Shown here piece by piece: positions 1 through 64,000 of a DNA stretch of 64,000 nt (its first letter is position 1; each line of letters begins with the position of its first letter). Location of the stretch: positions 9,545 through 73,544 of the forward strand of contig DBFWPL010000025.1 of the NCBI GenBank assembly GCA_048463395.1, in the 5' to 3' direction. Both the position numbers and the translations under genes were made by a program. The notes under the pieces are model-generated. The model worked only from the letters and a program-made list of their open reading frames with translations. It had not been told where the DNA came from and did not search any database. The DNA comes from Alphaproteobacteria bacterium (GTDB taxonomy: Bacteria; Pseudomonadota; Alphaproteobacteria; RF32; CAG-239).

Positions 1-2
1 GG

Positions 3-3000
3 TTGGAGCTTTTAGCTAAAAAACTTTTTGAAAACGGTTTATGGCCAGATGAAAATCCTGAAGGAACCGATAAACTAAAAAGCAAATCTCCTTATAAAAT
101 TAGAACAGATGCTCTAAATGAACGATTAGCAAGCCCTTATTATATCGGACGAGCCATTTTGCATATCGCCAAACACCGTGGAGCAGGTTTTGTTTCAGCT
201 AGTGAAGAAACAGAAGAGGAAATTTTAGAAGAGGGCGAAAAGTCAAAGGCTAAAAAGTCTTCTTATGATATGATGCTGCATCACCTAAAAGAAACAAATT
301 CCAAAACTATCGGCGAATTTTTTTATAATAAAATAATCTCTGGCAAAGGAAATGATAAAACTGTTCGTCAGAAAAAATATGCGATTGAAAAAAATATTGT
401 AGATTACGCCATACCTCGTTACCTTGTTAAAGATGAGTTTAATCAAATTTGGGATAAACAGTCCGAATTTTATCCGCAAATGAAAAAAGAAAATTTGAAG
501 AAAGAAATTTACGATATTTTATTTTATGAACGTCCGGCAGCACCGTATGCCACAGGTAAATGCATTTATTTCAGGGAAGAAGACCGCCTGCTAAAAGCTC
601 ACCCGTTATCGGAAATGCGTCGTATTTATGAAGAAGTCAACAATATCCGCATTTTAAATGGTATGGGCAAAAGAAAATTAACCTTGGAAGAAAGAAATGC
701 TATTGTTAATGAACTTTTGCTAAAAGGCCAAAATGCGGGTAAACAGGCAATCAAAAAATTGCTCAACTTGTCGGCACAATACAAAATTTCTTTGGTTGAT
801 GACAGAGTAATTAAAGCCTATTTATATTCTCGTCCCGAATTTGCAAATAATGAACATCTGCAAAATATGAACGAAGATGAGCTTTCATCTTTTATTGAGT
901 TTTTGGCAGAACCAAAAATGACGAAGGATAAAAATGCCCGTTTATACAATGAAGATGCGTTAATCGAGTATCTTAAGCCAATTCTGAAAATTGATGACGA
1001 AAAAGAAATCGGCAACCTTCTAACCAAACTGCCCAAAGGGCGGGGAATGTTAGGTATAAGTGCCACAAAAATTATTCTCGGAAAATTAAAAGAAGATGTA
1101 GTAACACATCGTGAAATTACCGACAAATTAGCTGAAACAGATAAACGATTTATGGCAGAGGAAGAAATCGCCCGCCAAAATCAGGGAAAATGTTTTCAAC
1201 TTCCTTATTATGGGGAAATTTTACAAACAGATACGGCTCCGCTTCCGCCGTTAATGATAAATAACAACAAAAGCCTTAACCCTGATGAGATAAAATGGGG
1301 TAAAATCGCCAATCCTGCCGTGCATATGATTCTCAATCAAATTCGTTTAGTTGTTAATGAAATTATCAAAATTTATGGTAAGCCTTATGACATCAATATT
1401 GAGCTTGGTCGTGATGTCGGTATGTCAACAAAGAAGAAAAAAGAATTTGAAAACCGACAAAAACAAAATGAAAAACTTAATGAAGAGGCTAAAAACCATT
1501 TAAAAGAACATAAAATTGCCATAAACAGTAAAAATATTTTAAAATACAAATTAGCCAAAGAGCAAGGGTGGAAAGATGCCTACAACCCGACACAAAATAT
1601 TTCTTCTGTATTTACGGGTATGGAAATTGAACATATTATTCCCCAGGCTAAAGGCGGAACAGATACATATAACAACCTCTGTTTAGTTAATCGCAATGAC
1701 AACTTAAACAAAGGCGACCGATATGCTTATGAATATTTTGAAGAAACAAAAACCCCTGAAGAAATCAGAGAAATTTTAAAAAATGCCCGTTCTCGTACCC
1801 CAGATAAATCTTGGCGGTTTGAAGCTGATGCTCGTGAAAAATATGAAGAAAGTGGTGATAAAGAAGAAAGCACCCGTTATCTGACGGATACCCGCTATGT
1901 TGCAAAAATGGCACAGCGATATTTGCGGGCTGTTGTCGATTGCTCTGATTGTGACGAAGTTATGCAAAATCGCATTTTGGCGGTCAAAGGCGGACAAACG
2001 GCCAAATTACGTCAACGTTGGAATTTACTTGGTTTAGAATATGATTTAATGGGACTTGATATTCCAAGATACTTTAAACTAAGTGAAGAACGCGTAAACC
2101 CATATACCGGTGAAGTATTTGATAAGGTTAAAAATAAAGAATGGCAACCCAAACCACGTATTGATCATAGACATCATGCTATGGATGCTATAACGGTTGC
2201 TTGTGCAAACCGTGGATTGATTCAAAAAATGGCAGAAGAAAATGATATTAACAAAATTCATTATCCGTTGCCTTTAACTTCTGTCGAATCTGTCGGAGAG
2301 TTTCGTCGCAAAGTTATCGACGTTCTAAAAAACGTCAAAGTTTCGCACAAGCCTAATCATAGTAAAGCAGGACAATTCCACAAAGAAACAGGTAGAACCG
2401 TTTTGTGTCAAAACCCTGATGACCCGAATTCTTTAATCACTGTTTATTCTCGCAAAATTTTACAAGTGGTAAAATCGGCTAAAGATTTAACGAAATTGCT
2501 TATTCCCAAAACAATTAAAAATGAATGGCACGAGGATATTGCAGAACATAAAGCTAAACAGGCTAAGTTAGTACAAGATTTTGAACTTTATATGAATACA
2601 GCGGAACAAATTTTAATTGCCGAAAATGAGCAAGGCATGGCCGAGGGTAAAAAGGAAATCAAAATTACCGAGGGAAGAATTTTGTTAAAAGCATTCCGCA
2701 TTATCCAAGATAAAGGCTTATGGAAAGGCGATAAATTTAGATGTTATTCCAACAGCTCATCTATGATAAATATTCCTAAACATGGTGTCGCTTATGAGGC
2801 TCAAAACAACCACTGTGTAGATTTTTATAATAAAGATGGCAAAGTTGGCTGGGAAGTCATTAAGCGATTTGATGCAAACCAAGCAGACTTTGAACCCCAA
2901 TGGAAAAAAGAGGGCGGAAAAATTATTTGGTCTGTTCAACAAGGTGATATTTTAGAACTTGATACACCTGATGAATGGAAACAATATACTGACAAAGAAA

Positions 3001-3239
3001 GATGTTTGGCAAAAGTAAAGAAGTTTAGCGATGGTGCTGTTACTATTGATTTTGTTACCGATGCCCGTATGACTTCGCCCAAAGATAAAAATTTGCAATA
3101 TATGTTTGTTGATAGTCTTGTAAATAGAGGATTAAGTTATTTTACAAATAACAAAGCACGCAAAGTTGAATTGACGCCATTCGGTAAAATCAAAAAGAAA
3201 CATAAGGTTCTATGGAATGGCACGAAGACAACGGCTTGA
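3..3239 (+). CDS. cas9: CRISPR-associated endonuclease Cas9, type II-C-like; N-terminus lies off-window (1078 aa fragment)
   Basis: The ORF translation carries an arginine-rich/bridge-helix-like motif (LHIAKHRG). It has an HNH motif (IEHIIPQAKGG...NNLCLV...NLNKGDRYAYEYF) that closely resembles the Neisseria meningitidis Cas9 motif NKGNQTPYEYF. A RuvC-III motif (DHRHHAMDAITVACA) is present, and the basic C-terminal tail resembles that of NmeCas9. Aligning against NmeCas9 suggests roughly 95 or more N-terminal residues are missing upstream of position 1. Confidence 0.93.
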   Translation: MELLAKKLFENGLWPDENPEGTDKLKSKSPYKIRTDALNERLASPYYIGRAILHIAKHRGAGFVSASEETEEEILEEGEKSKAKKSSYDMMLHHLKETNSKTIGEFFYNKIISGKGNDKTVRQKKYAIEKNIVDYAIPRYLVKDEFNQIWDKQSEFYPQMKKENLKKEIYDILFYERPAAPYATGKCIYFREEDRLLKAHPLSEMRRIYEEVNNIRILNGMGKRKLTLEERNAIVNELLLKGQNAGKQAIKKLLNLSAQYKISLVDDRVIKAYLYSRPEFANNEHLQNMNEDELSSFIEFLAEPKMTKDKNARLYNEDALIEYLKPILKIDDEKEIGNLLTKLPKGRGMLGISATKIILGKLKEDVVTHREITDKLAETDKRFMAEEEIARQNQGKCFQLPYYGEILQTDTAPLPPLMINNNKSLNPDEIKWGKIANPAVHMILNQIRLVVNEIIKIYGKPYDINIELGRDVGMSTKKKKEFENRQKQNEKLNEEAKNHLKEHKIAINSKNILKYKLAKEQGWKDAYNPTQNISSVFTGMEIEHIIPQAKGGTDTYNNLCLVNRNDNLNKGDRYAYEYFEETKTPEEIREILKNARSRTPDKSWRFEADAREKYEESGDKEESTRYLTDTRYVAKMAQRYLRAVVDCSDCDEVMQNRILAVKGGQTAKLRQRWNLLGLEYDLMGLDIPRYFKLSEERVNPYTGEVFDKVKNKEWQPKPRIDHRHHAMDAITVACANRGLIQKMAEENDINKIHYPLPLTSVESVGEFRRKVIDVLKNVKVSHKPNHSKAGQFHKETGRTVLCQNPDDPNSLITVYSRKILQVVKSAKDLTKLLIPKTIKNEWHEDIAEHKAKQAKLVQDFELYMNTAEQILIAENEQGMAEGKKEIKITEGRILLKAFRIIQDKGLWKGDKFRCYSNSSSMINIPKHGVAYEAQNNHCVDFYNKDGKVGWEVIKRFDANQADFEPQWKKEGGKIIWSVQQGDILELDTPDEWKQYTDKERCLAKVKKFSDGAVTIDFVTDARMTSPKDKNLQYMFVDSLVNRGLSYFTNNKARKVELTPFGKIKKKHKVLWNGTKTTA

Positions 3240-3258
3240 AACCCTGACAGGATGGTCA

Positions 3259-3579
3259 ATGATGTGGATAATCTGTATGTTTGACATTCCAGTCAGAACC
3301 AGAACGGAAATGCGTAAAGCGACACGTTTTCGTAATTTGCTCTTAGATGAAGGTTTTATGATGAAGCAGTTTTCTGTTTATATAAAACCGGTGAAGAGTT
3401 TATCTGTAGGGCAAACGACAACCAAGAAGTTGTCAAAATTTATTCCGGATAATTCTTCGGTTTCTTTTCTTTATGTTACGGATAAACAATACCTAATGAC
3501 GGAGAATTATTTAGGGCAAAATTATGAAGAAAATGAGGAAGAGAATCGTGAAAAAAACGGTCAACTGCTGTTATTTTAA
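3259..3579 (+). CDS. cas2: CRISPR-associated endoribonuclease Cas2 (type II family)
   Basis: The tool ORF is 3217..3579. The translation (MMWIICMFDIPVRTRTEMRKATRFRNLLLDEGFMMKQFSVYIKPV...FLYVTDKQYLMTENYLG) aligns with type II Cas2 sequences of the form MRMILMFDMPTDT...[21 protein letters not shown]. I prefer the in-frame ATG at 3259 because it is preceded by AGGATGG. The upstream ATG at 3217 would overlap the end of cas9 by 23 nt. Confidence 0.85.
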   Translation: MMWIICMFDIPVRTRTEMRKATRFRNLLLDEGFMMKQFSVYIKPVKSLSVGQTTTKKLSKFIPDNSSVSFLYVTDKQYLMTENYLGQNYEENEEENREKNGQLLLF

Positions 3580-3606
3580 GAGATAATCTTGCTTGTTTTT
3601 TTATAG

Positions 3607-3647
3607 AAAAAGCCTTGAATTTGTTTTTATTTCAAGGCTTTATGCTA
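3607..3647. terminator. Bidirectional intrinsic terminator between cas2 and the CRISPR array
   Basis: An 11-bp perfect stem (AAAGCCTTGAA at 3609-3619 pairing with TTCAAGGCTTT at 3631-3641) encloses an 11-nt loop. It is flanked by an A-run on the left and T residues on the right. On the minus strand the stem is followed by UUUUUCU, so it is the stronger terminator for transcripts leaving the array leftwards. Confidence 0.55.
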
Positions 3648-3653
3648 ATACAT

Positions 3654-4547
3654 AGCATATCAGAGATTAATTAGACGGTCAATTATAACGAAGTCTTTTC
3701 GTATATCCATTGGAAGATTAGCATATCAGAGATTAATTAGACGGTCAATTATAACTCTTCACATGACAGATTAAAAACCAAAGCAAGCATATCAGAGATT
3801 AATTAGACGGTCAATTATAACCCATGTTGCGTACTAGGAAAAGACCTCTGCAGCATATCAGAGATTAATTAGACGGTCAATTATAACGATTCTTGTTTTT
3901 TAAGCTGAGATAATATAAGCATATCAGAGATTAATTAGACGGTCAATTATAACATACCTGATTATTATGTTGAAAAATACAAAAGCATATCAGAGATTAA
4001 TTAGACGGTCAATTATAACGCGGCTTTTCATCACCAGTTTATATCGATGAGCATATCAGAGATTAATTAGACGGTCAATTATAACGTTATGAGGGCATAA
4101 AAAAACATTCAGAATAGCATATCAGAGATTAATTAGACGGTCAATTATAACTATTAGTGGTATACGTCGTCGTTTAACTCCAGCATATCAGAGATTAATT
4201 AGACGGTCAATTATAACTGTTTTAACGAAGAACCATCAGTCATCATAAGCATATCAGAGATTAATTAGACGGTCAATTATAACACTTAAAGCGGATATTA
4301 CTTCTCAACTTCAAGCATATCAGAGATTAATTAGACGGTCAATTATAACATGAAGAGCCGTGTATTATTTTAGGTATTAAGCATATCAGAGATTAATTAG
4401 ACGGTCAATTATAACGTAAATGTAAATATTGGCCTTACGGTGACGAGCATATCAGAGATTAATTAGACGGTCAATTATAACCGGGAGAACAGGGTTCTTT
4501 GCCTGATGCTCAGCTTATCAGAGATTAATTAAGAAATTATATAATTT
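3654..4547. CRISPR. CRISPR array with 13 complete 36-bp repeats, 13 spacers of 30 bp, and one truncated or degenerate terminal repeat
   Basis: The repeat, written on the + strand, is AGCATATCAGAGATTAATTAGACGGTCAATTATAAC. It recurs with exact 66-bp periodicity starting at 3654, 3720, 3786 and so on up to 4446. The spacers are all unique 30-mers. A degenerate copy, AGCTTATCAGAGATTAATTAAG, sits at 4512-4533. The reverse complement of the repeat begins GTTATAATTGACC, which matches the usual GTT start of type II repeats in transcript orientation. That argues the crRNAs are read from the minus strand, right to left and co-directional with cas1. Confidence 0.95.
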
Positions 4548-5463
4548 CCGGATATTTTAAAGCAACCTTTTTTGTTTCGAAACTATCAACTAAGCTGCTT
4601 ATGAAGTTATAAATTCCATCATTTAATGAAACGCAGCCTTTAGTTGTTTTTACTGGATATGTTATAATTTTTGTCAGATTTCTTTTAAGTTCCGGTGTTA
4701 ATTCTATATGGTCAATATTTACCATTTTGTTTAATTCTTCAAAGACAATTTTATCTGCGATTGCTCGAAAAGGTTCAATCATATCATCGACAAGGGGTAA
4801 TGAGTTTGATTTTGTGCAATGTTTTAGTCCCAAATATGGTAATAATCCGTTTCCGGAAATTGCTCTGGCGACCATAGCTCGTAAGACAATATATGAGTAG
4901 TTTAGCATAATATTTATATCATCATTAAGGCGGTCTCTTATAAATTTTTTGCCAAAGAGTGATTTGAAGTATATGGCTGCGGCAACACCTTCATTATTTT
5001 GAGCGTCATTACTCAATGTTTCTTTTGCCAGATTTTTTAATCTTTCAATGTTTGTATTTTCAGGGAAAAAATGTTCTAATATTTTAGCTTGGTTTAAAAT
5101 TTTGTTTTGAACGATGCTTTTCCATAGATTTTTTTGTAGTGGTTTGGAGCAGTTTATTTGCTGCTTTATTCTGGGAGCCATGAGCCAATGTCCTGTATAG
5201 GGAAGAGCTATTGTTTCAGGAAGATAATTTTTGCCGCAAAAGATAATGTTTCCGCCTTGTCGGCTGACAGCATTGATGATGTTTTTGGAAACGGTGATGT
5301 TGTTGGCGGATAACACCAAGGCCAGGATGTTATCAAGAGGGATTTCTTGTTTGAGTTTGTTGTCTTTATTTTCGATGTTTAAAAAGCCTCTGTGTAAAGA
5401 TAGAGAAAACCCATCATTCATGACTTCAATTATTTGTTTATCCATATGAAAACTTTCTTTCAA
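4537..5463 (-). CDS. cas1: CRISPR-associated endonuclease Cas1 (type II)
   Basis: The 308-aa ORF carries the conserved Cas1 catalytic region (LGLKH ... DDMIEPFRAIAD) and a length typical of Cas1. Its stop codon lies 4 nt from the degenerate terminal repeat. Confidence 0.9.
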   Translation of the reverse strand: MKESFHMDKQIIEVMNDGFSLSLHRGFLNIENKDNKLKQEIPLDNILALVLSANNITVSKNIINAVSRQGGNIIFCGKNYLPETIALPYTGHWLMAPRIKQQINCSKPLQKNLWKSIVQNKILNQAKILEHFFPENTNIERLKNLAKETLSNDAQNNEGVAAAIYFKSLFGKKFIRDRLNDDINIMLNYSYIVLRAMVARAISGNGLLPYLGLKHCTKSNSLPLVDDMIEPFRAIADKIVFEELNKMVNIDHIELTPELKRNLTKIITYPVKTTKGCVSLNDGIYNFISSLVDSFETKKVALKYPEII

Positions 5464-5694
5464 GATTTTTAATTATTATATCTTATCAGGCAGATAAGTC
5501 AACAAGGGGAACCTTTCGGAAATCTTAGTTTTGGGGAAGGAAGAGTTTTTTATACAGGGAGAAAATGGCTGGGATTCTAGAAAAAGTAATGTTATTCTTT
5601 GGAGAGAGAGGAAATTGTTTTTTATTGAGTAATAAAAAAACAGATATTTTTCAATACCTGTTTTTTTATTGTTTTTGTTATTTAAAACGTCGGC

Positions 5695-6483
5695 TTATTT
5701 AATTTCTTCTTCCGGCATGATAATTTCATTTTCAACAATGGCCGGAGTGGTTCCAACCAGGTTAGCCGGCTGAGTAAGGACGGTTGTTGAAGCAGGAGTC
5801 GTGGTCGTTACGACAACCGGAGCAGCAGGTACTGTTGCTGTTGTTTCAATAACGTTGGCCGGTTGGGCAATAACTCTTGTGCTTACGATTTGAGCTCCTG
5901 TAACCGGTTGTTTTTCATAGCTGACAGCCTGATGTGTTTCCGGTTTGTAAACTGTTGTATAAGTTGTTTTCTTATAGGTAACTTCTACCGGTTCTTTAAC
6001 TTCTTTTACAGTTGACTGACAGCCGGAAGCTGTAGCATTGGCTGTTGTATAGTTTGCACAAGGAACAACATTAACAACTCTTTGTGCCGGAGCGGCTGTT
6101 TTGACGATAACCGGTTCAATAACAGGCTGAGGAGCTGCTTTTTCCTGAGAAGCATTACAAGGAGCAGAATCTAAAATTGAGCCATTGTAGTTGCTTCTGC
6201 AAGGAGAAGAAGCAAGGAGAGTTGTGTTTGTTTCAGGTTTTGGAGCCTGATAAGCGTTTTGAACGATAACCGGCCGGCGGGCTTTTACGACTCTGACCTG
6301 TTGACCGTTTTGAGTGTAATAAGTCTGTGAGGTGTATCTTCTGGATAAGCAGTTACCGTTTTCATCATAGTAATTGCATCCTTGGTCATCATAACCTCTG
6401 TAAACTTCTTGTGTGTGGGTAGTGCAAGCCGCTAATAAAGCGATTGCTGATAAAATGAGTGTTTTTTTCATCAAAGTTCTCAC
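5695..6483 (-). CDS. Putative lipoprotein, Thr/Val/Pro-rich, function unknown
   Basis: The protein has a signal peptide with an LLAAC lipobox. Its body is low-complexity and rich in T, V and P, with scattered cysteines. Confidence 0.6.
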   Translation of the reverse strand: MRTLMKKTLILSAIALLAACTTHTQEVYRGYDDQGCNYYDENGNCLSRRYTSQTYYTQNGQQVRVVKARRPVIVQNAYQAPKPETNTTLLASSPCRSNYNGSILDSAPCNASQEKAAPQPVIEPVIVKTAAPAQRVVNVVPCANYTTANATASGCQSTVKEVKEPVEVTYKKTTYTTVYKPETHQAVSYEKQPVTGAQIVSTRVIAQPANVIETTATVPAAPVVVTTTTPASTTVLTQPANLVGTTPAIVENEIIMPEEEIK

Positions 6484-6577
6484 CTTTAAAAATGGTTAAC
6501 AAAACATTAATTTTGTGTCCAATATAATGTTTTTTTTAAATTTGTCAATTTCTCATTAAAAAAATTTTTATTTTTTT

Positions 6578-7852
6578 TTACTTCTTTTGAGTCTTTTTCT
6601 TTAATTTTCTAATATTTTCTGCGAGTTTTTGAGCTTTTTGAATGATTTCTTTTTCACCCTTTACGGATTTGTTTCTCATTAATATTTGTCCATCACAGAT
6701 AACGTCGGTGATGCAAGAGCTGTCTGCGGCATAAACAATATTGGAAATAAGATTGTAATCCGGTGTTAGGAAAATATTGTCTAAATCGACCAATATGCAG
6801 TCGGCAAGTGCTTGTTTTTCAATGATTCCCGCATTTAATCCGAAAGCCTGAGCTCCGTTCCTGGTGGCCATGCGAAAAATATCTTGAGCTTTGCCAGCGG
6901 AAGCGTTCATCGATTCGATTTTTGCTGCCAGGGAGCAAAGTTTCATTTCCTCCAGCATACTGAGATTGTTATTGGAGGCTGAACCATCCGTTCCTAAAGT
7001 CAGGTTGCAGCCGGATTTAAGAAGTTTTTCAAATTTAAACAATCCGGAGCAGAGTTTCATGTTGGAGGCCGGATTGGTGGCAAGATTGACTTGGTGTTTG
7101 CTTAAGATTTCAATATCTTTTTCGCTTAAGTGGATTGCATGGGCTAAAATGGTTTTGGGACCGAGCAAATTCCATTCATCAAGTTTTTCAATCGGGGATT
7201 TTCCGTATTTGGCGAGACAATCCTCGACTTCTTTGGCGGTTTCGGAGGCGTGGATATGAATGAATAAGTTATTTTTATGAGCAAATTCTGCCGTCCATTT
7301 AAATAAGTTTTCCGAAACGGTATAAACCGCGTGGCAGGAAATGCTTTTGATAATTCTTTCCGGACAAGGGTTAGGTTGGTTATAAAATTCCAAAGCCATT
7401 TCCTTTTTTTGGTGGGCGGTTTCTTCGTCAAACAAGTCAAACTGCACAAGAGAAACTGCGGCTCGAACACCCATTTCACAAACGGCTTGGATGGAGCGTT
7501 CCATAAACCAATACATGTCTGAGAAAAATACGGTTCCGGTTTTTATCATCTCCAATATTGCCAGACGGGTTGCGTCATATATGTCGTCAGGGGAGAGAAG
7601 GGCTTCAATCGGCCAGATGTCTTCATTGAGCCAATCAAAGAGTGGTTTGTCGTCCCCTAAACCTTTCAAAACAGTCATGGCGGCATGAGTATGCGTATTG
7701 TAAAATGCCGGAAGGATGGCTTTGCGGCTGCCGTCAATGATGGTATCTGCCGGAGTATTTATATTGGGTTTTATTTGGGCAAATGTGTTTCCTTCAATGA
7801 GGATATCTGTAGTCTCATTGTTTAGCAGAATGTTTTTTATCAATATTGTCAT
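6578..7852 (-). CDS. mtaD: Amidohydrolase-family deaminase, 5-methylthioadenosine/S-adenosylhomocysteine deaminase (MtaD)-like
   Basis: The N-terminal metal-binding motif is FYNTHTHAAMTVLKG and an HxH signature is present. Length is 424 aa and the chlorohydrolase/MtaD pattern includes HIHASET and GTDG. Confidence 0.7.
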   Translation of the reverse strand: MTILIKNILLNNETTDILIEGNTFAQIKPNINTPADTIIDGSRKAILPAFYNTHTHAAMTVLKGLGDDKPLFDWLNEDIWPIEALLSPDDIYDATRLAILEMIKTGTVFFSDMYWFMERSIQAVCEMGVRAAVSLVQFDLFDEETAHQKKEMALEFYNQPNPCPERIIKSISCHAVYTVSENLFKWTAEFAHKNNLFIHIHASETAKEVEDCLAKYGKSPIEKLDEWNLLGPKTILAHAIHLSEKDIEILSKHQVNLATNPASNMKLCSGLFKFEKLLKSGCNLTLGTDGSASNNNLSMLEEMKLCSLAAKIESMNASAGKAQDIFRMATRNGAQAFGLNAGIIEKQALADCILVDLDNIFLTPDYNLISNIVYAADSSCITDVICDGQILMRNKSVKGEKEIIQKAQKLAENIRKLKKKTQKK

Positions 7853-7971
7853 GGCAAGCCCTCGTGTATTTATCAGTATTTTTATTATTAGAACGGATAG
7901 TATCTAAAAATTCAAGTTATATTAATTATATATAGATAAACTATGTTCTGTAAACGTTATCGGAGGCAATT

Positions 7972-8181
7972 ATGACAGAACAAGACTTGGAAGAGCGGCT
8001 TATTAGTATTGAAACGGCAATTGCCGATCAGGACAGAATCATTGAAGATTTGAATCAGGTGGTTATTGCCCAAGGTAAGATTATTGATAAGCTGGAAAAA
8101 CAAAATAAATATCTGTTGGATATGGTTAATCAGGAAACTGTGAAACCTTTGAGTGAGGAAACGCCTCCTCCTCATTATTGA
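7972..8181 (+). CDS. slyX: SlyX family protein
   Basis: This 69-aa coiled-coil protein ends in the ...ETPPPHY motif typical of SlyX. Confidence 0.8.
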
Positions 8182-8909
8182 CAACTACTAAGAAGGGACG
8201 GGAAATGACGATGGATTATGAGGCCTTATATAAATTAACACACGGTTTGTATGTATTGGGAGCCAGAGACGGAGATAAATTTGCCGGAAGTATTGTTGAT
8301 GCGGTTATGCAAGTTGCCAACAAGCCTTGGGTTATTGCCGTATCGTGTACTAACAGCAGTTATACAAAAGGGTGTGTGAACAAGGATAAAGAATTTTCAT
8401 TGTCGGTTTTAAGCAAGAAGGTTGCTCCTTTTGTTGTGGCTAACTTTGGTTTTCAATCCAGCAGAGATGTCAACAAATGGGAAAAGGTTGATTATTGCGT
8501 TATTGACCGGCTTCCGTATTTGAAAGACAATTTGGCAACTTTGCACTGTAAAGTGTTGCAGGAAGTTGTTTTTGAAAGCAACACCATGTTTATTGCCGAA
8601 GTTCTGAATTGTGCAGACAATCAGGATGGTGAGGCCCTGACTTATAATGACTATCGGACTTATTTTAAAAATGACGTTTTAAAAAGTTTTGAAAAAATGA
8701 AGAAAGGAAGGGAGACTGTTATGACTGATAATGATGTTAAAGAAAAGGATACCAAACCAGCTCAGGAAACGGATAAAAACAACGGTAAACATTGGGTTTG
8801 TACGGTTTGTGAGTATGTTTATGACGAAGCCGTGCCGTTTGAAGAGCTTCCGGATGACTGGACTTGTCCGGTTTGCGGTGTTGATAAGAGTTTGTTTGTT
8901 CTTAAATAA
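8178..8909 (+). CDS. Flavin reductase-like domain fused to a C-terminal rubredoxin (high-molecular-weight rubredoxin)
   Basis: The N-terminal domain is a flavin reductase-like FMN-binding split barrel. The C-terminus carries two CxxC pairs ([10 protein letters not shown]...DDWTCPVCG) typical of rubredoxin. Confidence 0.75.
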
Positions 8910-8911
8910 TT

Positions 8912-9661
8912 TTATTTTTTATTAAAACTGATACCGCGTGTGATGATACCAATCATGATACCGAACATCAGGTAACTGGTCAGGCATTCAAACGCGACAA
9001 TGATTCTGGCAATGACGGTGTGAGGGACAATATCTCCGTAACCGACTGTGGTCATGGTAATGATACTGAAATACAAAGCGTCAATGATTCCCGCAACGCC
9101 GTCACCAAAGTCAAAAGCCTGAGGAATTTTGAAATTGTTGTGAATAGTGTTGACCGAAAGGTTGATAACGGCAAAAGTGATTGTCAGGTTGATAAAAAAG
9201 TTAGCAAATTCTCCGATATCCTGCGGGGTGGCCAGGGTGTCAGGTGTCAGCATGGAGGACAGTTTTGCGGCAAAGTCCCTGACGCTGAGATAAGCGATAT
9301 AAATAATAATCAGACTTATCAAGTAGGTGCTGGCGGGTGCAAAAGTAATGTAAATGCTTAAAAAGCCGGCGATAAAGGCCACGATAGACAAGGCTTTTTT
9401 ATCAGAAACATAATATCTTCGGGTATAATTTTTTCCGGCAAAATAGCGGTTTAAAAAGAGGGAAATCAGAGCTGTGAACAAGCCGTTGTAAACCGGGAGG
9501 ACGACATAAATCAGTTCCGGATCCAAGTTTAGTTTTTTTGCAGGATCGGGATATAAAGATAAAATGCACAGGCTGACAAAAAAGCACAGATTAAAATCTC
9601 GTACGAAAATCTGTCGGATGTTTTGTAAGGATATTTGTATCATAATAAAAGCTCCGTTCAA
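8912..9661 (-). CDS. Potassium channel family protein
   Basis: A K+ selectivity filter (TTVGYGD) sits between transmembrane helices. Confidence 0.75.
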   Translation of the reverse strand: MNGAFIMIQISLQNIRQIFVRDFNLCFFVSLCILSLYPDPAKKLNLDPELIYVVLPVYNGLFTALISLFLNRYFAGKNYTRRYYVSDKKALSIVAFIAGFLSIYITFAPASTYLISLIIIYIAYLSVRDFAAKLSSMLTPDTLATPQDIGEFANFFINLTITFAVINLSVNTIHNNFKIPQAFDFGDGVAGIIDALYFSIITMTTVGYGDIVPHTVIARIIVAFECLTSYLMFGIMIGIITRGISFNKK

Positions 9662-9715
9662 TGTTTCAGATAAAGAATCTGGTCATTAAACGGAGCTTTT
9701 CAAGGTCTTAAGCGG

Positions 9716-10303
9716 TTATTCGACAAAGCCTAAGTATTTCCATTGGTCATTGTCATATTGTAAGTGAACAATGGAACCGTTCGGAATATCGTCGGTTTCA
9801 ACGTTTAGAGCCATTAAGGTCTGACTGAGTGTGATTCCGTGTCCGGAGACGGCAATGTTGGAATATTTGCTTTTACGGGCATATTCGTTAAGAGCCTTGA
9901 AGATTCGTTGTTGAACTTGGCGTTTGCTTTCACCTTGTTCAAAGCGAATGTCGGCGTATTTAGGATCGGCACTCCGCCATTTATCATAGAGTTCGCCAAA
10001 GGTTTCCATGGCTTTGGTATAGTGCATTCCCTCGGCTATGCCGACGTTTACTTCAGTAAAGCGGTCGTCGAAACGGAGGGGAACTTGTATGGATTTGGCG
10101 ACGATGGATCCCGTTTGTTTGGCTCGTCTTAACGGGCTGGATACGATTACTTCGATGTTTTTGTTCTTGAGAAGATTGGCGGCATTGTGAGCCTGATCAA
10201 TGCCCTGATTGGTTAAAACAGAATTGTTGGTGTGGCCTTGGATTTTGCCCTCAACATTATAAGAGCTTTGTCCGTGGCGAAAGATATAGAAGTTTTTGAC
10301 CAT
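9716..10303 (-). CDS. Histidine phosphatase family protein (phosphoglycerate mutase-like)
   Basis: An RHG motif (IFRHGQSSYN) is present and the length is 195 aa. Confidence 0.75.
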   Translation of the reverse strand: MVKNFYIFRHGQSSYNVEGKIQGHTNNSVLTNQGIDQAHNAANLLKNKNIEVIVSSPLRRAKQTGSIVAKSIQVPLRFDDRFTEVNVGIAEGMHYTKAMETFGELYDKWRSADPKYADIRFEQGESKRQVQQRIFKALNEYARKSKYSNIAVSGHGITLSQTLMALNVETDDIPNGSIVHLQYDNDQWKYLGFVE

Positions 10304-10393
10304 ATCTTTTTACTCCTCAAAGCAGTTGATGTTTGAATGAGTGCACTATAACACTTATTATGCTGATTTGCAAAAGTTTTTTAGAGAGGTTGT

Positions 10394-11578
10394 TTAGTCT
10401 TTTTTATCCAGTTTCAGCCATTTTGCCAGAGGGGCGAGCGTTTTTCCCTGAAATAGAACAGAAATGATAACCAAAAAGAAAATCAGGTTAAACAAAAATT
10501 GAGAGTTCGGAAACTGTATCATCATCGGATAGGTGGCCAAAATAATCGGAACGGCTCCTTTTAATCCGGCCCAGCTGATGAAAACTTTCTCTCTGGTGTC
10601 AAATTTACTGCGGGTCAGGCAGGCGAATACGGCCAGAGGGCGGGCTACAAACATCAAAAATACGGCACATCCCAATCCTATCCAGATGACTTCTCCGAGT
10701 TCATGAGGGTTTACCAACAATCCCAAAATCAAGAACATTCCGATTTGGGCTATCCAGGCCAGAGAATCGTGAAAACGTATCATTTGCCGGCGGTAGAGAA
10801 AAACGGTATTGCCAAGAAATATACCGCAGAGATAAACGGCAAGAAAGCCATTGCCACCCAGCAGTTCGGCTATGCCGAAAGTGGTTAAAACCAAGCCGAC
10901 GCCAAATACCGGATAAAGACCGGCATAGCTTAGGCACCAGCGTTTTAATATGTATCCGGCCACACGTCCCAGCAAGAAGCCGATTAAAAGGCCTAAAGAC
11001 ATTTGACGAAAGAATGAGGTTAAGATGTCCGGAAAGTTGAATTCTGGCTGAGAGAGATAAGTAATAGCCCCCATGGAGAGCAAAACGGCCATTGGGTCGT
11101 TGCTTCCGGATTCAAATTCAAGGATTGGTTTTATGCCGGGTTTTAATTCTGATTTGTGAGAACGCATAATGGCAAAAACGGCAGGAGCGTCAGTTGATGA
11201 AACAATAACGCTTAAGAGCAAAGATACCTCAAAGGACAAACCGAGAATATAATAGGTGCTGACATACATAAATAAAGCCGTCAGAAATACGCCCAATGTG
11301 GAGAGGACACTGCCTCGTCCGGCAACATTTTTTACTTCAGACCATAAGGTTTCCAGTCCGCCGGAAAACAAAATCATGCTTAAGGCAATGGTTCCGATAT
11401 AATTGGAAAGTTTGGCATCGTAAAATTGTATGCCTCCGGGGCCGTCGGTGCCGGCAAGCATTCCCAGAGCCAAAAACAGCAAAAGAGCGGGAATGCCGAA
11501 ATTATCTGAAATTCTGTTGGCAAAGACGCAGAGCAACAGCAAAATTCCGGAAATACCCATCAATATAGACAGTGTCAT
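10394..11578 (-). CDS. Na+/H+ antiporter, cation:proton antiporter family
   Basis: This is a 394-aa polytopic membrane protein whose Na+/H+ exchanger family pattern includes GSNDPMAV. Confidence 0.65.
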   Translation of the reverse strand: MTLSILMGISGILLLLCVFANRISDNFGIPALLLFLALGMLAGTDGPGGIQFYDAKLSNYIGTIALSMILFSGGLETLWSEVKNVAGRGSVLSTLGVFLTALFMYVSTYYILGLSFEVSLLLSVIVSSTDAPAVFAIMRSHKSELKPGIKPILEFESGSNDPMAVLLSMGAITYLSQPEFNFPDILTSFFRQMSLGLLIGFLLGRVAGYILKRWCLSYAGLYPVFGVGLVLTTFGIAELLGGNGFLAVYLCGIFLGNTVFLYRRQMIRFHDSLAWIAQIGMFLILGLLVNPHELGEVIWIGLGCAVFLMFVARPLAVFACLTRSKFDTREKVFISWAGLKGAVPIILATYPMMIQFPNSQFLFNLIFFLVIISVLFQGKTLAPLAKWLKLDKKD

Positions 11579-11701
11579 TTTTCGTGTTCCTTTTTTGTTT
11601 GGAATTATTCTGGAGAATAAATATTAATATTTCATAACTTGAATTTATATAATCTGAATTTACGTTTATTGAAGTTGGTTAGTAAAAAAAGGAGTATTGC
11701 G

Positions 11702-12415
11702 ATGGAAAATAAAGAAACGGTTTATACTTGCAGCGGAGATGATGATGCAATCAGCCAGATAAAATGCAATCCGATGCCGCTTATTGGGGATGAAGCTCCG
11801 GAATTTACGGCAGATTCGACACTGGGTAAAATCAGCTTTCCTCAAGATTTTGCCGGTAAATGGGTGATTTTGTTTTCTCATCCGGCAGATTTTACACCGG
11901 TTTGTACCTCGGAGATTGCCACGTTTGCGGCTTTGTCCGATGATTTTAAAGCAATGAACACTGAGTTGGTCGGAATTTCGGTTGATAGTATCAGCTCGCA
12001 TTTGGCATGGCTGAAAACCATTCAGGATAAGGTTCGTTTCGGAAAATATGACGGACAGAAGATTAAATTTCCGATTGTGGCTGATGTTAAAATGGATGTG
12101 GCAAAAAAATATGGCATGATTCAACCGGGAGCCAGTGATACCAAAGCAGTGCGGGCTGTGTTCTTTATTGATCCAAACAAGAAGATCCGGGCGATTTTAT
12201 ATTATCCGATGTCTGCAGGACGTAATTTTGCAGAAATCAAACGGCTTTTGCAGGCCTTGCAGATAACCGACAAATATGGGATTTCTACTCCGGCGGATTG
12301 GCAAGAGGGAGATGAAGTTTTGGTTCCTGCTCCGGCTAATATGGAAGAGCTTTCACTCGGATATGAAGATGACGAGGAAGGACCATGGTTCTTTCATCGT
12401 CGGAAATTGCACTGA
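11702..12415 (+). CDS. Peroxiredoxin (Prx6/1-Cys-like)
   Basis: The peroxidatic Cys motif FTPVCTSE is present. The tool ORF starts at 11639, but the ATG at 11702 is preceded by AAGGAG and is the likely start. Confidence 0.85.
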   Translation: MENKETVYTCSGDDDAISQIKCNPMPLIGDEAPEFTADSTLGKISFPQDFAGKWVILFSHPADFTPVCTSEIATFAALSDDFKAMNTELVGISVDSISSHLAWLKTIQDKVRFGKYDGQKIKFPIVADVKMDVAKKYGMIQPGASDTKAVRAVFFIDPNKKIRAILYYPMSAGRNFAEIKRLLQALQITDKYGISTPADWQEGDEVLVPAPANMEELSLGYEDDEEGPWFFHRRKLH

Positions 12416-12518
12416 TTACGGTAGAGGAGGGCAATGGCTTCTTATGATAAACTTGTTTTTTTATTGAGAAAAAAGAACGGGAAGAGTATAAGAATCTAAA
12501 CAAGTAAATTTTAAGGAG

Positions 12519-13496
12519 TTGAAAATGATACCTGCAAAATTAAAAAAAGGTGACGAAATCCGAGTTGTTGCACCTTCCAGAGGAATTAAAATTATTTCTC
12601 AGGAAGTTCGAAAAATCGCTATTGAACGTTTTAACGAATTGGGGCTGAGAGTTACTTTCGGAAAAAATACCGTTGATGAAAACTGGGATATGCTTGGAAC
12701 ATCCTCTGTTGAGAAACGTGTCGAAGATATTATGGATGCTTTCCGAGATAAAAATGTCAAAGCGATTTTTACGATTATCGGCGGTTTTAATTCCAATCAG
12801 CTTCTGCCGTATTTGGATTATGAAGTTATTAAGGCTAATCCAAAGATTTTTTGTGGGTTTTCCGATATTACAGCATTGTTGGACGGGATTTATGCCAAAA
12901 CAGGTTTAGTTACGTTTTCAGGTCCGCATCTCAGTTCAATCGGGATGTTGAAAGGGACGGAATATACTCTTGAAAATATGCGGAAAATGTTGATGGACAG
13001 CGGTAAAAACGAAATTATTCCGTCTTCCGAATGGAGTGATGATTTGTGGTTTTTAGATCAGGAAAATCGTGAGTTCATAAAAAGTGACGGTTATTGGAAC
13101 ATCCATGACGGGAAAGCTTCCGGAAAATTGTTAGGCGGTAATTTGGGAACATTTAATCTGTTGCTCGGTTCTGAATACCGTCCGGCTTTTACCCCTGATA
13201 CTATTTTATTTGTTGAAGATACGGAAGGGGCGGATATCTGCAGTTTTATGCGTAATTTGACAGCGTTGACATATCAACCTGATTTTAAAAATGTTAAGGG
13301 CTTGGTAATCGGTCGTTTTCAGAAAGGTTCAAAGGTTACAAGGGATATGTTGGAATATATGGTAAATTCAATTCCGGCTTTAAAGGAGCTCCCTGTTGTA
13401 GCTAATGTTGATTTCGGACATTCGACCCCGCTGCTGACGCTTCCGATAGGTGGCTATGCCGAAGTTTCCGGAACAGAAATTAAAATCAGTTGTTGA
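12519..13496 (+). CDS. ldcA: LD-carboxypeptidase (S66 family, LdcA/MccF-like)
   Basis: The catalytic Ser lies in the motif CGFSDITAL. Length is 325 aa. Confidence 0.75.
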   Translation: MKMIPAKLKKGDEIRVVAPSRGIKIISQEVRKIAIERFNELGLRVTFGKNTVDENWDMLGTSSVEKRVEDIMDAFRDKNVKAIFTIIGGFNSNQLLPYLDYEVIKANPKIFCGFSDITALLDGIYAKTGLVTFSGPHLSSIGMLKGTEYTLENMRKMLMDSGKNEIIPSSEWSDDLWFLDQENREFIKSDGYWNIHDGKASGKLLGGNLGTFNLLLGSEYRPAFTPDTILFVEDTEGADICSFMRNLTALTYQPDFKNVKGLVIGRFQKGSKVTRDMLEYMVNSIPALKELPVVANVDFGHSTPLLTLPIGGYAEVSGTEIKISC

Positions 13497-13510
13497 TTGG
13501 CAAGATATTA

Positions 13511-13540
13511 AAAAAGGCTCTCGTTTGAGAGCCTTTTTTG
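13511..13540. terminator. Bidirectional intrinsic terminator between the convergent ldcA-like and acrB-like genes
   Basis: The sequence is AAAAAGGCTCTCGTTTGAGAGCCTTTTTT. The stem GGCTCTC/GAGAGCC is flanked by an A-run and a T-run. Confidence 0.7.
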
Positions 13541-13544
13541 TTGG

Positions 13545-16500
13545 TTATTCCTGATGTTCTTCTTTCTTTTTCGAACTGTAGGTGTGTTCTCTCCAGGTTT
13601 GGAACAGAATATACAACAGAGGAATGATAATCAGACCGGCAGCCGTACCGAGAAGCATTCCGTAGAATACCGGGACGCCGATGGCAATACGGCTGGAAGC
13701 TCCGGCTCCGGTTGCCACAATCATCGGCAAAACACCCAAAATGAAGGTGAAAGCTGTCATCAATACCGCACGGAAACGTTCTTTTGTTCCGGTTGTGGCG
13801 GCTTTAATAATAGATGAACCTTTTTCTCGTTCTTCTTTGGAGAATTCCACAATCAAGATTGCGTTCTTTGCTGCCAGACCGACCAACAGAATCAGACCCA
13901 ATTGGGCGTAAATACTCAACGGCAGTCCGGTAATAAATAATCCGGCCAAAGCTCCGAGCATGGCGACAGAAACTGAAGTCAACACCGGAAGCGGAGTGGA
14001 CCAGCTTTCATATTGGGCAACCAAGAAGAGGTAAGCAAAAGTCATTGCCAACATAATCAGGTAGCCGATTTGACCGTTACTGTCTTTTTCTTGGAAGCTC
14101 ATTCCCGACCAGTCATAGCTGAAACCATTCGGAAGCTGTTTGGACAGTGTTTCCAACGCACCCATTGCTTGTCCGGTACTGGAAGCCGGACTTTGAACCG
14201 CGGTGACAGAAGCACTTGGATATTGGTTGTAACGAGTAACAACACGCGGGGCCAAAACTTTTTTCATGGAAATAACCGAATCAAGCGGAACCATTTCTCC
14301 TTTTTGGTTTTGAACATGCAGTTTTTTGACGCTTTCCAAATCTTTACGGAATTTCCAATCGGCCTGAATCATTACTTTGTTTACTTGCGTACCGAAGTTA
14401 ACGTCATTGACGTAGCTTGAGCCCAGATAGTTTTGCAGAATGCTGTAAATGCTGCCGATGGAAACTTTCATTGCTTCGGCTTTTTCGCGGTCAATGGTAA
14501 TATAATAGTTCGGGGTTTGAGCCGTATAGGTTGTGTAAGCATATAATACGTTCGGATCCATATTGATCTTTGTCAAGATACCATGCAGGGCGGCTTCCAG
14601 TTTACGCGGATCATCCGTGTTTAATGATTGCAAACGATAATCCATACCACCGCTCATGCCCAAGCCCATAATTGCAGGAGGTTCGAATAACTGGACTTCA
14701 GCTTCCGGCATACCAATAACCTTGGCTCTGATACGGTTCAGAATATTGGACGAGTAAAGTTCATCTCCTTTACGTTCATTCCATGGATGAAGCGTGATGA
14801 TGGTCATGGCAACGTTTTCTCCGCTTCCGCCGATCATACTGACACCAACCACACTCATCACGTTGTCTACACCGGCTTCTTCTTTGATGAGCGGGTAAAT
14901 CTTATCAACAAAAGCTTGAGTGCGGACTCGGGTGGCTCCTTCAGGAAGTTGGATGTTCATGAAGATAACGCCTTGGTCTTCGGAAGGGATGAATGATGTT
15001 GAACTGATGTGGAGCAGTCCGCCGACTCCCGCAAACAACAGAACCATAATCAAGAAAATAACACTGACTTTGCGTCCCAATAATCCGACGACTGAAGCAT
15101 ATTTGTCACGGGATTTGTTGATAACTTTGTTAAACCAGAAAAGAGGTCCGGATTGTGCCGGCTTTAACGGTTTAAGCAGGGTTGCACAGAGTGCCGGAGA
15201 CAGTGTTAACGCATTTAAGGAAGAAAAAGATACCGAGGTTGAAATCGCAATGGCAAATTGTTGGTAAATTTTTCCGGTAATGCCGCCCAAAAATCCGACC
15301 GGAACAAAAATCGCTAATAATACCAATGTTGTGGCAACAACGGCACTGGATACTTGTTCCATAGCTTTAATGGTGGCTTCTTTCGGGGAAAGATGTTCAT
15401 TTTCCATAAGATAAAGAACGCGTTCAACCACCACAATCGCATCGTCTACCACCAAACCGATAGCCAGAACCAAACCGAAAAGGGTCATCATGTTTAAGCT
15501 GTAGCCTAAAGCCATCATAACGGCAAAGGTAGCGAAAATAGAGACCGGGATGGTCAGGGTCGGAACCAGAGTGGATCGCCAATCTTGAAGGAATACATAA
15601 CAAACAAGAATTACGAGAATGAAAGTCAATACCAAAGTAAAGACAACTTCTTCAATAGAGGCTCGAATGTATTCGGTAGAATCGTAACCGATGATATAAT
15701 CAATTCCTTCAGGAAAGCGTTCAGCCAGACGCTGCAATTCTTTTTTGACGGCATCCATGGCATCCAGGGCGTTTGCTCCGGAAAGCTGATTGATGGCGAT
15801 GGCAACGTTTGGTACACCGTTAAATTTGGAAGTGGCACGATAACTCTCTTCTCCGATTTCAACATTAGCAATGTCTTTGAGGTATACCAAGCCACCTTGA
15901 TCAGCCGTACGGATGATAATGTTTTTGAAGTCTTCCACCTCATTGATACGTCCCTGAGTCTGTAATGTATAAACCATCTGTTGGCTGCCGTCGCCAGGCA
16001 TGGCTCCGATGCTTCCCAGGGAAGGTTGGTAGTTTTGCCCTTCAATAGCTGCTGTTATGGTGCTGACAGGTATATTCAATGCGGTGATTTTATCTGCATC
16101 TAACCAAACACGCATGCTTAAGCGTGAGGAGTAGACATTTACCTCACCAACACCATATACACGGCTTAGGCTGTCTTTTATGTTATTTTGTACGTAGTCG
16201 GACAGTTCAAGCTGAGTATAAGCATTGTTGGGAGAAATCAGACTGATAAATCCTAAAATGTTGGATGACCGGGTTTTAACAGTCAGTCCCTGACGAGTAA
16301 CTTCGGTCGGAAGTTTGGATTGTGCTTGTTGAATACGGTTTTGGACTTTTACCTGAGCCATATCTCGGTCAACCCCAACTCTGAAAGTTACAGTCAGGCT
16401 ATATTGAGAATTTTCTGAGGAAGAGCTCATATACAGCATGTCTTCAACACCGTTAATCTCCTCTTCAAGCGGAATACCGACGGTTTTGGCAATAACTTCG

Positions 16501-16664
16501 GCACTGGCTCCCGGATATGATGCGGATACGACGACTTCCGGAGGAGTGATTTCCGGATATAAAGCAATCGGCAATGAAAATACGGAAATGATACCTGCTA
16601 GTGTTAATACGATGGAGATAACCATCGCAAAACGAGGTCTTTCAATGAATATGCGGGAGAACAT
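13545..16664 (-). CDS. acrB: RND multidrug efflux transporter permease (AcrB/MexB family)
   Basis: This is a 1039-aa protein with the 12-TM RND architecture and large periplasmic loops. Confidence 0.9.
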
Positions 16665-16667
16665 TGT

Positions 16668-17846
16668 TTATTTTTCCTCCTTGGCAATATCTTGGGCTGA
16701 TTTTATTTCTCCGACTCTGACTTTTTGTCCGTTTTTAACTTTTTGAAGTCCCTGAATGATAATTCTGTCGTCGCTATTCAGCCCGTCGAGGACAATTTGT
16801 TTGTCTTCCAGCGTTTCACCCAAGACGACTCTTTTTTCTTCAACAACGTCATCTTTGTTAACGGTCATTACGAAGTTTCCGTTTTCATCCTGAGCAATGG
16901 CTGCTTGAGGAATTAACAGGGCAATTTGGGAGTCTTTCTTGCCGACATGGATATCAACATAGTTTCCCGGGATTAAAAGCCCTTTGTCGTTGCTGTATTC
17001 GGCATAAATAGCGATGGTTGCCGTATCGGAATTAATTTCGTTATCCGTGAAACGTGATTTCAGATGATTAATGAGAACCGTTCCGTTAGGGAGAACCAGT
17101 TCGGTTTTAATCGGGGAAGAATCTTTGCCGTTTTTGTACATTTGCCTCATGTTGAGGTAGTCTTTATCTGAAACGGAAAAGGATACGCGAATCGGATCAA
17201 CCTGAACAATACGGGCCAGATCCTGAAGCGTTGAGTTGACGTAGTTTCCTTCCGTAACCTGGGCTTTGCCGATAAAACCACTTATCGGGGCTTTGATTTC
17301 GGTGTAGTCCAAGTCGATTTTGGCCAGATCAAGATTGGCTTCAGCTTGGGCAACGGCGGCTTTGGCCTGCAGGTAATTGCTCTCGGAAGTATCAAGAGTG
17401 GCTATTGAGGCATAGTTTTGTTTGCTTAAAGATTTTTGGCGGTTGTAATCGCGTTCGGCCCGAACCAGACTGGCTTTGGCACTGTTGAGTTCGGCTTGAC
17501 GAAGTTCTACGGTGGCAAGATAGCGTTTTTGTTCAATGATAAACAGAATATCGCCTTCATTGACGAAACTGCCTTCTTGGAACAAGACTTTTTCAACATA
17601 TCCGGTTATCTGAGGTTTCAGGTTGACGCTTTTAATAGCTTCAACGTGTCCGATGTAACTCTTTTTAGGAGAAATATCCTGACTTTCAGGCAACTGAGTT
17701 AAAACATAAGCTTCTCCGGCGGCTCCGCCCATCATTGGCATTTGCGGGGTTAAACGACCTTTCAGAAACCAACCGACGGCTCCACATAAAAAGAGGATAA
17801 CCAGTTGTTTTATAACTGTTCTGTTTTTTACCTTACCTAAACGCAT
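16668..17846 (-). CDS. acrA: RND efflux periplasmic adaptor subunit (AcrA/MexA family)
   Basis: It has a signal-anchor, coiled-coil hairpin and beta-barrel regions and lies immediately upstream of the RND permease. Confidence 0.85.
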   Translation of the reverse strand: MRLGKVKNRTVIKQLVILFLCGAVGWFLKGRLTPQMPMMGGAAGEAYVLTQLPESQDISPKKSYIGHVEAIKSVNLKPQITGYVEKVLFQEGSFVNEGDILFIIEQKRYLATVELRQAELNSAKASLVRAERDYNRQKSLSKQNYASIATLDTSESNYLQAKAAVAQAEANLDLAKIDLDYTEIKAPISGFIGKAQVTEGNYVNSTLQDLARIVQVDPIRVSFSVSDKDYLNMRQMYKNGKDSSPIKTELVLPNGTVLINHLKSRFTDNEINSDTATIAIYAEYSNDKGLLIPGNYVDIHVGKKDSQIALLIPQAAIAQDENGNFVMTVNKDDVVEEKRVVLGETLEDKQIVLDGLNSDDRIIIQGLQKVKNGQKVRVGEIKSAQDIAKEEK

Positions 17847-17847
17847 T

Positions 17848-18477
17848 TTAAAGTACCTTTCTTTTAAGACCGTTTGTTATTAAATCAAAACTTTGTTCAA
17901 CCAAAGTCGGAAAATCAAGAGAACATTTGTCGGTAATGAAACCGCCAAGCAATCCGTGCCATAAGGAACACAAAATTTGTGCCGTAGCCTCAATATTGAT
18001 TTCGGGAGATATTTCTCCATTTTTTTGTGAAAAAGTCAATGCTTGTTTTATTTCTTGCAGAGGATATTCGTCAATATCTTTGATTGATTTGCAGATGGTA
18101 CCGAGAATGGCTTCGGACCACTCCATCTGGTAGAAAATAAAGAACAGAAATTTCCGATAATAAGGACGATCTCTGACTAAAGTGGCGTTGATGATAAAAC
18201 GCTGCTTTAAATTATCAACCGATTTGATTTCGGGAACTTCCTGCAGGATGAAACTGTTGGCACGGTTGAAAGCCTCTCTGATGAGAGCTGCAATTAAATC
18301 CGGCTTATTGCGAAAATGCCAGTAAACGGCACCTTTGGTCAGGTTAATCCGTTTGGCGATTTCATCAAAGGTTGTACGGGAGTATCCTTTTTCACAAAAA
18401 ATATCAAGTGCGGACCACAGAATTTTATTTCTGGTTTGTTCAGCTTCTTCTTTTGTTCTTCTAGCCATGGTTCTCAA
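17848..18477 (-). CDS. TetR/AcrR family transcriptional regulator
   Basis: The N-terminal TetR helix-turn-helix (TFDEIAKRINLTKGAVYWHFRNK) is present. Confidence 0.85.
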   Translation of the reverse strand: MRTMARRTKEEAEQTRNKILWSALDIFCEKGYSRTTFDEIAKRINLTKGAVYWHFRNKPDLIAALIREAFNRANSFILQEVPEIKSVDNLKQRFIINATLVRDRPYYRKFLFFIFYQMEWSEAILGTICKSIKDIDEYPLQEIKQALTFSQKNGEISPEINIEATAQILCSLWHGLLGGFITDKCSLDFPTLVEQSFDLITNGLKRKVL

Positions 18478-18541
18478 CTAACTCTATTATACATACTTGG
18501 AGGTATATATAGTAAATTTCAAAAATTGGCAAGTTAATTTT

Positions 18542-20113
18542 TTAGAGTTTTCCACTTTTTTTGCAGGGATAAAATATATCTGATTCAATGTTATAGTAGG
18601 ATGTTTCAACTCCGGAAAGTCCCAAAAGCGAATGGAAAATATTGTCGTGAGAATAAGAATTGCGAATTTTGTTTCTCAGGCAGTTTGTATCAATATTCAT
18701 GGCTTGGGCGGTTTCAGCAGATATCCAGATAAAGAACGGAATGTCTTTTTGGTAGACGGGAGCCGTATTGTATGGAGCCGCATGTAAGTATTTGCCGTCT
18801 TCTCCCAGAGATTCTCCGTGGTCTGAGACATAAATCAAGGCGGTGTTGTAATCTTTGGAAAGTTTTTTCAGTTTCTCAATAATCATTGCCAAAAATGCCG
18901 AGGTATAGTGAATGGAGTTATCATAAACATTGATGAGACTCTCCTGAGAACACTCTCCGAATGATTGATTAGTGCAGACAGGCGTATAAAGTTCCGAGGT
19001 TTTCGGATAGTGTTCATGGTAAGCCGGTCCGTGGCTTCCTCTTTGGTGAAGAACAACAAAGGTATTTTTATCGTTTTTTTGAATTTTTTCTTCAAATGAC
19101 TGTAACATAACCTCATCTAAACAATGTTTTGTCCGACAAGGGACTTCTACTTCTATGCGGTCGCAGACGTTATAGCATCCGGTGTTGTTTTCCCTCCATA
19201 AGACTTTATATCCGGCATGGTTGAGAATGTCCAATATGTTCTCCGTATATTCTTCGCTTCCGGTTTTGAAAGATTTTCTGTCCGCAAGGGAAAAAATGCA
19301 AGGAAGCGAAACGGCAGTTGATGTTCCGCAAGAGGTGAAATTGTGGAAATAAATCAGTTCTTTTCCGTATTTTTCCAGTGGTTGGTTGGTTGGACGGTGA
19401 TATCCGTTGAGAGAAAAATTGGCAGCTCGGGCTGTTTCACCCATAACAAAAATAATCAGGTTCTTCTTGTCATTCTTCCAATAGGGTTTAAGTTCTGCAT
19501 CTTCCGAGATTTTTATCAGAGGAGGTTTCGGTTTTAATTTTATTTTGGCTACGGAGATAACGGCTCCGATGTAGTTGACGGGAATAAGCGAGTATTTTAT
19601 GCTTTTGTGATTTTTTAAGAATGGTTTGACGGAAGAATAGCCTCCGAGGATGATGCCGGCAGCTGTCAGTACTGAGATTAATGCTGAAATGCCGTTGCTT
19701 TTATATGTTGTGAAAATAATATTTGTTTTATATATGATCAGAGAAGGGATAATACCCAGGAAAACGATAAATCCGGCAAGTTTTAAACTTAATAAGTCGC
19801 AGATTTCATAAACATCCGTTTTCAGGGTGTTAAGCAGCATGATTTTATCAATTTCAGTATTGTAGGTATACATAAAATAAAAAGTAAACGTGTTGAGTAT
19901 CAGAAGAAAAATACTCATAGGTTTGACTGTTTGGGGATGAAAAAGGAGTGTGCAGGCAATATTTAACAGAAGAAAAGTGCAAATTGCCGCTCCCAGAACA
20001 AACCAGCCGGATGCCGTTATTTCATAAATCTTTTTCAGAAAAATACCATTATAAACCGTAAGGGTAAACAGGGCATAAATTAAATTGAAAAATACAGATT
20101 TGATTTTAAGCAT
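18542..20113 (-). CDS. eptA: Phosphoethanolamine transferase (EptA-like, sulfatase domain)
   Basis: An N-terminal 5-TM region is followed by a sulfatase-family domain. The tool ORF extends to 20254. The ATG at 20113 (MLKIKSV...) avoids overlap with the gene upstream. Confidence 0.75.
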   Translation of the reverse strand: MLKIKSVFFNLIYALFTLTVYNGIFLKKIYEITASGWFVLGAAICTFLLLNIACTLLFHPQTVKPMSIFLLILNTFTFYFMYTYNTEIDKIMLLNTLKTDVYEICDLLSLKLAGFIVFLGIIPSLIIYKTNIIFTTYKSNGISALISVLTAAGIILGGYSSVKPFLKNHKSIKYSLIPVNYIGAVISVAKIKLKPKPPLIKISEDAELKPYWKNDKKNLIIFVMGETARAANFSLNGYHRPTNQPLEKYGKELIYFHNFTSCGTSTAVSLPCIFSLADRKSFKTGSEEYTENILDILNHAGYKVLWRENNTGCYNVCDRIEVEVPCRTKHCLDEVMLQSFEEKIQKNDKNTFVVLHQRGSHGPAYHEHYPKTSELYTPVCTNQSFGECSQESLINVYDNSIHYTSAFLAMIIEKLKKLSKDYNTALIYVSDHGESLGEDGKYLHAAPYNTAPVYQKDIPFFIWISAETAQAMNIDTNCLRNKIRNSYSHDNIFHSLLGLSGVETSYYNIESDIFYPCKKSGKL

Positions 20114-20124
20114 TTGAGTTCTTT

Positions 20125-20865
20125 CTAGAAAAGATTTCCCTGATGGTCGTCGGTCAAATAAGATATGGCTTCTTTGACAATGGGGATGGAAACGGCTCGT
20201 TTGCGGGCCAGGGAAATATGGTCGATTTCGGCGACAAGTTTGCGGGTATAGCAAAAAGAACGCTGCATATTGGCGAGAATGTAATTTACAATTTCAGGAG
20301 AAACGACAATTTGCCGGTCTGCAAACAGTTTGACTATCAGAGCGGAGAGAAGGTCGTCATCCGGTTCGCCGATTTCAATGGCGGGAACAATGTTTAATCG
20401 GGATTGCAAATCCGGCAGGTTGAGTTTAAGACGAGCAGGGGCGGTTTCCGCGGTAAAAAGGATGTATCCGCCTTCGTTGCGGTAGAGATTGTATAAATGG
20501 AACATGGCTTCCTGATTAATGTTCTCATCCAAATCTTCCACAATCAGGCATTGGTGTTTTTGAAACAGTTGGTGTATGTTTTCAAGTTTCAAGTCTTTAG
20601 CTTTGATATTCGGTATTTTATACGGATAATGTGTCAGTACGGAAACCTGATTGGAAAAAATGTTGGCCAGATGCGTTTTTCCGCAGCCGGAAGGACCATA
20701 AAGACAAATGGCAAAGAAAGGCCATTGCGGCCAGGCTTCCAGAGTTCGCACGGCTTCAATATTACAATGGGCTACCATGAAATCTTCCTTATCCAAATAA
20801 GGTTGATGTTCCAATTCCAAAGGAAGCTGCCGTATGTTATTATTTTTTGCCATATATTGTCTCAA
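20125..20865 (-). CDS. hda: DnaA regulatory inactivator Hda (HdaA)
   Basis: This is a short DnaA-domain-III paralog of 246 aa with a Walker A motif (LYGPSGCGKTHLANIF). Confidence 0.8.
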   Translation of the reverse strand: MRQYMAKNNNIRQLPLELEHQPYLDKEDFMVAHCNIEAVRTLEAWPQWPFFAICLYGPSGCGKTHLANIFSNQVSVLTHYPYKIPNIKAKDLKLENIHQLFQKHQCLIVEDLDENINQEAMFHLYNLYRNEGGYILFTAETAPARLKLNLPDLQSRLNIVPAIEIGEPDDDLLSALIVKLFADRQIVVSPEIVNYILANMQRSFCYTRKLVAEIDHISLARKRAVSIPIVKEAISYLTDDHQGNLF

Positions 20866-20867
20866 GT

Positions 20868-23531
20868 TTATTTTTTGCTATTTAAGACATCAAAAACTTT
20901 TTGAGTCAAGTCTCCAAGGCTAAACGGTTTGGCCATAAATTCAAAATTCTGACTGCCGGCGAGTTCTTTGCGGGCGATTTCTTCCGAGTAGCCGGATGCC
21001 AGAATAATTCGTATTCCCGGAATTTTTTCTTTAACAATTCCGGCCAGTTCGGCACCATTAATTCCCGGCATAACCATATCGGTAATCAGTAAGTCAAAGT
21101 CTGTCGTTTGCTCAAGTTGTTCAAGGGCGTTTTCAGCGGAGTTACAGGCAGTAACTTCATATCCTTTCTTTTTTAAGGCTCTGACGGCAAAAGTTCTGAC
21201 AGAATCCTCGTCTTCGACGAAAAGAATGTGAATGCTGGTGGTTTTGGATGAGTTGTTGTTTTCATGCGGTCGGTCGATTGCCGAAACATTTAAGCCGAAA
21301 ATAAGTTTTTGATTCATGGCGACCGGTGATGTGATTTTTTCCTGAACGGTCAGAACAGGTGTGCCGTCTTTGGCCGTAATTCGGCTTTGTTCTGCGGTGT
21401 CTTTCATGTTTTTCTCTTCGGCATCACTGTCAAAGCGAGGGAGGTGGATGGAAAAAGTGGTTCCTTTGCCGATGACGCTTTCTACTTTGATAAAACCTTC
21501 GGTTTGGCGAACAATGCCGTAAACCATGGACAAGCCTAAACCTGTTCCCGAGCCGACAACATTTTGTTTTGTGGAGAAAAACGGTTCAAAAATACGGGTG
21601 AGGTTTTCAATCGGGATGCCGCATCCGGTGTCTTTGACATCAATAACCACAAAATTTCCGGGTTTGATGATATCGGCCCCAAATTGGTATGGTTCGGTCA
21701 GTTCTTCCGTACGGGTGGTTATGTTTAAAGTGCCGCTTCCGTTCATGGCGTCTTTGGCGTTAACGGCTAAGTTGATGATAACCTGAGAAAACTGAACGGG
21801 ATCAACGCGGATGTAGCCCAAGTCATTGCCGTGGTGGAATTTTAACACAATTTGTTCGCCGAGAATACGTTTGAGCATGTGGCTTAATTCCACAAAGTTT
21901 TCGGTAACGTTAATCAGTTTGGGTTTTAAAGGTTGTTTACGTGAGAAAGCCAAAAGCTGCCGAACCAATCCGGCAGCCCGGTTAGCATTCTGTTTAATTT
22001 GGATTAAATCGGCAAAGGACGGATCGCCGACACCGTGTCTTTGCAGCAGAAGGTCGCAGAAGCCTATCATGGCGGTCAGCAGGTTATTGAAATCGTGAGC
22101 TACACCGCCGGCCAATTGTCCCATTGCCTGCATTTTTTGAGCTTGGGCAAACTGCATTTCCAGAGTTTTCTGCTGAGTGGCGTCTATCATATATAATACT
22201 AAGCCTTCCGCTTCTTCATTCGGGGAAGCGTGGAATTTTCGCATCGGATTAACGTAAAGCATGGCTATTTTATTGTCGTTGCTTTTCTTTATGCGGACAT
22301 CGGTGGAGTATGACGGTGTTTCTCCGTCAAAAACATTATAAAATTCTTTGCGGAGTTTAATATCGTCGTCCGTACCAATGTAAGAGAAGATGTTTTGATT
22401 AAGAAGCTGTGTTTTTTCAATATTAAAAAATTGTAAGAGGCTGTCATTGCATTCTTTGATTGTACCGTCCGGAGCGGTAAAAACAATTCCGACCGGAGAG
22501 TTGTTGAACAGCCAGCTTATTTTATCGGCAGCGGAGCTTAAATTTCTTTTTAAATCGGCTTCGGACGGAAGGTTTCCGACAACAACGCCGCGGTATTTAA
22601 TTTCTTTATTAGTTCTGAAACTTTCTTGAGCGGCATAGCATTCTGCAACGATGTTTTTGGCGGAAACAAGATAAATTTTGCCTTGCCAGAAAGAATTTTG
22701 TTCCGGAAGCGGGGAATTGCTGCTCAGAAATTCTTTTAAATTATGTTCGCCCAATTCTTCGCGGCTTTTGCTTAGCAATTTGGCAAAACCGTGGTTGCAA
22801 TATTCAATGTTGTATTCTTTGTCGCAGGTATAGACCCCGACCGGAAGATAATCCAGAAAGTCATGAAGGGATTTTCTTTCATCCTGAAAGATTTGCTCCA
22901 TGTTTTTAGCGGCGGTAATATCTTCAATGCTCCAGAACAGATAGGTTGATTTTTTTATTTTTTTTATTGAAAACGGCCCTTCAAATATTCCGGTCTTTTT
23001 CAGGAAAATCGGACGGACGGAAATTTCAAACCACTCTTCTTGTTTGAAGACTTTATCATCATCCGGGCTGAGCGACAGAGCCAAGGTAACTTTTTCGGGA
23101 ACTAGGTTGGCACAAGCGGTCTTGAGGCGGTAAAAAGCTGCTTTGTTGGAACGGTTTTCCGACAACAATTTTTCCAAAAAAGGCAATATCGGTTCGTTTT
23201 TGAAAAACTCTCTGGCATAATCGTTTTGGATGACAGGTTCCTGAAGAGCGTTGTCTATCCGTCGGCCTTTAAAGTCATTTTTTAAGATTTCGTTGGCAAA
23301 ACCGCCGTAGCTGATAGCTTCTTCTCCGGCGGAGATGGTTTTAATGGTCAGCGTCAGGCAAAAGACGGTCATTAATACCATTGAGATAAGCAGATAGAGA
23401 AAATACTGCGGATACAGCAAAAAAGAGATGAGCAAAACGGTCAGGCCTATTAAGGAATAAGCCAGAAAAACCAGTCTTTTTTGCAAAAGTCTGTCAGGCC
23501 TGTGGGTTTTTAAGCTGCATAACATATCCAA
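20868..23531 (-). CDS. cckA: Hybrid sensor histidine kinase/response regulator with PAS domains, CckA-like
   Basis: The protein has N-terminal TM helices, PAS repeats, a HisKA H-box (VAHDFNNLL), a HATPase_c domain and a C-terminal receiver. Its position immediately downstream of flhB matches the alphaproteobacterial fliQ-fliR-flhB-cckA synteny. It overlaps flhB by 38 nt, so the true start is probably an internal Met. Confidence 0.7.
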   Translation of the reverse strand: MDMLCSLKTHRPDRLLQKRLVFLAYSLIGLTVLLISFLLYPQYFLYLLISMVLMTVFCLTLTIKTISAGEEAISYGGFANEILKNDFKGRRIDNALQEPVIQNDYAREFFKNEPILPFLEKLLSENRSNKAAFYRLKTACANLVPEKVTLALSLSPDDDKVFKQEEWFEISVRPIFLKKTGIFEGPFSIKKIKKSTYLFWSIEDITAAKNMEQIFQDERKSLHDFLDYLPVGVYTCDKEYNIEYCNHGFAKLLSKSREELGEHNLKEFLSSNSPLPEQNSFWQGKIYLVSAKNIVAECYAAQESFRTNKEIKYRGVVVGNLPSEADLKRNLSSAADKISWLFNNSPVGIVFTAPDGTIKECNDSLLQFFNIEKTQLLNQNIFSYIGTDDDIKLRKEFYNVFDGETPSYSTDVRIKKSNDNKIAMLYVNPMRKFHASPNEEAEGLVLYMIDATQQKTLEMQFAQAQKMQAMGQLAGGVAHDFNNLLTAMIGFCDLLLQRHGVGDPSFADLIQIKQNANRAAGLVRQLLAFSRKQPLKPKLINVTENFVELSHMLKRILGEQIVLKFHHGNDLGYIRVDPVQFSQVIINLAVNAKDAMNGSGTLNITTRTEELTEPYQFGADIIKPGNFVVIDVKDTGCGIPIENLTRIFEPFFSTKQNVVGSGTGLGLSMVYGIVRQTEGFIKVESVIGKGTTFSIHLPRFDSDAEEKNMKDTAEQSRITAKDGTPVLTVQEKITSPVAMNQKLIFGLNVSAIDRPHENNNSSKTTSIHILFVEDEDSVRTFAVRALKKKGYEVTACNSAENALEQLEQTTDFDLLITDMVMPGINGAELAGIVKEKIPGIRIILASGYSEEIARKELAGSQNFEFMAKPFSLGDLTQKVFDVLNSKK

Positions 23532-24570
23532 TTACCTCGGCAACGGCTTTAAAGTGTTCTTGCGGAATGGCCTGATCCAAATCCACCGAAGCGAATAAGG
23601 CACGAGCCAATGGCGGGTTTTCAACAATAGGGACATTATTTTCTTCCGCCAATTCTCTAATGCGAAGAGCCAAATGGTCAAGACCTTTGGCAACAACGAC
23701 CGGAGCATCCATTGTTTCCATTTTATATTCCAAAGCAACGGCGTAATGGGTCGGGTTGACGATAACCACGTCGGCTTTCGGAACATTGTCCATCATGCGG
23801 TGGCGGGCTCTTTCCATACGAACCTGTCGTATTCTGGATTTAACCAGAGGGTCGCCTTCCATTTGTTTGTATTCGTCTTTGACCTCTTGTTTGGTCATGC
23901 GTAATTTCTTCAAATGGCTGTATTTCTGCCAGGCGTAGTCGGCAAGAGCTATAATCAGCACGGCAATCAGAACCGTAAATATCAATAATACGACAACTTT
24001 ATGAATAAAAGATAAAATTGCCATGGTATCCATGGTCGGCATTAAATTTATTTTCTCAAGGTAGGGGCGGATAACCAGAATACTAATGAACGTGATTACG
24101 GTAATCTTTATAATGCCTTTTAAGCTTTCCACGACTTTTTTCATATTAATAAATTTGGGAAGAGCGGCAAAAATGTTTAATTTGTTCCAATCGGGAAGGA
24201 GTTTTTTGGGAGCGTAAACAAAACCGGTTTGGGCAATACTGGCCGTTAGTCCCAGAATCATAAAAATCAGGAACGGAATGCTGAGAATTTTCAACATTCC
24301 CATAACCGTTTGTCCGAAAAGAAACTGCAAATGTTTGGGGTCGGTCGGAATGCTTTCGGGATTTTCGATGAATTTAAGCGAAAGAGTATAAAACCATTTG
24401 AACATAAGCGGTAATAACAGCCAGACGACAAACAGCATTCCCAGTAACATCAGGAAGCTTTTGGCATCCTGAGAAATCGCCACATCGCCTTCTTCTTTGG
24501 CTTTGCTGATTTTTCGTTCCGACGGTTCTTCCGTTTTGGAGGCGTCATCGTCATCTTCCGCGGCTATCAT
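23494..24570 (-). CDS. flhB: Flagellar biosynthesis protein FlhB
   Basis: The NPTH autocleavage motif (VNPTHYAVAL) is present. Length is 358 aa. Confidence 0.9.
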   Translation of the reverse strand: MIAAEDDDDASKTEEPSERKISKAKEEGDVAISQDAKSFLMLLGMLFVVWLLLPLMFKWFYTLSLKFIENPESIPTDPKHLQFLFGQTVMGMLKILSIPFLIFMILGLTASIAQTGFVYAPKKLLPDWNKLNIFAALPKFINMKKVVESLKGIIKITVITFISILVIRPYLEKINLMPTMDTMAILSFIHKVVVLLIFTVLIAVLIIALADYAWQKYSHLKKLRMTKQEVKDEYKQMEGDPLVKSRIRQVRMERARHRMMDNVPKADVVIVNPTHYAVALEYKMETMDAPVVVAKGLDHLALRIRELAEENNVPIVENPPLARALFASVDLDQAIPQEHFKAVAEVIGYVMQLKNPQA

Positions 24571-24579
24571 CCGGCACCT

Positions 24580-25335
24580 CTATTTGGCAAACTGTTCCAA
24601 GCCTTCTTCATAATACTTCATAAACCAAAGTATCATCATCGGCATGGTGATTAAAAACACGCCCAGTCCCAGATAAATTTGCAAGGGCAGGGATAAGAAG
24701 AAGATGTTTAGCTGCGGCATTAATCTGGAAACCAGTCCCATGCCGACATAAAACACTATCGTAAAAGCGATGAACGGGGATCCGATTTTAAATCCCATGA
24801 CGAAAGATTTGTTCATCGTATCGCTCAGAAAATTTGAGAAATCTTCGACCGGAAGCGGTGCACCGACACTGAAAATACGATAACTGTCGACAACGGCTTC
24901 CAACATGAGGTGGTGCAGATCCGTGATGAAAATAACGACAATAGCCAATAAACTTAAGAATGTTTCAATCACAACGGATTGGTTCATGCTGGTCGGGTCA
25001 AAAATCTGGGCATTGGAAAAACCGATGGCTTGTCCGGCGAAGTTTCCGGCCAGATTGAGTGCGGAAAAGAGTATTTGCATCAGGACACCGAAGAAAATTC
25101 CGATGGTTATTTCAAACAGGCAGATTTCTGCAAAATCCAAGAAATGCTTGGGTTGAACAGGGAGATATTCATTCAGAAAAGGCACTAAAACAAAAGTCAG
25201 AGCCAAAGCTACGGAAAGACGGTATCTCATGTTGACGTAATTTGTCATAAAGCCCGGCATTATCATAACGGCCGAGCCTATTCTTAAAAATACGAGAACA
25301 TAGCGATAAAGTTCCAGATTTAAAAGTTCTGTCAT
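24580..25335 (-). CDS. fliR: Flagellar biosynthesis protein FliR
   Basis: This is a 251-aa polytopic membrane protein of the FliR family, located between fliQ and flhB. Confidence 0.85.
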   Translation of the reverse strand: MTELLNLELYRYVLVFLRIGSAVMIMPGFMTNYVNMRYRLSVALALTFVLVPFLNEYLPVQPKHFLDFAEICLFEITIGIFFGVLMQILFSALNLAGNFAGQAIGFSNAQIFDPTSMNQSVVIETFLSLLAIVVIFITDLHHLMLEAVVDSYRIFSVGAPLPVEDFSNFLSDTMNKSFVMGFKIGSPFIAFTIVFYVGMGLVSRLMPQLNIFFLSLPLQIYLGLGVFLITMPMMILWFMKYYEEGLEQFAK

Positions 25336-25338
25336 TTG

Positions 25339-25605
25339 TTATCCGCCGCTTACGATTTTATCAAATAAAGTATCCGTAAGTATTTTCATTTGTGAAAGCA
25401 TGAACGGAAACAGCAAAATTAGAGTTACAAATACAGCCAGAATTTTAGGAACAAAGGCCAGAGTCATTTCCTGAATTTGGGTCAGAGCCTGAAAGATACC
25501 TACAATCAGACCAATAAACAAGGCTACCAGCAAAATCGGGCTGACAATCTTGATTAAGGTAAAAATCGCGTCTCGGGATATGTCTAATACTTCAACTTCA
25601 TTCAT
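25339..25605 (-). CDS. fliQ: Flagellar biosynthesis protein FliQ
   Basis: An 88-aa two-TM protein of the FliQ family. Confidence 0.85.
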   Translation of the reverse strand: MNEVEVLDISRDAIFTLIKIVSPILLVALFIGLIVGIFQALTQIQEMTLAFVPKILAVFVTLILLFPFMLSQMKILTDTLFDKIVSGG

Positions 25606-25619
25606 CTGTCTGTCTCATT

Positions 25620-26762
25620 TTATTCCAGCGGGGTTTGTTTTTCAAAATAGCGGTGGTTTTCAATTCCGGTCAAAAATGCTCCGTCGTATCCGTTGTCTAT
25701 AATTTTTTCAAAATTGCGACCCATGATTTTTTTCCATGCGTCATTCCAATATTCGGTAATTATGCTGTCATTGCTGACAAATGATATTCTCTTGAGCCAT
25801 GCCGGATTTCCGATTTTCCAGCCGAGTTTGCGAAGATATGGGTTGTTTCTGATTTCGCTGACGTTAAATAAGGCAATAATTTGTCTGCGGGTACCGTTTT
25901 TTTTGAATTTCAACCGATCAACATCTTCCTGAGTGAGAACTTCCCGGTTATGAAACAACGGATTGATAACGACAACATCGTAATTTGAATGACGGATGTC
26001 ATCAATGAAACCTTCTTTATTTTTATATTCTTTATCGTTTATCAAAAAAGAGATGTTTTGAGCGTCTTGCAGGTTATAAATATTTTTGGCGTTTTCATTA
26101 ATAACCGGTTGTCCGACAATGTGTTTGAAGGCTTCATCTTTGTTAATGAACGGATAGGTTAAACTACCCGTTGCCACGGCGTTTTCAATCGCTTTGTCAA
26201 AAGCTTTTCCGTTTCGGCAATGATCTATTGAAATAAGTTTGATTTTTTCATTGTGAATAATCGGACTTATTTTTTGCGGTTGGCAAAATTGGTTATTTAA
26301 GACAATGGCATCTATATTTTGGACATAGGGTTGTACACCGTAACCTGAGGCGGCATCTATTTCCGAAGCCGGTTGTTTTAATTTTGTCAGGAAGCTAGGA
26401 TCTTTGGCGTTTATTTCTTTTTCTCGGGCAGCATTATAGCCTTCCAAATGATGTTCCCAGAGGCTTTTGCTTAAGAGTTCTTGTCCGTCGTGGACGATGA
26501 TTTGAAAATCCTTATTTTTATTTTTTGCATAGCGGCTGAGTAAAATTAAATTATCCCGCATTTTTTCACGATAATTGATAATATGCCGCGGCGGTACTTC
26601 TATATCAAGGATGTCTTCCGCATAAGTATAAGGATTTTCCTGATTAAAACCGTATAACCCGGTATCCGCACCTGCCGGAAAGGCAAGTGCGGTTAAAATA
26701 CCGGAAATTATTAGGTTTCTATGTAATGACATCGGCTTTTTGTTTTCCTGTACGTTGAGCAA
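25620..26762 (-). CDS. Hypothetical periplasmic protein, possibly a GH114-like glycoside hydrolase domain protein
   Basis: A signal peptide begins at the internal Met (MSLHRNLIISGILTALA). No diagnostic motif was recognised. The tool ORF start overlaps the pgm 3' end. Confidence 0.45.
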   Translation of the reverse strand: MLNVQENKKPMSLHRNLIISGILTALAFPAGADTGLYGFNQENPYTYAEDILDIEVPPRHIINYREKMRDNLILLSRYAKNKNKDFQIIVHDGQELLSKSLWEHHLEGYNAAREKEINAKDPSFLTKLKQPASEIDAASGYGVQPYVQNIDAIVLNNQFCQPQKISPIIHNEKIKLISIDHCRNGKAFDKAIENAVATGSLTYPFINKDEAFKHIVGQPVINENAKNIYNLQDAQNISFLINDKEYKNKEGFIDDIRHSNYDVVVINPLFHNREVLTQEDVDRLKFKKNGTRRQIIALFNVSEIRNNPYLRKLGWKIGNPAWLKRISFVSNDSIITEYWNDAWKKIMGRNFEKIIDNGYDGAFLTGIENHRYFEKQTPLE

Positions 26763-28338
26763 TTTCAGCCGTGTTCATGGCAATTTCCAAAATACCTTTC
26801 AGCATTTGCCGAGGGTCTTCCAGAAGAGCTTGTGTTTCATACTTTTCAAGGTAAACACGCAGGGTAGCACCGCTTGATCCGGTTCCGGACAGGCGGTAAA
26901 CGATACGTGAGCCATCCTCAAAGGTAATGACCAGTCCGTTTTTGGTTGAGGAGTGATCAACCGGGTCGTTGTAAATAAACGGAGCGGCTTTGGCAACTTT
27001 ATATGTTCCGAAAATTTGTCCGTTTAAAGACGGCAGTTTTTCTTCCAAGTCAGCCATTAGTTTATCGGCGACTTCGGTGGAAATGCCTTCGAAGTCGAAA
27101 CGCATATAATAACTGCGGCCGTATTTTTTCCAGTGTTCAAGCGTAATTTCCTCAACGGATTTTCCGGTGGCGGCAATGATGTTGAGCCAGAACAGAACTG
27201 CCCAAATACCGTCTTTTTCGCGGATGTGGCTGGAACCTGTTCCGAAGCTTTCTTCTCCGCAGAAGGTAATTCTGTTGGAATCCATCAGGTTTACGAAATA
27301 TTTCCACCCGGTTGGAACTTCGTAATAGCCGATGTTGTGGGCTTTGGCCACTCTGGAAACGGCTGAAGAAGTTGCGGCTGATTTGGCAACGCCGAAGATA
27401 CCCTTTTTGTAAGCCGGAATGAGTTGATAGTTATCCGTTAAAATTGCCAAGCTGTCGCTCGGGGTAACGAAGAACTTTTTGCCCAGAATCATGTTGCGGT
27501 CGCCGTCGCCGTCATTGGCGGCTCCGAAATCCGGAGCTTTATCCGAGAACATTAGGTCAACCAATTCTTTGGCGTAAATCAGGTTCGGATCCGGATGTAA
27601 GCCGCCAAAATCAGGCAGCGGACGGAAGTTAACGACAGAACCTTTCGGTGCTCCGAGAATTTCTTCAAAAATTCTTTGGGCGTAAGGTCCGGTAACGGCG
27701 TTCATTGCATCGAATCTCATTGTAAAGCCGGATTGGAAAAGTTTTTTGATTGCCTCAAAATCAAAAATTTCCTGCATCATATTTACATAATCAACAACAG
27801 GGTCGATGATTTCAATCGTCATATCGCCGAGTTTTTGAGTGCCGATTTCAGACAGGTCAATGTCCGGAGCGTCAAAAATCTTATATTCTTTAATTTCCTT
27901 GGTATTTTGATAAATTTTATCGGTTACGCTGCTTGGAGCCTGTCCGCCGCTTTCATTGGCATATTTAATGCCGAAGTCGCCGTTTTCTCCGCCCGGATTA
28001 TGTGAAGCAGAGAGGACAAAACCGCCGTCAGCTTTGTTCTTTAAGATAATGTGAGAACCGGCCGGCGTGGAAATAAAGCCGTCTTTGCCGATAATCAGTT
28101 TAGCAACGCCGTTGGCTGCAGCCATTTTTATGATTTTTTGGATGGCAACGTCATTGTAAAAACGTCCGTCGCCGCCGACAAGGTAAACTTTTCCGCTTAA
28201 GTCTCCGATAGTGTTGAAAATACTTTGCATAAAGTTTTCGACATAATTAGGCTGCATGACGACTTTGGATTTTTTTCTTAAGCCGGCAGTACCCATTTTT
28301 TGGTCGGTATACGGGGTTGTCGCGATTGTTTTTATCAT
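26719..28338 (-). CDS. pgm: Phosphoglucomutase (alpha-D-glucose phosphate-specific)
   Basis: The N-terminus MIKTIATTPYTDQKMGTAGLRKK matches the PGM N-terminal pattern. The active-site Ser region SASHNPGG and the metal-binding motif DGDGDRN are present. The tool ORF starts at 28371, and the Met at 28338 is the preferred start. Confidence 0.9.
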   Translation of the reverse strand: MIKTIATTPYTDQKMGTAGLRKKSKVVMQPNYVENFMQSIFNTIGDLSGKVYLVGGDGRFYNDVAIQKIIKMAAANGVAKLIIGKDGFISTPAGSHIILKNKADGGFVLSASHNPGGENGDFGIKYANESGGQAPSSVTDKIYQNTKEIKEYKIFDAPDIDLSEIGTQKLGDMTIEIIDPVVDYVNMMQEIFDFEAIKKLFQSGFTMRFDAMNAVTGPYAQRIFEEILGAPKGSVVNFRPLPDFGGLHPDPNLIYAKELVDLMFSDKAPDFGAANDGDGDRNMILGKKFFVTPSDSLAILTDNYQLIPAYKKGIFGVAKSAATSSAVSRVAKAHNIGYYEVPTGWKYFVNLMDSNRITFCGEESFGTGSSHIREKDGIWAVLFWLNIIAATGKSVEEITLEHWKKYGRSYYMRFDFEGISTEVADKLMADLEEKLPSLNGQIFGTYKVAKAAPFIYNDPVDHSSTKNGLVITFEDGSRIVYRLSGTGSSGATLRVYLEKYETQALLEDPRQMLKGILEIAMNTAEIAQRTGKQKADVIT

Positions 28339-28439
28339 CAGATTTCCTTTATCTTTAATAGTGAAACGCATTGATTAATAATCTGGAGTTTATCACTTTG
28401 GTTTCTAAACTCAAGGATAAAGGTAGTTATTAATAACCA

Positions 28440-28967
28440 TTATTTTTTCAAGAGGGTTTGGCAGGCCTTATTTATCATTTTCGCAAAATAGGGATGGGTG
28501 AGATTTTGCTTAAGAGCCGTGTCCAAAAGCTGTTTTTGGCGTTTTGGCAAAGTCTCAGGGTTTTGCAGGGCGGATAAGTGTAAACCTAGGATTTTTAATG
28601 CTTGCTGCGGTGAATAGCTTGAATACAATTTGTCAAAGTTTTGTTGTTTGTTTATTTTTTTGTTGATGTGTGAAAGTGTAATTAAACTTTTTTGACCTGA
28701 GAAAAAGCGGCGAATCTGATACAGATATACAAGGTAACAGACCAAGCCAAGGCAAAGGCATCCGAACAGCCCCCGAGAGAGTGAGGTTGTGGAGATAGTC
28801 AGGCCATAGCCTGCGTAGAAAAGCATTCCCCAAGCAATGTTTAACATTGTGGTTTCGGGAATATAGAAAAAATTGCGATGAGGGTTCTGGTGAAAGATAT
28901 TTTTAAGTAAAGCCGCGGTCAGAATAACCACTGCAGCGACAAACATTAAGAAACTCAGTTCTTTCAT
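28440..28967 (-). CDS. Hypothetical membrane protein
   Basis: A 175-aa protein with 3-4 predicted TM helices and no recognisable motif. Confidence 0.5.
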   Translation of the reverse strand: MKELSFLMFVAAVVILTAALLKNIFHQNPHRNFFYIPETTMLNIAWGMLFYAGYGLTISTTSLSRGLFGCLCLGLVCYLVYLYQIRRFFSGQKSLITLSHINKKINKQQNFDKLYSSYSPQQALKILGLHLSALQNPETLPKRQKQLLDTALKQNLTHPYFAKMINKACQTLLKK

Positions 28968-28968
28968 T

Positions 28969-29778
28969 CTATTCTTTCGGGCAAATAAACTCGGCTAACG
29001 CTTGGATTTCTCTTTTGGCGGCAACGTGGGAAACGCTCATGCGGCGTTTTAAAGCTTCGTCTCTCATATCCAAAACCGTCAATCCTTCCAAGAACATTTC
29101 TTTATAGATTACCCTGTCTTTCAGACCGGTTGAGAATCTAAAACCGTAAAGTTTAGAGAGTTTTTCCAGATATTCAAATACCAAGTGTTTATTTTTTGAT
29201 TGTAATGCAGAAATTTTGTTGCCGACAACAATCCAGTTAAGGTAAGCGTGTCCCTGAGAGGCCAAATATTTTTTTACATCCCAGATATAGTTGGCGTAAT
29301 GTCCCGGTTTGCCGATTTTTTGTTCCGTAAAGTCAATCTCTGCCAAAGCGTTTAAATCAATCAAACTGTCTGAAATCGGAGTGATAAGCGTATCTGCAAA
29401 TTTGTGAGCTTCTTCAAAAAGGTAGTTCTTGTTGCCCGGTGTATCAATGATGATGGCATCATAGGATGGGATGAGTTTTTGAATCTGCAGACGCACATTG
29501 CTGCGATCCGCCGGGATTAATTCATAACTTTCCTGCGGGTAAAAACGATAATGTATCGGCATAGGCAGAGAGATTTTGTTTTTTTTGCAAAAGTTTTGGC
29601 GGTTTTCGATGTATTTGGATAATGTTCCCTGCCGACCGTCCATGTCAATCGTGGCAACGCTAAATCCTTCTTTGAGCAGTTTAACGGCCAAGTGCATGGA
29701 GATTGTAGATTTTCCCGTTCCGCCTTTTTCGTTGCTGACAACGATGATATGGGCTTTCTTGCTAATATCGTCTATCAT
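28969..29778 (-). CDS. mipZ: ParA/MinD-family ATPase, MipZ-like
   Basis: The deviant Walker A is NEKGGTGKST. The stretches IDMDGRQGT...ENR and GLKDRVIYKEMFLEGLTVLDM match Caulobacter MipZ (IDLDLRQRT...ENR; GLRDRVIYRELFPFGLTIADL). Confidence 0.75.
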   Translation of the reverse strand: MIDDISKKAHIIVVSNEKGGTGKSTISMHLAVKLLKEGFSVATIDMDGRQGTLSKYIENRQNFCKKNKISLPMPIHYRFYPQESYELIPADRSNVRLQIQKLIPSYDAIIIDTPGNKNYLFEEAHKFADTLITPISDSLIDLNALAEIDFTEQKIGKPGHYANYIWDVKKYLASQGHAYLNWIVVGNKISALQSKNKHLVFEYLEKLSKLYGFRFSTGLKDRVIYKEMFLEGLTVLDMRDEALKRRMSVSHVAAKREIQALAEFICPKE

Positions 29779-30992
29779 TAGTACTTACTATGTGCCAATA
29801 AAAGTTGTTTGTTGGTGTTTACTGCGACTACTATACATGACTTGTTTGATTTTTTCAAACCTTTACACGCTTCATCCGCATCATTTTTTTCAAACCCGAT
29901 GATTTTTGAACGATAAACAATGGCGGCACCACTTTCAACGGGTTCTACGGCAATGTGTTTGTTTGAGAATCTGCGGGAAACTTCCTGTTCAATTTTTAAA
30001 GCATAGTTTCTGGCCTTGGTATAGTTGGAAAAGGCTCCTACCTGAATCCCGTAACTTCCTTCAGTCGGATTTTGTTCTTCGCCGGCGGAAATTTGCCGTG
30101 TTTTGTTGGCAGATTTAATGTTTTTTTCTTCCAATCGGGCATAAATGCTTGATTTATTCAGGTTATCGTTCATTGCCAGTTTGGTTAAAGCTTTATCCAT
30201 TAACTGAGAAACTTTTTGATCCCTGTTTTGGGCGGTTTTGTGCCCCATGGTAACGGCAATGACTCTTTGTCCGTCTCTTTGTGCTGAAGTGATGATATTG
30301 AAACCGGCGGCGGCGGTATATCCGGTTTTCATGCCGTCAGCCCCTTCAAATGATTTGAGAAGGTGGTTGTGGGTGTAAATGGTTTGACCTTTGTAGGTAA
30401 ATTTTTTGCAGGAAAACCAAGAGTAATATTGTGGAAAATGGTGGTACATAGCCGCCCCGAGAAGAGCCATGTCCCGAGCCGTGGTTTTTTGAGCTTTGTT
30501 CGGCAAGCCGGAGGCGTTTTTGAATGTGGTGTTTTTCATGCCGAGCTCTTTGGCGACTTTAGTCATGGTTCTAGCAAAATTTTCTTCCGTATACCCTAAG
30601 CCTTCTGCTAAAACGGTGGCACAGTCGTTGGCTGATTTGACAATAAGTGCCATAATGGCGTCTTTGACTTTGATGGTTTCTCCGGCTTTCAGCCCGAGTT
30701 TTGACGGCGAACGGTTAGCCGCATTACGGGAAACGGGCAATTTATCTTCCAGTTTAATCAGTCCCTTTTCAAGAGCGTCAAAGGTAATGTAAAGAGTCAT
30801 TACTTTAGTCAATGAAGCCGGATAACGCAATGTATCTGCTGCAGATGAGGAAAGGACTTCTCCGTTTTCGGCGTTGATGATAATAGAAGAGGTGGAGGCT
30901 GCGGCTTTTGATATATTGGATGTGCACAAAAATAAAGTGCAGATTGTGCACATTCCCAAATGCAACAGACTATTTCTTATTGTTTCTTTCAT
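29778..30992 (-). CDS. dacC: D-alanyl-D-alanine carboxypeptidase (S11, PBP5/6-like) with a C-terminal SPOR domain
   Basis: A signal peptide is followed by the SxxK motif (ASLTK), SxN and KTG motifs. The C-terminal SPOR-like domain reads GIQVGAFSNYTKARNYA. Confidence 0.8.
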   Translation of the reverse strand: MKETIRNSLLHLGMCTICTLFLCTSNISKAAASTSSIIINAENGEVLSSSAADTLRYPASLTKVMTLYITFDALEKGLIKLEDKLPVSRNAANRSPSKLGLKAGETIKVKDAIMALIVKSANDCATVLAEGLGYTEENFARTMTKVAKELGMKNTTFKNASGLPNKAQKTTARDMALLGAAMYHHFPQYYSWFSCKKFTYKGQTIYTHNHLLKSFEGADGMKTGYTAAAGFNIITSAQRDGQRVIAVTMGHKTAQNRDQKVSQLMDKALTKLAMNDNLNKSSIYARLEEKNIKSANKTRQISAGEEQNPTEGSYGIQVGAFSNYTKARNYALKIEQEVSRRFSNKHIAVEPVESGAAIVYRSKIIGFEKNDADEACKGLKKSNKSCIVVAVNTNKQLLLAHSKY

Positions 30993-31167
30993 TTCCAGCT
31001 CTTCTGCCTTGAATTTTCTTTAAGTTAATTCTATGGCAAAATAGCAAATAAATTGTTAATTTTTGAATTATAAAAGATTTTTTTGAATACTTCTTTAGTC
31101 TATAAGAGATGTATAAAATTTTTGCTTGACTTTATTGCATATTCTCTGTAAAACCCAATAGTCAACG

Positions 31168-31243
31168 GCGAACGTAGCTCAGTTGGTAGAGCCCCGGTTT
31201 GTGGTACCGGTTGTCGTGGGTTCGAGCCCCATCGTTCGCCCCA
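31168..31243 (+). tRNA. tRNA-His (anticodon GTG)
   Basis: A cloverleaf can be drawn with an extra 5' G at -1, the acceptor stem GCGAACG/CGTTCGC, a D arm GCTC-AGTTGGTA-GAGC, an anticodon stem CCGGT/ACCGG with loop TTGTGGT, and a T arm GTGGG-TTCGAGC-CCCAT. A 3' CCA is encoded. It is followed by a hairpin terminator. Confidence 0.9.
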
Positions 31244-31513
31244 GTTTGAGAAAAAGCATCGTTTAATACGGTGCTTTTTTGTTTATGGTTATCAGGGGCT
31301 CGAACCAAGGTTCGTCTGGCTCATAAGCTCACTTTCAGTTCGCTAACTCGCTGCGGTCACTCCATTTGTAACATTTGTTTCGCAGCACTGTCGTTTGCTC
31401 ACAAACTAACAAATTGTCGTCTGTCGTCAAAAAACAATCCGCCGGATTGTTTTTTATTCTCCAGCCCCATCGTTCGCCCCAGTTTGAGAAAAAGCACCGT
31501 TTAATACGGTGCT
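31225..31513 (+). repeat. 61-bp direct repeat of the tRNA-His 3' end plus its downstream terminator (copies at 31225-31285 and 31453-31513), likely an att-like integration scar
   Basis: Both copies read AGCCCCATCGTTCGCCCCAGTTTGAGAAAAAGCA[T/C]CGTTTAATACGGTGCTTTTTTGTTT, with one mismatch. The intervening 167 bp contains an inverted copy of the tRNA T-arm (GGGGCTCGAACC) and a hairpin plus T6 terminator (CAATCCGCCGGATTGTTTTTT). Confidence 0.7.
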
Positions 31514-31524
31514 TTTTTGTTTTT

Positions 31525-31986
31525 TTAAGTAATGTCATCTTTTTCCATGTATATTTTCATAATATCGGAGAATGTCGGATATTCGGCTCGGGAAAGAAGA
31601 TTTATTCTATCCGCAACGGCATAAGAATCTGTCTGTTTGTCATAGAAAATAATACTTTCGGAGATTCTACCTAAGACGGTTTTATTCCTGAAAAAGTCAT
31701 AATCGGCATAAGTTTTGGCGATGCTTGCCAGGTCAGGAAAAACATATTCTTTTTCTTTCCGGTTGTGAGAAACGGTTCCATAAAGTTCGAGCCCGTTATA
31801 GATAAAACCGTCGGAGAGTTTTAGAAAGACTTTGTATTCGTCCGGAAGTTCCGAGAAGCCGTTATCGGTAAGGACGGTATTAATCATGTTAATCTTTTTA
31901 TCATCGGCCGGAGAAAATGTTACGCAGCCGTTTTTTTGTTTAAAAACGTTTAAGCAGCGGCTAATCATTGTATATTTTCCCTTCAA
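31525..31986 (-). CDS. SUKH-family (SMI1/KNR4-like) immunity protein
   Basis: The SUKH signature LPDEYKVFLKLSDGFIYNGLELYG is present, followed by IIFYDKQTDSYAVAD (the G/D-rich second motif). Confidence 0.65.
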   Translation of the reverse strand: MKGKYTMISRCLNVFKQKNGCVTFSPADDKKINMINTVLTDNGFSELPDEYKVFLKLSDGFIYNGLELYGTVSHNRKEKEYVFPDLASIAKTYADYDFFRNKTVLGRISESIIFYDKQTDSYAVADRINLLSRAEYPTFSDIMKIYMEKDDIT

Positions 31987-32566
31987 AATAAGGTATAAAT
32001 ATTTTTTTGTGCAATCGCAGGAAGTTGTTGGTTATCTGCATATCAAAAATCTGGTGCAAATTATTGTGGGTCGGATGCGTTTTTATGAGCATAAGATTGT
32101 TAAAGCCGGTGTTGCCGTCGAAGTCAAGCGGAATCTTGAGATGGGTGTTTAAATTCTCTGGGGCAATGCCTTGTTTTAAGAAATTTATATCTTCCTCAGA
32201 AAGTCCGGCCTCCCGACATTCAGAAGTACAGGAGTAGGCGAGAAGTTTAAAAAACATGATTCTGGAACGTTGATATTCTCCCAAGATTTTTTGCATATCC
32301 TGCCAAGACTGCGGATGATAACTTTTTTCAATCAATTCAAACTTAGAGAGTTTTAACTCATTGATTTTCTTCTCAACCAGAGTTTTCATCTCTTGTTCGG
32401 AAATGGTTGAGATTTGTTTGGGAGATTGGGGTTCGTTTATTTCTTTATGAGGAGGAATGTAGATTTCCAGTGTTTCTCCAACCAAATCCCCGTAAGCCGC
32501 AACCAAAGATGTTTTGGGTTTCTCTTCGGTTTTTGGCTGGTTGATTTGGTTGGACCATTCCCACAT
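31961..32566 (-). CDS. Hypothetical protein with a C-terminal HNH-like nuclease motif, candidate toxin
   Basis: The C-terminal region NTHLKIPLDFDGNTGFNNLMLIKTHPTHNNLH fits the HNH pattern His-(Gly-rich)-Asn-Leu-...-His-x3-His. The gene overlaps the downstream SUKH gene by 26 nt. Confidence 0.45.
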   Translation of the reverse strand: MWEWSNQINQPKTEEKPKTSLVAAYGDLVGETLEIYIPPHKEINEPQSPKQISTISEQEMKTLVEKKINELKLSKFELIEKSYHPQSWQDMQKILGEYQRSRIMFFKLLAYSCTSECREAGLSEEDINFLKQGIAPENLNTHLKIPLDFDGNTGFNNLMLIKTHPTHNNLHQIFDMQITNNFLRLHKKIFIPYFEGKIYND

Positions 32567-32588
32567 TATAAAATCCCGTGATTATTTG

Positions 32589-34811
32589 TTATTCCTGATT
32601 GTCATCGTCGAATTCGTCATCTTCAAATTCATCGTCTAAATCTTCGTCCGGATTATAATCGAGGCCAAGTTTGGAGAGCATGTCTTCGTTAATATCCTCG
32701 CGTTGAGCGACAATCCAATCCGGAACCCATGGAGCCGGAGGAAGTTTGGATAAGGCCAGCATTTGTTTATCCAGATAAAAACGCGGTGCATCGGCGATGA
32801 TCGGGCGGTCGATGGAGCCTTGCATCAGGACAACTTGTTTTAACATCGGCAAGCTCAGCAATTGCGTGGTGCTGATAACCGAAGTTCCCTGTAATTGATA
32901 ACTGACGTTTTTGGCAAACGGATTGGAGCCTTTGCCCAGACCGCCTTCGTTTTTGGAGAAAGACGTGGTTTGAACGGTTTTGTTACCAATCATTTTAGAG
33001 AAACGTTGGGCTGTCTGTTCGTTGTTCTGAGACAAGATGACTTTGCATGCGGTGGTGGAAATCACGGTTTCCAAATCGTCTTTTCCGTATTTACCGGAGA
33101 TTTGTCCCAGGTCTTGTCCGATAAGCAGATATGACACTTTCTGTCCACGACCGACCGCCGGTCCGTCGATAATGGCTTTTAATTTAGGCATTTGCGGAAA
33201 CTCGTCGAGTACGAACAGGCAAGGGTAAGGCCCCATTTTGCCTTCGGTTTTGTTGACGAAGTTAGGCGGATTTGCAATCAGATATGAAGACATAAGCTCA
33301 ATAAACGTACCGCTGATGATGTTCAAGGCTCGTGCGTCAACCTGGTTAACGGAAAGATAAACGGAGATAGGTTTCCATTCTCCCGTAATCGGGTCTTTCA
33401 TACCGCGGAGGTCTCTAAATTGCAAATCAGAGAAACTGGTGCGGGATACCACGGCCGAGTTTTTAAAGATGCCGATGCCCGAGAAACCGGTAGAAAGCAC
33501 GGAACCTCTTTCTTTATCCGGCATGGAGCTTAATTGGCTCAATTCAACGATACAGCGTTGAGAGTAACCGAATTTGCGGGCTTCGGCAATGGCTTCTTCA
33601 AGCAAATCTCTCATCGGGTCAGCCATGGCGGCCATTTGGTCGCCTTCTTCCAGACGGCGTTTGATTTCCTGAGACTGCTTAATCTGGGCTTCGGTAATCC
33701 ATTCCAAAATCATGGCCAGGCAAGATTCATGCCCGATCCATTTTTCCGGCAGCAAAGCCCAAGTTCCGATAGGCAGGTAATTGTCTATGGTAATATTGTT
33801 GTTTTTGAGGTTTTGGATAGCCTGAGCCGACATCGGGTCGTGCATTTCCATATAATAACCTTCAAGTACGCGTTTGTCTTCTTCATCCAGTTTGCCTTCA
33901 TAGACACGGCCGATGAAGTAGTCGTTAGCCCGGGCCCTTTCGCATTTTGAGGCAATGAAGTGAATGAAACCGGTCAGGGCTGAACGTCCGGTCTTGGACC
34001 AGTGTGGGTCGGCACCGCCTTTAGGGTCTTCAACCAAAATGTTACACATGGAGTCAACATACATATCGCGGTCAGGTCCCGGCATTGGCAATGCTTGCGG
34101 GGAAAGCGGATTCCAGCTTGGATAATAAACACCTTCTGCCGGATTATCTTCGGCACCCCAGTTAATTACGAAAACAGGTCCGTCTTTGGCTCGGGCTCCG
34201 GTTGTGCTGTAACACAGTTCCGGTTTAGGGTCGTTTACGATAATGCTCATGCCGTGAGAGTTGAAAATGGTCGGAATAACCACTCCGGCTGTTTTACCGG
34301 TACCCGGAGGAGCACAACACAGGGTGGCCAGTGTTTCTTTGAGCATAAGCATTTTGCCGTTGAATTTTCCGACAACCTGACAAAAACCGTCAAAGCCGAG
34401 CAACGGCATTTTTTTGATGTCTTTTTCCGTGGCAATGCGGGCAGAACCGTGGATGTTTGATTGGAAACGGTATGGGTTGGTTATCACGCCGATAATAATT
34501 CCGGTCGGTAGGGACAGAATCGGAAGAATCGGAAGCCAGAGACTTACCGAGAACGGGCCGTGATATCCGGATAATTGTTTGAACCAGTTCCAATATCTTG
34601 AGAATAGGAAGTTTGGATTGTTGATAATGGCACTGATAAATTTACCGACATCGTTCAGCGTGTCTTTGGAAATACCGCTGCCGATAAGGTACCCTAAAGG
34701 CATGGATATGATTGCGAGAACAATTGTAACGGCCAATGAAATGACGATGGTTAAAACCATCCATTTCACCGCGTTATCATACTCTTCCCATTCTTCTCCT
34801 CTTTTTTGCAT
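32589..34811 (-). CDS. Type IV secretion/conjugation coupling protein (VirD4/TraG/DotL superfamily ATPase)
   Basis: Two N-terminal TM helices are followed by a Walker A motif (APPGTGKTAGVVIP) and a Walker B motif (LFVLDEFPQ). Length is 740 aa, with an acidic C-terminal tail. Confidence 0.85.
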   Translation of the reverse strand: MQKRGEEWEEYDNAVKWMVLTIVISLAVTIVLAIISMPLGYLIGSGISKDTLNDVGKFISAIINNPNFLFSRYWNWFKQLSGYHGPFSVSLWLPILPILSLPTGIIIGVITNPYRFQSNIHGSARIATEKDIKKMPLLGFDGFCQVVGKFNGKMLMLKETLATLCCAPPGTGKTAGVVIPTIFNSHGMSIIVNDPKPELCYSTTGARAKDGPVFVINWGAEDNPAEGVYYPSWNPLSPQALPMPGPDRDMYVDSMCNILVEDPKGGADPHWSKTGRSALTGFIHFIASKCERARANDYFIGRVYEGKLDEEDKRVLEGYYMEMHDPMSAQAIQNLKNNNITIDNYLPIGTWALLPEKWIGHESCLAMILEWITEAQIKQSQEIKRRLEEGDQMAAMADPMRDLLEEAIAEARKFGYSQRCIVELSQLSSMPDKERGSVLSTGFSGIGIFKNSAVVSRTSFSDLQFRDLRGMKDPITGEWKPISVYLSVNQVDARALNIISGTFIELMSSYLIANPPNFVNKTEGKMGPYPCLFVLDEFPQMPKLKAIIDGPAVGRGQKVSYLLIGQDLGQISGKYGKDDLETVISTTACKVILSQNNEQTAQRFSKMIGNKTVQTTSFSKNEGGLGKGSNPFAKNVSYQLQGTSVISTTQLLSLPMLKQVVLMQGSIDRPIIADAPRFYLDKQMLALSKLPPAPWVPDWIVAQREDINEDMLSKLGLDYNPDEDLDDEFEDDEFDDDNQE

Positions 34812-34825
34812 TTTTACTCTACACC

Positions 34826-36106
34826 TTACGCAATGTTTCTAATTAGTTTTTTTACTTTTTCAAATTTGTCTTTATCGATTTTATCGTTTGCTTCTTCCAA
34901 TGTTTTGGAGAACAGTTTCAGTTCTTTCGGGGTTCCCCGGTCAATGCGGGTAACGTTGATGTCCATGTCGTCCCAGACTTCAAACATATCTTCAGCATTG
35001 ATGATATTGCCGATTTGTTCCACAACATAAGCCTTAATTTCAAATTTCAAATCCTGTTCTTCTAATTTGTCGGCTAAAATCCGGCGGGACAAATCAACCT
35101 TGCGTACAGGGGAAATCCGGTGGGAACTCTCAGAAAACCACAGCGGTTCTTCGTCATTGAAACGTTCTTCATCAGCGAGCCAGTCGCCCGGTTCTTTATC
35201 CAATAAACAAAGACAGATTTGTTTGTCGGCAACGCCGATAAAGTCTATCAGGTTATTTTTGATGGTTGTTCCGGAAATGACCTCATATCCCTTTTGTTTG
35301 ATGACTTCCAGACTGGAGTTGCCGCTTCCCCGAGAGGAAGGTTGTTTGGCGGCAGGAGTTGTTGTCGCAGGGGCTTTTTTCTCTTTAGGGGTTTTGGTGT
35401 TTTTGTTTTTTGTTGTTTTATCTTCTTGTCGCAGAGAAGGAGTTTCATTTACAGGTTCTTCTTTTCTGTCATTATCCTGTTTATCAAAAGCGTCAAAATT
35501 AAAGTCAAAATCGTCTTCTTCACTATCGTCAAATCGGAAAAGGGAGTGGTCGAATACTTTTTCCGGTGTAGGAGCCGGTTTGACTTCCGGAGCGGGAGCT
35601 TTTGGTTTGATGCGGTTCGGAGCGGAACGAGAGGTTGCCGGCCGAGGTGATAAATCAAATTTCTCGTCAATCGGGTTGCGAATACTGCGAGGACGGACTT
35701 CTTTGTAGGATTTTTTCTTTTTAACAGCTCGGGTGCTGGCTGCCGTATTGGCAATCATTTTAACCGGTTTGAAGAAAATGCTGTTGAAGAGTTTTAATGG
35801 AGACAAGGCAATTTTTAAAAAGATTTTTTCCCAGGCAATCATGCTTAAAGCCGCCCAGCCGGTCAGCCAGAGCGGAATAAACGTCAGGATGATTAACACA
35901 AAAGCCCATTCTTTGGGATCATCAATGACCCAGCCGGACATCCACAAATCCCATGCGTGTTGCCAGTGGCCGGTGCGGAAGATGTCAAAACGCCAGTTTC
36001 GGAGCATAATAACCCTAATGCCTTCAATGAAGAACACGCTCCAAAAAAGGCCGACACATATGATTCTTATTAATATCAATAAGGGTTTCAAGCTTCTCTC
36101 CAACAA
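34826..36106 (-). CDS. Hypothetical membrane protein upstream of the T4CP (DotM/IcmP-TrbA-like position; function unknown)
   Basis: N-terminal TM helices are followed by a Lys/Pro-rich linker, an acidic DDSEEDDFDFNFD patch and a C-terminal globular region. The DotM-like assignment is inferred only from position and architecture. Confidence 0.5.
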   Translation of the reverse strand: MLERSLKPLLILIRIICVGLFWSVFFIEGIRVIMLRNWRFDIFRTGHWQHAWDLWMSGWVIDDPKEWAFVLIILTFIPLWLTGWAALSMIAWEKIFLKIALSPLKLFNSIFFKPVKMIANTAASTRAVKKKKSYKEVRPRSIRNPIDEKFDLSPRPATSRSAPNRIKPKAPAPEVKPAPTPEKVFDHSLFRFDDSEEDDFDFNFDAFDKQDNDRKEEPVNETPSLRQEDKTTKNKNTKTPKEKKAPATTTPAAKQPSSRGSGNSSLEVIKQKGYEVISGTTIKNNLIDFIGVADKQICLCLLDKEPGDWLADEERFNDEEPLWFSESSHRISPVRKVDLSRRILADKLEEQDLKFEIKAYVVEQIGNIINAEDMFEVWDDMDINVTRIDRGTPKELKLFSKTLEEANDKIDKDKFEKVKKLIRNIA

Positions 36107-36147
36107 TTATGCCATAGTATAACAGCATTAGAATTGTTAACAACTGT

Positions 36148-36642
36148 TTATTTTTCGCTGTTCATTTTTTCCTGAATGCTTTCTCTTATTTGAGAAGAGG
36201 TGTTTTCCGGAGATCTGTTTTTGTCAAAGAGTTTCATTCTGTCTTCAATCAGCTCATCCAGTTTCTGAGATTTTTTGCTGCCGCCCATGTTTTTTAAGAC
36301 AATACGGGAAGAAGCTTCGCCATATTTTTTGATTTTACGTTTGTTATACCAGATAATCGGTGTCAATAACAATTGCACGAAGTCTTTTCGGTAAAAATAT
36401 CTCCAGCCGAGTATCCAGACTGGTATAATCAGCAGCAGACAAGTAACAAAAAGATAGTCTTTTCCGCTTTTGATGCGGCCGCCGTTTTCCCAAAAGGTAT
36501 TGATTGTCTGCCAGTCTCCGGCGGAAAGGTAGTTAAAATTCCAAATAAGATAAATAAGAAGGCCGGTGCAATAGACATAGGCATAGGTCCAAATTGTTCC
36601 GACCAAACAAAATTTGATGAATTTGGCTAGTTTTTTAAGCAT
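36148..36642 (-). CDS. Hypothetical membrane protein
   Basis: A 164-aa protein with 3-4 TM helices and a charged C-terminus. Confidence 0.5.
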   Translation of the reverse strand: MLKKLAKFIKFCLVGTIWTYAYVYCTGLLIYLIWNFNYLSAGDWQTINTFWENGGRIKSGKDYLFVTCLLLIIPVWILGWRYFYRKDFVQLLLTPIIWYNKRKIKKYGEASSRIVLKNMGGSKKSQKLDELIEDRMKLFDKNRSPENTSSQIRESIQEKMNSEK

Positions 36643-36664
36643 TTTTCTTGATTTCCTTATTTCT

Positions 36665-38341
36665 TTATCTACCGCCTATGCCACCAAGCATTTGAGCCAT
36701 TTGACGGTCTTTTAAGGCTTGTTGTTGTTTTTGTTGATTATTTTTGTTGATGGTTTGCTGAGCTTTTTTGTCGGCTTCAACGGTTCCTGATACAGGTCCT
36801 GTCGCATTGTAATATTCTAATTTACTTTGCCATTTAATATATTCTTGTTGTTCTTTTTCGCTTAGATTTCCTTTGTGATCAAGGGTTTCCAGTTTCTTTT
36901 GGCAAATATCAACCAGTTTTTGTCTCCGGTCAATGTTATTGACTCGTCTTTGGGTTGCTTGCACCAATTCCTGATCTTTCTCGGCCATTTTCCCCATCAT
37001 CATCTGTTCAATATTTTTTCCTTCAACGGCTTCCTGATAAAGGCCTTTAGGTTGATTATCCCGCTGATTGTCATTGGCGGGAGCGTTATCCCAGCCTAAA
37101 GATTCTTTTATTTTATCAAGTGCCGGATTTTCTTTCGGCTCTTTGCCTTTTTCAACATAATGCCCTTTTTTATGGTTTTTGTCAGCTTTTTCTCTGGCTT
37201 TTACGGCCGTTTTTAAGGTTTCATTCAAAAATGCGGTCGGATCTCGGCCCTCTTTTCTCTCCTGATCACATTTCTTGGCAATTAACAGTTTGGCTTTCTT
37301 TTGATAAGCATCAAACAGTTTTTCGGGATTCGCATTTTTGAAGGCATTAGGGTCGGCATGCAATTCCGCGGTCATTTGAGCCTGGGCGATTAATGCGGAA
37401 CTTTGTTCTACGTTTATTAAGTTGTCACGCAGATCTTTCATATTTTTCCCCAGGTCTTTGAGGAAATCTTTTTTTGTTCTTTTAGGATTATTCTTATCTG
37501 GATGCTCAGGCATATTTTGCAGAAAACGTTTTGTCTCCGGACTGAAAGATGTTTCATCGTAGTTTCCTGCCATGGCGGCTTTGATGTCTTTTTGGAATGA
37601 TTTGTCTTGTTCTTCCAACTCTTCCGTTTTCTTTAAACTTTTTTTGTCGGCATAATTATCTACTTTGTTTTTTTGTGTAGAGGTTTTATCCGGCGTGTTG
37701 CCTGATATTATTTTGTCTTTTTGTCGACCTTGCCGTGCTCTGAAATAAGCTCCGCTAAGTTTTTCACTTCCTTTTTTCCATAACCAGTTCGCTCCGCCGA
37801 TAAGCCAGTCAGTATACATATATTGGATAATATCACCTTCTTTGAACGGACCGTCTTCTTCTTTTCCTTTAGGTTGTTCACCGTCTTTGTTTTCAATTTC
37901 CGGAGCATCTTGTTCTTCCAGATTCTTTTTTTGTTCTTCAAGGGCGGCTCTTTCCGGTGCATCCAGACCCTCGACAAGAAGTTTATGATTGATTTCGTCA
38001 ATTGTCAGGCCTTTGGCACTTTCTGCCGTGATTCTTTCTTTCGGTTGAGACTGTTCCGGTGCAGTACCTTCCACGGTTAAGTTCTTATTTTCTTCGGAGA
38101 CGCCCAAGGTTTCCGGTTGTTTTGTTTCTGAATTGGTTGTTGCAGGAGTTTCTCTTGAGACTTCCTCAGAAATTCCCATCGTCGTTCTTTTCGGCTCCTG
38201 TTGCTGTGTTGCTGCCGGAGAAGCCTGAGACGGTTGCTGAGAAGCTGCAGTGTTTGTGGCGGTCGGCTTTGTTTGCGGCGTTTGGGTATTTGTTGCAGCC
38301 GGTTTAGGAGAAGTTGGGTTTGTCTGTTTTGTATCAGCCAT
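36665..38341 (-). CDS. Hypothetical low-complexity charged protein (Gln/Lys/Glu/Thr-rich)
   Basis: A 558-aa protein with a disordered N-terminus (TNTQTPQTKPTATNT...) and no recognisable catalytic motif. Confidence 0.5.
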   Translation of the reverse strand: MADTKQTNPTSPKPAATNTQTPQTKPTATNTAASQQPSQASPAATQQQEPKRTTMGISEEVSRETPATTNSETKQPETLGVSEENKNLTVEGTAPEQSQPKERITAESAKGLTIDEINHKLLVEGLDAPERAALEEQKKNLEEQDAPEIENKDGEQPKGKEEDGPFKEGDIIQYMYTDWLIGGANWLWKKGSEKLSGAYFRARQGRQKDKIISGNTPDKTSTQKNKVDNYADKKSLKKTEELEEQDKSFQKDIKAAMAGNYDETSFSPETKRFLQNMPEHPDKNNPKRTKKDFLKDLGKNMKDLRDNLINVEQSSALIAQAQMTAELHADPNAFKNANPEKLFDAYQKKAKLLIAKKCDQERKEGRDPTAFLNETLKTAVKAREKADKNHKKGHYVEKGKEPKENPALDKIKESLGWDNAPANDNQRDNQPKGLYQEAVEGKNIEQMMMGKMAEKDQELVQATQRRVNNIDRRQKLVDICQKKLETLDHKGNLSEKEQQEYIKWQSKLEYYNATGPVSGTVEADKKAQQTINKNNQQKQQQALKDRQMAQMLGGIGGR

Positions 38342-38422
38342 GGTTTTTATCCTGCTTAAATTTGATTTTATTTAATTTTATCACACTAAAATGTTTTTGT
38401 CCATATTTTTGCCAATTTTATT

Positions 38423-39451
38423 TTAAATCTTGAGTTTTCGGATAAATTCACCGATTTCGATGTTAACCCTTATGCCGTCTTGAGGGGTTGGTTTTATCAT
38501 TCCGAAGAAACGAGGACGGATTTTACTGACGTCGATCGGAGCGAATACGGCCGGATTTTTTGTCAAAACCTGATAAGCTCCGTCAGGATCTTTTTGTGCT
38601 GTTTTGAAGTAATTGTTTATTAAACGTTCGGCGTTAATCGGAAATTTCTTTTCTTCAATAGCTTTGATGTATTTGTTTATCCGATTAATGCGTTCCTGAT
38701 GTTCCTGATAAATTTCCCGTTCGATTTTTTTTCGCTGAGCTTTTAGACGTCTTTCATCATAAGAAATTTCACAGCCTTCCATTTCAATCAAAATCTCAAC
38801 ATAGGAAATGATTGCCAGCTGCAAAGTATCATCGGTTGTTTTTTCGGCAAAATCCAGTAAATCTTCGTCGCTTGCGTTAGGGTTGATACCTAATGTGTGT
38901 AACGGATGGACTTTTAGAATTATGTCCCAACCGGTTAAGGTATCTTCGGCTATTTTTTTGCCGATAGACGGGCGATAACGGGGAGCCAACATAGAGGTTG
39001 TTACTTTGAAATCCGGTATGTCCAAGTTATTTTCTTCAGCAATTAAAGCAATGGCATCGGCGAAATTGGTGTAAGCCTGATAAAGAGCATTTTCTTCTTC
39101 TTCCAGATTTTCAGCAGATATGGAAGGGAGTTGGACAGTGGGTTTTTCTTCTTCTTCGGAAGGTGTTTTTCCTGATTTGAGCTGTTCGATTTCATCGTCA
39201 ACGGTTTCAAGCTCTGAACTGATGAAATCATTCAATAAGCGTTCAAACTCGTCATCATCGTTGCTTTCTCTGATTGTGAGAGTAGGGGTTTCTTCCGTAT
39301 CTGTTGATGTTTCAGGCAAATCAAAGTTGTCTTCAATCAAATTTGAGATTTCTTCATGAATTGGAATGTCCGGTGCCGGAGAGGCCGGTTGCTGCACGGC
39401 TTTTTTTACTTTTATTTTTTTGAAAACCTTAACGTTTTGTTGTTCGCTCAT
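38423..39451 (-). CDS. Hypothetical acidic protein
   Basis: A 342-aa protein with Glu/Asp-rich N-terminal and middle regions and no recognisable motif. Confidence 0.5.
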   Translation of the reverse strand: MSEQQNVKVFKKIKVKKAVQQPASPAPDIPIHEEISNLIEDNFDLPETSTDTEETPTLTIRESNDDDEFERLLNDFISSELETVDDEIEQLKSGKTPSEEEEKPTVQLPSISAENLEEEENALYQAYTNFADAIALIAEENNLDIPDFKVTTSMLAPRYRPSIGKKIAEDTLTGWDIILKVHPLHTLGINPNASDEDLLDFAEKTTDDTLQLAIISYVEILIEMEGCEISYDERRLKAQRKKIEREIYQEHQERINRINKYIKAIEEKKFPINAERLINNYFKTAQKDPDGAYQVLTKNPAVFAPIDVSKIRPRFFGMIKPTPQDGIRVNIEIGEFIRKLKI

Positions 39452-39461
39452 CTTACTTTTC

Positions 39462-39752
39462 CTAATTGATTTTTAATGTAGAGAGTTTTTGTCCGGATAT
39501 GGTGTCAAAAATTATGATACGGTCGGATTCTCCGCCGCCTTCTATATGAATATATAAATGTCCGTTTTGTTCAACCATATTTTTAACGAAACTGCCTTGA
39601 GGTTCCTGCAGGTTGATTTGCCGGGGGAGAGGTTCCGTTTTCTTTTGATTTTTCCGGTACAGAGAACCTAAAAGCATAAGACTTCCGAAAATCAGTGCAA
39701 AAGTCAAAACAAAAACGGTTGTTTTCACTAATCTCAGTTTGTCCATCATCAA
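39462..39752 (-). CDS. Small membrane-anchored protein
   Basis: A 96-aa protein with an N-terminal signal-anchor. Confidence 0.4.
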   Translation of the reverse strand: MMMDKLRLVKTTVFVLTFALIFGSLMLLGSLYRKNQKKTEPLPRQINLQEPQGSFVKNMVEQNGHLYIHIEGGGESDRIIIFDTISGQKLSTLKIN

Positions 39753-39833
39753 TTCCTTGCAAATTATGTGATTATCTGTATTTTAATATTGATTTGGTAA
39801 CTATATGGTAAATTTTTTGATTTTAAATTAAAG

Positions 39834-40811
39834 ATGGAAGAAACGGAACAGAACATATTTTTTACAGAACCGGTATCTGCGGAAGAAAAAGGGAGCCGTT
39901 TGGATAAATATCTGGCTTCGGTTGTTCCGGGAATGTCTCGTTCCCGGATTCAAAATTTGATAGAAAACGGTTATGTTTCCCGTGATGATGACATTATCTC
40001 CGATAATTCCTTTAAGGTAAAACTTGAAGATGTTTACCAAATTTTTATTCCGGCGGCTGAGGAAGCAGAGCCTGAGCCTGAAGACATTCCGTTAGATGTC
40101 GTTTATGAAGACAATGACTTGATTGTTGTAAACAAGCCTGCCGGTATGACGGTTCATCCGGCACCGGGAGCTTACCACGGGACATTGGTAAACGCATTGT
40201 TGTATCATTGCCGGGACAATTTGTCTGGAATCGGCGGGGTAAAACGTCCGGGGATTGTTCATCGTATTGATAAAGATACCAGCGGTTTGTTGGTTGTGGC
40301 TAAAAATGACGCGGCACATCATGGTTTAAGCGAGCAATTTTTTGAGCATTCTATCGAAAGAACCTATTTTGCCGTTGTTTACGGTGTTCCGAATCCGATG
40401 TCCGGACGGATAGAGGCCAATATCGGTCGAAGTCTGTATGACCGCAAAAAAATGGCTGTTCTTCAGGGAAAAGGAAAGCCCGCAGTTACGCATTACAAGA
40501 CTATAAAGAGTTTTGGAGGAGCGGCTTCTTTAATCCAATGTAATCTGGAAACCGGCCGGACTCATCAGATTCGCGTCCATATGTCCAGTATTGGGTGTAA
40601 TTTGATTGGAGATCAGGTGTATTCCAAGGCTAAAAAGTCATCTTTGAAGTTTGGCAATGATGATGTGAAAAACTATGTTAACAATTTTCCCCGTCAGGCT
40701 CTTCATGCTGCGTCTTTAGGGTTTGTTCATCCCGTAACCGCTGAAAAACTTCAGTTTTCATCTGATTTTCCTGCGGATATTCAAGAACTTTTAGATAAGC
40801 TGGTGTTCTAA
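39834..40811 (+). CDS. rluD: 23S rRNA pseudouridine synthase, RluA/RluD family
   Basis: An S4-like N-terminal domain is followed by the catalytic motif (HRIDKDTSGLLVVAK) and a C-terminal HQIRVH motif. Confidence 0.85.
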   Translation: MEETEQNIFFTEPVSAEEKGSRLDKYLASVVPGMSRSRIQNLIENGYVSRDDDIISDNSFKVKLEDVYQIFIPAAEEAEPEPEDIPLDVVYEDNDLIVVNKPAGMTVHPAPGAYHGTLVNALLYHCRDNLSGIGGVKRPGIVHRIDKDTSGLLVVAKNDAAHHGLSEQFFEHSIERTYFAVVYGVPNPMSGRIEANIGRSLYDRKKMAVLQGKGKPAVTHYKTIKSFGGAASLIQCNLETGRTHQIRVHMSSIGCNLIGDQVYSKAKKSSLKFGNDDVKNYVNNFPRQALHAASLGFVHPVTAEKLQFSSDFPADIQELLDKLVF

Positions 40812-40939
40812 TTTTCCGATACCTGAAAACTAAAAAAACTGCACCAATTTGTAAATATTTGTGGTAAGTTACAACCAATAGATGGGTGCGAACCCTCAAT
40901 TTATTTTTGCAGTCAAATTGTATTTTAGGAGAATTTAAA

Positions 40940-41815
40940 ATGGACAATGTATCTTCTCTAAATGGACTTGACTTTTCGCCGGAAATTAATTTGGTGAGAT
41001 ATTTACAAAGTATCAGAAAATATCCGATACTTTCTTCTGAAGAAGAATATGAATTGGCAATGGCTTATAAACAGTCAAAGGATGCAGACATTGCTTCCAA
41101 ACTGGTAACTTCCCATTTGCGTCTTGTAGTTAAAGTGGTTTCTAAATATAAAGGATACGGACTTCCTGTCAGTGAAATGATCAGCGAGGGAAACATTGGT
41201 CTTCTGTATGCGGTTGATAAGTTTGATCCGGAAAAAGGTTTTCGTTTTTCAACTTATGCTCTGTGGTGGATTAAGGCTTCTATCCAGAAATATATTCTCA
41301 ATTCCTGGTCTCTGGTTAAAATCGGAACAACAGCTGCTCAGAAAAAGCTCTTTTTTAATCTGAGAAAAATTAAGAACAAACTTAACCTGACGGATGATCG
41401 TGATTTGTCAAATGCGGTGCTGAATGATATTGCTCAGTTTTTGGATGTCAGTGTTCAGGAGGTGACGGATATGAATATGCGTTTGCAGTCTCATGACGGT
41501 TCATTGAACTCGGTTATTGACGCTTCTTCCGAGAGCGGTTCTGAGTGGATTGATTTTATTTCTGACAACAAACCTAATCAGGAAGATGTACTGGCTTATT
41601 CCGAAACGATGGTACGCCGCCGCCGGATGTTTAATCAGGCTCTGGGATGTCTGAATCCGAGAGAAAAGGATATTTTGTTTAAGAGACGTCTTGGCGACAA
41701 AGCCGTTACGCTTGATGATTTGAGCAAAACTTATGCCATCTCCAAAGAAAGAGTGCGTCAGATTGAATTGAACTCAATCAAAAAAATCAGGAAGGCTGTT
41801 GAGGTTATGCAATAA
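40940..41815 (+). CDS. rpoH: RNA polymerase sigma-32 factor RpoH
   Basis: The translation contains the RpoH box-like stretch (QRKLFFNLRK) and sigma-70 regions 2 and 4. The tool ORF starts at 40886. The ATG at 40940 is preceded by AGGAG. Confidence 0.85.
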   Translation: MDNVSSLNGLDFSPEINLVRYLQSIRKYPILSSEEEYELAMAYKQSKDADIASKLVTSHLRLVVKVVSKYKGYGLPVSEMISEGNIGLLYAVDKFDPEKGFRFSTYALWWIKASIQKYILNSWSLVKIGTTAAQKKLFFNLRKIKNKLNLTDDRDLSNAVLNDIAQFLDVSVQEVTDMNMRLQSHDGSLNSVIDASSESGSEWIDFISDNKPNQEDVLAYSETMVRRRRMFNQALGCLNPREKDILFKRRLGDKAVTLDDLSKTYAISKERVRQIELNSIKKIRKAVEVMQ

Positions 41816-41818
41816 ATC

Positions 41819-41850
41819 AAAAAAAATCCCCGAATTTCGGGGATTTTTTT
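41819..41850. terminator. Bidirectional intrinsic terminator after rpoH
   Basis: The sequence is AAAAAATCCCCGAATTTCGGGGATTTTTTT. The stem ATCCCCG/CGGGGAT is flanked by an A-run and a T-run. Confidence 0.7.
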
Positions 41851-42355
41851 AGTTCTCTTTTTCAGAGTGTTTGTTGACTATTTCCGTTCCCCATTCTTCA
41901 GCAAGTTTTTCCAACTTGGCATCAATGGTTTTGAGCCTTTTCTGAGCGGAAATTTTGGAAATGAATACAAAGAAATTCGGTAATTCGCAATAAATAATCA
42001 ACCCGATGGCGGCAGAACCAAACATGATAATCAGATTAAATATATTGCTGATTAAGAACAGAGCGTGGTCAACCGTGAAATTGTTGATAATATTTAAGAT
42101 ATACATAAACACGCCGGAGAGGTTAAAACCTCCGATAATAATAAGCTTGTTGGTGTTTTTGACATCGGTAATCGATACGGTCAGTGTCGGCAGCATACCG
42201 ATAAAGATAACGATAATGGCCGGCAGCATGCTTATTGTTGCGATGATTAATCCGAAAAGCAGCAGTATTTTTTGAGGAAAAGACAGCACGCTGTAAGCGG
42301 ATTTATTCTTTTTAGTTTGTTTTCTTCCGGGTATTCTGCTCATTGTCCGGCCCAC
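41849..42355 (-). CDS. Hypothetical membrane protein
   Basis: A 168-aa protein with about 4 TM helices. It overlaps the kinase-like gene upstream by 16 nt, so the two are probably an operon. Confidence 0.5.
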   Translation of the reverse strand: MGRTMSRIPGRKQTKKNKSAYSVLSFPQKILLLFGLIIATISMLPAIIVIFIGMLPTLTVSITDVKNTNKLIIIGGFNLSGVFMYILNIINNFTVDHALFLISNIFNLIIMFGSAAIGLIIYCELPNFFVFISKISAQKRLKTIDAKLEKLAEEWGTEIVNKHSEKEN

Positions 42356-44391
42356 CAGATTATTATGTTAAATACAAAAGAAGCGGTCATTGCAAAAACG
42401 GCCAGAACGGAAGCAAAACGTAAAGCCGTATTGTGAGCCTCTTCATCAAATTTGTGGCTGCTGTTTAAAATTTTGTTTTTTTCGTTGAGCAGATGGTTTG
42501 CATCGTTTATGGCTTTGGCGTAGTCAATACGGTCTTTCTGCCGGGCGTCTTCATCCTCAAGAATTTCGCAAATTTCAAAAAGTTTGCCGTTTTTGTTGAT
42601 TTTAAGTAATTTTCTTTCCAATGTTTTTTGGAATTTCAAGTTATGGTAGCTTTTAATGATTTTCATTGAACTGTTTATCAGCCATTTGGCCAGATTAGGC
42701 AGTTTTGCCGGTCCGAACTTGTTCTGCATGTTCGTATAAAGACGCAGAATGGCACCGGCTTGGAGTTCCTCTCTGTTGGTATTTAAATCGGTTATGATTC
42801 CGTCGATTTTTTTACCCATCTTGCATCTGAGATAAGCGATGATTGTCTTGTCAAAAGGCGGGGATGTTACCTGTTTGGAGGCGTAAGTATGATCCAGAGC
42901 CCTGAGAACCCGTGCGGCACTATTTACGAACTCGTCTCCGAGGAGAGGGCTGATGCAAGGCAGATCTTCGTCAAAATCGTACATAATACGATCAATGCCG
43001 TAGCCTAAATCTTTTCGGTTAATATAGGCTTTAAATTCGGCGGCATTAGCCGGTGATCTCATGTTTTCCTGTTCCTGATACCATAGTTTGATTAAATCGG
43101 AGGAAAACAGATCGTAAAACGGTTTTATGTCGTTTCCGCTTTTGAGGGTATAAAAAATCGCTTTCGGTGTTCCGTCGGGAAACAAGGTTATGTCTTTGAG
43201 TTTTATCGGAAGCTGAGGAGCAATAAGGATGCAGATTTTTGAAACAATGGTTTCTTCATTGGCTGTGTTTTCGATATTTCCACTGAGAAGTTTTTCGGTT
43301 TTTGCGGCCAGATTTTCATTTTCGAGGCCGTTTTTTATCCAGTCAAGCACTTTGCCGTTTCTGATTAATTCAAAAGCTTCATTGGGGTGATTTTGCATAG
43401 CAACGGCAACGTCGCGAGCCGTGTATACTTTTTCTCCGTTGATTGTCAGCGATTTTTTCGGACGGTCGGAGAATGGGGTTGAACTTGCTGCGGAGCCTAG
43501 TTTTCCTTCAAGAAGATTGTAGGCCTGAATATATCCCAGCCGTTGTTCTTGATTGTCATTTAACAATCCTTTGAAAATCGGGTGCAATTGGTTGGAAACT
43601 TTTTCTTCGCCCAAAAGTGCCAGAAAACTGCCTTTTTTCATTTTAAGCCTTAAGATTTCCGGGGTACTTAACTCGCTGAGAGGGGTGTGTCCGAGGTAGA
43701 GACTCAGAGCAACGACGCCAATAGCATAGATGTCGTTTTTTTCAGAACCGTTTCCTCTGCCTTCTTTTAAAGACAACAGGCTTTCAATTGTTTCAAATAC
43801 GGGAGGCTGATTAAATGCGGGGAATGTTGCCAGACAGTCTCCAAGCACAATTTCTTTTTTATCTATGGAACGATAATATATGTTGTCCGTACGAATGGCT
43901 CGATGGGTAATGTTATAGCCTTTCAGAACTTCGGAAGCGGATAGAAGGTTAAGTATAATGGTTTTCAGCTGATCCGGATGGTTTTTAAATTCGGCGGCAG
44001 AGATTTCGTTTTCAAAAACTTTTCCTCCTAACGGCGTTTTGTAGATAAGGGCCATATTTCTGGAGTTTTTTGGCGGCGTTGTAACCGTTCCGTATTCAAC
44101 CAGTTTCATTATATAAGGGTTGTCTATGGATTTGATGTATGGAAGGAAAGAGCTTCGCGGAGCGGTGATATTGTTGCAGATTAAGGCAAAGAGTTCTTTT
44201 TTCTCGTCAATTTTGTCTTGTACCTTATAGGCTTTGGCTCCGTTATTGTCCAGCCATGCCAAAGGTGTTGAAAAATCGATTTCGTATCTTTCTTTCAACA
44301 CATATTTATTATCTTTAACAGCGGTAAGGGCTTCTGTCGGGGCGGTTTCAGGAGTTGCTTCCTGCGGTGTATTTTCTTCATCGTCAGCCAT
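42340..44391 (-). CDS. Protein kinase-like domain protein with a C-terminal TM anchor; catalytic motifs degenerate, possible pseudokinase
   Basis: The catalytic-loop-like stretch ITHRAIRTDNIYY has HRA where HRD is expected. The activation segment is DCL rather than DFG. The motif DIYAIGVVALSLYLG resembles kinase subdomain IX, and a C-terminal hydrophobic helix is present. Confidence 0.5.
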   Translation of the reverse strand: MADDEENTPQEATPETAPTEALTAVKDNKYVLKERYEIDFSTPLAWLDNNGAKAYKVQDKIDEKKELFALICNNITAPRSSFLPYIKSIDNPYIMKLVEYGTVTTPPKNSRNMALIYKTPLGGKVFENEISAAEFKNHPDQLKTIILNLLSASEVLKGYNITHRAIRTDNIYYRSIDKKEIVLGDCLATFPAFNQPPVFETIESLLSLKEGRGNGSEKNDIYAIGVVALSLYLGHTPLSELSTPEILRLKMKKGSFLALLGEEKVSNQLHPIFKGLLNDNQEQRLGYIQAYNLLEGKLGSAASSTPFSDRPKKSLTINGEKVYTARDVAVAMQNHPNEAFELIRNGKVLDWIKNGLENENLAAKTEKLLSGNIENTANEETIVSKICILIAPQLPIKLKDITLFPDGTPKAIFYTLKSGNDIKPFYDLFSSDLIKLWYQEQENMRSPANAAEFKAYINRKDLGYGIDRIMYDFDEDLPCISPLLGDEFVNSAARVLRALDHTYASKQVTSPPFDKTIIAYLRCKMGKKIDGIITDLNTNREELQAGAILRLYTNMQNKFGPAKLPNLAKWLINSSMKIIKSYHNLKFQKTLERKLLKINKNGKLFEICEILEDEDARQKDRIDYAKAINDANHLLNEKNKILNSSHKFDEEAHNTALRFASVLAVFAMTASFVFNIIIWWAGQ

Positions 44392-44504
44392 AGTGAGTTC
44401 TTTCTTCGTAACTTATTATTTTAGTGTATTTTATGTAATAAGGGTTAACAAAGAGCAAATATTTTATTAATAGTTTTTTAAAATAAAGAGTTTTATGATT
44501 CTTT

Positions 44505-45647
44505 ATGAAAAATCAAGGAAGTTTAAATATGGAAGATAAGATGACAGCGGATGGCAGAGGAGAGGGATTACGGCGATTTTTGGAAGGACGACCTCAAGCA
44601 GGGGAGGGGTATGTAATCGGAACGGGTATTTTAAAAAAGGCTCCGGAATTTAACATTGATCTCTCGGCCTTGGAAATTCCGGAACAGGAACAGACAAAAC
44701 TGACGGTTTTGGAGCAAAGTGTGAGAAAAGAGGATTCTCCTCTGGAAGATATTCCGGTGCAGACGTTTCTTTCTAATATTGATGTCAGCCTGAAAGATAT
44801 TATCGACAAGGTGTTTCGTGATTCGACGCGACCGATTGTCATTATTCGTGACGATAGGGTCGAATATGCCAATAAGACTTTTTTGCAGTTGTTGGGATTA
44901 AACGGCGAAAGCGATGTTCTCAATGAGAGATTTTTGAAGTTTGTTTTCAAAGAAGATTGGAATCTTTTGGCCGAAAATATCGGAGAAATGCTTACAAACG
45001 GCAAGAATTTATCTATTCGTTTGAGAACATCGGAAAATAAAATTACAAAAGTTGGGTTTTCTGCTGTTTATGTACAAGACAACCAGCATTTCAGCTTTAT
45101 TTTGGTCGGAGAGCAGCTTTTGCAGAAAAAAGTGTCTGCGGTTTCCGGATTTTATGACAGTGTAACGGGATTGCCGAATTTTTATTTGTTGGAAGACAGG
45201 ATACAAGTGGCGGTTAATAATGAAAATTATAAGGATGTCCGCCAAAAAAGAAATATGATAGCCTTGTTGGGTATTGCGATAGACAATTATGCGGCTTTGA
45301 AAACGATCGGAATGCATGAACTGGTGTTGAAGAAACTGGCGGAAAAACTGGCTCTCAGCCTGAAAAAAACTTATACGGTGGCCAGTGGTTTGAAGTATCA
45401 GTTCTGGGTCTTGATTCCCGAAGTTCAGTCCAGTGCGGATATGAATGTGGAAATTCAAAAGATTAAAGCAATTTTTGATGAGCCGGTGGCCGACAATTTT
45501 ACGGAACATCAAGTTGTGGCAAGTATTGGCGTGAGTGTTTTTCCGGATCCGGCTACTTCAGCCAAAAAGTTGATTGAACAAGCGATTATGGCCGTTAGAA
45601 AAGCCCAGAAAGACGGCGGCAACAGAGTAATCCTGTTTGGAGTTTAA
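44505..45647 (+). CDS. PAS domain protein with a degenerate GGDEF domain
   Basis: An N-terminal PAS fold is followed by a GGDEF-family domain in which the signature is replaced by SGLKY. Confidence 0.65.
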   Translation: MKNQGSLNMEDKMTADGRGEGLRRFLEGRPQAGEGYVIGTGILKKAPEFNIDLSALEIPEQEQTKLTVLEQSVRKEDSPLEDIPVQTFLSNIDVSLKDIIDKVFRDSTRPIVIIRDDRVEYANKTFLQLLGLNGESDVLNERFLKFVFKEDWNLLAENIGEMLTNGKNLSIRLRTSENKITKVGFSAVYVQDNQHFSFILVGEQLLQKKVSAVSGFYDSVTGLPNFYLLEDRIQVAVNNENYKDVRQKRNMIALLGIAIDNYAALKTIGMHELVLKKLAEKLALSLKKTYTVASGLKYQFWVLIPEVQSSADMNVEIQKIKAIFDEPVADNFTEHQVVASIGVSVFPDPATSAKKLIEQAIMAVRKAQKDGGNRVILFGV

Positions 45648-46387
45648 GCGAGTTCAAACAGGCTTTTCCCTTCGCGAAGAATGGCGTAAGCCGTGTCAGT
45701 ATAGCCGCCGTCGGCAGTATGTACGGTTAACCCCGGAAGTATCTGTGTCGGGGCTTTTGAATCTTTTTGGGCGATAATCATCACTCTTTTAGCGTTTTGT
45801 CCGACTTTGGAATAGAGCGGAATAACATGGATGTTTCCTGCTTTTCCGCGGATTTCTCCGAGAATGTAATCAAGGGCTTCAGCTCGGTTAATCATGTAGA
45901 GTTTGCCCTGCGGACGGAGCATTTTAATACAAAATTTTATCCATTCACTTAAGGTTTGTCCGTTGTGGTTGTGTGCCAACGCTTTCCCTTGGTTGGGAGA
46001 CGGCATGTCGTGCTCTGTGTAAGGCGGATTGCTTATCACCTTGTGAAAACTGCAGTTTTCAAGCGGAATTTTGTTTTTTATATCGGCATTTATATAGTTA
46101 AGAAAAGTGTTGAAACCGTTTTCTTTGGCACTGAGATTGGAAAGTTCGGCCAGTTCCGGCTGAAGTTCAAGACCGGTAATTTGCGGTTCTAATTCTTTCA
46201 GGCGTTCGGCCAGACAGAGAGAAATCGCACCGGTTCCGGAGCCGACATCCAAGATTTTTTCCCCTTTTTTTATTCCGGCGACAAGAGCCGAGAGAATAAC
46301 AGCATCTGTTGATGCCCGATAACCGTTTACGGGTTGAAAAATTTTAATGCGTTTGTTGAGCAGATAGTCTTGGGTATAGTTTTGCAT
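45644..46387 (-). CDS. SAM-dependent N6-adenine methyltransferase, tRNA1(Val) m6A37 methyltransferase (YfiC/TrmN6)-like
   Basis: A SAM-binding motif (DVGSGTGAISL) and the NPPY motif (ISNPPYTEHD) are present. Confidence 0.7.
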   Translation of the reverse strand: MQNYTQDYLLNKRIKIFQPVNGYRASTDAVILSALVAGIKKGEKILDVGSGTGAISLCLAERLKELEPQITGLELQPELAELSNLSAKENGFNTFLNYINADIKNKIPLENCSFHKVISNPPYTEHDMPSPNQGKALAHNHNGQTLSEWIKFCIKMLRPQGKLYMINRAEALDYILGEIRGKAGNIHVIPLYSKVGQNAKRVMIIAQKDSKAPTQILPGLTVHTADGGYTDTAYAILREGKSLFELA

Positions 46388-46465
46388 AAAGCTTATTTTC
46401 CAATTGTTTCTTTGCTGAATTTGCTTTAAGATAACTTAAATTTTTTAGGAAAGGAAGAGAAAATT

Positions 46466-47281
46466 ATGAAAACATTGATTGGTATTCCGGCTCGTTACGG
46501 TTCAACGCGTTTTCCGGGAAAACCTCTGGCTAAAATCGCCGGAAAGGAAATGTTGCTCCGGGTTTGGGAGAATGCTTTGCAGGCTGCTTCCAAATTTGAA
46601 AGCTGCGAAGCCGTTGTGGCTACGGATGATAATCGGATTATGGATTTTTGTAAGACCAACGGTATTCGGGCGGTGATGACTTCTCCCGATTGCCCGACCG
46701 GTACCGATCGTATTGTTGAGGCTGCCGACAGTTTTGCCGACAAACCTGAGTTTGTCGTTAATCTTCAAGGCGATAACCCGATTTGTCCGGCTTGGTTTGT
46801 CGAGGCTGTTATTGGCGAATATTATAAAGACAATAACGTAGAGACAGTTACTCCGGTTGTGAATTTGAAATGGGCGGAGCTGGATAATTTGAGAGAACAT
46901 AAAAAAGTTACGCCGTTCAGCGGTACGACAGCTGTTTTTGACAATAACGGAGACGCCTTCTACTTTTCCAAAAACATTATTCCGGCTATCCGCAAAGAAG
47001 ACAAAGTTCGGGAGAAAGGTGAATTTTCTCCGGTTTACAGACAAGTCGGGCTTTATGGTTATCGCTATGATATTTTGAAGAAAATTGCCAAACTTCCGGA
47101 AGGTGTTTATGAAAAACTGGAAGGTTTGGAGCAATTGCGTTGGATTGAAAATCACATTAAAGTCAGATGTGTTAAGGTTGATTATCGCAATTTTGACAAG
47201 ATGGCCGCTTTGTCAGGTGTTGATTCACCGGAAGATGTGGCAAGGGTTGAGGCTGTTCTCAAAGAATATAACTTACTTTGA
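46466..47281 (+). CDS. kdsB: 3-deoxy-manno-octulosonate cytidylyltransferase (CMP-KDO synthetase)
   Basis: The N-terminus is IPARYGSTRFPGKPL and the fold is the nucleotidyltransferase type. Length is 271 aa. Confidence 0.85.
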   Translation: MKTLIGIPARYGSTRFPGKPLAKIAGKEMLLRVWENALQAASKFESCEAVVATDDNRIMDFCKTNGIRAVMTSPDCPTGTDRIVEAADSFADKPEFVVNLQGDNPICPAWFVEAVIGEYYKDNNVETVTPVVNLKWAELDNLREHKKVTPFSGTTAVFDNNGDAFYFSKNIIPAIRKEDKVREKGEFSPVYRQVGLYGYRYDILKKIAKLPEGVYEKLEGLEQLRWIENHIKVRCVKVDYRNFDKMAALSGVDSPEDVARVEAVLKEYNLL

Positions 47282-47410
47282 TTTTCTATGGAAAGCTAAA
47301 GCAATATATAAAATCAAAGTTGCGAGAGGAATGGGAAACTGAAGCAATTTTACGAAAATCACTATAACTGTTGAGAAACAGCCCAAATTTAAGGAAAAGG
47401 AAGTTTTGAC

Positions 47411-48061
47411 ATGACAACCAGAATTATCATAGCTAGACACGGCAATACGTTTACCAAAGACCAGACACCGACCCGGGTGGGCGGACGGACGGATCTTCCT
47501 CTGGTGGAAACAGAACGCGGCACGAATGTCGGCCTGTATTTAAAAATGAAAGGGCTGGTTCCCGATATGGTTTATGCGGCACCGCTGAAAAGAACCATGG
47601 AAACGGCTAAACTGGCTATTGCGGCAATGCAAAAGAATATTCCTTTGGAAGCAGACGCTTCTTTTGTGGAGATTGATTATGGTCCGGATGAAAACAAGCC
47701 GGAAGAAGAGGTTATTGCCCGTATCGGTCAGGATGCGATGGATCGTTGGAATAAGGATGCTGTTGTTCCGGATGGTTGGAAGGTTTCCGTGGATGGGATT
47801 ATTAACGCTTGGAAAGCTTTGGGTGAAAAAGTTGAGAAACAATTTAAAGACAAGACGGTTATGGTGGTTTCCAGTAACGGAATTATCCGTTTTGCTCCGC
47901 ATTTGACCGGAGATTTTGACGGCTTTTGTCGGGATAATGACATCAAAGTCGGTACCGGCGGTGTTTGTATTCTGGAAAAAGAAACCGGAGAGAAATATTG
48001 GAAATGCACCGCTTGGGGCGTTAAACCTAAAAAGGAATTGGAAGCCGCAGGTTTGCTTTAA
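47411..48061 (+). CDS. Histidine phosphatase family protein
   Basis: An RHG motif (IIARHGNT) is present. Length is 216 aa. Confidence 0.7.
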   Translation: MTTRIIIARHGNTFTKDQTPTRVGGRTDLPLVETERGTNVGLYLKMKGLVPDMVYAAPLKRTMETAKLAIAAMQKNIPLEADASFVEIDYGPDENKPEEEVIARIGQDAMDRWNKDAVVPDGWKVSVDGIINAWKALGEKVEKQFKDKTVMVVSSNGIIRFAPHLTGDFDGFCRDNDIKVGTGGVCILEKETGEKYWKCTAWGVKPKKELEAAGLL

Positions 48062-48062
48062 T

Positions 48063-48096
48063 AAAAAAATCCCTCTCAACCGAGAGGGATTTTTTT
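48063..48096. terminator. Bidirectional intrinsic terminator
   Basis: The sequence is AAAAAAATCCCTCTCAACCGAGAGGGATTTTTTT. Confidence 0.7.
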
Positions 48097-48116
48097 AGGA
48101 TGTCATATTTTGAAGA

Positions 48117-48947
48117 TTATTGGTATGTACCGTCTTGGTTACTAAATGAGGAACCTACGGGGGCCTGACTACAGTCAATGGTGGTAACTGACTTAAGTTT
48201 TCCGCTGTCTAACACCAACATAATACCGGCATTGTATCCTAAACTTTTGCTGTCTGCATGTGCGACGTTATCAGCGGAACCTTGTAAGTTTATTCCCATA
48301 AAAGTGTCTTTGAAGGTGGTATTTGATGTCGGGCAGTCAGTGCTATCCGGACTAATGACAACAACAGCATATCCCACATTCAGCATAGCGGTATAAAAAT
48401 CAACGGCGGAGTTGGGATCGGATGGTTTTAAATTTTGTTGACAATATTTACCGCCAATAATAAGAACGCTCTTGTTCTCGTTTAAATTCCAAGTTCCGGA
48501 GCCAAGGAGACCTTGGTCTCGGGCGGCATAGCTGAAGATGTCCTGAAGGCCAAAACCGTTGTCTTTCTTTTCACATTTGTTTTGGGCTTCAAGAAAAGCG
48601 GTTGGAATCATTCCGCTGTTGGCACATTTTCTACACCAGGTAGGAGACATGGCGGCACAAGCCTCAAGAGTTACGGACCAAGGGATTTTGTCTGGACGAA
48701 GAGTTCCTGTCGGGCAGGTTTCCGGTTGTGGGTCAATAGGATCAGGACACCAATAAGCACCGGAGTCAAACGGACAAATCAAACTTTTTCCAGGAGTGGT
48801 TGGGCATAGTTTGGCGTTATAAATAAAACCAAGACTTTCACAAGTCGGTTGAGAACCGCAAGTTTGAGCTGATGCGGTTGAGTTTGGCAAGGAGAAAACA
48901 AGTGCTAAAAGGCCCAGCTTTGCATATTTTTTAAAGTTCTCATTCAT
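48117..48947 (-). CDS. Secreted cysteine-rich protein, function unknown
   Basis: A signal peptide is followed by many Cys residues arranged as C..C/CP motifs. The gene is adjacent to, and co-oriented with, two other Cys-rich secreted proteins. Confidence 0.55.
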   Translation of the reverse strand: MNENFKKYAKLGLLALVFSLPNSTASAQTCGSQPTCESLGFIYNAKLCPTTPGKSLICPFDSGAYWCPDPIDPQPETCPTGTLRPDKIPWSVTLEACAAMSPTWCRKCANSGMIPTAFLEAQNKCEKKDNGFGLQDIFSYAARDQGLLGSGTWNLNENKSVLIIGGKYCQQNLKPSDPNSAVDFYTAMLNVGYAVVVISPDSTDCPTSNTTFKDTFMGINLQGSADNVAHADSKSLGYNAGIMLVLDSGKLKSVTTIDCSQAPVGSSFSNQDGTYQ

Positions 48948-48966
48948 TGTTTTTTCTCCTTAAAAG

Positions 48967-49767
48967 TTATTTAGGCATAATTGGGATAAGTTTACATTTC
49001 CAAGAACAATTATCCAGATTAACATATCCGGAGGCACATCCGGTGATGTAATATTTGGCAGAACAGTTCTCGAAAGAACAGGTATATCCGTTCGGACAAA
49101 TTGAGTAAATTCCGCGGTTTGGGCAGGATTTGCATTTGTTGTATTTTGTAACCCCGTTTTCAGTGCAGCTTTCGGCACCGGCTTCGTGTCCCAAGTCGCA
49201 AACGATGAATTCCGACGCACAAGAGCATCCGCTTTGGGCGGCATTTATGGTATACGGCGAGGAGCAAGTTTGGCAAATTGATTTAGGGTAATAGTAAGTT
49301 TCTAAGTTTCGGTTGTCTCTGCAAAAATTATTAGAGGCTCGGTTTTCAGGCGTGATGTATTCGTCGTTTCCGGAACATTCGGTTAATGTGTTTGTGGCAT
49401 CGGAACAACGGCAAGAATAGTGGGTGCCGTTTTTGTCGGAACAGCTTTCCGTTGTGGCTAATTTGCCGCAAACGGAAAGTTGGTTTCCTTCTTCAACGCT
49501 GTAATAGTCGGAGTTGCACTTGCAGGATTTAAAATATCCGGTGTCATAAGGACAAATTTCATCCGGAAGCATATTTGCTTCACAAGTGGTTAAGGTATAT
49601 CCTGCGTCAGTACATAGAGCTTTATTGTTTAGTTTGAATGAAACGTCTGAATCTCCCACACTAAAGTAACCAAATGAATTGACATCGGTAATACAGCGGA
49701 CTGCCGCATTGCTTGAGGAGAAACCAAGCAGGATAGCGAAACTAAAAAAGAATAAAAATTTAGTCAT
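48967..49767 (-). CDS. Secreted cysteine-rich protein, function unknown
   Basis: A signal peptide begins at the internal Met (MTKFLFFFSFAILLGFSSSNA). The tool ORF extends to 49833. The sequence carries more than 30 Cys residues with CxC, CxxC and GY motifs. Confidence 0.55.
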   Translation of the reverse strand: MTKFLFFFSFAILLGFSSSNAAVRCITDVNSFGYFSVGDSDVSFKLNNKALCTDAGYTLTTCEANMLPDEICPYDTGYFKSCKCNSDYYSVEEGNQLSVCGKLATTESCSDKNGTHYSCRCSDATNTLTECSGNDEYITPENRASNNFCRDNRNLETYYYPKSICQTCSSPYTINAAQSGCSCASEFIVCDLGHEAGAESCTENGVTKYNKCKSCPNRGIYSICPNGYTCSFENCSAKYYITGCASGYVNLDNCSWKCKLIPIMPK

Positions 49768-49802
49768 GTTTCTTCTCCTTATGTTTTCCCGTGTACAAAA
49801 TC

Positions 49803-52754
49803 TTAATGGAAAGACAGCTTGCACAGAACGCACTTGCCGCCATTAGCGTCGTAAGAATGAAGAGGTGTGATAGTTTTTGGATTTGTGCCATCCTGGTTTA
49901 ACCATTTGTCCCTTACTCTTTCACACGCATCTTCCGCACTTTCATTTGGCTGAGCCAAAACACATTGAGCGGCTGGCCAGAGCGACGGAGGTGTGCTTTT
50001 GTCATCTTGAAATTCGGAGTCGTAGTCTGCAACAATTTTATCTTGCATTCCGTAAGAACATTCAGCGTTATTTTCTCCTAAGTCTTCGTTCCAATACGGA
50101 TCTATACAGTTATTTATGACGCAAGTGTAACAGTCAAGTTTTCCGCCACTTTGTTGATAAAGAGCATCGTCTTTTTCACAAACAACAGAGATATCATTTT
50201 TACAATACTCTTCGTAGTCCGGAGTAGGATTTGCACAGAGAGACAAATAGTCATTTACGTTTGGATCGCTTTTGTCCAGTTTACCGAATAATTTACAAGT
50301 GGCATTGTCGTAGTCTGTACTATTGCAAGTGACCATATGTTCGGCATTTTGTAATGTACAAGACGGTATTCCGCTTAAAGGTGTTAAATAGGCATTTTCT
50401 TTCATTTGTTTACAAAGCTGTTGTTGACCTTCATAGATTAAGTATCCGTTGTAAAAGGCATCCGTACTTTTGTTGTGGTCTAAAGTTTGAAGACGATAAA
50501 ACAGGTTACTTTTACCTTTGCCTAACATGTCACTGATAGTTACTGAAAAAGTTGGTATAGTAGTTGATGTCATATAATAAGACCCATTGTTAAAATGCAG
50601 TTCAGAGAATAAAGGGGACGATTCAACATTATAGCCATAAATTTTTACATTTTCATGGTTACTACTTCCATTGGCAATAGCTCCGTATTCAAATTCTTCT
50701 TTATTGGCATTAGGATCAAAGTGGAACGCAACAGCTCTTTCAGGGCTACCGATAAATGATGTGTCTGCAAGATCATTTATGCTAGATGTGCATTGATAAC
50801 TTTTGGTTATAATGCCGTTATGCATAGACCAATAAGCAGTGATTTTTTGATTGGAAATACCGAATACAATACTGGTTCCTGATGCAATATATATATCATC
50901 AGCGATGAGTTTGCTAGACTTTAAGCCAAGTGTTCCTGCCAGATATATTTTCGGAGCAATGACTGTGGAATTACTCAAAGCAACGTCTCTGAGAACAGCT
51001 TTGTCGGTCGCGGTTAATTCAATGTTGCTAAAACTGGCTCCGCGTGAATCTTCAGCTCCCGAGCTTGTGACGTATGGAGATGAAAAAGATTTGACCTTGA
51101 GCTTATAAACTTGATTGCTTTCTTTCAATGTCTCTCCAGGTTCCAGACTGACGTTGCTTGGGGTACTTCCGGAATGATAAGCGGGAAGAAAGATACTGAC
51201 ATGATCAACAGAGTTGGTATAATCGAGATCCATGGAGGAGCAATCAAGGTCTTTTTCTATTGATACAAATGTTCCTCCGTTCATGAAGTATTTCTCTCGG
51301 TCTAGCTGTAAGGCTTCAAATTTTAATTCATCACATGTACCCACACTGTATCTTTGTGTGGAGTATGTTCCTGTAAATGAAGAACAAGGAGGTGTAATGC
51401 AATAGTTTGCACATATGGCAGTATCAGGGTTTGTGTAACATCTTTCGAATTTGTCTGTTGTTTTATCATAACGTCCGGACAATGAATTTCCATTGTTGCA
51501 GCATGTCTGGTAGGTGTCATCTGCACAATAGCTGCCTGCTTCGTCGGAGGCTAGCCTATATCCGTCATCACAAATTTTACAATCGGTTGTTGAACCGCTG
51601 ACACATTCTTTGCAGTTAGAGACTGTGCATTGGGTATTGGAACAATTTGAATAGCAGGTTTGTCCGTAGTAAGCGGTCTTGGTGCAGGTTTGTCCGTCCG
51701 GTTGAGCGTCGACATATCCACCATCACTGCAAGTCGGCTGCTTGCAATCTTTTTGGCAGGTTCTTCCATAGTAAGAAACAGCCGTACATTTGTTGTTTGT
51801 CGGTACGGTATCGACGTAACCACCTTTACTGCAAGTTGGCTGATAGCAATCTTTGTAACAAGTGCGTCCGGAGTAAGAGACTGAAGAACACACTTGATTG
51901 GTTGGTACGCCGGATTTGTATCCGGCATCTTCACAGGTTGGTTGTCCCTCGTCTTTGTAACAAGTTCTGCCATAAGTATTAGTTGTTACGGTATCGCAAG
52001 TATGGTTACTTGGGCAAGCAGTTAGGAAACCGCTTTCTTCACAAGTCGGTTGTTTGCAGTTGGTGTAGCAGGTTTTGTTGCAGTAAGGTGCAGAATCGCA
52101 TTTATTGTTTGCCGGAACGGAAGAAATGTATCCACCGTCTTCGCAGCTTTTGGTGGAAATGTCCTGATAACAGGTCTGGTTGGCAAAAGAGATTGACGTG
52201 CCGGTTTGGCAAGCCGTTAAGGAGTCAGCGTATCCGCCTTCGGTACAAGTTTTGTCCCGACACTTATAGCAAGTGGTTCCGGACTCGTTTTGGTAAGAAT
52301 CTACCAGAGTTTGAGAAGTGTTTTGGCAAGTGGTTGTGGAATATCCTTCATCACAAGAGTTATCTGCTTCTCGACATTTAAAATAGGATTTGTTGTACGG
52401 GCAAAGATCGCTTTCGTCCTTTACGTACCCGTCCGGACAGGTATTAACGTACCCTTCGTCTTTGCATTGAGCATTGCTATCCAAATCCATGGAGTTGAAG
52501 TTTAAGATACCGCAACTTCCGCCGCCGTTGACGGAACAAACAGAGGCAAGTTTTACGGCATTTTTTGCGTTAAAAAGGGGTATAGGCTTTAGCGTGCTGG
52601 GTGTGTGTATGTGTGTGTGTACTAAACTGTCCGGTAATGCCAAAGATAAATTGTAAGTCAGGTTGATTTCTGTTGCCTGTATATCGTTTGAAAGTAGCAG
52701 ACACGTCGAAATACATAACAAATACTTAGTATTAATCATAGGGCACTCCCACAC
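49803..52754 (-). CDS. Large secreted cysteine-rich tandem-repeat protein (983 aa)
   Basis: A signal peptide is followed by tandem modules of about 33 aa of the form C..GGY(V/I)D..P.....C......Y.G(R/Q)TC(Y/Q)..C.QPTC, repeated five or more times. Periodic repeats of about 100 nt are visible at the DNA level between roughly 51700 and 52250. The tool start is a GTG at 52754, and an in-frame ATG (MINTKY) lies at 52739. Confidence 0.6.
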   Translation of the reverse strand: MWECPMINTKYLLCISTCLLLSNDIQATEINLTYNLSLALPDSLVHTHIHTPSTLKPIPLFNAKNAVKLASVCSVNGGGSCGILNFNSMDLDSNAQCKDEGYVNTCPDGYVKDESDLCPYNKSYFKCREADNSCDEGYSTTTCQNTSQTLVDSYQNESGTTCYKCRDKTCTEGGYADSLTACQTGTSISFANQTCYQDISTKSCEDGGYISSVPANNKCDSAPYCNKTCYTNCKQPTCEESGFLTACPSNHTCDTVTTNTYGRTCYKDEGQPTCEDAGYKSGVPTNQVCSSVSYSGRTCYKDCYQPTCSKGGYVDTVPTNNKCTAVSYYGRTCQKDCKQPTCSDGGYVDAQPDGQTCTKTAYYGQTCYSNCSNTQCTVSNCKECVSGSTTDCKICDDGYRLASDEAGSYCADDTYQTCCNNGNSLSGRYDKTTDKFERCYTNPDTAICANYCITPPCSSFTGTYSTQRYSVGTCDELKFEALQLDREKYFMNGGTFVSIEKDLDCSSMDLDYTNSVDHVSIFLPAYHSGSTPSNVSLEPGETLKESNQVYKLKVKSFSSPYVTSSGAEDSRGASFSNIELTATDKAVLRDVALSNSTVIAPKIYLAGTLGLKSSKLIADDIYIASGTSIVFGISNQKITAYWSMHNGIITKSYQCTSSINDLADTSFIGSPERAVAFHFDPNANKEEFEYGAIANGSSNHENVKIYGYNVESSPLFSELHFNNGSYYMTSTTIPTFSVTISDMLGKGKSNLFYRLQTLDHNKSTDAFYNGYLIYEGQQQLCKQMKENAYLTPLSGIPSCTLQNAEHMVTCNSTDYDNATCKLFGKLDKSDPNVNDYLSLCANPTPDYEEYCKNDISVVCEKDDALYQQSGGKLDCYTCVINNCIDPYWNEDLGENNAECSYGMQDKIVADYDSEFQDDKSTPPSLWPAAQCVLAQPNESAEDACERVRDKWLNQDGTNPKTITPLHSYDANGGKCVLCKLSFH
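52601..52620. repeat. In-frame (GT)4-AT-(GT)5 dinucleotide repeat inside the N-terminal coding region of the 983-aa protein
   Basis: The sequence gtgtgtgtatgtgtgtgtgt is ten dinucleotide units. On the coding strand it encodes VHTHIHT. Confidence 0.8.
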
Positions 52755-52793
52755 AGTTATAAAAACTAAAGCCTATACTCTTCATACTAATCG

Positions 52794-52806
52794 TTTTTTT
52801 TTTTTT
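52794..52806. repeat. Homopolymeric T13 (A13 on the coding strand) tract in the promoter region of the 983-aa Cys-rich protein gene
   Basis: Thirteen consecutive T residues lie about 40 nt upstream of the start codon of the minus-strand gene. Confidence 0.8.
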
Positions 52807-52924
52807 GCAACAAAAAAGTGCATCTGGCCGCAGATTTAAAGGTGTTTTTGCAGGTCGGAGGTGTCCGGGTTTATAAAAAAACTTCTCAAAAGAGAAGGTT
52901 AAAGGAGAAAAGTGATGATAAAAA

Positions 52925-53872
52925 TTATTTATAAGAGGCTCGTTTGATACGGTCGTTGATGGCTAGTCCCAAGCCGTGTTCCGGAATAGGGGATATGGCA
53001 ATGCTTTGGCAGTTTTCTTGTTTGTCAGCCAAACGCAGAAAAGCAAAGAGGTTTCCGGCAGCTTCGCAAAGGTCTCCTTTGGGACTAAGGTTTAAGTCAG
53101 CATCCTTTACATTACCGAATCCGATAAAAAACTCACCCGGTTGGCGGGTTACGGCATTTATTCGCAGCGGTCGTCCCGGAGCATAGTGTTTGAGAAGCTG
53201 CCCGGGGGCACTTGGTTTGTCCGGTGTACCGTCGGAAAGTAAAACTTCTTCATTGAGAAAACGGCTTAAATCTTCTTTGGAAGTTCCTCCGGCTCGCAAA
53301 ATGATCACCTGTTTTCCGGTAACGTCGATAATTGTTGATTCGACACCGACTTTACAAGCTCCGCCGTCTAAAATCATGTTTACTTTTTCGCCGAGGCTCT
53401 CAAATACGTGTTCAGCCGTGGTCGGGCTGATGGATTTGAACTTGTTGGCTGATGGGGCGACGATCGGAACACCGCTTTGGCGAATGAGTTCCAAAGCAAC
53501 CGGATGTGCCGGCATTCGGACGGCAATGTTCGGTAAGCCGGAACAGGCCAAATCAATAGCGGCATTGTTGTCTTTACGTTTGAGAATCATTGTGAGAGGT
53601 CCCGGCCAGAATTTTTTTGCCAAAGCCATGACCCTTTCATCCGTTTGGGCATAAGTTGCTAAAAAGTCCGTTTCGGCAATGTGGGAAATCAGCGGGTCAA
53701 AAAAAGGGCGTTGTTTAGCCTCAAAAATTGAGGCAACCGCCTGTGCGTCATAAACATTGGCTCCGAGGCCGTAAACCGTTTCCGTCGGCATGGCGACAAG
53801 GCCGCCGTTTTTTATCGTTTCAGCCGCTTTGTTCAGATTTTCGGGGGTCGGTTGGTAAATGTTACTCATCAA
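52925..53872 (-). CDS. tsaC: L-threonylcarbamoyladenylate synthase (Sua5/TsaC family, long form)
   Basis: A YrdC-like N-terminal domain (GGLVAMPTETVYGLG) is followed by a Sua5 C-terminal domain. Length is 315 aa. Confidence 0.85.
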   Translation of the reverse strand: MMSNIYQPTPENLNKAAETIKNGGLVAMPTETVYGLGANVYDAQAVASIFEAKQRPFFDPLISHIAETDFLATYAQTDERVMALAKKFWPGPLTMILKRKDNNAAIDLACSGLPNIAVRMPAHPVALELIRQSGVPIVAPSANKFKSISPTTAEHVFESLGEKVNMILDGGACKVGVESTIIDVTGKQVIILRAGGTSKEDLSRFLNEEVLLSDGTPDKPSAPGQLLKHYAPGRPLRINAVTRQPGEFFIGFGNVKDADLNLSPKGDLCEAAGNLFAFLRLADKQENCQSIAISPIPEHGLGLAINDRIKRASYK

Positions 53873-54281
53873 TTATCTTCAAAATGTAAGTCAATGCCAA
53901 ATTTAGTTCTCTTTCCTGATATTCTTCTAGCACTTCGGCATCTTCTTTGTCAATAATTTGATAAGATTTTGAAAGTTGGTTATAGCCAAGGTAGTCAAAT
54001 TCATCACAGCCTAAAAGCAAGATGTTCGGGTTGCAGTTATGCGACATGTTTTCTCGGAAAATGTCGGAAAGGTATTGATTTTGAGGAGAAATTCCGTAAA
54101 TGTGAGAGCCATTGCAGGAGGCGGCGTTAAAAGTATGAAGAATTTCCAAAAAGCTGTCCGGAATGGTCGGAAAACGATTGGAAAGCAGCTGTTTTTGACA
54201 AAGGATGATGTCTTTGGGTTTAACCGGAGAACCGAGTTCTATGAGTTGTTGTTTGGTCATTATATCAAGTAAGTTGTTCAT
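53862..54281 (-). CDS. SUKH-family (SMI1/KNR4-like) protein, candidate immunity protein
   Basis: The stretches IPDSFLEILHTFNAASCNGSHIYGI and LLLGCDEFDYLGYN match the two SUKH signature regions. Confidence 0.5.
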   Translation of the reverse strand: MNNLLDIMTKQQLIELGSPVKPKDIILCQKQLLSNRFPTIPDSFLEILHTFNAASCNGSHIYGISPQNQYLSDIFRENMSHNCNPNILLLGCDEFDYLGYNQLSKSYQIIDKEDAEVLEEYQERELNLALTYILKIIDE

Positions 54282-55873
54282 AGTTTATCTCTGGAATTTA
54301 AGAGTTTTTGGATTAAAGAAGCTGAGATTTGGGTTTGTCTTGCGATTTTTTTTATCTTTTGCTGTTTTTGTTTTTCAGATGAGGTTTGAGCAAGATATTC
54401 TTCCCGATAAGACATGATTTCCTGAAGAGTTTCGTAATTGATGTTTGTGGCTTCTGTTGATGGGGAACTGAAGCCGATGTGTTCCCATTCGTCTTCCGGT
54501 TCATCGATATTTTTTCTTCTTAAGGTGCGAGGATCCTGAGTATAGTCGTAATATATCTGGTCTTGAGGATCCAAGCCGCCAAAAAATACGGTATCTTCCC
54601 GTTTTAGATAAATGCGGGCGGAATAAGCTTCGCGATTGCTAAAAGGAGACGTCTCGTCCAAACCGTGAAAAATGTCGCGGTGATAAGGGACATCAACAAC
54701 AAGGCAGAGGTTTTGAAAGTAGTTTACTTGTGCCAGGTTTGGCTGTTCGCTGCTGTCTTGAACGGCGATTTTGTGGTGGACGGAGAATTGCGGTCCGGTA
54801 ATTATTTTTCCGTTTTGGTCGGTGGCAATCAATAAGTTGTCAAGGTTGTGTTCTTGCAAAAACTGTTTGTGTTGTTCGCTGATTTTTTGAGATGTGTCGA
54901 TTCTGGAGACCTTTAGCCCATGTTTTTTCAGTGCGGTAATGATTTCAGGGGTGTAGTTCTCATTCAAAGGTTTGATGTTGGCGGTAATTCCCTTGGTTTC
55001 CATGGATTGAATCAGTGCTTTAACATAGCGTTCATCGACATTATGCCGTTTTAGATACTCAATAAACGAGCGTTTGTTTTTACGGATGAAATCTTTTACA
55101 AAACGTTGTCTGGCTCCGAGAAAAAGTGTGGCGTTTCCTTTGTTTTGAGCACGATTTTTTTTCTTGTTGAAAGCTTCAAACAGGACATCGGAGAAGTCGT
55201 AGGCGTTCATATAAAAAAGAGTTTCCGGCGGTATTTTCATCCGTTGTAGTTGTGTAATGACTCTTTCTTCAATTAAGCGAAAGCTTTTGGCGTGTCGGAA
55301 CAGTTTCCACACCGGAGATTTTCGAATCAAGCGATAGTCTTCGCGAGGAAATTCCTCGTTGTTTTTTAAGGCTTGAGTGTATTGAGGAGAAAGTTGATCT
55401 GTTCTCGGTTTGTTAACAGTGCCATAGTAGTCAACTCGGATAATGTGTTTTTCCTGACGGTGAAGCGGGTAGTGCATTTTGTGTACCCAGGTCATGCCGC
55501 AGTATTCCAAAGCGTCAATCAGTTTGTTTTTGTCGCTTTCTCTTTTGTCGAATTTATTTTTGAGGTCAACGGTTTTATCTCCAAAGTGATAGCGGTCAAA
55601 CAACTTGAGCAGAATACGTTCTTTCCATATATAGTCTAAACGTTGAAACTGCTGTATAAACTCGTGAGGATCCGTAATGGAAAGAATTTTGTTTTCCGCC
55701 TCAAGTTCCTGCTCTTCGGGAGTTTTTTCATACTCAATGTTGTTTTCCGGTTCGGGGAGATTATTTTCTTCGTGGAGGGCGTCAAGGATTTTTCTTAGGG
55801 CGATGACTTCTTCGTCAGTTTCGTCCAGTATTTTAAGATATGTCTTTTTATTGTTTCTTCTTGAAGCCATCAA
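54278..55873 (-). CDS. Hypothetical protein with an internal HNH-like motif, candidate toxin/effector
   Basis: The 531-aa protein contains SVHHKIAV...NLAQVNYFQNLCLVVDVPYHRDIFHG, which fits an HH...N(L)...H...H nuclease-like pattern. Its 3' end overlaps the SUKH-like gene by 4 nt. Confidence 0.45.
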   Translation of the reverse strand: MMASRRNNKKTYLKILDETDEEVIALRKILDALHEENNLPEPENNIEYEKTPEEQELEAENKILSITDPHEFIQQFQRLDYIWKERILLKLFDRYHFGDKTVDLKNKFDKRESDKNKLIDALEYCGMTWVHKMHYPLHRQEKHIIRVDYYGTVNKPRTDQLSPQYTQALKNNEEFPREDYRLIRKSPVWKLFRHAKSFRLIEERVITQLQRMKIPPETLFYMNAYDFSDVLFEAFNKKKNRAQNKGNATLFLGARQRFVKDFIRKNKRSFIEYLKRHNVDERYVKALIQSMETKGITANIKPLNENYTPEIITALKKHGLKVSRIDTSQKISEQHKQFLQEHNLDNLLIATDQNGKIITGPQFSVHHKIAVQDSSEQPNLAQVNYFQNLCLVVDVPYHRDIFHGLDETSPFSNREAYSARIYLKREDTVFFGGLDPQDQIYYDYTQDPRTLRRKNIDEPEDEWEHIGFSSPSTEATNINYETLQEIMSYREEYLAQTSSEKQKQQKIKKIARQTQISASLIQKLLNSRDKL

Positions 55874-56016
55874 AAATCCTTTGAGGTCTTTCTTAAATTT
55901 TGTCTAAAATAGCATATTTGTTTTTTTATGTCCATAGCAAATTAGGATTTTGTTATTTATTTTTGGATATAATCATGTGTCATGAGATTTATTGACTATT
56001 TTTAAGGGAGCTGCAG

Positions 56017-57471
56017 ATGTTGGAAATTATCTTTAATGGTAAAAATATCGGCAAAAATGCTGTTCGAATTCTGGGACTCGCGGAGAATTTTAAAATAAAG
56101 CGGGAAAATCTGAAAAATTTTTTTGATAAAGATGAGTTTGATGTTCTTGCGGCAGCAATGAAAAGAAGTGATTTTAACGGAAAATCCGGTGATTTTTTGG
56201 AACTGGAAAGTTGTCGTTCCAGAATATTGTTAATGGGATTGGGAAAAAACGTATCGACGTTGTCTTTAAGAGAATGTGGAAAAAAACTGGCCAAGAAATT
56301 GTTCCGTAATACGGAAGCCGTGATTTTAGTTTCTGAAGTAAAAGGGTGCAAACTGAGTGAAAGTGAAATTGCCCGTCATTTGGCTTTCGGATTGGAATTG
56401 GGGGTATATAGTTTTGACAAGTATTTTACTAAAAAGAAGGCAGAGGAATATTCTTCTTTGGAAAAAGTCAGTTTTGTATCCGAAAAGATTATTGAGTCAG
56501 GAGATTTTGCCGATTATGCCGCTTTGGCAAATGCCGTCCGTTATGCCAAAGATTTGGGAAACGAACCTTCCAATTATTTGACGCCGGAAGCTTTTGCTGC
56601 GGATTTGAAGCGTTTGGAATATTTAGGGCTGGAAGTGGAAGTCTTGGATAAAAAAGCAATGGAGGAAGAAGAGTTCAAATTAGCTCTTGCCGTTGCCAAA
56701 GGTTCGTCCAATCCGCCTTATACCGTTATTCTTAAATGGATTGGAAATAAGGAAAAAGATAAGTTCGACATTGCATTGGTTGGTAAGGGGATTACTTATG
56801 ACAGCGGGGGAATTTCCCTGAAAACAGATGCACAGCAATTGAATATGAAATTTGATATGTGCGGAGCGGCAGCGGTGGCCGGGGCCATGAAAGCGATTGC
56901 TTTGCAAAAACAGCCGGTGAATGCGGTGGCTGTTTTGTGTTTGGTTGAGAATATGCCTAACGGAAATGCTTACAAACCGGATGACGTGTTTGCCTCCATG
57001 TCCGGGCAAACGGTTGAAATTGTCGATACGGACGGAGAAGGGCGTTTGGTGTTGGCGGACAGTCTCTGGTTTGTTCAAAAGAAATTTGACGTCGAACGGA
57101 TTATTGATATGGCGACGCTGACCGGAACAGTTGCGGCGGCTTTGGCAGGGCAGTTTGCCGGATTGTTTTGCGATGACGAAAAGATGAGCCGGGAATTGAT
57201 TGAAACGGGGAAACGTTGCGGTGAACAGTTATGGCCTTTGCCGATGACGGAAGAATTTGACGAGTGGCTTAATTCTCGTGTTGCGGATATGAAAAATGTC
57301 GGAAAACGAGTAGGAGACAGTAGTCAGGCGGCTTGTTTTTTGAGACGTTTTGTGAAAAAAGGGGCCAAATGGGCTCATATTGATATTGCCGAGTGTGAAC
57401 TTGACAAAGACTTTATGGCAACGGGTTTTGGTGTTTGTTTGTTAAATGCTTATATGAGAGGATTGAATTAA
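56017..57471 (+). CDS. pepA: Leucyl aminopeptidase (M17)
   Basis: The M17 signature NTDAEGRL appears here as VDTDGEGRLVLADSL. The motifs DIALVGKGITYDSGG and the bicarbonate/metal ligands are present. Confidence 0.9.
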   Translation: MLEIIFNGKNIGKNAVRILGLAENFKIKRENLKNFFDKDEFDVLAAAMKRSDFNGKSGDFLELESCRSRILLMGLGKNVSTLSLRECGKKLAKKLFRNTEAVILVSEVKGCKLSESEIARHLAFGLELGVYSFDKYFTKKKAEEYSSLEKVSFVSEKIIESGDFADYAALANAVRYAKDLGNEPSNYLTPEAFAADLKRLEYLGLEVEVLDKKAMEEEEFKLALAVAKGSSNPPYTVILKWIGNKEKDKFDIALVGKGITYDSGGISLKTDAQQLNMKFDMCGAAAVAGAMKAIALQKQPVNAVAVLCLVENMPNGNAYKPDDVFASMSGQTVEIVDTDGEGRLVLADSLWFVQKKFDVERIIDMATLTGTVAAALAGQFAGLFCDDEKMSRELIETGKRCGEQLWPLPMTEEFDEWLNSRVADMKNVGKRVGDSSQAACFLRRFVKKGAKWAHIDIAECELDKDFMATGFGVCLLNAYMRGLN

Positions 57472-58599
57472 ATGGTAAAAGATGCAAGATTACGCCAATT
57501 TGCGGAAAATGTTTTGAAAAATTCCCTTAAATTAAAGAAAGGCGAAAAGATTTATATTGAAGCTTTTGGAGATTCTACAAAAGAGCTTTTGGGAGAGTTT
57601 ATTGCCGTTGCAGCCAAACTCGGCGGAGTGCCTTTTTATTTTCATAATGACAATTTGTTTGTGAAAAAACTGATTGAAAATTCAGATGCCAAGCAAATGG
57701 AGACTTTTGCCGAATTTCATGCCAATTTGATGCGACAGGCTGATTGTTATATCGGCTTGAGGGGATTTGACGATGTTTTTGCTCTTGCGGATGTTCCTGA
57801 TAAGAAAATGGCTCTTTATCAGGAATATATTCAAAATGAGATACATCGTAAAATCAGAGTGCCGCATACCCGTTGGTGCGTGATGCGTTATCCGAACCAG
57901 TCTATGGCCGTAATGTCGAGAATGTCTTTGCAGGCATTTGAGGATTTTTATTTCGGAGCGTGCTTGTTGGATTATTCCAAAATGAAAAAGGCGATGCAGC
58001 CTTTGAAAAAATTGATGGATAAGACTAAAAATGTGAGGATTAAGGCACCGGGAACAGACTTGAGTTTTTCAATTGAGGGGATTAAGTCGGTTATGTGCTT
58101 TGGCGAAGTTAATATTCCGGATGGTGAGGTTTATACCGCTCCGGTTAAAAATTCCATTAACGGTGTTATTCAGTTTAATACGGACACGGTTTATGACGGA
58201 GAATATTTCTCCAATATTCGTTTGGAGTTTAAAGACGGTAAAATTGTTAAAGGAACGTCGGCCGCTAATAACAACAAGTTTCAAAAAATGCTGAATTTTG
58301 ATGCAGGAAGCAGGTATATGGGCGAATTTGCCCTCGGGGTAAATCCGTTTGTAACCAAGCCGATTATGGATATTCTGTTTGATGAGAAAATCTGTGGTTC
58401 CTTGCATATGGCTATCGGCAATTCTTATGAAGACGAGACCAATAACGGCAACGTATCGGCCATTCATTGGGATTTGGTTTTAATACAGCGTCCGGAATGG
58501 GGCGGGGGAGAAATCTGGTTTGATGATGTTCTTATTCGCAAAGACGGAAAGTTTGTTTTGAAAGAATTGCAAGGATTAAATCCAGAAAATTTAAAATGA
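57472..58599 (+). CDS. Aminopeptidase, M29 family (AmpS/PepS-like)
   Basis: A 375-aa protein with the thermophilic-metalloprotease M29 pattern (GEFALGVNP...HMAIGNSY). Confidence 0.75.
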   Translation: MVKDARLRQFAENVLKNSLKLKKGEKIYIEAFGDSTKELLGEFIAVAAKLGGVPFYFHNDNLFVKKLIENSDAKQMETFAEFHANLMRQADCYIGLRGFDDVFALADVPDKKMALYQEYIQNEIHRKIRVPHTRWCVMRYPNQSMAVMSRMSLQAFEDFYFGACLLDYSKMKKAMQPLKKLMDKTKNVRIKAPGTDLSFSIEGIKSVMCFGEVNIPDGEVYTAPVKNSINGVIQFNTDTVYDGEYFSNIRLEFKDGKIVKGTSAANNNKFQKMLNFDAGSRYMGEFALGVNPFVTKPIMDILFDEKICGSLHMAIGNSYEDETNNGNVSAIHWDLVLIQRPEWGGGEIWFDDVLIRKDGKFVLKELQGLNPENLK

Positions 58600-58626
58600 A
58601 AAAGAGGGGTTAATCCCCTCTTTGGT
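58599..58626. terminator. Intrinsic terminator downstream of the aminopeptidase gene
   Basis: The sequence AAAGAGGGGTTAATCCCCTCTTT has a 9-bp stem followed by a TTGGTTGTT tail. Confidence 0.65.
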
Positions 58627-59305
58627 TGTTAATAATCAGTTTGAATTTGGAAATTCTGTTGATGAACAGTCCGTTTTCTTCATTTTCATAAAGACGCCAT
58701 AGTTCTTTGTTTTTGAGGAACGTATCTCCCGGTTTCATGAATTCCCAGTTCAATTCATTGGTATTGATCGGGGAGTAGGAGAATATGTCCTTGGTAAACA
58801 TTGGGAAGAATGACGCGGAAAATTTAGCTCCTTCCGGCATTTGGATATACCAGGCGGGAAACAAATAGTCATTGGTTTTGCCGATTTTGTATATCTTGAC
58901 GGCGTAAATCTCGACATCTCCGTAACCCTGGGTTTGTGCGTATCCGTAAACATCTGCTTCCGTTGGGAAAATGTTTATTTCTTTAATGAGCAGTTCCAAA
59001 CAGTCGTCAGCCACGAGTTGGAAATAGTGTCCTCTCCAAACAAAATATGAGTTTACGGAGAGTTCTGTGAAACTTGTTATCGGGGAGAAGTTATTATCAT
59101 TGAAGGCTTTGAGTGGCTGCAGCTTTCCTTTTTGGGGGATGAGCAGCCAGCATAAACTGTCGCCTTCGTCGTTATGTGCTACTCCGAATTTTATCTTTCC
59201 ATATAGTTTTTTTTGAGCAAAAACCATGAAGGCTTCAATAAGAGACGGAACGCTACATTCGTTTCCGACCGGAATCAAGTACTCTTGTTGTGGTAACGGT
59301 TTCAT
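58610..59305 (-). CDS. Hypothetical protein
   Basis: A 231-aa protein with no recognisable motif. Confidence 0.5.
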   Translation of the reverse strand: MKPLPQQEYLIPVGNECSVPSLIEAFMVFAQKKLYGKIKFGVAHNDEGDSLCWLLIPQKGKLQPLKAFNDNNFSPITSFTELSVNSYFVWRGHYFQLVADDCLELLIKEINIFPTEADVYGYAQTQGYGDVEIYAVKIYKIGKTNDYLFPAWYIQMPEGAKFSASFFPMFTKDIFSYSPINTNELNWEFMKPGDTFLKNKELWRLYENEENGLFINRISKFKLIINNQRGD

Positions 59306-59391
59306 AATTATAAGAATTTAGTTTAACATATACGTAGCAATATTTTTAAGATTTTGTCCAAAATATTATCATATCCTTTTTATAAATCAAT

Positions 59392-59431
59392 AAAAAAAGC
59401 ACTCTGCTTTTCAACAGAGTGCTTTGTTTTT
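59392..59431 (-). terminator. Intrinsic terminator downstream of the PFOR gene
   Basis: The stem AGCACTCTG/CAGAGTGCT encloses the loop CTTTTCAA. On the minus strand the stem is followed by a U-run, which is the A7 run at 59392-59398 on the plus strand. Confidence 0.65.
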
Positions 59432-59446
59432 GCGTGTCAGAACAGA

Positions 59447-62400
59447 TTATTCAGCTGTTTTGAATTCAGCCATATGTTCTAACAGGGAACGTTTGTCTTT
59501 AACGTTTTCCTGAGCCTTGTTCAACAAGGTTTCATAGCGTTCAGGGTTTGCTTTGTTAACAACCTGGAAACGTGTTTCGTTAGCCATATAATCAGCCAAC
59601 GGTTTGGAAGGTGCTTTTGAGTCAAGCATCAATGGAGCTTTACCTTCCGCAATGTTTTCAGGGTTGTAACGATACAACGGCCAAGAACCGGATTCAACAG
59701 CATCTTTTTGGTGGCTCAAACCGTCGGCAAGGTTGAAACCTTGAGCGATACAGTGTGAGTAAGCGATGATGATTGACGGTCCGTTATAAGCTTCAGCTTC
59801 GTTCATGGCTTTGATTACCTGAGCGTCATTGGCACCGAAAGCAACCTGAGCAACATAAACATTGCCGTAAGACATTGCAATCATACCCAAGTCTTTCTTA
59901 GGCAGTGCTTTACCGGCTGTAGCAAATTTAGCGGAAGCACCCATCGGGGTAGCTTTGGACTGTTGACCGCCGGTATTGGAGTAAACACCTGTATCCATAA
60001 CAAGAATATTGATGTTCTTACCGGAAGCAATGGCGTGATCCAAACCGCCGAAGCCAATATCATAAGCCCAACCGTCACCGCCGAGAATCCATACAGATTT
60101 CTTAATCAGGTAGTCAGCCAGCTTGTCGAGATGTTTGGCTTCAGGAGTATTGATGGAAGCCAGTTTATCACGCAAAGCTTTTACATTGGCACGCTGATTA
60201 TCAACTTCAATATCTGTAGCTTGCGGGTTAGAGAGAATTTTTTCGACCAAATCGGCACCGATTTTATCTTTCAAGCCATCCATAAGGGTTTTGGCGAAGT
60301 TGGTTTGCTGATCGATAGAGAATCTCATACCCAAACCGAATTCGGCGTTGTCTTCAAACAGAGAGTTAGCCCAAGCCGGACCATGACCTTTTTCGTCTTT
60401 CGCATAAGGAGTGGTCGGCAGGTTGCCGGAGTAAATTGAAGAACAGCCTGTTGCGTTGGCAACAACCATACGATCACCAAACAACTGTGTCAGCAATTTA
60501 ACGTAAGGTGTTTCACCGCAGCCGGCACAAGCACCGGAGAATTCGAACAACGGCTGAATCAGCTGAGTTGTTTTAGGAAGAGTTTTGGAAACTTCGGTAC
60601 GTTTAACGTAAGGAAGAGTTTCAAAGAACTTCCAGTTAGCTTTTTCAGCATCAAGATGGTTTTCGATGTGATCCATGTTGATGGCCTTTTTAGCCGGATC
60701 AGCTTTGTTTTTAGCCGGGCAGGCAGATGTACAAATGCCGCAGCCGGTACAATCTTCCGGAGAAATTTGGAGAATGAATTTCTTGCCGGCAAATTCTTTG
60801 CCTTTGTAATCGGCAGATTTCAAAGTGGCCGGAGCGTTTTTCAATTCTTCTTCAGAAGCAATCTTCATACGGATAACGCCGTGAGGGCATACCAGAGAAC
60901 ATTTGCCGCATTGGATACATGTTTCAGGATCCCAAACCGGAATTTCGGTTGCGATACAGCGTTTTTCATACTGGGTTGTGCCTGTCGGCCAAGTACCGTC
61001 AACAACCGGAGCAAAAGCAGATACAGGGAGTTCGTTACCACGGTCGGCAATGATTTCACCCGTAAGCTTTTTAACAAATTCCGGAGCGTCGGCAGGAACC
61101 GGCAGAGAGCGATGGAATTTGGAAGTTACGCTTGAAGGATATTTAACTTCATGCAAGTGTTCCAAAGAGGCGTCAACGGCAACAAAGTTCTTTTGAACAA
61201 TGGCGTCGCCTTTCTTGCTGTAAGTTTTTTTAATTGCATTTTTAATTTGTGCAATAGCTTCATCTTTCGGCAGGATGTTGGAAATTGCAAAGAAGCATGT
61301 TTGCATAACGGTGTTAATGCGTTGACCCATACCTGTTTCACGGGCAACTTCAACAGCGTTAATGGTGTAGAATTTCAGTTTTTTGGAAATGATTTCTTCC
61401 TGAACTTCAATCGGGAGATGATCCCAAACTTCTTCAGCTTTGTAAGGAGCGTTCAATAAGAATGTTGCCCCCGGTTTAGCAATTTTCAAAATGTCAACCT
61501 TAGACATGAACGGGAACTGGTGGCAGGCAACAAAGTCTGCTTTGTTTACCAGATAAGCTGCTTTAATCGGGTTATCGGAGAAACGCAGGTGAGAAGTGGT
61601 CATGGAACCGGATTTGCGAGAGTCGTAAACAAAGTAGCCCTGACCGTATTTACCGGCGTCTTCAGCAATAATCTTAATGGAGTTTTTGTTAGCACCAACG
61701 GTACCGTCAGCACCCAAACCGTAGAATACGGCACGAACCACGTCTTTAGGTTCGGTGTCAATAGAATCGTCAAACGGCAAGGATGTTTTGTTAACATCAT
61801 CGTTGATACCTACGGAGAAACCGTTAATCGGTTTAGCGGCGGCACCATTGTCATAAACGGCTTTAACCATACCCGGAGTGAATTCTTTTGAAGACAAACC
61901 GTAACGTCCGCCGTAAATGCGTGGCATAGATGCGATTTCGCCTTTAGCGAAAGCCTGTGTCAAGGTAGCGACAACATCTAAGTACAAAGGTTCACCCGTT
62001 GAGCCAGATTCTTTGGTTCTGTCGAGAACAGAAACGACTTTGGCTGTTTTCGGCAAAGCTTTTAAGAATGATTTTTCAGGGAACGGACGATACAGACGAA
62101 CTTTTACCAAGCCGACTTTGTAGCCGTTGTTGTTGAGGTAATTGATGGTTTCTTCAACGGTTTCGGCACCGGAACCCATAATAACGATAACCTGTTCAGC
62201 GTCAGGAGCACCGGCATAATCAACAACATTGTACTGACGACCGCTGATTTTGGCGAATTTGTTCATTTCTTCCTGAACGATGCCTTCAACTTTGGCATAG
62301 AACGGGTTAGAAGCTTCACGACCCTGGAAGAATACGTCAGGGTTTTGAGCGGTACCGCGGATAACCGGAGCTTCCGGACGCAAAGCGTTTTTAGCGTTGA

Positions 62401-63007
62401 ATGTATAGTCAACACCTTCCAACATGGCTCTCAAATCGTCATCAGACAGCAATTTGATTTTTTTGATTTCATGAGATGTACGGAAACCGTCAAAGAAGTG
62501 CATGAACGGAACGCGGCTTCTCAAGGTAGAAGTCTGGGCGATAGCCGCAAAGTCATGAGCTTCCTGAACAGAGTTTGAGCAAAGCATTGCAAAACCGGTC
62601 TGGCGGCAGGACATAACGTCAGTGTGGTCTCCGAAAATAGACAACGCATGGTAAGCCAAAGAACGGGCTGCAACGTGCATTACAAACGGAGACAGTTCGC
62701 CGGCGATTTTATACATATTAGGAATCATCAACAACAAACCTTGAGATGCGGTGAAGGTTGTTGTCAAAGCACCGGCCTGTACAGAACCGTGGCAGGCACC
62801 GGCAGCACCGGCTTCGGACTGCATTTCCTGAACTTCAGGAACAACACCCCAAAGGTTCTTTTGTTTGGCGGCAGACCACGCATCGGCCCATTCACCCATC
62901 GGAGAAGACGGGGTAATCGGGTAAATGACGCAGACTTCGTTCATGCGGTGAGCAACAGAAGCGGCTGCTTCGTTACCGTCCATCATTTTCATCTTTACAT
63001 CTGACAT
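59447..63007 (-). CDS. nifJ: Pyruvate:ferredoxin (flavodoxin) oxidoreductase (NifJ/YdbK type)
   Basis: The 1186-aa protein has the single-chain PFOR domain order. It carries a TPP-binding motif (GGDGWAYDIGFGGLDH) and two ferredoxin-type 4Fe-4S motifs (CIQCGKCSLVCP; CTGCGICTSACP). Confidence 0.92.
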   Translation of the reverse strand: MSDVKMKMMDGNEAAASVAHRMNEVCVIYPITPSSPMGEWADAWSAAKQKNLWGVVPEVQEMQSEAGAAGACHGSVQAGALTTTFTASQGLLLMIPNMYKIAGELSPFVMHVAARSLAYHALSIFGDHTDVMSCRQTGFAMLCSNSVQEAHDFAAIAQTSTLRSRVPFMHFFDGFRTSHEIKKIKLLSDDDLRAMLEGVDYTFNAKNALRPEAPVIRGTAQNPDVFFQGREASNPFYAKVEGIVQEEMNKFAKISGRQYNVVDYAGAPDAEQVIVIMGSGAETVEETINYLNNNGYKVGLVKVRLYRPFPEKSFLKALPKTAKVVSVLDRTKESGSTGEPLYLDVVATLTQAFAKGEIASMPRIYGGRYGLSSKEFTPGMVKAVYDNGAAAKPINGFSVGINDDVNKTSLPFDDSIDTEPKDVVRAVFYGLGADGTVGANKNSIKIIAEDAGKYGQGYFVYDSRKSGSMTTSHLRFSDNPIKAAYLVNKADFVACHQFPFMSKVDILKIAKPGATFLLNAPYKAEEVWDHLPIEVQEEIISKKLKFYTINAVEVARETGMGQRINTVMQTCFFAISNILPKDEAIAQIKNAIKKTYSKKGDAIVQKNFVAVDASLEHLHEVKYPSSVTSKFHRSLPVPADAPEFVKKLTGEIIADRGNELPVSAFAPVVDGTWPTGTTQYEKRCIATEIPVWDPETCIQCGKCSLVCPHGVIRMKIASEEELKNAPATLKSADYKGKEFAGKKFILQISPEDCTGCGICTSACPAKNKADPAKKAINMDHIENHLDAEKANWKFFETLPYVKRTEVSKTLPKTTQLIQPLFEFSGACAGCGETPYVKLLTQLFGDRMVVANATGCSSIYSGNLPTTPYAKDEKGHGPAWANSLFEDNAEFGLGMRFSIDQQTNFAKTLMDGLKDKIGADLVEKILSNPQATDIEVDNQRANVKALRDKLASINTPEAKHLDKLADYLIKKSVWILGGDGWAYDIGFGGLDHAIASGKNINILVMDTGVYSNTGGQQSKATPMGASAKFATAGKALPKKDLGMIAMSYGNVYVAQVAFGANDAQVIKAMNEAEAYNGPSIIIAYSHCIAQGFNLADGLSHQKDAVESGSWPLYRYNPENIAEGKAPLMLDSKAPSKPLADYMANETRFQVVNKANPERYETLLNKAQENVKDKRSLLEHMAEFKTAE

Positions 63008-63424
63008 TTACATATCCTTGTTAAAGTTAATAAAAAAAGCCTCAGATTAGACTGTTTTATGCCTGATCTGCCGGCTTTCGGTTTTTAAATAGAATCTTTC
63101 TGGCCGTTTTATAGCATGTTCTTTTTTTAAAGACCAGCGAAAAATCATTTCAATTAACCGTTAAACCGAATCATTTGAAGACGTGTCGGTATGTTCCTTG
63201 GGTGTTCTTTTGTGTTTGTTTCGGAATAGTGGTGTTTCTGCATAAATGAGTACTCTGGTGAAGCTAAAACGAATGGTGTCGGTTCTTAATTGAATCCTTA
63301 TCATTTTTTGAACAGATTTCAGAGAAAAGTGTTTTTTACTGTGTAAATTTGGCGGTTTAAAGTTGTCGGGCAGGGGATTTTTGTTATATTGAAAATGATG
63401 TATTTTTTATAAAAGGAGAGAATT

Positions 63425-63727
63425 ATGAAAAAATTGTTATCTTTATTCGTTGCTGCCGGTGTTTTAAGTGCCGCTAACGTTATGGCCGCCGATATTGATT
63501 TGGTTTCTGCTGCTCAAAAAGCTCAGAATGCTATTGATACAAATGCTAAAAAAGTTGAAGACGCTAAATCTGACGCAACAAAGAAATGGGAAGCTAAAAA
63601 GGCTGAACAGGAAAAGGCAAAAGCAGAGAAAAAAGCTGCTCGGGATGCTAAAAGAGCCGAACAGAAAAAAGCTTTGGAAGAAACCAAAGACAGTTTGAAT
63701 AATTTGAAAAACACTTTGGCTAAATAA
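63425..63727 (+). CDS. Small secreted Lys/Ala/Glu-rich repeat protein
   Basis: The 100-aa protein has a signal peptide (MKKLLSLFVAAGVLSAANVMA) followed by KAEK/KKA helical repeats. The RBS is AAAGGAGAG. Confidence 0.55.
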   Translation: MKKLLSLFVAAGVLSAANVMAADIDLVSAAQKAQNAIDTNAKKVEDAKSDATKKWEAKKAEQEKAKAEKKAARDAKRAEQKKALEETKDSLNNLKNTLAK

Positions 63728-63747
63728 TCAAATAAAGGATTAGGAAA

Positions 63748-64000
63748 ATGAAACTTATCTATGGATATGCCGTTCTTGCAGCTATAGTTGTTTCCGGTTG
63801 CAGTGATCTTTCTACGCTGATGTCAAGCGGTGATAAAACGCCGGCAACAACGCAAGGACGTCTTAATTCCTGTATGTTGACTGAAGCTAATGATCGTTTG
63901 GCTGCCGGAACATTGTTTGTTTCAGGTGTCCGTGAAACAGCCAGAGATATTGCTTCAACTTGTGTGAAAAAATTGGCTTTGGAATCTGCCGGTTTGGATA
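63748..64000 (+). CDS. Putative lipoprotein (C-terminus off-window)
   Basis: The N-terminus MKLIYGYAVLAAIVVSGCSDLS has a lipobox (VSGC). The ORF runs to the window edge. Confidence 0.5.
   Translation, partial: MKLIYGYAVLAAIVVSGCSDLSTLMSSGDKTPATTQGRLNSCMLTEANDRLAAGTLFVSGVRETARDIASTCVKKLALESAGLD

What the first reader, a model, noticed from the sequence alone, without database searches (positions are those of the whole stretch)
32589..39752. Orphan type IV coupling protein with a cluster of membrane and low-complexity charged proteins
A VirD4/TraG/DotL-family ATPase with Walker A and B motifs, an N-terminal TM pair and an acidic C-terminal tail is present, but no other T4SS structural genes (VirB4, VirB11, VirB6-10 or Dot/Icm equivalents) appear anywhere in the window. 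Immediately upstream and co-transcribed is a 426-aa membrane protein with a Lys/Pro linker and acidic patch, in the position DotM/IcmP (TrbA in IncI systems) occupies beside DotL. Further upstream are a 4-TM protein, a 558-aa Gln/Lys/Glu-rich disordered protein, a 342-aa acidic protein and a small anchored protein. None shows recognisable motifs. This could be the coupling module of a T4B-like system whose core is elsewhere, or a decayed conjugative element. In either case the disordered and acidic proteins are candidate T4SS substrates or adaptors.
Basis: partly seen in the sequence, partly recalled or inferred. Interest (0 to 1): 0.6.

Follow-up and report, generated by a model that had tools for sequence, protein, structure and literature searches.

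The report
Stand-alone coupling module of dispersed T4SS
This is the substrate-recruiting ATPase of a type IV secretion machine, kept at its own chromosomal site in a common group of gut bacteria with a previously undescribed membrane partner and a toxin/antidote-like gene pair, while the rest of the machine lies elsewhere in the genome.

Summary
Eight tightly packed minus-strand genes (31525-39752) include a 740-aa VirD4/TraG-type coupling protein (T4CP) with two TM helices, Walker A/B motifs and an acidic tail. No other T4SS gene lies in the window or about 9 kb beyond either end.

The block is not a decayed mobile element. It is syntenic in at least 80 species of gut and rumen Alphaproteobacteria. 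The T4CP (74-89% identity) is better conserved than the neighbouring housekeeping genes.

The T4SS core is elsewhere. In MAG MGYG-HGUT-00610, which carries the same block, a VirB2x3-B3-B4-...-B8x2-B9 cluster sits on another contig. In a sister lineage VirB3/VirB4 lie 6.6 kb from the T4CP, among housekeeping genes. The system is VirB/D4-like, not Dot/Icm-like.

The 421/426-aa neighbour is not DotM-like. It has a 2-TM domain (paralogous to the 164-aa protein), charged disordered linkers and a tentatively restriction-endonuclease-like C-terminal domain. It accompanies the T4CP across clades that share only about 55% T4CP identity, so it is probably a new coupling-complex subunit.

These are a candidate effector/immunity pair.

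Verdict: a new variant of a known kind, of moderate interest.

The parts
32589..34811 (-). VirD4/TraG-type type IV coupling protein (740 aa) with two N-terminal TM helices, Walker A/B motifs and an acidic C-terminal tail
   Evidence: Pfam T4SS-DNA_transf 5.5e-56, TraG-D_C and TrwB_AAD_bind. Weak sub-threshold matches to VirD4/TraG NCBIfam models. A family profile hits H. pylori Cag5/Cag-beta at 3e-13, TrwB at 0.095 and no DotL. Identity is 74-89% across 80 species. K173 (Walker A) and D536 (Walker B) are invariant even in relatives at 35% identity.
34826..36091 (-). Conserved T4CP partner (421 aa; 426 aa if the TTG at 36106 is used). It has a W-rich 2-TM N-terminal domain, a KKKKSYKEVRP motif, a Pro-rich linker, an acidic-aromatic DDFDFNFDAFD motif, a basic disordered linker and a C-terminal domain of about 160 aa. 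That domain holds the invariant loop DKEPGDWLADEERFNDEEPLWFSESSHRISPVRK.
   Evidence: Its stop codon lies 14 nt before the T4CP start. It is present in every locus that reaches that far, 79 loci in the ORF extraction. Homologues (28-30% identity, same GDWLA.EE..FN.E.PLWFSE motif) directly precede the T4CP in the sister clades L085 and L087. The AF2 model has pLDDT 85-93 in both folded domains. Foldseek PDB top hits are Nt.BspD6I, R2 RLE, BstEII, Cdn1, Card1 and AF1548, with best E 5e-3 and probability 0.96. No Pfam, NCBIfam, PDB or PADLOC sequence match.
36148..36642 (-). 164-aa membrane protein, a stand-alone paralogue of the partner's N-terminal membrane domain
   Evidence: hhalign of the two family alignments gives probability 99% and E 4.9e-18 over 103 columns. 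Present in nearly all gut-clade loci at 21-53% identity. No counterpart next to the T4CP in L085 or L087.
36665..38341 (-). 558-aa K/E/A/Q-rich protein, poorly conserved, likely disordered, role unknown
   Evidence: Composition. Only 23-36% identity over partial lengths, and undetectable in many species. No family match.
38423..39451 (-). 342-aa acidic protein (disordered acidic N-terminal half, conserved helical C-terminal half), gut-clade-specific, role unknown
   Evidence: 37-60% identity in 69 loci. No significant Pfam or PDB-profile match. No homologue detected in L085-L087.
39462..39752 (-). Small N-terminally anchored DUF6476 protein, first gene of the putative operon and divergent from rluD. 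Probably a neighbour rather than part of the secretion module.
   Evidence: Pfam DUF6476 4.5e-8. One TM at residues 6-33. No homologue detected in L085-L087; none is called in the T4CP loci of L085 and L087.
31961..32566 (-). 201-aa protein with an HNH/beta-beta-alpha-metal-like motif (PENxNxHLKIPxDFGG..N..L..THPxHxxIH), a candidate effector/toxin
   Evidence: It starts 22 nt after the T4CP stop. The family alignment has invariant H142, H167 and H171, with N157 nearly invariant. The profile aligns to the HNH motif of the pyocin AP41 DNase (4uhp, E 0.55, not significant). It aligns to the ColE7 DNase at hhalign E 0.007 with low probability. The position of the colicin general-base His is Leu. 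Homologues follow the T4CP in L085 and L087. It was detected in only 19 of the 80 genome-collection loci, several of which end just after the T4CP.
31525..31986 (-). 153-aa SUKH/YrhA-family protein that overlaps the preceding gene, a candidate immunity protein
   Evidence: NCBIfam YrhA family 8.8e-18, 64.6 bits against a cut-off of 55. Pfam SUKH_5 at 1.9e-4, sub-threshold. It co-occurs with the 201-aa gene in nearly every locus and in L085 and L087. It is homologous to the window's 139-aa protein at 53862-54281 (E 4e-6).
31488..31518 (.). 13-bp-stem palindromic hairpin flanked by A and T runs, immediately after the last gene. Likely a bidirectional terminator that closes the operon.
   Evidence: Terminator scan. 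It is part of a 63-nt duplication of the tRNA-His 3' end plus hairpin (31222-31284 and 31460-31522, 97%).
39753..39833 (.). Divergent intergenic region between the block and rluD, the probable promoter region of the eight-gene operon
   Evidence: Two sigma-70-like matches on the minus strand at 39827-39800 and 39800-39771 (9 of 12, weak). No strong minus-strand terminator lies inside the block. Intergenic gaps run from an overlap to 81 nt.

Best explanation
The block encodes the substrate-receptor ('coupling') module of a chromosomal, vertically inherited VirB/D4-type (type IVA) secretion system. The genes of that system are dispersed over several loci, much as in the Rickettsiales rvh system.

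The 740-aa T4CP is an inner-membrane ATPase that recruits substrates and hands them to a VirB2/B3/B4/B8/B9... channel encoded elsewhere in the genome.

The 421-aa protein upstream appears translationally coupled to the T4CP and is its dedicated membrane partner. It has a 2-TM anchor that is duplicated as the 164-aa protein. It also has long charged linkers (poly-Lys, acidic-aromatic FDFDFD) and a restriction-endonuclease-like C-terminal domain with an invariant acidic loop. It most likely builds a recruitment platform on the T4CP. In that sense it would work like DotM beside DotL, but it is not related to DotM.

The HNH-like 201-aa protein and its SUKH partner just downstream are most likely a cargo/immunity pair. 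This suggests the machine delivers toxins to neighbouring cells in the gut.

Shown: the T4CP family assignment and its intact motifs; deep synteny and strong conservation; a VirB core at another locus in a congeneric MAG and in a sister lineage; co-inheritance of partner, T4CP, HNH-like and SUKH genes across clades.

Inferred: a physical T4CP-partner complex; secretion of the 201-aa protein; the toxin/immunity function; a VirB core in this very genome.
For: - T4CP identity and intact ATPase motifs.
- Chromosomal and vertical inheritance. The same block, with rluD as its upstream neighbour, occurs in 80 species representatives, and 288 relatives were detected. T4CP identity is 74-89%, against 58-73% for rluD and 69-83% for mipZ. 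Downstream neighbours in other species are housekeeping genes.
- The core is elsewhere. VirB4 P0618 lies on contig CABQIK010000005.1 of GCA_902464275.1, in a cluster with TrbC x3, a VirB3-like gene, VirB4, VirB8 x2 and VirB9. The same assembly's contig CABQIK010000015.1 carries the syntenic T4CP block (locus L059; T4CP 77% identical to the window's). The tetranucleotide correlation of the two loci is 0.967, against 0.05-0.80 for other loci.
- In sister lineage L087 (T4CP 57% identical to the window's), VirB3/VirB4 lie 6.6 kb from the T4CP on the same 486-kb contig, between dxs and a PAS-domain gene.
- Rumen relatives carry the same VirB cluster. The six VirB4 proteins of that group read in full are all 809-810 aa and align closely by eye.
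- The closest plasmid T4CPs (33-35% identity) close complete VirB2-B11/D4 operons.
- The order partner, T4CP, HNH-like, SUKH is kept in L085 and L087 but is absent from plasmid operons and from L086.
- Tight gene spacing and a terminal hairpin.
- The SUKH/YrhA assignment is above the curated cut-off. The HNH-like motif has invariant His, Asn, His and His. SUKH proteins are known immunity partners of nuclease toxins (Zhang et al. 2011/2012; PMC3482391 listed).
- Bacteria-killing T4SSs and a proposed killing role for the ancestral rvh system are precedents (PMC9352585; PMC11077975).
Against: - No VirB gene has been seen in the window's own genome. Only about 77 kb of its 145-kb scaffold was inspected.
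- The MAG-level link rests on binning plus compositional similarity.
- No interaction between the T4CP and its partner was tested.
- The REase-like fold assignment is weak (best E 5e-3, low TM-scores) and the canonical (D/E)xK motif is not evident.
- The 201-aa protein's similarity to HNH DNases is statistically insignificant. The colicin general-base His is replaced by Leu. Its single-sequence AF2 model failed.
- The HNH-like/SUKH pair was detected in only 19 of the 80 genome-collection loci (some are cut short after the T4CP). It is conserved rather than polymorphic where present, which is atypical for toxin cassettes.
- No recognised T4SS secretion signal was identified.
Confidence: 0.7

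Rival explanations
1. DNA-handling module. The T4CP, the membrane protein with a nuclease-like domain and the HNH-like protein process and export (or import) DNA through the T4SS. This would be a non-canonical conjugation or DNA-release system with no HUH relaxase. The SUKH protein would restrain the nuclease.
For: Both accessory proteins carry nucleic-acid-enzyme-like folds or motifs. In L085 and L087 a ribbon-helix-helix protein (RHH_4) precedes the module, and RHH proteins often serve as relaxosome accessory factors. T4CPs are ancestrally DNA translocases. The nearest plasmid relatives sit beside Rad52, TopB, SSB and primase genes.
Against: No relaxase, oriT or integrase is present. The catalytic motifs of both nuclease-like domains are incomplete or uncertain. 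The HNH-like/SUKH pair is dispensable in most species. The block is a core chromosomal trait, not a mobile one.
Confidence: 0.15
2. T4SS-independent machine. The T4CP-like ATPase, with its two membrane partners, forms an autonomous inner-membrane translocase or remodelling motor (FtsK-like). Its function is unrelated to any VirB channel.
For: No VirB gene lies within 10 kb of the T4CP in any of 80 species. The T4CP is unusually well conserved, like a housekeeping gene. It has unique partners found with no other T4CP.
Against: A VirB cluster is present in a genome with the same block and close to the T4CP in the sister lineage. The VirB4 proteins of the gut/rumen group read in full are nearly the same length and closely alike by eye, which would fit co-inheritance of one system. 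The T4CP retains all domains of T4SS-coupled relatives.
Confidence: 0.08
3. Remnant of an integrated conjugative element. The T4CP would be a leftover, decaying or domesticated piece next to tRNA-His.
For: tRNA-His lies 280 bp beyond the last gene. Its 3' end plus the following hairpin is duplicated 238 bp downstream, an att-like scar. The region downstream of the T4CP varies between species.
Against: The duplication encloses only about 175 bp and does not bracket the block, and there is no third copy. There are no mobility genes. GC content is unremarkable. The ORFs are intact and the T4CP is 74-89% identical across at least 80 species in the same chromosomal context.
Confidence: 0.03
4. Anti-phage or anti-plasmid defence system built from an ATPase and nuclease-like proteins.
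For: The gene content (P-loop ATPase, REase-like domain, HNH-like protein) superficially resembles defence islands. A CRISPR-Cas9 locus lies 27 kb away.
Against: No PADLOC model matches any of the ten proteins at a meaningful level. Core, syntenic conservation is the opposite of what defence islands show. The ATPase is a bona fide T4CP with a cognate VirB system.
Confidence: 0.03

Closest known systems
VirD4/TraG coupling proteins of alphaproteobacterial VirB/D4 (P-type, MPF_T) systems. The closest solved structure is H. pylori Cag-beta (8dol).
   Same: The same Pfam families, N-terminal TM pair, Walker A/B motifs and TraG-D_C region. The closest annotated relatives (33-35% identity) are the last gene of VirB2-B11/D4 operons on Microvirga, Erythrobacter and Thalassospira plasmids.
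   Different: Here the gene is separated from the VirB genes and sits among housekeeping genes. It is inherited vertically, is 74-89% conserved across a whole family-level clade, and has its own partner genes. All NCBIfam equivalog scores are far below their cut-offs.
Rickettsiales vir homologue (rvh) T4SS
   Same: It is a chromosomal, vertically inherited P-type T4SS. Its genes are split over several loci among housekeeping genes, and some components are duplicated (here VirB2 x3 and VirB8 x2, with a small gene between the VirB8 copies followed by VirB9). rvh features as described in PMC9352585. A bacteria-killing role has been proposed for the ancestral rvh system.
   Different: To my recollection, not checked here, rvhD4 sits with rvhB8-B11, whereas here the T4CP is alone with a new partner. 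The five genes after VirB4 are secreted coiled-coil proteins, not polytopic VirB6 paralogues. The phylogenetic relationship to rvh was not tested.
Legionella Dot/Icm type IV coupling complex (DotL-DotM/IcmP)
   Same: The T4CP gene is immediately preceded by a gene for an inner-membrane protein with N-terminal TM helices and a cytoplasmic domain. The T4CP has an acidic C-terminal tail. The module lies apart from other secretion genes.
   Different: The T4CP is not DotL-type. The partner shows no sequence or fold similarity to DotM. No IcmS/IcmW/DotN-like genes were found. The associated core is VirB-type.
Bacteria-killing T4SS of Xanthomonadales (X-T4SS) with effector/immunity pairs
   Same: It is a chromosomal VirB/D4-type system with a putative nuclease-type toxin and cognate immunity gene next to secretion genes. 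An antibacterial nuclease effector is a known precedent (PMC11253643, listed).
   Different: No XVIPCD-type signal was recognised. The candidate toxin is small, conserved and lacks the canonical general base. The partner protein has no counterpart among the plasmid VirB/D4 operons examined here.
Polymorphic-toxin HNH nuclease plus SUKH (SMI1/KNR4, YrhA) immunity pairs
   Same: The gene order is toxin then overlapping immunity gene. The SUKH/YrhA membership is above the curated cut-off. An HNH-like H..N..H..H motif is present. A second such pair lies in the window at 53862-55873.
   Different: There is no recognisable trafficking domain and no polymorphism. The pair is inherited together with a T4CP across deep clades. 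The similarity to HNH DNases is not statistically significant.

Membership tests
VirD4/TraG type IV coupling protein (Pfam PF02534 family) | Sequence match to the family model above the curated threshold | tested here: met
   T4SS-DNA_transf 190.8 bits (cut-off 20.1). TraG-D_C 83.3 bits. TrwB_AAD_bind 61.5 bits.
VirD4/TraG type IV coupling protein (Pfam PF02534 family) | N-terminal transmembrane anchor and intact Walker A/B NTPase motifs | tested here: met
   Hydrophobic segments at 13-48 and 88-113. GTGKT and LFVLDEF motifs. K173 and D536 are invariant in the family alignment.
VirD4/TraG type IV coupling protein (Pfam PF02534 family) | A cognate T4SS channel (VirB4, B8, B9...) in the same genome | tested here: inconclusive
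   Not seen in the roughly 77 kb inspected of this genome. Present on another contig of MAG MGYG-HGUT-00610, which carries the same block. Present 6.6 kb away in sister lineage L087.
DotL/IcmO (type IVB coupling protein) | Closer similarity to DotL than to VirD4/TraG/TrwB | tested here: not met
   The profile search of the PDB returns Cag-beta at 3e-13 and TrwB at 0.095, with no DotL chain up to E = 1. All NCBIfam matches are VirD4/TraG/TraD models.
DotM/IcmP (TrbA) for the 421-aa neighbour | Sequence or fold similarity to the DotM cytoplasmic domain | tested here: not met
DotM/IcmP (TrbA) for the 421-aa neighbour | Inner-membrane protein encoded directly upstream of, and co-inherited with, the coupling protein | tested here: met
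   14-nt gap to the T4CP. Present in every gut-clade locus that reaches that far and in L085 and L087. This shows positional and functional analogy only.
PD-(D/E)xK restriction-endonuclease-like superfamily (C-terminal domain of the 421-aa protein) | alpha-beta-beta-beta-alpha-beta core fold | tested here: inconclusive
   The AF2 secondary-structure order is H-E-E-E-(loop)-H-E-H-E with pLDDT 85-93. Best Foldseek hits are Nt.BspD6I, R2 RLE, BstEII, Cdn1, Card1 and AF1548, at E 5e-3 to 0.6 with probability up to 0.96. Viral library hits are weak and endonuclease-like.
PD-(D/E)xK restriction-endonuclease-like superfamily (C-terminal domain of the 421-aa protein) | Catalytic D ... (D/E)xK signature on strands 2 and 3 | tested here: inconclusive
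   D288 on strand 2 is invariant. Strand 3 is followed by an invariant D303 and then K304-E305 (90% or more), not a canonical (D/E)xK.
HNH / beta-beta-alpha-metal nuclease (201-aa protein) | His ... Asn ... His ... His motif alignable to colicin-type DNases | tested here: inconclusive
   H142, H167 and H171 are invariant and N157 is nearly invariant. The motif aligns to pyocin AP41 (E 0.55) and ColE7 (hhalign E 0.007, probability 5%). No Pfam hit.
HNH / beta-beta-alpha-metal nuclease (201-aa protein) | General-base histidine (second His of the colicin 'HH') | tested here: not met
   The aligned position is Leu, Ile or Met in all members (HLK, HIK, HMK).
SUKH / YrhA (SMI1-KNR4) immunity-type proteins (153-aa protein) | Match to the family model above the curated cut-off | tested here: met
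   NCBIfam NF038335 YrhA family, 64.6 bits against a cut-off of 55, E 8.8e-18. Pfam SUKH_5 is sub-threshold.
Integrative conjugative / mobilisable element | Integrase, relaxase, bounding att repeats, patchy distribution | tested here: not met
   None of these genes is in the block. The only repeat pair encloses about 175 bp outside the block. The block is syntenic in 80 species.
rvh-like dispersed T4SS | T4SS genes split over several chromosomal loci, with duplicated components | tested here: met
   The T4CP is alone. A VirB3/B4 pair lies alone between housekeeping genes in L087 and L105. TrbC x3 and VirB8 x2 occur in L155.
rvh-like dispersed T4SS | Phylogenetic affiliation of VirB4/VirD4 with Rickettsiales rvh genes; VirB6 expansion | not tested
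   No rvh sequences were available to the tools. No TrbL/VirB6 domain was detected after VirB4.

The most novel reading that the evidence does not exclude
The partner, T4CP, HNH-like and SUKH genes form a new kind of type IV coupling complex. It would belong to a dispersed, vertically inherited VirB-type secretion system that is a core trait of a very prevalent lineage of human and animal gut Alphaproteobacteria. The 421-aa protein would be a new substrate-recruiting subunit. The system would be used for contact-dependent delivery of nuclease-type toxins. It could also be the nearest free-living counterpart, or a relative of the donor, of the Rickettsiales rvh system.
Probability: 0.25. Interest if true: 0.7.

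Novelty: new variant of a known kind. Interest (0 to 1): 0.5.

Why it matters
These uncultured gut Alphaproteobacteria are very prevalent. One T4CP variant is listed in 7,040 blocks of the assembly index. Almost nothing is known about how they interact with neighbours or host.

A T4SS conserved more strongly than nearby housekeeping genes implies that secretion is central to their lifestyle. The module offers three testable things:
- a new protein family that always accompanies a T4CP, and so may be a new coupling-complex subunit;
- a concrete candidate effector/immunity pair for a possible bacteria-killing T4SS in the mammalian gut;
- a second example, outside Rickettsiales, of a dispersed and duplicated chromosomal T4SS, which bears on how the rvh system arose.

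No paper in the searchable library describes it.

Tried and rejected
I rebuilt the alignment from database hits instead.
- A single-sequence AF2 model of the 201-aa protein was unusable, with pLDDT 36.
- Linking VirB genes to T4CP genomes through NCBI accession or locus-tag proximity failed; all came from different MAGs.
- I looked for sequence overlap between the flanks of VirB4 loci and T4CP loci. Only distant housekeeping homologues turned up, such as DnaE at 49%.
- Genes downstream of the T4CP in other species were checked for hidden VirB genes. All were housekeeping.
- Defence-system reading: no PADLOC match.
- Island reading: the tRNA-His repeat does not bracket the block.
- The 342-aa family has no Pfam or PDB match.
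- Literature searches on RF32, CAG-239 or 'Azospirillum sp. CAG' combined with secretion systems found nothing relevant.

Full report
**What is there.**
Between rluD (39834-40811, plus strand) and tRNA-His (31168-31243) lie eight minus-strand genes. Their spacing runs from an overlap to 81 nt:
- a 96-aa DUF6476 protein;
- a 342-aa acidic protein;
- a 558-aa K/E/A/Q-rich protein;
- a 164-aa membrane protein;
- a 426-aa protein, more likely 421 aa from 36091;
- the 740-aa ATPase;
- a 201-aa protein;
- an overlapping 153-aa protein.

A 13-bp-stem hairpin at 31488-31518 follows the last gene, and no strong minus-strand terminator lies inside the block.

**The ATPase.**
It is a bona fide VirD4/TraG-type coupling protein, with Pfam T4SS-DNA_transf at 5.5e-56, TraG-D_C and TrwB_AAD_bind. 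It has two N-terminal TM segments, GTGKT and LFVLDEF motifs, and an acidic tail. All NCBIfam matches are VirD4/TraG/TraD models, and all fall far below their equivalog cut-offs. A 19-sequence family profile hits H. pylori Cag-beta (3e-13) and weakly TrwB, but no DotL. The closest plasmid-borne relatives (33-35% identity) are the last gene of complete VirB2-B11/D4 operons on alphaproteobacterial plasmids. The protein is therefore type IVA-like, not Dot/Icm-like.

**Host organism and inheritance.**
Identical and near-identical proteins come from human-gut Alphaproteobacteria MAGs, named 'Azospirillum sp. CAG:260', '47_25' and '51_20', and Candidatus Scatocola. From memory, GTDB places these in order RF32; no tool result here shows that.

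A scan of species-representative genomes found 288 relatives. The best 80 are 74-89% identical and come from human, chicken, rabbit, deer, reindeer and rumen samples. In these loci the order rluD | DUF6476 - 342 - (558, variable) - 164 - 426 - T4CP is kept. The T4CP is more conserved than rluD (58-73%), mipZ (69-83%) or the DacC-SPOR gene (61-70%). Downstream of the T4CP synteny breaks, and the neighbours there are housekeeping genes.

There is no integrase, relaxase or compositional anomaly. A 63-nt duplication of the tRNA-His 3' end plus hairpin (31222-31284 and 31460-31522) encloses only about 175 bp and does not bracket the block. This is not a decayed mobile element.

**Where the T4SS core is.**
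No T4SS gene is found in the window, in the contig stretches beyond either end of the window, or within 10 kb of the T4CP in any of the 80 species.

A search of 50%-identity cluster representatives revealed more distant members of the same T4CP subfamily at 35-54% identity. In one of these, L087 (T4CP 57% identical to the window's), a VirB3-like gene and VirB4 lie 6.6 kb upstream on the same 486-kb contig, between dxs and a PAS-domain gene.

I then used three VirB4 sequences to scan metagenomes. This recovered a VirB4 group 54-57% identical to L087's, with GC 0.40-0.45. The six of these VirB4 proteins that I read in full are all 809-810 aa and closely alike by eye; no pairwise identities were computed.

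One of them, P0618, lies on contig CABQIK010000005.1 of assembly GCA_902464275.1. The T4CP locus L059 is contig CABQIK010000015.1 of the same MAG, MGYG-HGUT-00610. Its T4CP is 77% identical to the window's and it has the full block synteny. The tetranucleotide profiles of the two loci correlate at 0.967, against 0.05-0.80 for unrelated loci.

That VirB locus holds, in order:
- three TrbC/VirB2 genes;
- a 413-aa gene;
- a VirB3-like gene;
- VirB4;
- four large genes with no Pfam hit (the counterparts after VirB4 in the rumen relative are predicted secreted proteins, two of them with coiled-coil-type matches);
- two VirB8 genes;
- VirB9, continuing off the fetched stretch.

A rumen relative has the same layout, with a 59-aa gene between the VirB8 copies and a 1453-aa gene after VirB9.

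So in this clade the T4SS is chromosomal, dispersed and partly duplicated. This recalls the Rickettsiales rvh system as described in PMC9352585. For the window's own genome the presence of the core is inferred, not shown.

**The neighbour that looked like DotM.**
The family alignment shows five parts:
- a W-rich N-terminal membrane domain;
- KKKKSYKE(I/V)RP;
- a Pro-rich linker;
- an acidic-aromatic HSLFxFDDxxDDFDFDFDxFD motif;
- a basic disordered linker, followed by a C-terminal domain of about 160 aa whose 30-residue loop (DKEPGDWLADEERFNDEEPLWFSESSHRISPVRK) is almost invariant.

The AF2 model built on 53 sequences is confident in both folded parts. The membrane domain is paralogous to the whole 164-aa protein (hhalign 99%, E 4.9e-18). 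The C-terminal domain has an alpha-beta-beta-beta-alpha-beta order. Its only fold matches are restriction-endonuclease-like proteins: Nt.BspD6I, the R2 RLE, BstEII, Cdn1, Card1 and AF1548. The best E is 5e-3, so this is tentative. A canonical (D/E)xK is not evident.

No DotM similarity appears by sequence, profile or fold. Even so, the protein is tied to the T4CP:
- the gap between the two genes is 14 nt;
- it is present in every locus that reaches that far;
- homologues at 28-30% identity, with the same signature loop, directly precede the T4CP in L085 and L087;
- it is absent from plasmid VirB/D4 operons.

Distant T4CPs of about 1000 aa carry aromatic-acidic repeats in their own C-terminal tails (EWQDFDNEWQDF...). 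These resemble the partner's FDFDFD motif, which hints at a shared docking function. I read this protein as a new, dedicated T4CP partner. It is analogous in position to DotM but not homologous to it.

**The downstream pair.**
The 153-aa protein belongs to the YrhA/SUKH family, above the curated cut-off.

The 201-aa family has invariant H142, H167 and H171 and a nearly invariant N157, in the motif PENxNxHLKIPxDFGG...N..L..THPxHxxIH. This motif aligns residue for residue with the HNH motif of the pyocin AP41 and colicin E7 DNases. The scores are not significant, and the colicin general-base His is replaced by Leu.

The pair follows the T4CP in L085 and L087 as well, but it was detected in only 19 of the 80 genome-collection loci, several of which end just after the T4CP. 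That pattern fits dispensable cargo better than core machinery. SUKH proteins are established immunity partners of nuclease toxins (PMC3482391, listed). Bacteria-killing T4SSs with nuclease effectors are also known (PMC11253643, listed). I therefore favour an effector/immunity pair, with modest confidence.

A second pair of this kind lies in the window: a 531-aa protein with VHHK...N...H...H at 54278-55873 and a SUKH-like 139-aa protein at 53862-54281.

**The other upstream genes.**
The 342-aa and 558-aa proteins are restricted to the gut clade and have no detectable relatives or folds. Whether they are adaptors, substrates or merely operon neighbours cannot be decided. DUF6476 is probably just a neighbour.

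**Rivals.**
- A DNA-handling role is the most serious rival (0.15). It draws on the nuclease-like folds and the RHH gene in the sister clades.
- A T4SS-independent motor is made unlikely by the VirB cluster in the same MAG (0.08).
- A decayed element (0.03) and a defence system (0.03) are contradicted by the deep synteny and by the absence of mobility genes and PADLOC matches.

**Verdict.**
The T4B and DotM framing and the decay alternative are not. The finding is a new variant of a known kind: a dispersed, vertically inherited VirB/D4-type system in abundant gut Alphaproteobacteria. Its T4CP travels with a previously undescribed partner family and a candidate toxin/immunity pair.

Noticed in passing
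window 3-5463 (continues off-window to the left): A type II CRISPR-Cas locus: Cas9 (cut by the window start; 1141 aa on the contig), Cas2 and Cas1. On the contig side of Cas9 lie a GIY-YIG protein and a phage-type integrase. No repeat array was looked for.
   Followed up: partly
window 53862-55873: A second toxin/immunity-like pair. The 531-aa protein carries a VHHKIAV...NL...H...H (HNH-like) motif. It is followed by a 139-aa protein homologous to the SUKH/YrhA protein of the T4CP operon (E 4e-6). Neither has a Pfam hit.
   Followed up: partly
window 48117-52754: Three consecutive Cys-rich proteins with N-terminal signal-like segments (276, 288 and 983 aa). They carry repeated C..C..GY-type modules and match no family.
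   Followed up: no
window 31222-31284 and 31460-31522: A 63-nt direct repeat (97% identical) made of the last 22 nt of tRNA-His plus the terminator-like hairpin. The copies start 238 bp apart and enclose about 175 bp. It looks like an att-type scar of a lost insertion at tRNA-His and abuts the end of the T4CP operon.
   Followed up: partly
L155 1-6720 (GCA_902464275.1, CABQIK010000005.1): Directly beside the VirB cluster of the related MAG lies a type IVb-pilus-like cluster (T2SSE ATPase, PilO, secretin, TcpQ). A T4SS next to a type IV pilus locus recalls the thin-pilus arrangement of IncI plasmids.
   Followed up: no
L161 6635-15452 and L155 12514-20100: VirB4 is followed by four or five large genes with no family match, up to 1387 aa. 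In L161 they are predicted secreted proteins and two give coiled-coil-type matches. They stand where VirB5/VirB6 would be expected. A 1453-aa gene follows VirB9.
   Followed up: partly
proteins P0243, P0248, P0255 (T4CP relatives of about 1000 aa): These T4CPs have long acidic C-terminal extensions with aromatic-acidic repeats (EWQDFDNEWQDFEEEWSDF...). The repeats resemble the FDFDFD motif of the 421-aa partner.
   Followed up: no
protein P0249 (1169 aa): A T4CP relative with a Hint/intein-type domain (Pfam Hom_end_hint, 31.4 bits against a cut-off of 32.1, so just sub-threshold) N-terminal to the ATPase region.
   Followed up: no
L086 7485-12259: A distant member of the T4CP subfamily (37% identity, GC 56%) is also alone among housekeeping genes (mutL, pgi, pepN). 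It is preceded by a pentapeptide-repeat protein with an Arg-rich C-terminus (...RVKRQRQRQRS), a typical look for a T4SS substrate.
   Followed up: no
L085 8486-8764 and L087 8483-8764: In the sister clades a ribbon-helix-helix protein (RHH_4) sits directly upstream of the partner-T4CP pair. It occupies the place of the 164/558/342-aa genes of the gut clade.
   Followed up: no

Follow-up and report, generated by a model that had tools for sequence, protein, structure and literature searches.

Three genes for cysteine-rich, putatively exported proteins

Within the 64,000-nt window (i.e., the entire stretch of DNA analyzed here), three co-oriented ORFs are found on the minus strand: a large ORF at 49803-52754 (gene A), a middle ORF at 48967-49833 (gene B), and a small ORF at 48117-48947 (gene C). 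Their products are 978, 266, and 276 aa in length, respectively, according to the public gene calls for the same contig. Gene A (P0001; 49803-52739, minus) most likely starts at ATG 52739 rather than GTG 52754, since a Shine-Dalgarno sequence (GGGAG) lies 7 nt 5′ of this ATG and every homologue begins with MINTKYLL. The initial annotation was right to describe a large tandem-repeat protein, but its length of 983 aa is replaced by 978 aa for this modular, putatively exported product. Genes B (P0035; 48967-49767) and C (P0032; 48117-48947), also on the minus strand, encode putatively exported proteins of 266 and 276 aa.

Genes A, B, and C probably constitute one operon of an uncultured alphaproteobacterium from the ruminant gut, given the short intergenic gaps (35 nt between A and B, 19 nt between B and C), the Shine-Dalgarno sequence, and the terminator-like hairpins on either side. 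Specifically, a consensus scan alone placed a hairpin plus T-run at 52882-52897 (minus), 3′ of the upstream Sua5/TsaC-family gene, and the same kind of scan placed another at 48071-48086 (minus), 3′ of gene C; these would mark the 5′ and 3′ limits of the transcription unit, respectively. The A-B-C gene order and the flanking genes are kept in three lineages, and this is the single family locus found to be positionally conserved across all three lineages compared. The genes around it have housekeeping roles (Sua5, KdsB, His_Phos, PFOR, and peptidases), and its GC content is the same as that of its surroundings. As a PFOR gene adjoins the locus, the host is likely an anaerobe.

Cysteine accounts for 6.8, 9.8, and 4.7% of the residues in A, B, and C, versus 1.6% in the rest of the window's ORFs that reach 200 aa, making these the top three window ORFs by Cys content; the mature chains of A and B contain 64 and 26 Cys, both even numbers. 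Each protein begins with a signal peptide, assessed by eye, that comprises a K-containing n-region, a hydrophobic core, and a cleavage site (IQA↓TE, SNA↓AV, and ASA↓QT, respectively), such that all three are probably Sec-exported through cleavable signal peptides. The earlier description of three co-oriented, secreted, Cys-rich genes is thus upheld. In A, the signal peptide (aa 1-22; 52674-52739, minus) precedes a conserved leader (aa 23-90; 52470-52673, minus) that was delineated from alignments, is common to the paralogues, and is modeled with low pLDDT. On inspection, a conserved (V/I/L)QA↓S/T, SPase-I-type site is seen in the family signal peptides with no lipobox Cys, and the signal peptide of paralogue L010 (MLKLKYLLLTSVVIVVSNNVLA) contains no Cys at all. 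No outer-membrane anchor or beta-barrel was recognized, nor any sorting signal of a known kind, so the proteins could remain periplasmic.

Cysteine modules, C-terminal heads, and the gene family

Near the N-terminus of A, the Cys modules (aa 88-164; 52248-52478, minus) comprise a type-A module, CxDEGY..CP....CPYNxSYFKC (aa 92-122), that occurs in B and C too, and a type-B module, CDEGYS..C....SYQNExGxTCYKC (aa 129-160). These are followed by six tandem type-C modules (aa 165-370; 51630-52247, minus) with the consensus CxxGGY..P....C....YyGrTCxxxCxQPT. The tandem repetition had been recognized previously as at least five modules of 33 aa; both figures are revised here, to six modules of 34-36 aa each. 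Type-C modules share 24-62% pairwise identity, and in a leave-one-out HMM analysis every one of them scored 29-58 bits, versus at most 18 bits in 1000 composition-matched shuffles. AlphaFold2 modeling of residues 88-368 gave a pLDDT of about 80-87 and a recurring helix-plus-hairpin pattern, and the type-C module is accordingly predicted to combine a short helical turn with a beta-hairpin. Its cysteines follow the spacing C-x14-C-x9-C-x3-C-x4, where only C1 and C26 are invariant and the second pair shifts jointly (C16/C30, C10/C30, or C10/C16); these correlated shifts are more in keeping with a pair of disulfides in each module than with a metal site.

At the DNA level, the repeat of roughly 100 nt originally noted around 51.7-52.25 kb was recovered as a 102-nt period at 51643-52119, with copies that are 61-74% identical. 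Tandem Repeats Finder did not call the gene A repeat, as its copies are too diverged. The number of Cys modules per homologue ranges from 4 to 7, and the more distant gene A orthologues are short by exactly one 34-aa unit (five versus six modules). The expectation of copy-number variation is therefore borne out insofar as counts differ among orthologues and paralogues, but the case for ongoing recombination is weak, since the DNA copies have diverged to the identities given above and their longest common exact run, among those listed, is 14 nt. The differences in gene A look like old unit-length indels rather than the product of a hot repeat.

Searches of A, B, and C against Pfam and NCBIfam at E up to 1 returned no relevant matches, a PHROGs search returned none, and the type-C profile had no match among PDB sequence profiles, even at E up to 10. 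By these comparisons with Pfam, NCBIfam, and PDB, the type-C module appears to belong to no described family. The remaining two proteins are built differently. Gene B encodes Cys modules throughout, lacks a head, and shows homology to paralogue P0022 in the latter's Cys region. In the gene C product, the signal peptide is accompanied by a single type-A module, and the Cys-poor C-terminal domain, some 150-170 aa long, matches no known family.

The C-terminal half of A (aa 395-978; 49806-51557, minus) begins with a linker that contains Cys, continues through a beta-rich core at about aa 545-755, and finishes with an alpha/beta part, which contains Cys as well; it has the conserved motifs LTATD, IYGYN..xPxFSE, NLFxRFxT, and KxNSYL; the monomer model has a pLDDT of 73.6 and a pTM of 0.67. 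No family match to this 500-aa head was obtained in Pfam, NCBIfam, PHROGs, or PDB, and Foldseek found no significant neighbor (best E of 0.88 in PDB and 0.034 in BFVD). Its long, weak Foldseek alignments, all non-significant (TM of at most 0.38), were for the most part with proteins of the right-handed beta-helix fold, tailspikes and tail fibers among them. Judging from the model, the head would be a novel beta-rich domain.

The gene A head profile does not align to the paralogue heads. Lcl_C (PF07603/DUF1566) was not matched in A, B, or C (Pfam, E up to 1); it is present in paralogue P0008 (37.5 bits versus a Pfam cutoff of 34.9) and, with scores under that cutoff, in four further paralogues. 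Similarly, paralogue P0017 has a Pectate_lyase_5 match just under the Pfam cutoff, and the third gene of an "Azospirillum" operon combines a C-like N-terminus with an end that, by eye, is DUF1566-like. The heads of the family thus appear to be interchangeable: Lcl_C/DUF1566, pectate-lyase-like adhesive, or novel and beta-rich. The initial annotation's suggestion of adhesin-like proteins gains indirect support, since paralogues on the same stalk bear Lcl_C/DUF1566 and pectate-lyase-like adhesive heads.

Out of 1.84 billion representative proteins, just 81 clusters contain relatives, and scanning 185,579 species genomes with a two-peptide pattern retrieved three MAGs, all labeled Alphaproteobacteria or Azospirillum. 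One MAG, RGIG8504, carries at least 11 A-type paralogues. Family members have in common a signal peptide, the leader, and 4-7 Cys modules, followed by variable heads; their genes are scattered over the genome rather than gathered in a single cluster, and no B- or C-like gene lies downstream of the A-type paralogues within the flanks examined. A, B, and C are one conserved locus of a lineage-restricted multigene family in MAGs of ruminant-gut Alphaproteobacteria.

The 5′ cassette and its poly(A) tract

A conserved cassette of ~95 nt, common to all close family members, lies 5′ of gene A (52740-52835, minus). In the window, it consists of CACTTTTTTGTTGC (52820-52807), an A13 run (52806-52794), CGAT, TAGTAT (52789-52784), TATAGGCTTT further on, and the Shine-Dalgarno sequence (52750-52746). 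The cassette pattern has one match in the window versus zero expected, and exactly one copy occurs in each of the 16 loci carrying it (35 loci scanned). Fifteen aligned copies from three species contain invariant blocks, and the motifs TGTAACAGAAAT and TTTAAA are conserved upstream of the A-tract. In three closely related MAG lineages, each of the family transcription units that were examined has one cassette on its 5′ side. The cassette is a practical marker to locate all family members, and it accounts for the breaks that assemblies of these genomes show at this point.

The poly(A)13 tract (52794-52806, minus) is a candidate slipped-strand switch. Every family copy of the cassette includes such a tract, with lengths of A12-A14, and homopolymers 12-14 nt long are inherently unstable. 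Measured from GTTGC to TA(G/A)TAT, the distance comes to 17 nt in 18 of the 23 copies, to 18 nt in four, and to 19 nt in one; where the tract is A12, one extra base preserves the spacing, while copies L027 and L028 are off by +1. The -35/-10 hexamers were assigned by eye, and a simple sigma-70 scan called no promoter, whether the tract was A12 or A14. For the P0037 gene, four independent assemblies have tracts of A12, A12, A13, and A14; the tract is the only indel in about 1 kb, and the assemblies are otherwise 1-2 substitutions apart. These differences, which were seen in one of the five genes having several assemblies, could be short-read homopolymer assembly errors. By analogy with known systems, the family may be phase-variable via the poly(A) tract, and the shared cassette with its A12-14 run suggests that A, B, and C may be switchable, adhesin-like surface proteins. 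This cassette, just beyond 48117-52754, is a more plausible variation device than the repeats.

Proposed function, alternatives, and known systems

On balance, we lean toward A, B, and C being Sec-exported, disulfide-stabilized, stalk-and-head binding proteins comparable to the adhesin Lcl of Legionella, perhaps phase-variable through poly(A). Following export of each protein via its cleavable signal peptide, periplasmic oxidation of the Cys modules would yield small, disulfide-stapled units that align into a rigid stalk, with module number setting its length. The stalk would present the C-terminal head as a "lollipop," where a disulfide-rich rod replaces the collagen triple helix of Lcl; the head would be novel and beta-rich in gene A, and Lcl_C/DUF1566 or pectate-lyase-like and adhesive in paralogues with the same stalk. 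Gene B would provide a stalk without a head and gene C a single module with its own small head. As all three have an N-terminal type-A module, it is tempting to speculate that they assemble on, or dock to, one common partner. The cassette would drive each close-clade family unit examined, and slippage of the A12-14 tract, just upstream of the -10-like TA(G/A)TAT, might alter promoter geometry and turn individual members ON or OFF, as in the vlp genes of Mycoplasma hyorhinis, giving a variable repertoire of binding proteins. A bolder proposal, which we consider tentative and somewhat doubtful, is that of a contingency family: a dozen or more dispersed genes with a slippery A12-14 promoter cassette, a new disulfide-rich repeat, and swappable heads, whose independent ON/OFF switching would make the adhesive surface of the cell vary combinatorially within the ruminant gut. 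Contingency multigene families are known mainly from mycoplasmas and some pathogens.

The family may instead be exported modular binding proteins that do not phase-vary, where the cassette is a strong co-regulated promoter and 5′ UTR (e.g., one regulator's site), the A-tract serves as an invariable structural or UP-like element, and tract lengths differ because of errors in assembly. The predominant 17-nt distance with its compensating base in A12 copies, the invariant tract length in four of five genes having several assemblies, and the conserved TGTAACAGAAAT and TTTAAA all speak for it, as does the poly(T) upstream of the vpma promoter -10 region in M. agalactiae, which plays no part in variation (PMC2268961). 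This alternative is rather unlikely in light of the P0037 tracts, the +1 deviations of L027 and L028, and the inherent instability of such homopolymers. Less probable still are periplasmic or envelope-structural proteins (i.e., periplasmic arrays, a coat or S-layer-like component, or a redox or metal buffer), despite the extremely high Cys content, the headless gene B, and the lack of any recognizable outer-membrane translocation or anchoring domain in Pfam and NCBIfam searches. The Lcl_C/DUF1566 and pectate-lyase-like domains of the paralogues are typical of extracellular binding proteins (PMC11162425), the Cys covariation suits disulfide pairs and not four-ligand metal sites, and swapped heads with a variable repertoire are hard to square with a housekeeping role in the envelope.

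Two further alternatives arise from the architecture and the structural comparisons. The differing paralogue heads recall polymorphic toxins or effectors, in which an N-terminal delivery region and repeats precede variable toxin C-termini, with immunity or helper genes downstream; it is characteristic of such toxins that the N-terminus is conserved and the C-termini vary. This is very improbable here: the identifiable heads are binding or adhesive domains and not nucleases, deaminases, or peptidases, B and C are themselves family members with signal peptides, unlike cytoplasmic immunity proteins, the A-type paralogues lack B- or C-like followers within the flanks examined, and A, B, and C have no Pfam, NCBIfam, or PHROGs match. 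Prophage-derived or phage-like receptor-binding proteins (tail fibers or tailspikes), as hinted at by the beta-helix alignments of the A head, are scarcely credible given that all such matches are non-significant (E of at least 0.03, TM of at most 0.38), the PHROGs search was negative, the neighbors are housekeeping genes, the GC content matches that of the surroundings, and phage tail proteins are not expected to have signal peptides.

The family is a clean natural domain-swapping experiment in which promoter, leader, and stalk are constant and heads vary, some being known adhesin domains. As these share the stalk, the other heads, including the 500-aa head of A, are prime candidates for new ligand-binding folds. 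Should the poly(A) tract truly switch, it would represent Vlp-like phase variation in uncultured gut Alphaproteobacteria, whose host and particle interactions are, to our knowledge, essentially undescribed.

Tandem modules rich in disulfides are common among the extracellular proteins of eukaryotes; for bacteria they are unusual, and especially so for a probable anaerobe. EGF-like, furin-like, and Giardia VSP repeats are, as here, small tandem Cys-rich modules of secreted proteins, as is Neocallimastix CysRRep, for which the rumen habitat also overlaps (bioRxiv 10.64898/2026.06.07.730663). Identity with CysRRep was rejected on spacing (Cx6-9Cx5-7Cx8-11Cx7-8CC versus C-x14-C-x9-C-x3-C-x4), and no Pfam or NCBIfam match at E up to 1 was obtained to EGF-like, furin-like, VSP, or myxococcal Cys-rich repeats. 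The label "eukaryotic-like" in the initial annotation is not supported, as no eukaryotic Cys-rich repeat was matched in sequence or in fold. Right-handed beta-helix proteins (pectin-lyase fold, autotransporter passengers, VacA, and tailspikes) resemble the A head in being beta-rich with short consecutive strands, and theirs is the sole fold with long alignments to it, all weak and non-significant, alongside the near-threshold Pectate_lyase_5 of P0017; unlike autotransporters, A, B, and C have no beta-barrel domain in Pfam.

Indels in the -35/-10 spacer switch the genes vlp, maa2, and vmm (PMC2268961). The Vlp system of M. hyorhinis (and maa2 and vmm) is, as here, based on a multigene family with a highly conserved 5′ region that includes promoter and signal peptide (PMC2268961; Citti & Wise 1995, cited there), on in-frame tandem repeats of variable number (here 4-7, with a 34-aa indel between orthologues), and on a length-variable homopolymer adjoining the -10 element, although the hexamers here were assigned by eye and switching is a candidate only. 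Unlike Vlp, the host is a Gram-negative alphaproteobacterium, apparent SPase-I-type cleavage with no lipobox seen replaces lipoprotein processing, the genes are dispersed and not in one cluster, and the repeats are Cys-rich and diverged.

Finally, a close architectural parallel is the Legionella collagen-like adhesin Lcl, a T2SS-dependent surface protein with a signal peptide, an N-terminal helix, a collagen-like stalk of variable length, and a DUF1566 head (PMC11162425). The Lcl stalk is made of GXY collagen repeats, whereas Cys-rich helix-plus-hairpin modules of 34-36 aa, with no GXY periodicity seen, take their place here, and the gene A head, unlike that of Lcl, is not Lcl_C. Otherwise, "stalk plus head" proteins of the Lcl/DUF1566 type (PMC11162425, PMC6460258) share several features with the present family: a signal peptide, a conserved N-terminal stretch that is short and predicted to include a helix, a repetitive stalk whose unit number varies, and a head at the C-terminus. 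The Lcl head family itself, Lcl_C/PF07603, is also found on several gene A paralogues.

Gene organization and cysteine modules

Genes A, B, and C occupy open reading frames (ORFs) on the minus strand at 49803-52754, 48967-49833, and 48117-48947, respectively. Public gene calls made independently for this 145-kb metagenomic scaffold predict proteins of 978, 266, and 276 aa. The initial annotation of three co-oriented genes for Cys-rich proteins with signal peptides is borne out, and its interpretation holds in part. Specifically, Cys accounts for 6.8 % of A, 9.8 % of B, and 4.7 % of C relative to 1.6 % in other long ORFs of the window, making these the top three ORFs by Cys content. By inspection, each product opens with a Sec-type signal peptide, with likely cleavage between IQA and TE in A, SNA and AV in B, and ASA and QT in C. 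The start codon of gene A is most likely the ATG at 52739, judging from the GGGAG located 7 nt upstream and the MINTKYLL start of all homologues. Given the short intergenic gaps (35 nt for A-B and 19 nt for B-C) and the terminator-like hairpins with T-runs at both ends (52897-52882 and 48086-48071, coding strand), A, B, and C look like one operon, the GC content of which equals that of its surroundings. The mature chains of A and B possess even numbers of Cys (64 and 26, respectively), and that of C (48117-48947) an odd number, 13, such that protein C may carry a free thiol or form an intermolecular disulfide.

Protein A has six tandem modules of 34-36 aa each at residues 165-370 (DNA 51630-52247), termed type C, with the consensus CxxGGYxxxxPxxxxCxxxxYxGxTCYxxCxxPT and a pairwise identity of 24-62 %. 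In a leave-one-out test, each module, compared with an HMM of the remaining five, scored 29-58 bits, while the best among 1000 composition-matched shuffles reached no more than 18 bits. The DNA repeats with a period of 102 nt, its copies being 61-74 % identical and the longest exact run in common 14 nt; Tandem Repeats Finder called neither this repeat nor anything else relevant on the DNA. The repeats originally described as at least five copies of a 33-aa module with a DNA period of about 100 nt are therefore real, but their number is six and their length 34-36 aa. Two further Cys module types lie N-terminal to this array: type A (aa 92-122; CxDEGY..CP....CPYNxSYFKC) and type B (aa 129-160). 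The A+B module pair is triplicated in some paralogues (e.g., P0006), and the mature parts of proteins B and C likewise open with a type-A module. Protein B is also homologous to the Cys region of the 941-aa paralogue P0022 over 184 residues, with 39 % identity. In the module alignment, only C1 and C26 are invariant, and the remaining two Cys shift together, from the canonical C16+C30 to C10+C30 or C10+C16 in variants. This correlated pattern suggests that C1 and C26 would form a fixed disulfide, accompanied by a second, movable one.

An AlphaFold2 model of full-length A, built from a 16-sequence alignment, reached a pLDDT of ~80-87 for residues 88-368, where each type-C module is predicted to fold as a helical turn of four residues at CxxGGY, connected by a bridge to a beta-hairpin of 7+8 residues. 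Outside these residues the model was poor (mean pLDDT 51), including the leader that follows the signal peptide and the C-terminal half of the protein. A second model, covering residues 395-978 and using nine sequences with the same head (i.e., the C-terminal domain after the last Cys module), gave a pLDDT of 73.6 and a pTM of 0.67, and predicts numerous short strands in succession that form a beta-rich core (~aa 545-755), after which comes an alpha/beta end containing Cys. At E up to 0.001, neither model had a Foldseek match in the PDB, and the head model had none in BFVD either. The long, weak alignments obtained with the head involved right-handed beta-helix proteins only (pectin methylesterases, VacA, tailspikes), a resemblance that serves as a hint and nothing further.

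A multigene family with diverse heads

Scans of A, B, and C against Pfam, NCBIfam, and PHROGs returned no relevant match, and Pfam returned none for the head alignment. PDB sequence searches with full-length A, its head, and a 31-module profile (E up to 10), and with B alone and C alone, gave no meaningful match. The supposed novelty of the module thus held in Pfam, NCBIfam, and the 31-module profile search of the PDB, and by sequence the modules and the head of A appear to be genuinely without relatives there. The 'CysRRep' of rumen fungi was considered as the identity of the module and ruled out by its Cys spacing. With E up to 0.001, a complete HMMER search of 1.84 billion representative proteins recovered no more than 81 clusters, and a word-indexed search picked out 31 among 5.8 billion clusters. 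Among 185,579 species, each represented by one genome, two conserved peptide patterns located relatives in three MAGs only, namely 'Alphaproteobacteria bacterium RGIG8504' (water-deer cecum), 'uncultured Azospirillum sp. SRP199465_co1_102', and 'Alphaproteobacteria bacterium STF2_225'; since just two patterns were used, this distribution is a lower bound. Human-gut metagenome contigs carry more distant relatives. Six distant proteins (P0026, P0030, P0031, P0048, P0072, and P0073) have in common a [YWF][WL]LPD[YFW] motif right after the signal peptide, followed by a Gly/Ser/Asp-rich stretch; the motif, which protein A does not obviously have, might serve in sorting or anchoring.

Full-length orthologues of A (P0002/P0003 with 44 % identity and the one at locus L006 with 56 %) keep its position, with Sua5 upstream, B- and C-type genes following, and His_Phos_1 and KdsB downstream. 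The window also holds, between Sua5 and the peptidase genes, overlapping genes for 531- and 139-aa proteins (53862-55873, minus strand), neither of which matches a Pfam family at E up to 0.01. Related species keep this pair (546/531 aa plus 139 aa), and the 531-aa protein ends in an 'SVHHKIAV...N...H' stretch that is HNH-like by eye. Another pair kept in related species consists of a gene for a 683-aa protein (41849-44391, minus strand), with only a borderline protein-kinase-domain match (31.0 bits vs a cutoff of 31.7), and an overlapping 168-aa ORF (164 aa in the public record) with no Pfam match.

All other relatives share the signal peptide, the leader of ~65 aa, and the Cys modules, and their similarity ends beyond the final module. 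At least 11 such A-type genes occur in RGIG8504 alone, seven being cut off at contig ends. Those heads to which a name can be given are binding domains. For example, P0008 carries an Lcl_C/DUF1566 head above the Pfam cutoff; P0006, P0011, P0013, and P0015 carry the same head below it, and P0017 has a Pectate_lyase_5 'adhesive domain' just below cutoff. By hhalign, the head profile of A showed no relation to paralogues P0017 and P0022. B-type paralogues occur elsewhere on the same scaffold, one of them preceding a C-like gene whose similarity is limited to the signal peptide and the type-A module. Likewise, in L006 (the 'uncultured Azospirillum' MAG), the third operon gene (9831-10610) joins the signal peptide and type-A module of C to a C-terminus that is DUF1566-like by eye (AAEYC...GDWFLPS), unlike C's own domain. 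Taken as a whole, the varied heads of A-type, B/C-like, and third-gene members point to head swapping at every family position. Among further homologues, the 389-aa B-type protein P0040 has precomputed ubiquitin-family Pfam matches (PF00240, PF11976), which may reflect a mis-call or a fusion that would be odd in a Cys-rich protein secreted by a bacterium. Some family genes sit beside flagellar genes (L041-L043, encoding P0020, and the B-type loci L024 and L036), between fliF and flgE or beside flaF.

The proposal that the repeats permit copy-number variation by recombination survives in part. Whole units have been gained or lost during evolution, with type-C modules numbering 4-7 across homologues and the 44 % orthologues (P0002/P0003) missing exactly one 34-aa unit, but frequent homologous slippage within gene A is unlikely because its DNA copies are too diverged. 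At locus L003, gene C is followed by ribosomal protein S21 and PFK rather than by His_Phos_1 and KdsB as in L002/L004, and this downstream flank matches that of a paralogous B-C pair (the P0042 locus, L044-L046). Such a context would be explained either by an exchange between paralogous loci through recombination or by a chimeric assembly.

The 5' cassette and its poly(A) tract

Just outside the region initially annotated, gene A is preceded by a conserved cassette of ~95 nt (52835-52740, minus strand) with the layout CACTTTTTTGTTGC-A13-CGAT-TAGTAT-...-TATAGGCTTT...GGGAG...ATG. The pattern matches once in the window, relative to 0 matches expected by chance. In three close lineages, the cassette lies upstream of every family transcription unit examined, whether this starts with an A orthologue, an A paralogue bearing another head, or a B-type gene; 16 of the 35 loci carry it, each in exactly one copy, and three distant relatives that were checked (L025, L021, L022) lack it upstream. 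The sequence upstream of the cassette differs between L044 and L045. An alignment of 15 copies revealed invariant blocks (CACTTTTTTGTTGC-A12, TTA-TAT, AG-T-TAGGC, and the start codon) preceded by the semi-conserved motifs TGTAACAGAAAT and TTTAAA. At gathering thresholds, Rfam found only a tRNA-His (GTG; 31168-31243, plus strand) in the whole window, also the sole RNA gene found there when ARAGORN is included, and the cassette is thus not a described RNA family.

The A-run measures 12-14 nt among cassette copies. In 18 of 23 copies, GTTGC and TA(G/A)TAT are 17 nt apart; in four others this distance is 18 nt, and in the remaining one it is 19 nt. Tract length was polymorphic in one case: four independent assemblies encoding the identical protein P0037 possess A12, A12, A13, and A14, and a fifth (L040) starts, garbled, inside the cassette. 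Over ~1047 nt, these five assemblies differ by 1-4 substitutions, with no indel outside the A-tract. Such variation was not seen in four other genes (2-3 assemblies each). Contigs L038, L040, L047, L049, and L050 start exactly at or inside the cassette, which fits assemblies broken by repeated or heterogeneous sequence.

By eye, the tract falls between a TTG-containing -35-like and a -10-like hexamer, the modal state being TTGTTG with an 18-nt spacer or TTGCAA with a 15-nt spacer. A simple sigma-70 scan called no promoter in the A12 or A14 allele, and where the tract lies with respect to the actual promoter is therefore an inference. By eye, the cassette did not suit sigma-54 or sigma-28 either, owing to misfits in spacing or the -10 element. 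Some copies have TAAAGTTT upstream, which is sigma-28 -35-like and has no matching -10 element. The cassette and its poly(A) tract provide a specific hypothesis that is testable from existing reads.

Stalk-and-head proteins and known systems

On the best-supported reading of the sequence features, members of the A/B/C family are exported by the Sec route and combine a head with a disulfide-stapled stalk. As no conserved lipobox is present, they were not taken for lipoproteins. The proteins may be exported beyond the periplasm, the module arrays may adopt a rod shape, the heads may bind ligands, and A, B, and C may co-assemble. They represent modular, repeat-containing, adhesin-like proteins, and possibly a contingency gene family, with undescribed modules and in an unstudied host lineage.

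In Mycoplasma hyorhinis, indels in the -35/-10 spacer switch vlp genes on and off (PMC2268961). Like vlp, the present family combines a conserved promoter and signal-peptide region with in-frame tandem repeats and a homopolymer beside the -10 element, and comparable switching may occur. The vpma promoter of M. agalactiae is preceded by a comparable poly(T) tract that does not contribute to variation (PMC2268961), and an A-tract by itself is thus not proof of switching.

The closest functional analogue appears to be the Legionella adhesin Lcl, which possesses a signal peptide, an N-terminal helix, a collagen-like stalk of variable length, and a DUF1566 head, and which is a T2SS-exported, cell-surface 'lollipop' (PMC11162425). 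Repeat-number polymorphism of Lcl affects adhesion (PMC6460258). In contrast to Lcl, the putative stalk of A is an array of Cys modules, and its head is a new domain.

Follow-up and report, generated by a model that had tools for sequence, protein, structure and literature searches.

A putative poly(A) promoter spacer as a candidate slipped-strand switch ahead of a family of Cys-rich secreted protein genes in uncultured gut Alphaproteobacteria

Two simple-sequence repeats lie at the 5′ end of a gene for a Cys-rich secreted protein in an alphaproteobacterial genome, and they raise the question of whether either could switch the gene by slipped-strand mispairing: an A homopolymer upstream of the start codon, or a GT/AC dinucleotide tract within the coding sequence. 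The original prediction, made from a 64,000-nucleotide stretch of DNA (the window), assigned this role to both. We examined the two tracts against chance expectation, across the gene family and among closely related strains.

The gene and its putative promoter cassette

The T13 run on the + strand at 52794-52806, which is A13 on the coding (−) strand, lies where it was predicted, and the (GT)4-AT-(GT)5 tract at 52601-52620 is indeed in frame in the ORF 49803..52754(−) and encodes VHTHIHT. The start of the gene had to be moved from the GTG at 52754 to the ATG at 52739, because all homologues open with MINTKYLL and a GGGAG sequence stands 5′ of the ATG. The product is accordingly 978 aa instead of 983 aa, and the A tract ends 54 nt upstream of the start codon instead of about 40. 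The gene and its upstream region are laid out as follows.

49803..52739, minus strand: gene for the Cys-rich secreted repeat protein, 978 aa, with Sec-type signal peptide MINTKYLLCISTCLLLSNDIQA
about 52776-52778, minus strand: predicted transcription start, downstream of TAGTAT
52784-52789, minus strand: −10-like hexamer TAGTAT, assigned by consensus matching
52784..52790, minus strand: invariant TTAGTAT, present in all cassettes and containing TAGTAT
52794..52806, minus strand: A13 homopolymer, candidate slipped-strand switch, occupying the greater part of the spacer that separates the −35-like and −10-like hexamers
52805-52810, minus strand: −35-like hexamer TTGCAA, starting in the CACTTTTTTGTTGC block and running into the A tract
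52808-52813, minus strand: −35-like hexamer TTGTTG, within the CACTTTTTTGTTGC block
52807..52820, minus strand: block CACTTTTTTGTTGC, invariant in an alignment of 14 distinct cassettes
52875..52897, minus strand: terminator-like hairpin and T-run after the Sua5/TsaC-family gene
52925..53872, minus strand: neighbouring Sua5/TsaC-family gene, upstream of the Cys-rich gene

Besides its signal peptide, the 978-aa protein has a region of Cys-rich repeats; it belongs to a multi-copy family and is predicted to be secreted. Searches of Pfam, NCBIfam and PDB sequences gave no match to it. The AF2 model is confident for residues ~90-365 only, which form Cys-rich beta-hairpin repeats, and a Foldseek search with this model returned nothing at E ≤ 0.001. 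Some paralogues carry PF07603 (Lcl_C), an adhesin-associated domain. The proteins of the family are without a lipobox, and their genes are dispersed, not clustered.

With a terminator-like hairpin standing after the Sua5/TsaC-family gene, the implication is that the Cys-rich gene is transcribed from a promoter of its own. The cassette upstream of it has the form CACTTTTTTGTTGC-A12/13-NNN(N)-TTAGTAT, with T6G and CA6 forming an inverted repeat around TTG at the CACTTTTTTGTTGC block, and from this layout we infer a sigma-70-type promoter with the A13 tract as its spacer. The hexamers are weak consensus matches, and a stricter consensus promoter scan of the window did not call the TTGTTG/TTGCAA...TAGTAT pair. 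In the divergent paralogue L039 the homologous promoter reads TTGTAA-17-TATCAT: the CACTTTTTTGTTGC block aligns to its TTGTAA −35 hexamer and the TTAGTAT block to TATCAT, and its A-rich spacer is interrupted and therefore non-mutable. Three other candidates were rejected: the scan's own match, TTTATA-17-TATGAT, runs into the start codon and lacks conservation; a sigma-54 reading of GCAC-N7-TTGCA, on inspection, has no GG and its spacing is off by 2; and an inverted repeat between promoter T6GTTGCA6 and coding positions 52561-52576 (I2) was taken as a coincidence, its coding arm not being conserved in paralogues.

The promoter could also lie further upstream, near a second conserved motif, TGTAACAGAAAT...TTAAA, which most paralogues carry 25-45 nt upstream of the core; the tract would then be transcribed and act in the 5′UTR, for example by reiterative transcription or as a site bound by a protein or an sRNA. 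The weakness of the core hexamers would fit this arrangement, but alignment inspection gave no acceptable −35/−10 pair with 16-18 nt spacing around the motif, which the window copy largely lacks. The predicted start after TAGTAT coincides, moreover, with the first base of the RNA helix P1 described below and so gives a coherent 5′-terminal stem. We regard an upstream promoter as unlikely.

Conservation and length variation of the A tract

No other homopolymer in the 64 kb window reaches the length of T13, the runner-up being 9, and a run of at least 13 arises in 14-36% of simulations under Markov models trained on the window. These nulls fail to reject chance, and we dropped composition as a test of significance for T13. 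The argument that such repeats are unlikely to be accidental in a small, AT-rich genome is weak: the window has a G+C content of 41% and is not markedly AT-rich, and AT-richness would make A/T runs likelier by chance, not less likely. As composition alone proves nothing for T13, we took conservation as the decisive evidence.

Among MAGs of uncultured gut Alphaproteobacteria, 23 copies of the cassette were found, each ahead of a paralogous or orthologous gene, at loci that are unrelated or orthologous. The A tract is uninterrupted and in the same position in all 23 (as A12+T, A13 or A14), and remains a perfect homopolymer while 5′UTR bases near it diverge among copies. Hexamer spacing is 16 nt in 19 of the 23 copies and 17 nt in the other four, never shorter; these four +1 variants are the only deviation. 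Within 264 kb of related loci, every A/T run of at least 10 is a cassette tract. The A13 of the window and the A12-A14 tracts of the 22 other cassettes exceed the poly-A/T cut-off of at least 11 for hypermutability under the PhasomeIt criteria (PMC5953494). A scan of viral contigs with the cassette pattern gave no match. The same scan of the metagenome gave 20 matches, of which 18 are attributable to chance; two cassette copies were found by pattern and not by protein.

Strain-level relatives of the window's own gene were not found in the collections, where its protein cluster has one member, and strain comparisons were therefore made at orthologous and paralogous loci. Tract lengths were read from consensus metagenome assemblies, in which homopolymer miscalls or an arbitrary pick among mixed alleles are possible; on this reading, five ~99%-identical strains at the Trp-repressor locus carry A12 (L038, L046 and L047) or A13 (L043 and L045). 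Forty-one informative sites, among them sites 20 nt upstream of the tract, group L038 with L045 and L043 with L046, and the tract splits them otherwise. This conflict between tract and flanking SNPs implies at least two independent length events at the locus. Over 8.7 kb, only 4 substitutions separate L038 from L045, yet their tracts differ in length, and among the locus's 76 homopolymers of at least 5 nt the variable ones are an A8 run and the cassette tract only. L044 comes from a contig with ~23x coverage. Over all loci, 4 or more length changes were counted; several strain sets are without a length change (Sua5 locus x3, flagellar locus x4). The tract is thus not invariant across related strains, as near-identical strains differ in it by one base, and the length pattern indicates recurrent slippage, as far as assembled sequences can tell.

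From this we consider it plausible that the A tract is a mutational expression switch. The secreted Cys-rich repeat proteins are encoded by a multigene family with the cassette in front of every member, and the cassette's perfect run of 12-14 A:T pairs would slip at replication, gaining or losing a base far faster than the surrounding sequence mutates. The spacing would then toggle between two states, 15 and 16 nt if the −35 element is TTGCAA or 18 and 19 nt if it is TTGTTG, and the transcription of each paralogue might be reset heritably and independently, in a form of transcriptional phase or rheostat variation like that of vlp or sabA. The effect of one base on transcription and the reversibility and rate of switching are presumed here. 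We give about an even chance to the reading that A13 is the spacer of a conserved sigma-70-type cassette in which slippage resets the transcription of each family member. A relative carries mutS, which makes it probable that mismatch repair is present; if present, it would lower slippage rates.

The same tract could be a structural element of fixed length held by purifying selection, such as an A:T spacer that is rigid or curved, or a piece of a palindromic T6G...CA6 site for a binding protein. The +1 alleles would then be neutral, slightly deleterious or assembly errors, and there would be no adaptive switching. This is a real possibility, though we hold it with less than even confidence. Classical multigene contingency families show far more length scatter than 19 of 23 copies at one spacing, and here the spacing is identical in 83% of copies, taken from different species and paralogues, with no change in three strain sets. 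An A<->T substitution at position 13 of the tract leaves the spacing unchanged; the flanking blocks are as invariant as the tract, so that conservation alone is not specific to mutability; and the interrupted A-rich spacer of L039 suggests that A-richness rather than perfection may matter. There is also a precedent in the N. meningitidis nspA promoter, where a fixed A5/A6 polymorphism sets expression and phase variation is not detectable (PMC6389960). A fixed structural role accords poorly, on the other hand, with length changes that recur on a near-identical background (at least two at one locus) and with a homopolymer that stays perfect in 23/23 copies beside diverging UTR bases. It is also at odds with the restriction of variants to +1 states, which would not be expected of random error or PCR stutter; in-vitro stutter is generally expected to favour contraction.

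The AC tract and the predicted folded mRNA leader

The dinucleotide tract was examined in the same way. A perfect (XY)5 repeat is expected by chance in the window (P about 0.2-0.3, Markov models), while an imperfect 20-nt period-2 tract is rare under the same models (P 0.003-0.03). The tract sits in frame near the 5′ end of the gene, where a one-unit change would frameshift it, and its rarity might seem to favour the predicted intragenic slipped-strand switch, with OFF states by frameshift. Several findings make such a switch highly improbable. The tract is interrupted, and its (AC)5 and (AC)4 parts, split by AT, both fall under the dinucleotide mutability cut-offs of 6-8 units; even in Neisseria, tracts of dinucleotides did not vary (PMC5953494). 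Its codons spell a motif conserved in the family, HT.(I/L)HTP, all 23 copies are in frame, and no frameshift or change in unit number was found at the tract in any of them. Differences among homologues are substitutions or whole-codon indels, and the longer AC run of the window itself is due to one substitution, CAA->CAC, by which it departs from the orthologues. Just two homologues look truncated, and both proved to be artefacts: P0014, with a short N-terminus, is a gene-call artefact with the full ORF intact, and P0039 is truncated by a 100-N scaffold gap. A protein search with the N-terminal 124 aa for short frameshifted fragments gave one match only, which was uninformative. HTP is always encoded CAC ACA CCN, a codon choice with p~0.001 given the codon usage of the window, and this conservation at the nucleotide level is explained by the place of the tract in a conserved RNA structure with the following elements.

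52580..52595, minus strand: 3′ arm of helix P1, CDS codons T-L-K-P-I, directly downstream of the AC tract
52601..52620, minus strand: (AC)5-AT-(AC)4, the + strand (GT)4-AT-(GT)5, V-H-T-H-I-H-T codons; CA-rich, between P2 and P1
52625..52645, minus strand: 3′ strand of helix P2, anti-SD partner, coding nt +95..+115
52741..52756, minus strand: 5′ strand of helix P2 AACUGUGUGGGAGUGCCC, 5′UTR, including the SD GGGAG (52746-52750)
52763..52778, minus strand: 5′ arm of helix P1 GUAUAGGCUUUAGUUU, at the predicted transcript 5′ end

P1 joins the extreme 5′ end of the predicted transcript to codons ~49-54, and P2 joins the SD region to codons ~32-39. P1 contains a perfect 13-nt inverted repeat (52766-52778 and 52580-52592, with 173 nt between the arms), and RNAalifold independently gave 16 pairs for it. 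In the alignment 97.8% of P1 cells are paired, compared with 20-50% in slid controls, and AU<->GC compensatory change occurs. P2 covaries between AACUGU:ACAGUU in one clade and UUACUA:UGGUAA in another; both helices are supported by covariation. Leader MFE z-scores were -4.3 and -4.1. Among 14 distinct family leaders, all 14 had a pairing probability of 0.72-1.00 for the SD and an unpaired probability of 0.72-0.97 for the AC tract. The conserved leader of ~200 nt is thus predicted to sequester the Shine-Dalgarno sequence and to reach into the coding sequence, and it may have a regulatory function. An Rfam search of the leader gave a best match of 20.7 bits, on the opposite strand, against a gathering score of 47.2. 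We regard the structure as previously undescribed and as a candidate new cis-regulatory RNA.

The 13-nt repeats could instead bound an invertible segment, and its inversion would turn round the RBS together with the start codon and the signal-peptide region; inversion switches inside surface-protein genes are known, for example at the Ureaplasma mba locus (PMC3047005). Differences between the arms in the paralogues are transitions that keep G.U pairs on the sense RNA only, P1 pairing being 97.8% for the sense strand as against 80.4% for the antisense strand. The inverted orientation was seen in 0/23 copies, including the two found by promoter pattern, and no recombinase gene is adjacent at the window locus. 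We regard inversion as very unlikely. The conserved coding motif and the place of the tract in the RNA structure account for the rarity of the 20-nt period-2 tract: judged from the alignments, the AC tract is a conserved His-Thr coding motif and not a switch. In the mechanism proposed here it would take no part in switching and would form an unpaired CA-rich stretch of the leader. The original prediction is supported in part: the promoter homopolymer stands as a candidate switch on its position, conservation and length polymorphism; the intragenic GT switch is not supported, and the argument from an AT-rich genome is weak.

Comparison with known systems

As far as we know, most descriptions of SSR contingency loci concern a few small-genome pathogens, and such loci have rarely been described in Alphaproteobacteria or uncultured gut commensals. 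If the A tract is a switch, commensals represented only by MAGs would vary their secreted or surface repertoire by the same bet-hedging logic, and the tract length of each paralogue would be a marker scorable directly in metagenomic reads.

The nearest parallel is the Mycoplasma hyorhinis vlp system, in which indels in poly(A) promoter tracts set each gene ON or OFF independently (Citti & Wise 1995 via PMC10502178). The vlp system is likewise a multigene secreted or surface family, with a conserved 5′ cassette of promoter and signal peptide for each gene and a poly(A) tract within each promoter. The host here is, in contrast, a Gram-negative alphaproteobacterium in which mismatch repair is probably present. 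The genes are dispersed whereas vlp genes are clustered, and they encode Cys-rich repeat proteins without a lipobox instead of lipoproteins. Spacing is 16 or 17 only, with little scatter, and an SD-sequestering mRNA leader is added. A full Vlp-like contingency system, with a poly(A) spacer switch for each gene, most genes parked at a sub-optimal 15-nt spacing and few at 16, is a more tentative proposal, which we think doubtful as a whole; the ~200 nt undescribed leader would be its second layer of control, with the CA-rich platform as a possible standby site or sRNA or protein target.

The T-tract of H. pylori sabA varies in length between strains and clones and acts through promoter geometry in a graded, rheostat-like manner (PMC11162790). 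The two loci share an A:T homopolymer of ~13 nt at the promoter of an adhesin-type gene. The sabA tract lies upstream of the −35 element and aligns UP-like elements, whereas the tract here lies between the putative −35 and −10; H. pylori is without full mismatch repair and its tracts range over T13-T18 or more, whereas two states only are seen here.

At nspA, porA and opc, expression of an outer-surface protein likewise changes when one base is gained or lost in a homopolymer that lies within the promoter spacer or close to it. These are single genes, whereas the cassette described here is family-wide. The porA and opc promoter tracts of N. meningitidis are G/C tracts.

Intragenic SSR frameshift switches are known from the CTCTT repeats of Neisseria opa and the tetranucleotide repeats of H. 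influenzae, and the AC tract resembles them in its place near the signal-peptide coding region, at which a change of one unit would put the gene out of frame. It differs from them in being interrupted, under the mutability cut-offs (PMC5953494), part of a conserved motif, and constant in unit number and frame in 23 copies. Coding 'microsatellites' can be by-products of joint constraints on peptide and RNA structure, and need not be switches.

SD-sequestering leaders and ribosome standby sites are known, and GcvB targets C/A-rich elements. The leader shares with such systems an SD locked in a long helix and an adjacent conserved single-stranded C/A-rich stretch; it differs from SD-sequestering systems in that it matches no Rfam family and that the helices closing it draw on coding sequence that lies 95-160 nt inside the ORF. 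Set beside these systems, the A tract is a candidate further example of the known SSR promoter-switch type, and the leader structure a by-product finding.

The two repeats, the start codon and the protein family

Two simple-sequence repeats lie at the 5' end of a minus-strand ORF (49803..52754) encoding a Cys-rich protein, both at the positions originally predicted:

52794-52806, + strand: T13, which reads A13 on the coding (-) strand, upstream of the gene
52601-52620, + strand: (GT)4-AT-(GT)5, which reads (AC)5-AT-(AC)4 on the - strand and by translation encodes VHTHIHT

ATG 52739 is the real start codon: GGGAG lies just ahead of it and all homologues share the MINTKYLL N-terminus. The product is thus 978 aa instead of 983 aa, and 54 nt separate the A13 tract from the ATG, where about 40 nt had been proposed. 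The T13 tract is the longest homopolymer of the window (the runner-up is 9) and the GT tract its longest dinucleotide run, at 41% G+C. Under Markov nulls trained on the window, a run of at least 13 arises in 14-36% of simulations and a 20-nt imperfect period-2 tract in just 0.3-3%, so that composition by itself is not decisive. An (AT)5 run within the same gene (50887-50896) equals the GT runs in length, showing that five-unit dinucleotide runs arise by chance here.

The protein has a Sec-type signal peptide and no match in Pfam, NCBIfam or PDB sequences. Its AF2 model is confident for residues ~90-365 only, a stretch of repeated Cys-rich beta-hairpin modules, and a search with the model found no structural neighbours. 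Homologues are restricted to MAGs of uncultured gut Alphaproteobacteria, including RGIG8504 (from water-deer caecum) and an 'uncultured Azospirillum', with at least 3-4 copies per MAG. Family members have near-identical N-termini and divergent C-termini, some with Lcl_C (PF07603). A divergent paralogue, P0008 (locus L039, 9860-10000), begins MKNIYVGLL, carries Lcl_C and adjoins a prophage-like block (capsid, portal, terminase). A related species has a positional orthologue, 44% identical, with Sua5 upstream and two ~270-aa genes downstream. In the window, two genes of ~266-276 aa (48967-49767 and 48117-48947, -) likewise directly follow the Cys-rich gene; neither matches Pfam or NCBIfam. This gene pair also follows the orthologues at both the Sua5 locus (L029-31) and the Trp-repressor locus (L038, L043, L045-47), two different chromosomal contexts, which suggests a three-gene module.

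The mRNA leader and the AC tract

A perfect 13-nt inverted repeat joins the 5'UTR (52766-52778) to codons just past the AC tract (52580-52592). The leader of ~200 nt (52580-52778, -) contains two predicted helices:

P1, - strand: the extreme end of the 5'UTR with codons ~49-54; 16 bp, by RNAalifold on 14 distinct sequences
P2, - strand: the UTR segment containing the Shine-Dalgarno (SD) sequence with coding nt ~+95-115; nested inside P1

The RNAalifold prediction of P1 was independent of the inverted-repeat find. Across the 14 distinct family sequences, 97.8% of P1 cells are paired, as compared to 20-50% with slid partners; changes comprise one clade-wide compensatory AU->GC and many one-sided changes to G.U. 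The sense strand gives 97.8% P1 pairing and the antisense strand 80.4%, which indicates RNA rather than DNA recombination sites, and we consider it most improbable that the 13-nt repeats border an invertible segment. P2 covaries, with AACUGU:ACAGUU in one clade and UUACUA:UGGUAA in another, complementarity being kept as the partner sequence changes. In 14/14 leaders the SD sequence has a pairing probability of 0.72-1.00, and leader MFE z-scores are -4.3 and -4.1. The comparison also covers loci L003-L006, L022, L027, L029, L032, L035, L038, L040, L042 and L044. Both helices are supported by covariation, and the leader, a by-product of this study, seems to be previously undescribed; an Rfam search matched no family. 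It may protect the mRNA 5' end, gate translation, or provide a standby or trans-factor site.

Between P2 and P1 lies the AC tract, a CA-rich strand predicted to be unpaired (probability 0.72-0.97, 14/14). It encodes part of a peptide motif conserved family-wide, HT.(I/L)HTP then ELKPI. Orthologues read TTA CAC ACA CAA ATA CAC ACA CCC; a single CAA->CAC change accounts for the longer first AC run in the window. His-Thr ahead of Pro is encoded CAC ACA in 13/14 distinct copies, and given window codon usage (CAC 48%, ACA 28%, ATA 15%) the tract's codon string has p~0.001. The tract is thus constrained at the nucleotide level, which the conserved leader explains.

The GT tract inside the gene is not a switch. 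A frameshift switch is very unlikely, since the reading frame stays open across the tract in 23/23 copies, paralogue differences are substitutions or whole-codon indels, and the interrupted five-plus-four units fall below the published dinucleotide mutability cut-offs of 6-8 units; even in Neisseria, dinucleotide tracts did not vary (PMC5953494). Two truncated homologues considered as OFF alleles were rejected (P0014, a gene-call artefact; P0039, a scaffold gap).

The putative promoter cassette

Family members sit at unrelated chromosomal sites, and each is preceded by a cassette of ~100 bp that they all share. Its core, CACTTTTTTGTTGC - A12/13 - NNN(N) - TTAGTAT, is the best-conserved stretch of the entire region. 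TAGTAT resembles a -10 hexamer well (T1, A2 and T6 matched), and the -35-like hexamer is TTGTTG or TTGCAA. P0008 has a homologous promoter, TTGTAA-17-TATCAT, whose A-rich spacer is interrupted (AAATAAATAAAAAATAAAT) and 2 nt longer; from this homology the main family is read as TTGCAA-15/16-TAGTAT. By consensus matching and homology only, the cassette is a putative promoter; an automated promoter scan of the window did not pick up its hexamers. A terminator-like hairpin lies downstream of the upstream Sua5 gene. The TSS predicted from TAGTAT is the first base of P1, and transcription of the A13 tract itself is an improbable alternative.

A second conserved motif, TGTAACAGAAAT..(T/A)TTAAA, occurs 25-45 nt upstream of the core in most paralogues (52822-52860, -, in the window; 3665-3700 in L038, and equivalents) and may be a regulator-binding site; it is TGTTACA in L042 and merely vestigial in the window (CTGCAAAAACACCTTTAAAT). 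T6GTTGCA6 (52802-52817) is 75% complementary to coding sequence 52561-52576 (TTTTTAACGCAAAAAA, codons LFNAKN), probably by coincidence, as conservation in the paralogues does not extend to the coding arm.

Tract-length variation among cassettes

We collected 23 cassettes: 1 from the window's own scaffold (L001), 4 from a genome-collection scan, 2 from a metagenome pattern scan (20 matches, just two real) and 16 from exact-protein look-ups. All tract lengths are from consensus assemblies. The GTTGC-to-TTAGTAT distance is 16 nt in 19/23 and 17 nt in 4/23 (L022, L043, L044, L045), and 15 or 18 nt in none. The run is perfect in 23/23, A12+T versus A13 being a spacing-neutral substitution, and each A/T run of at least 10 in 264 kb of family loci is a cassette tract. 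Several metagenome contigs break off exactly at, or inside, the cassette or the conserved 5' coding stretch (L002 has its gene start at nt 9, L040 starts at GCACTTTTTTG, L041 inside the A tract, and L007 and L008 inside the gene). A multi-copy cassette that disrupts assembly, perhaps together with tract heterogeneity, would produce this pattern.

As the original prediction would require, tract length differs by 1 nt among five ~99%-identical strains at the Trp-repressor locus: A12 in L038, L046 and L047, A13 in L043 and L045. This groups strains otherwise than 41 parsimony-informative sites do (L038+L045 versus L043+L046), two of them just 20 nt upstream of the tract. Only 4 substitutions in 8.7 kb separate L038 from L045, although their tracts are of unequal length. 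Among 76 homopolymers of at least 5 nt at this locus, only an A7/8 run and the cassette tract vary. The A7/A8 site (alignment column 2757) lies in that intergenic region too, ~280 nt upstream of the tract, and follows the SNP phylogeny in L038, L043, L045 and L046, unlike the A12/13 tract. Overall, the data thus require at least 4 independent +1 events. Every event seen is an expansion; library stutter is expected to favour contraction. The +1 copy in L044 sits on a ~23x contig. On the opposing side, tract length is unchanged in three further strain sets.

The comparative evidence suggests that the promoter tract is hypermutable and a credible contingency element. The original observation is confirmed and its interpretation partly upheld: of the two switches proposed, the promoter repeat stands as a candidate, its length recurrently +1, and the GT repeat, in frame in every copy, does not. 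Slipped-strand changes in the poly(A) spacer would set the family-wide promoter as a switch or rheostat, the best-supported reading, to which we give an even chance. Somewhat less probable is the main alternative, in which the tract is a structural spacer of fixed length and its rare +1 alleles are neutral variants or artefacts; a precedent is nspA, where promoter poly-A polymorphism determines expression without detectable switching (PMC6389960). As a slipped-strand element, the tract would be of a known type in an unusual host group, analogous to the poly(A) tracts in the vlp promoters of M. hyorhinis (PMC10502178) and the T-tract of H. pylori sabA (PMC11162790).
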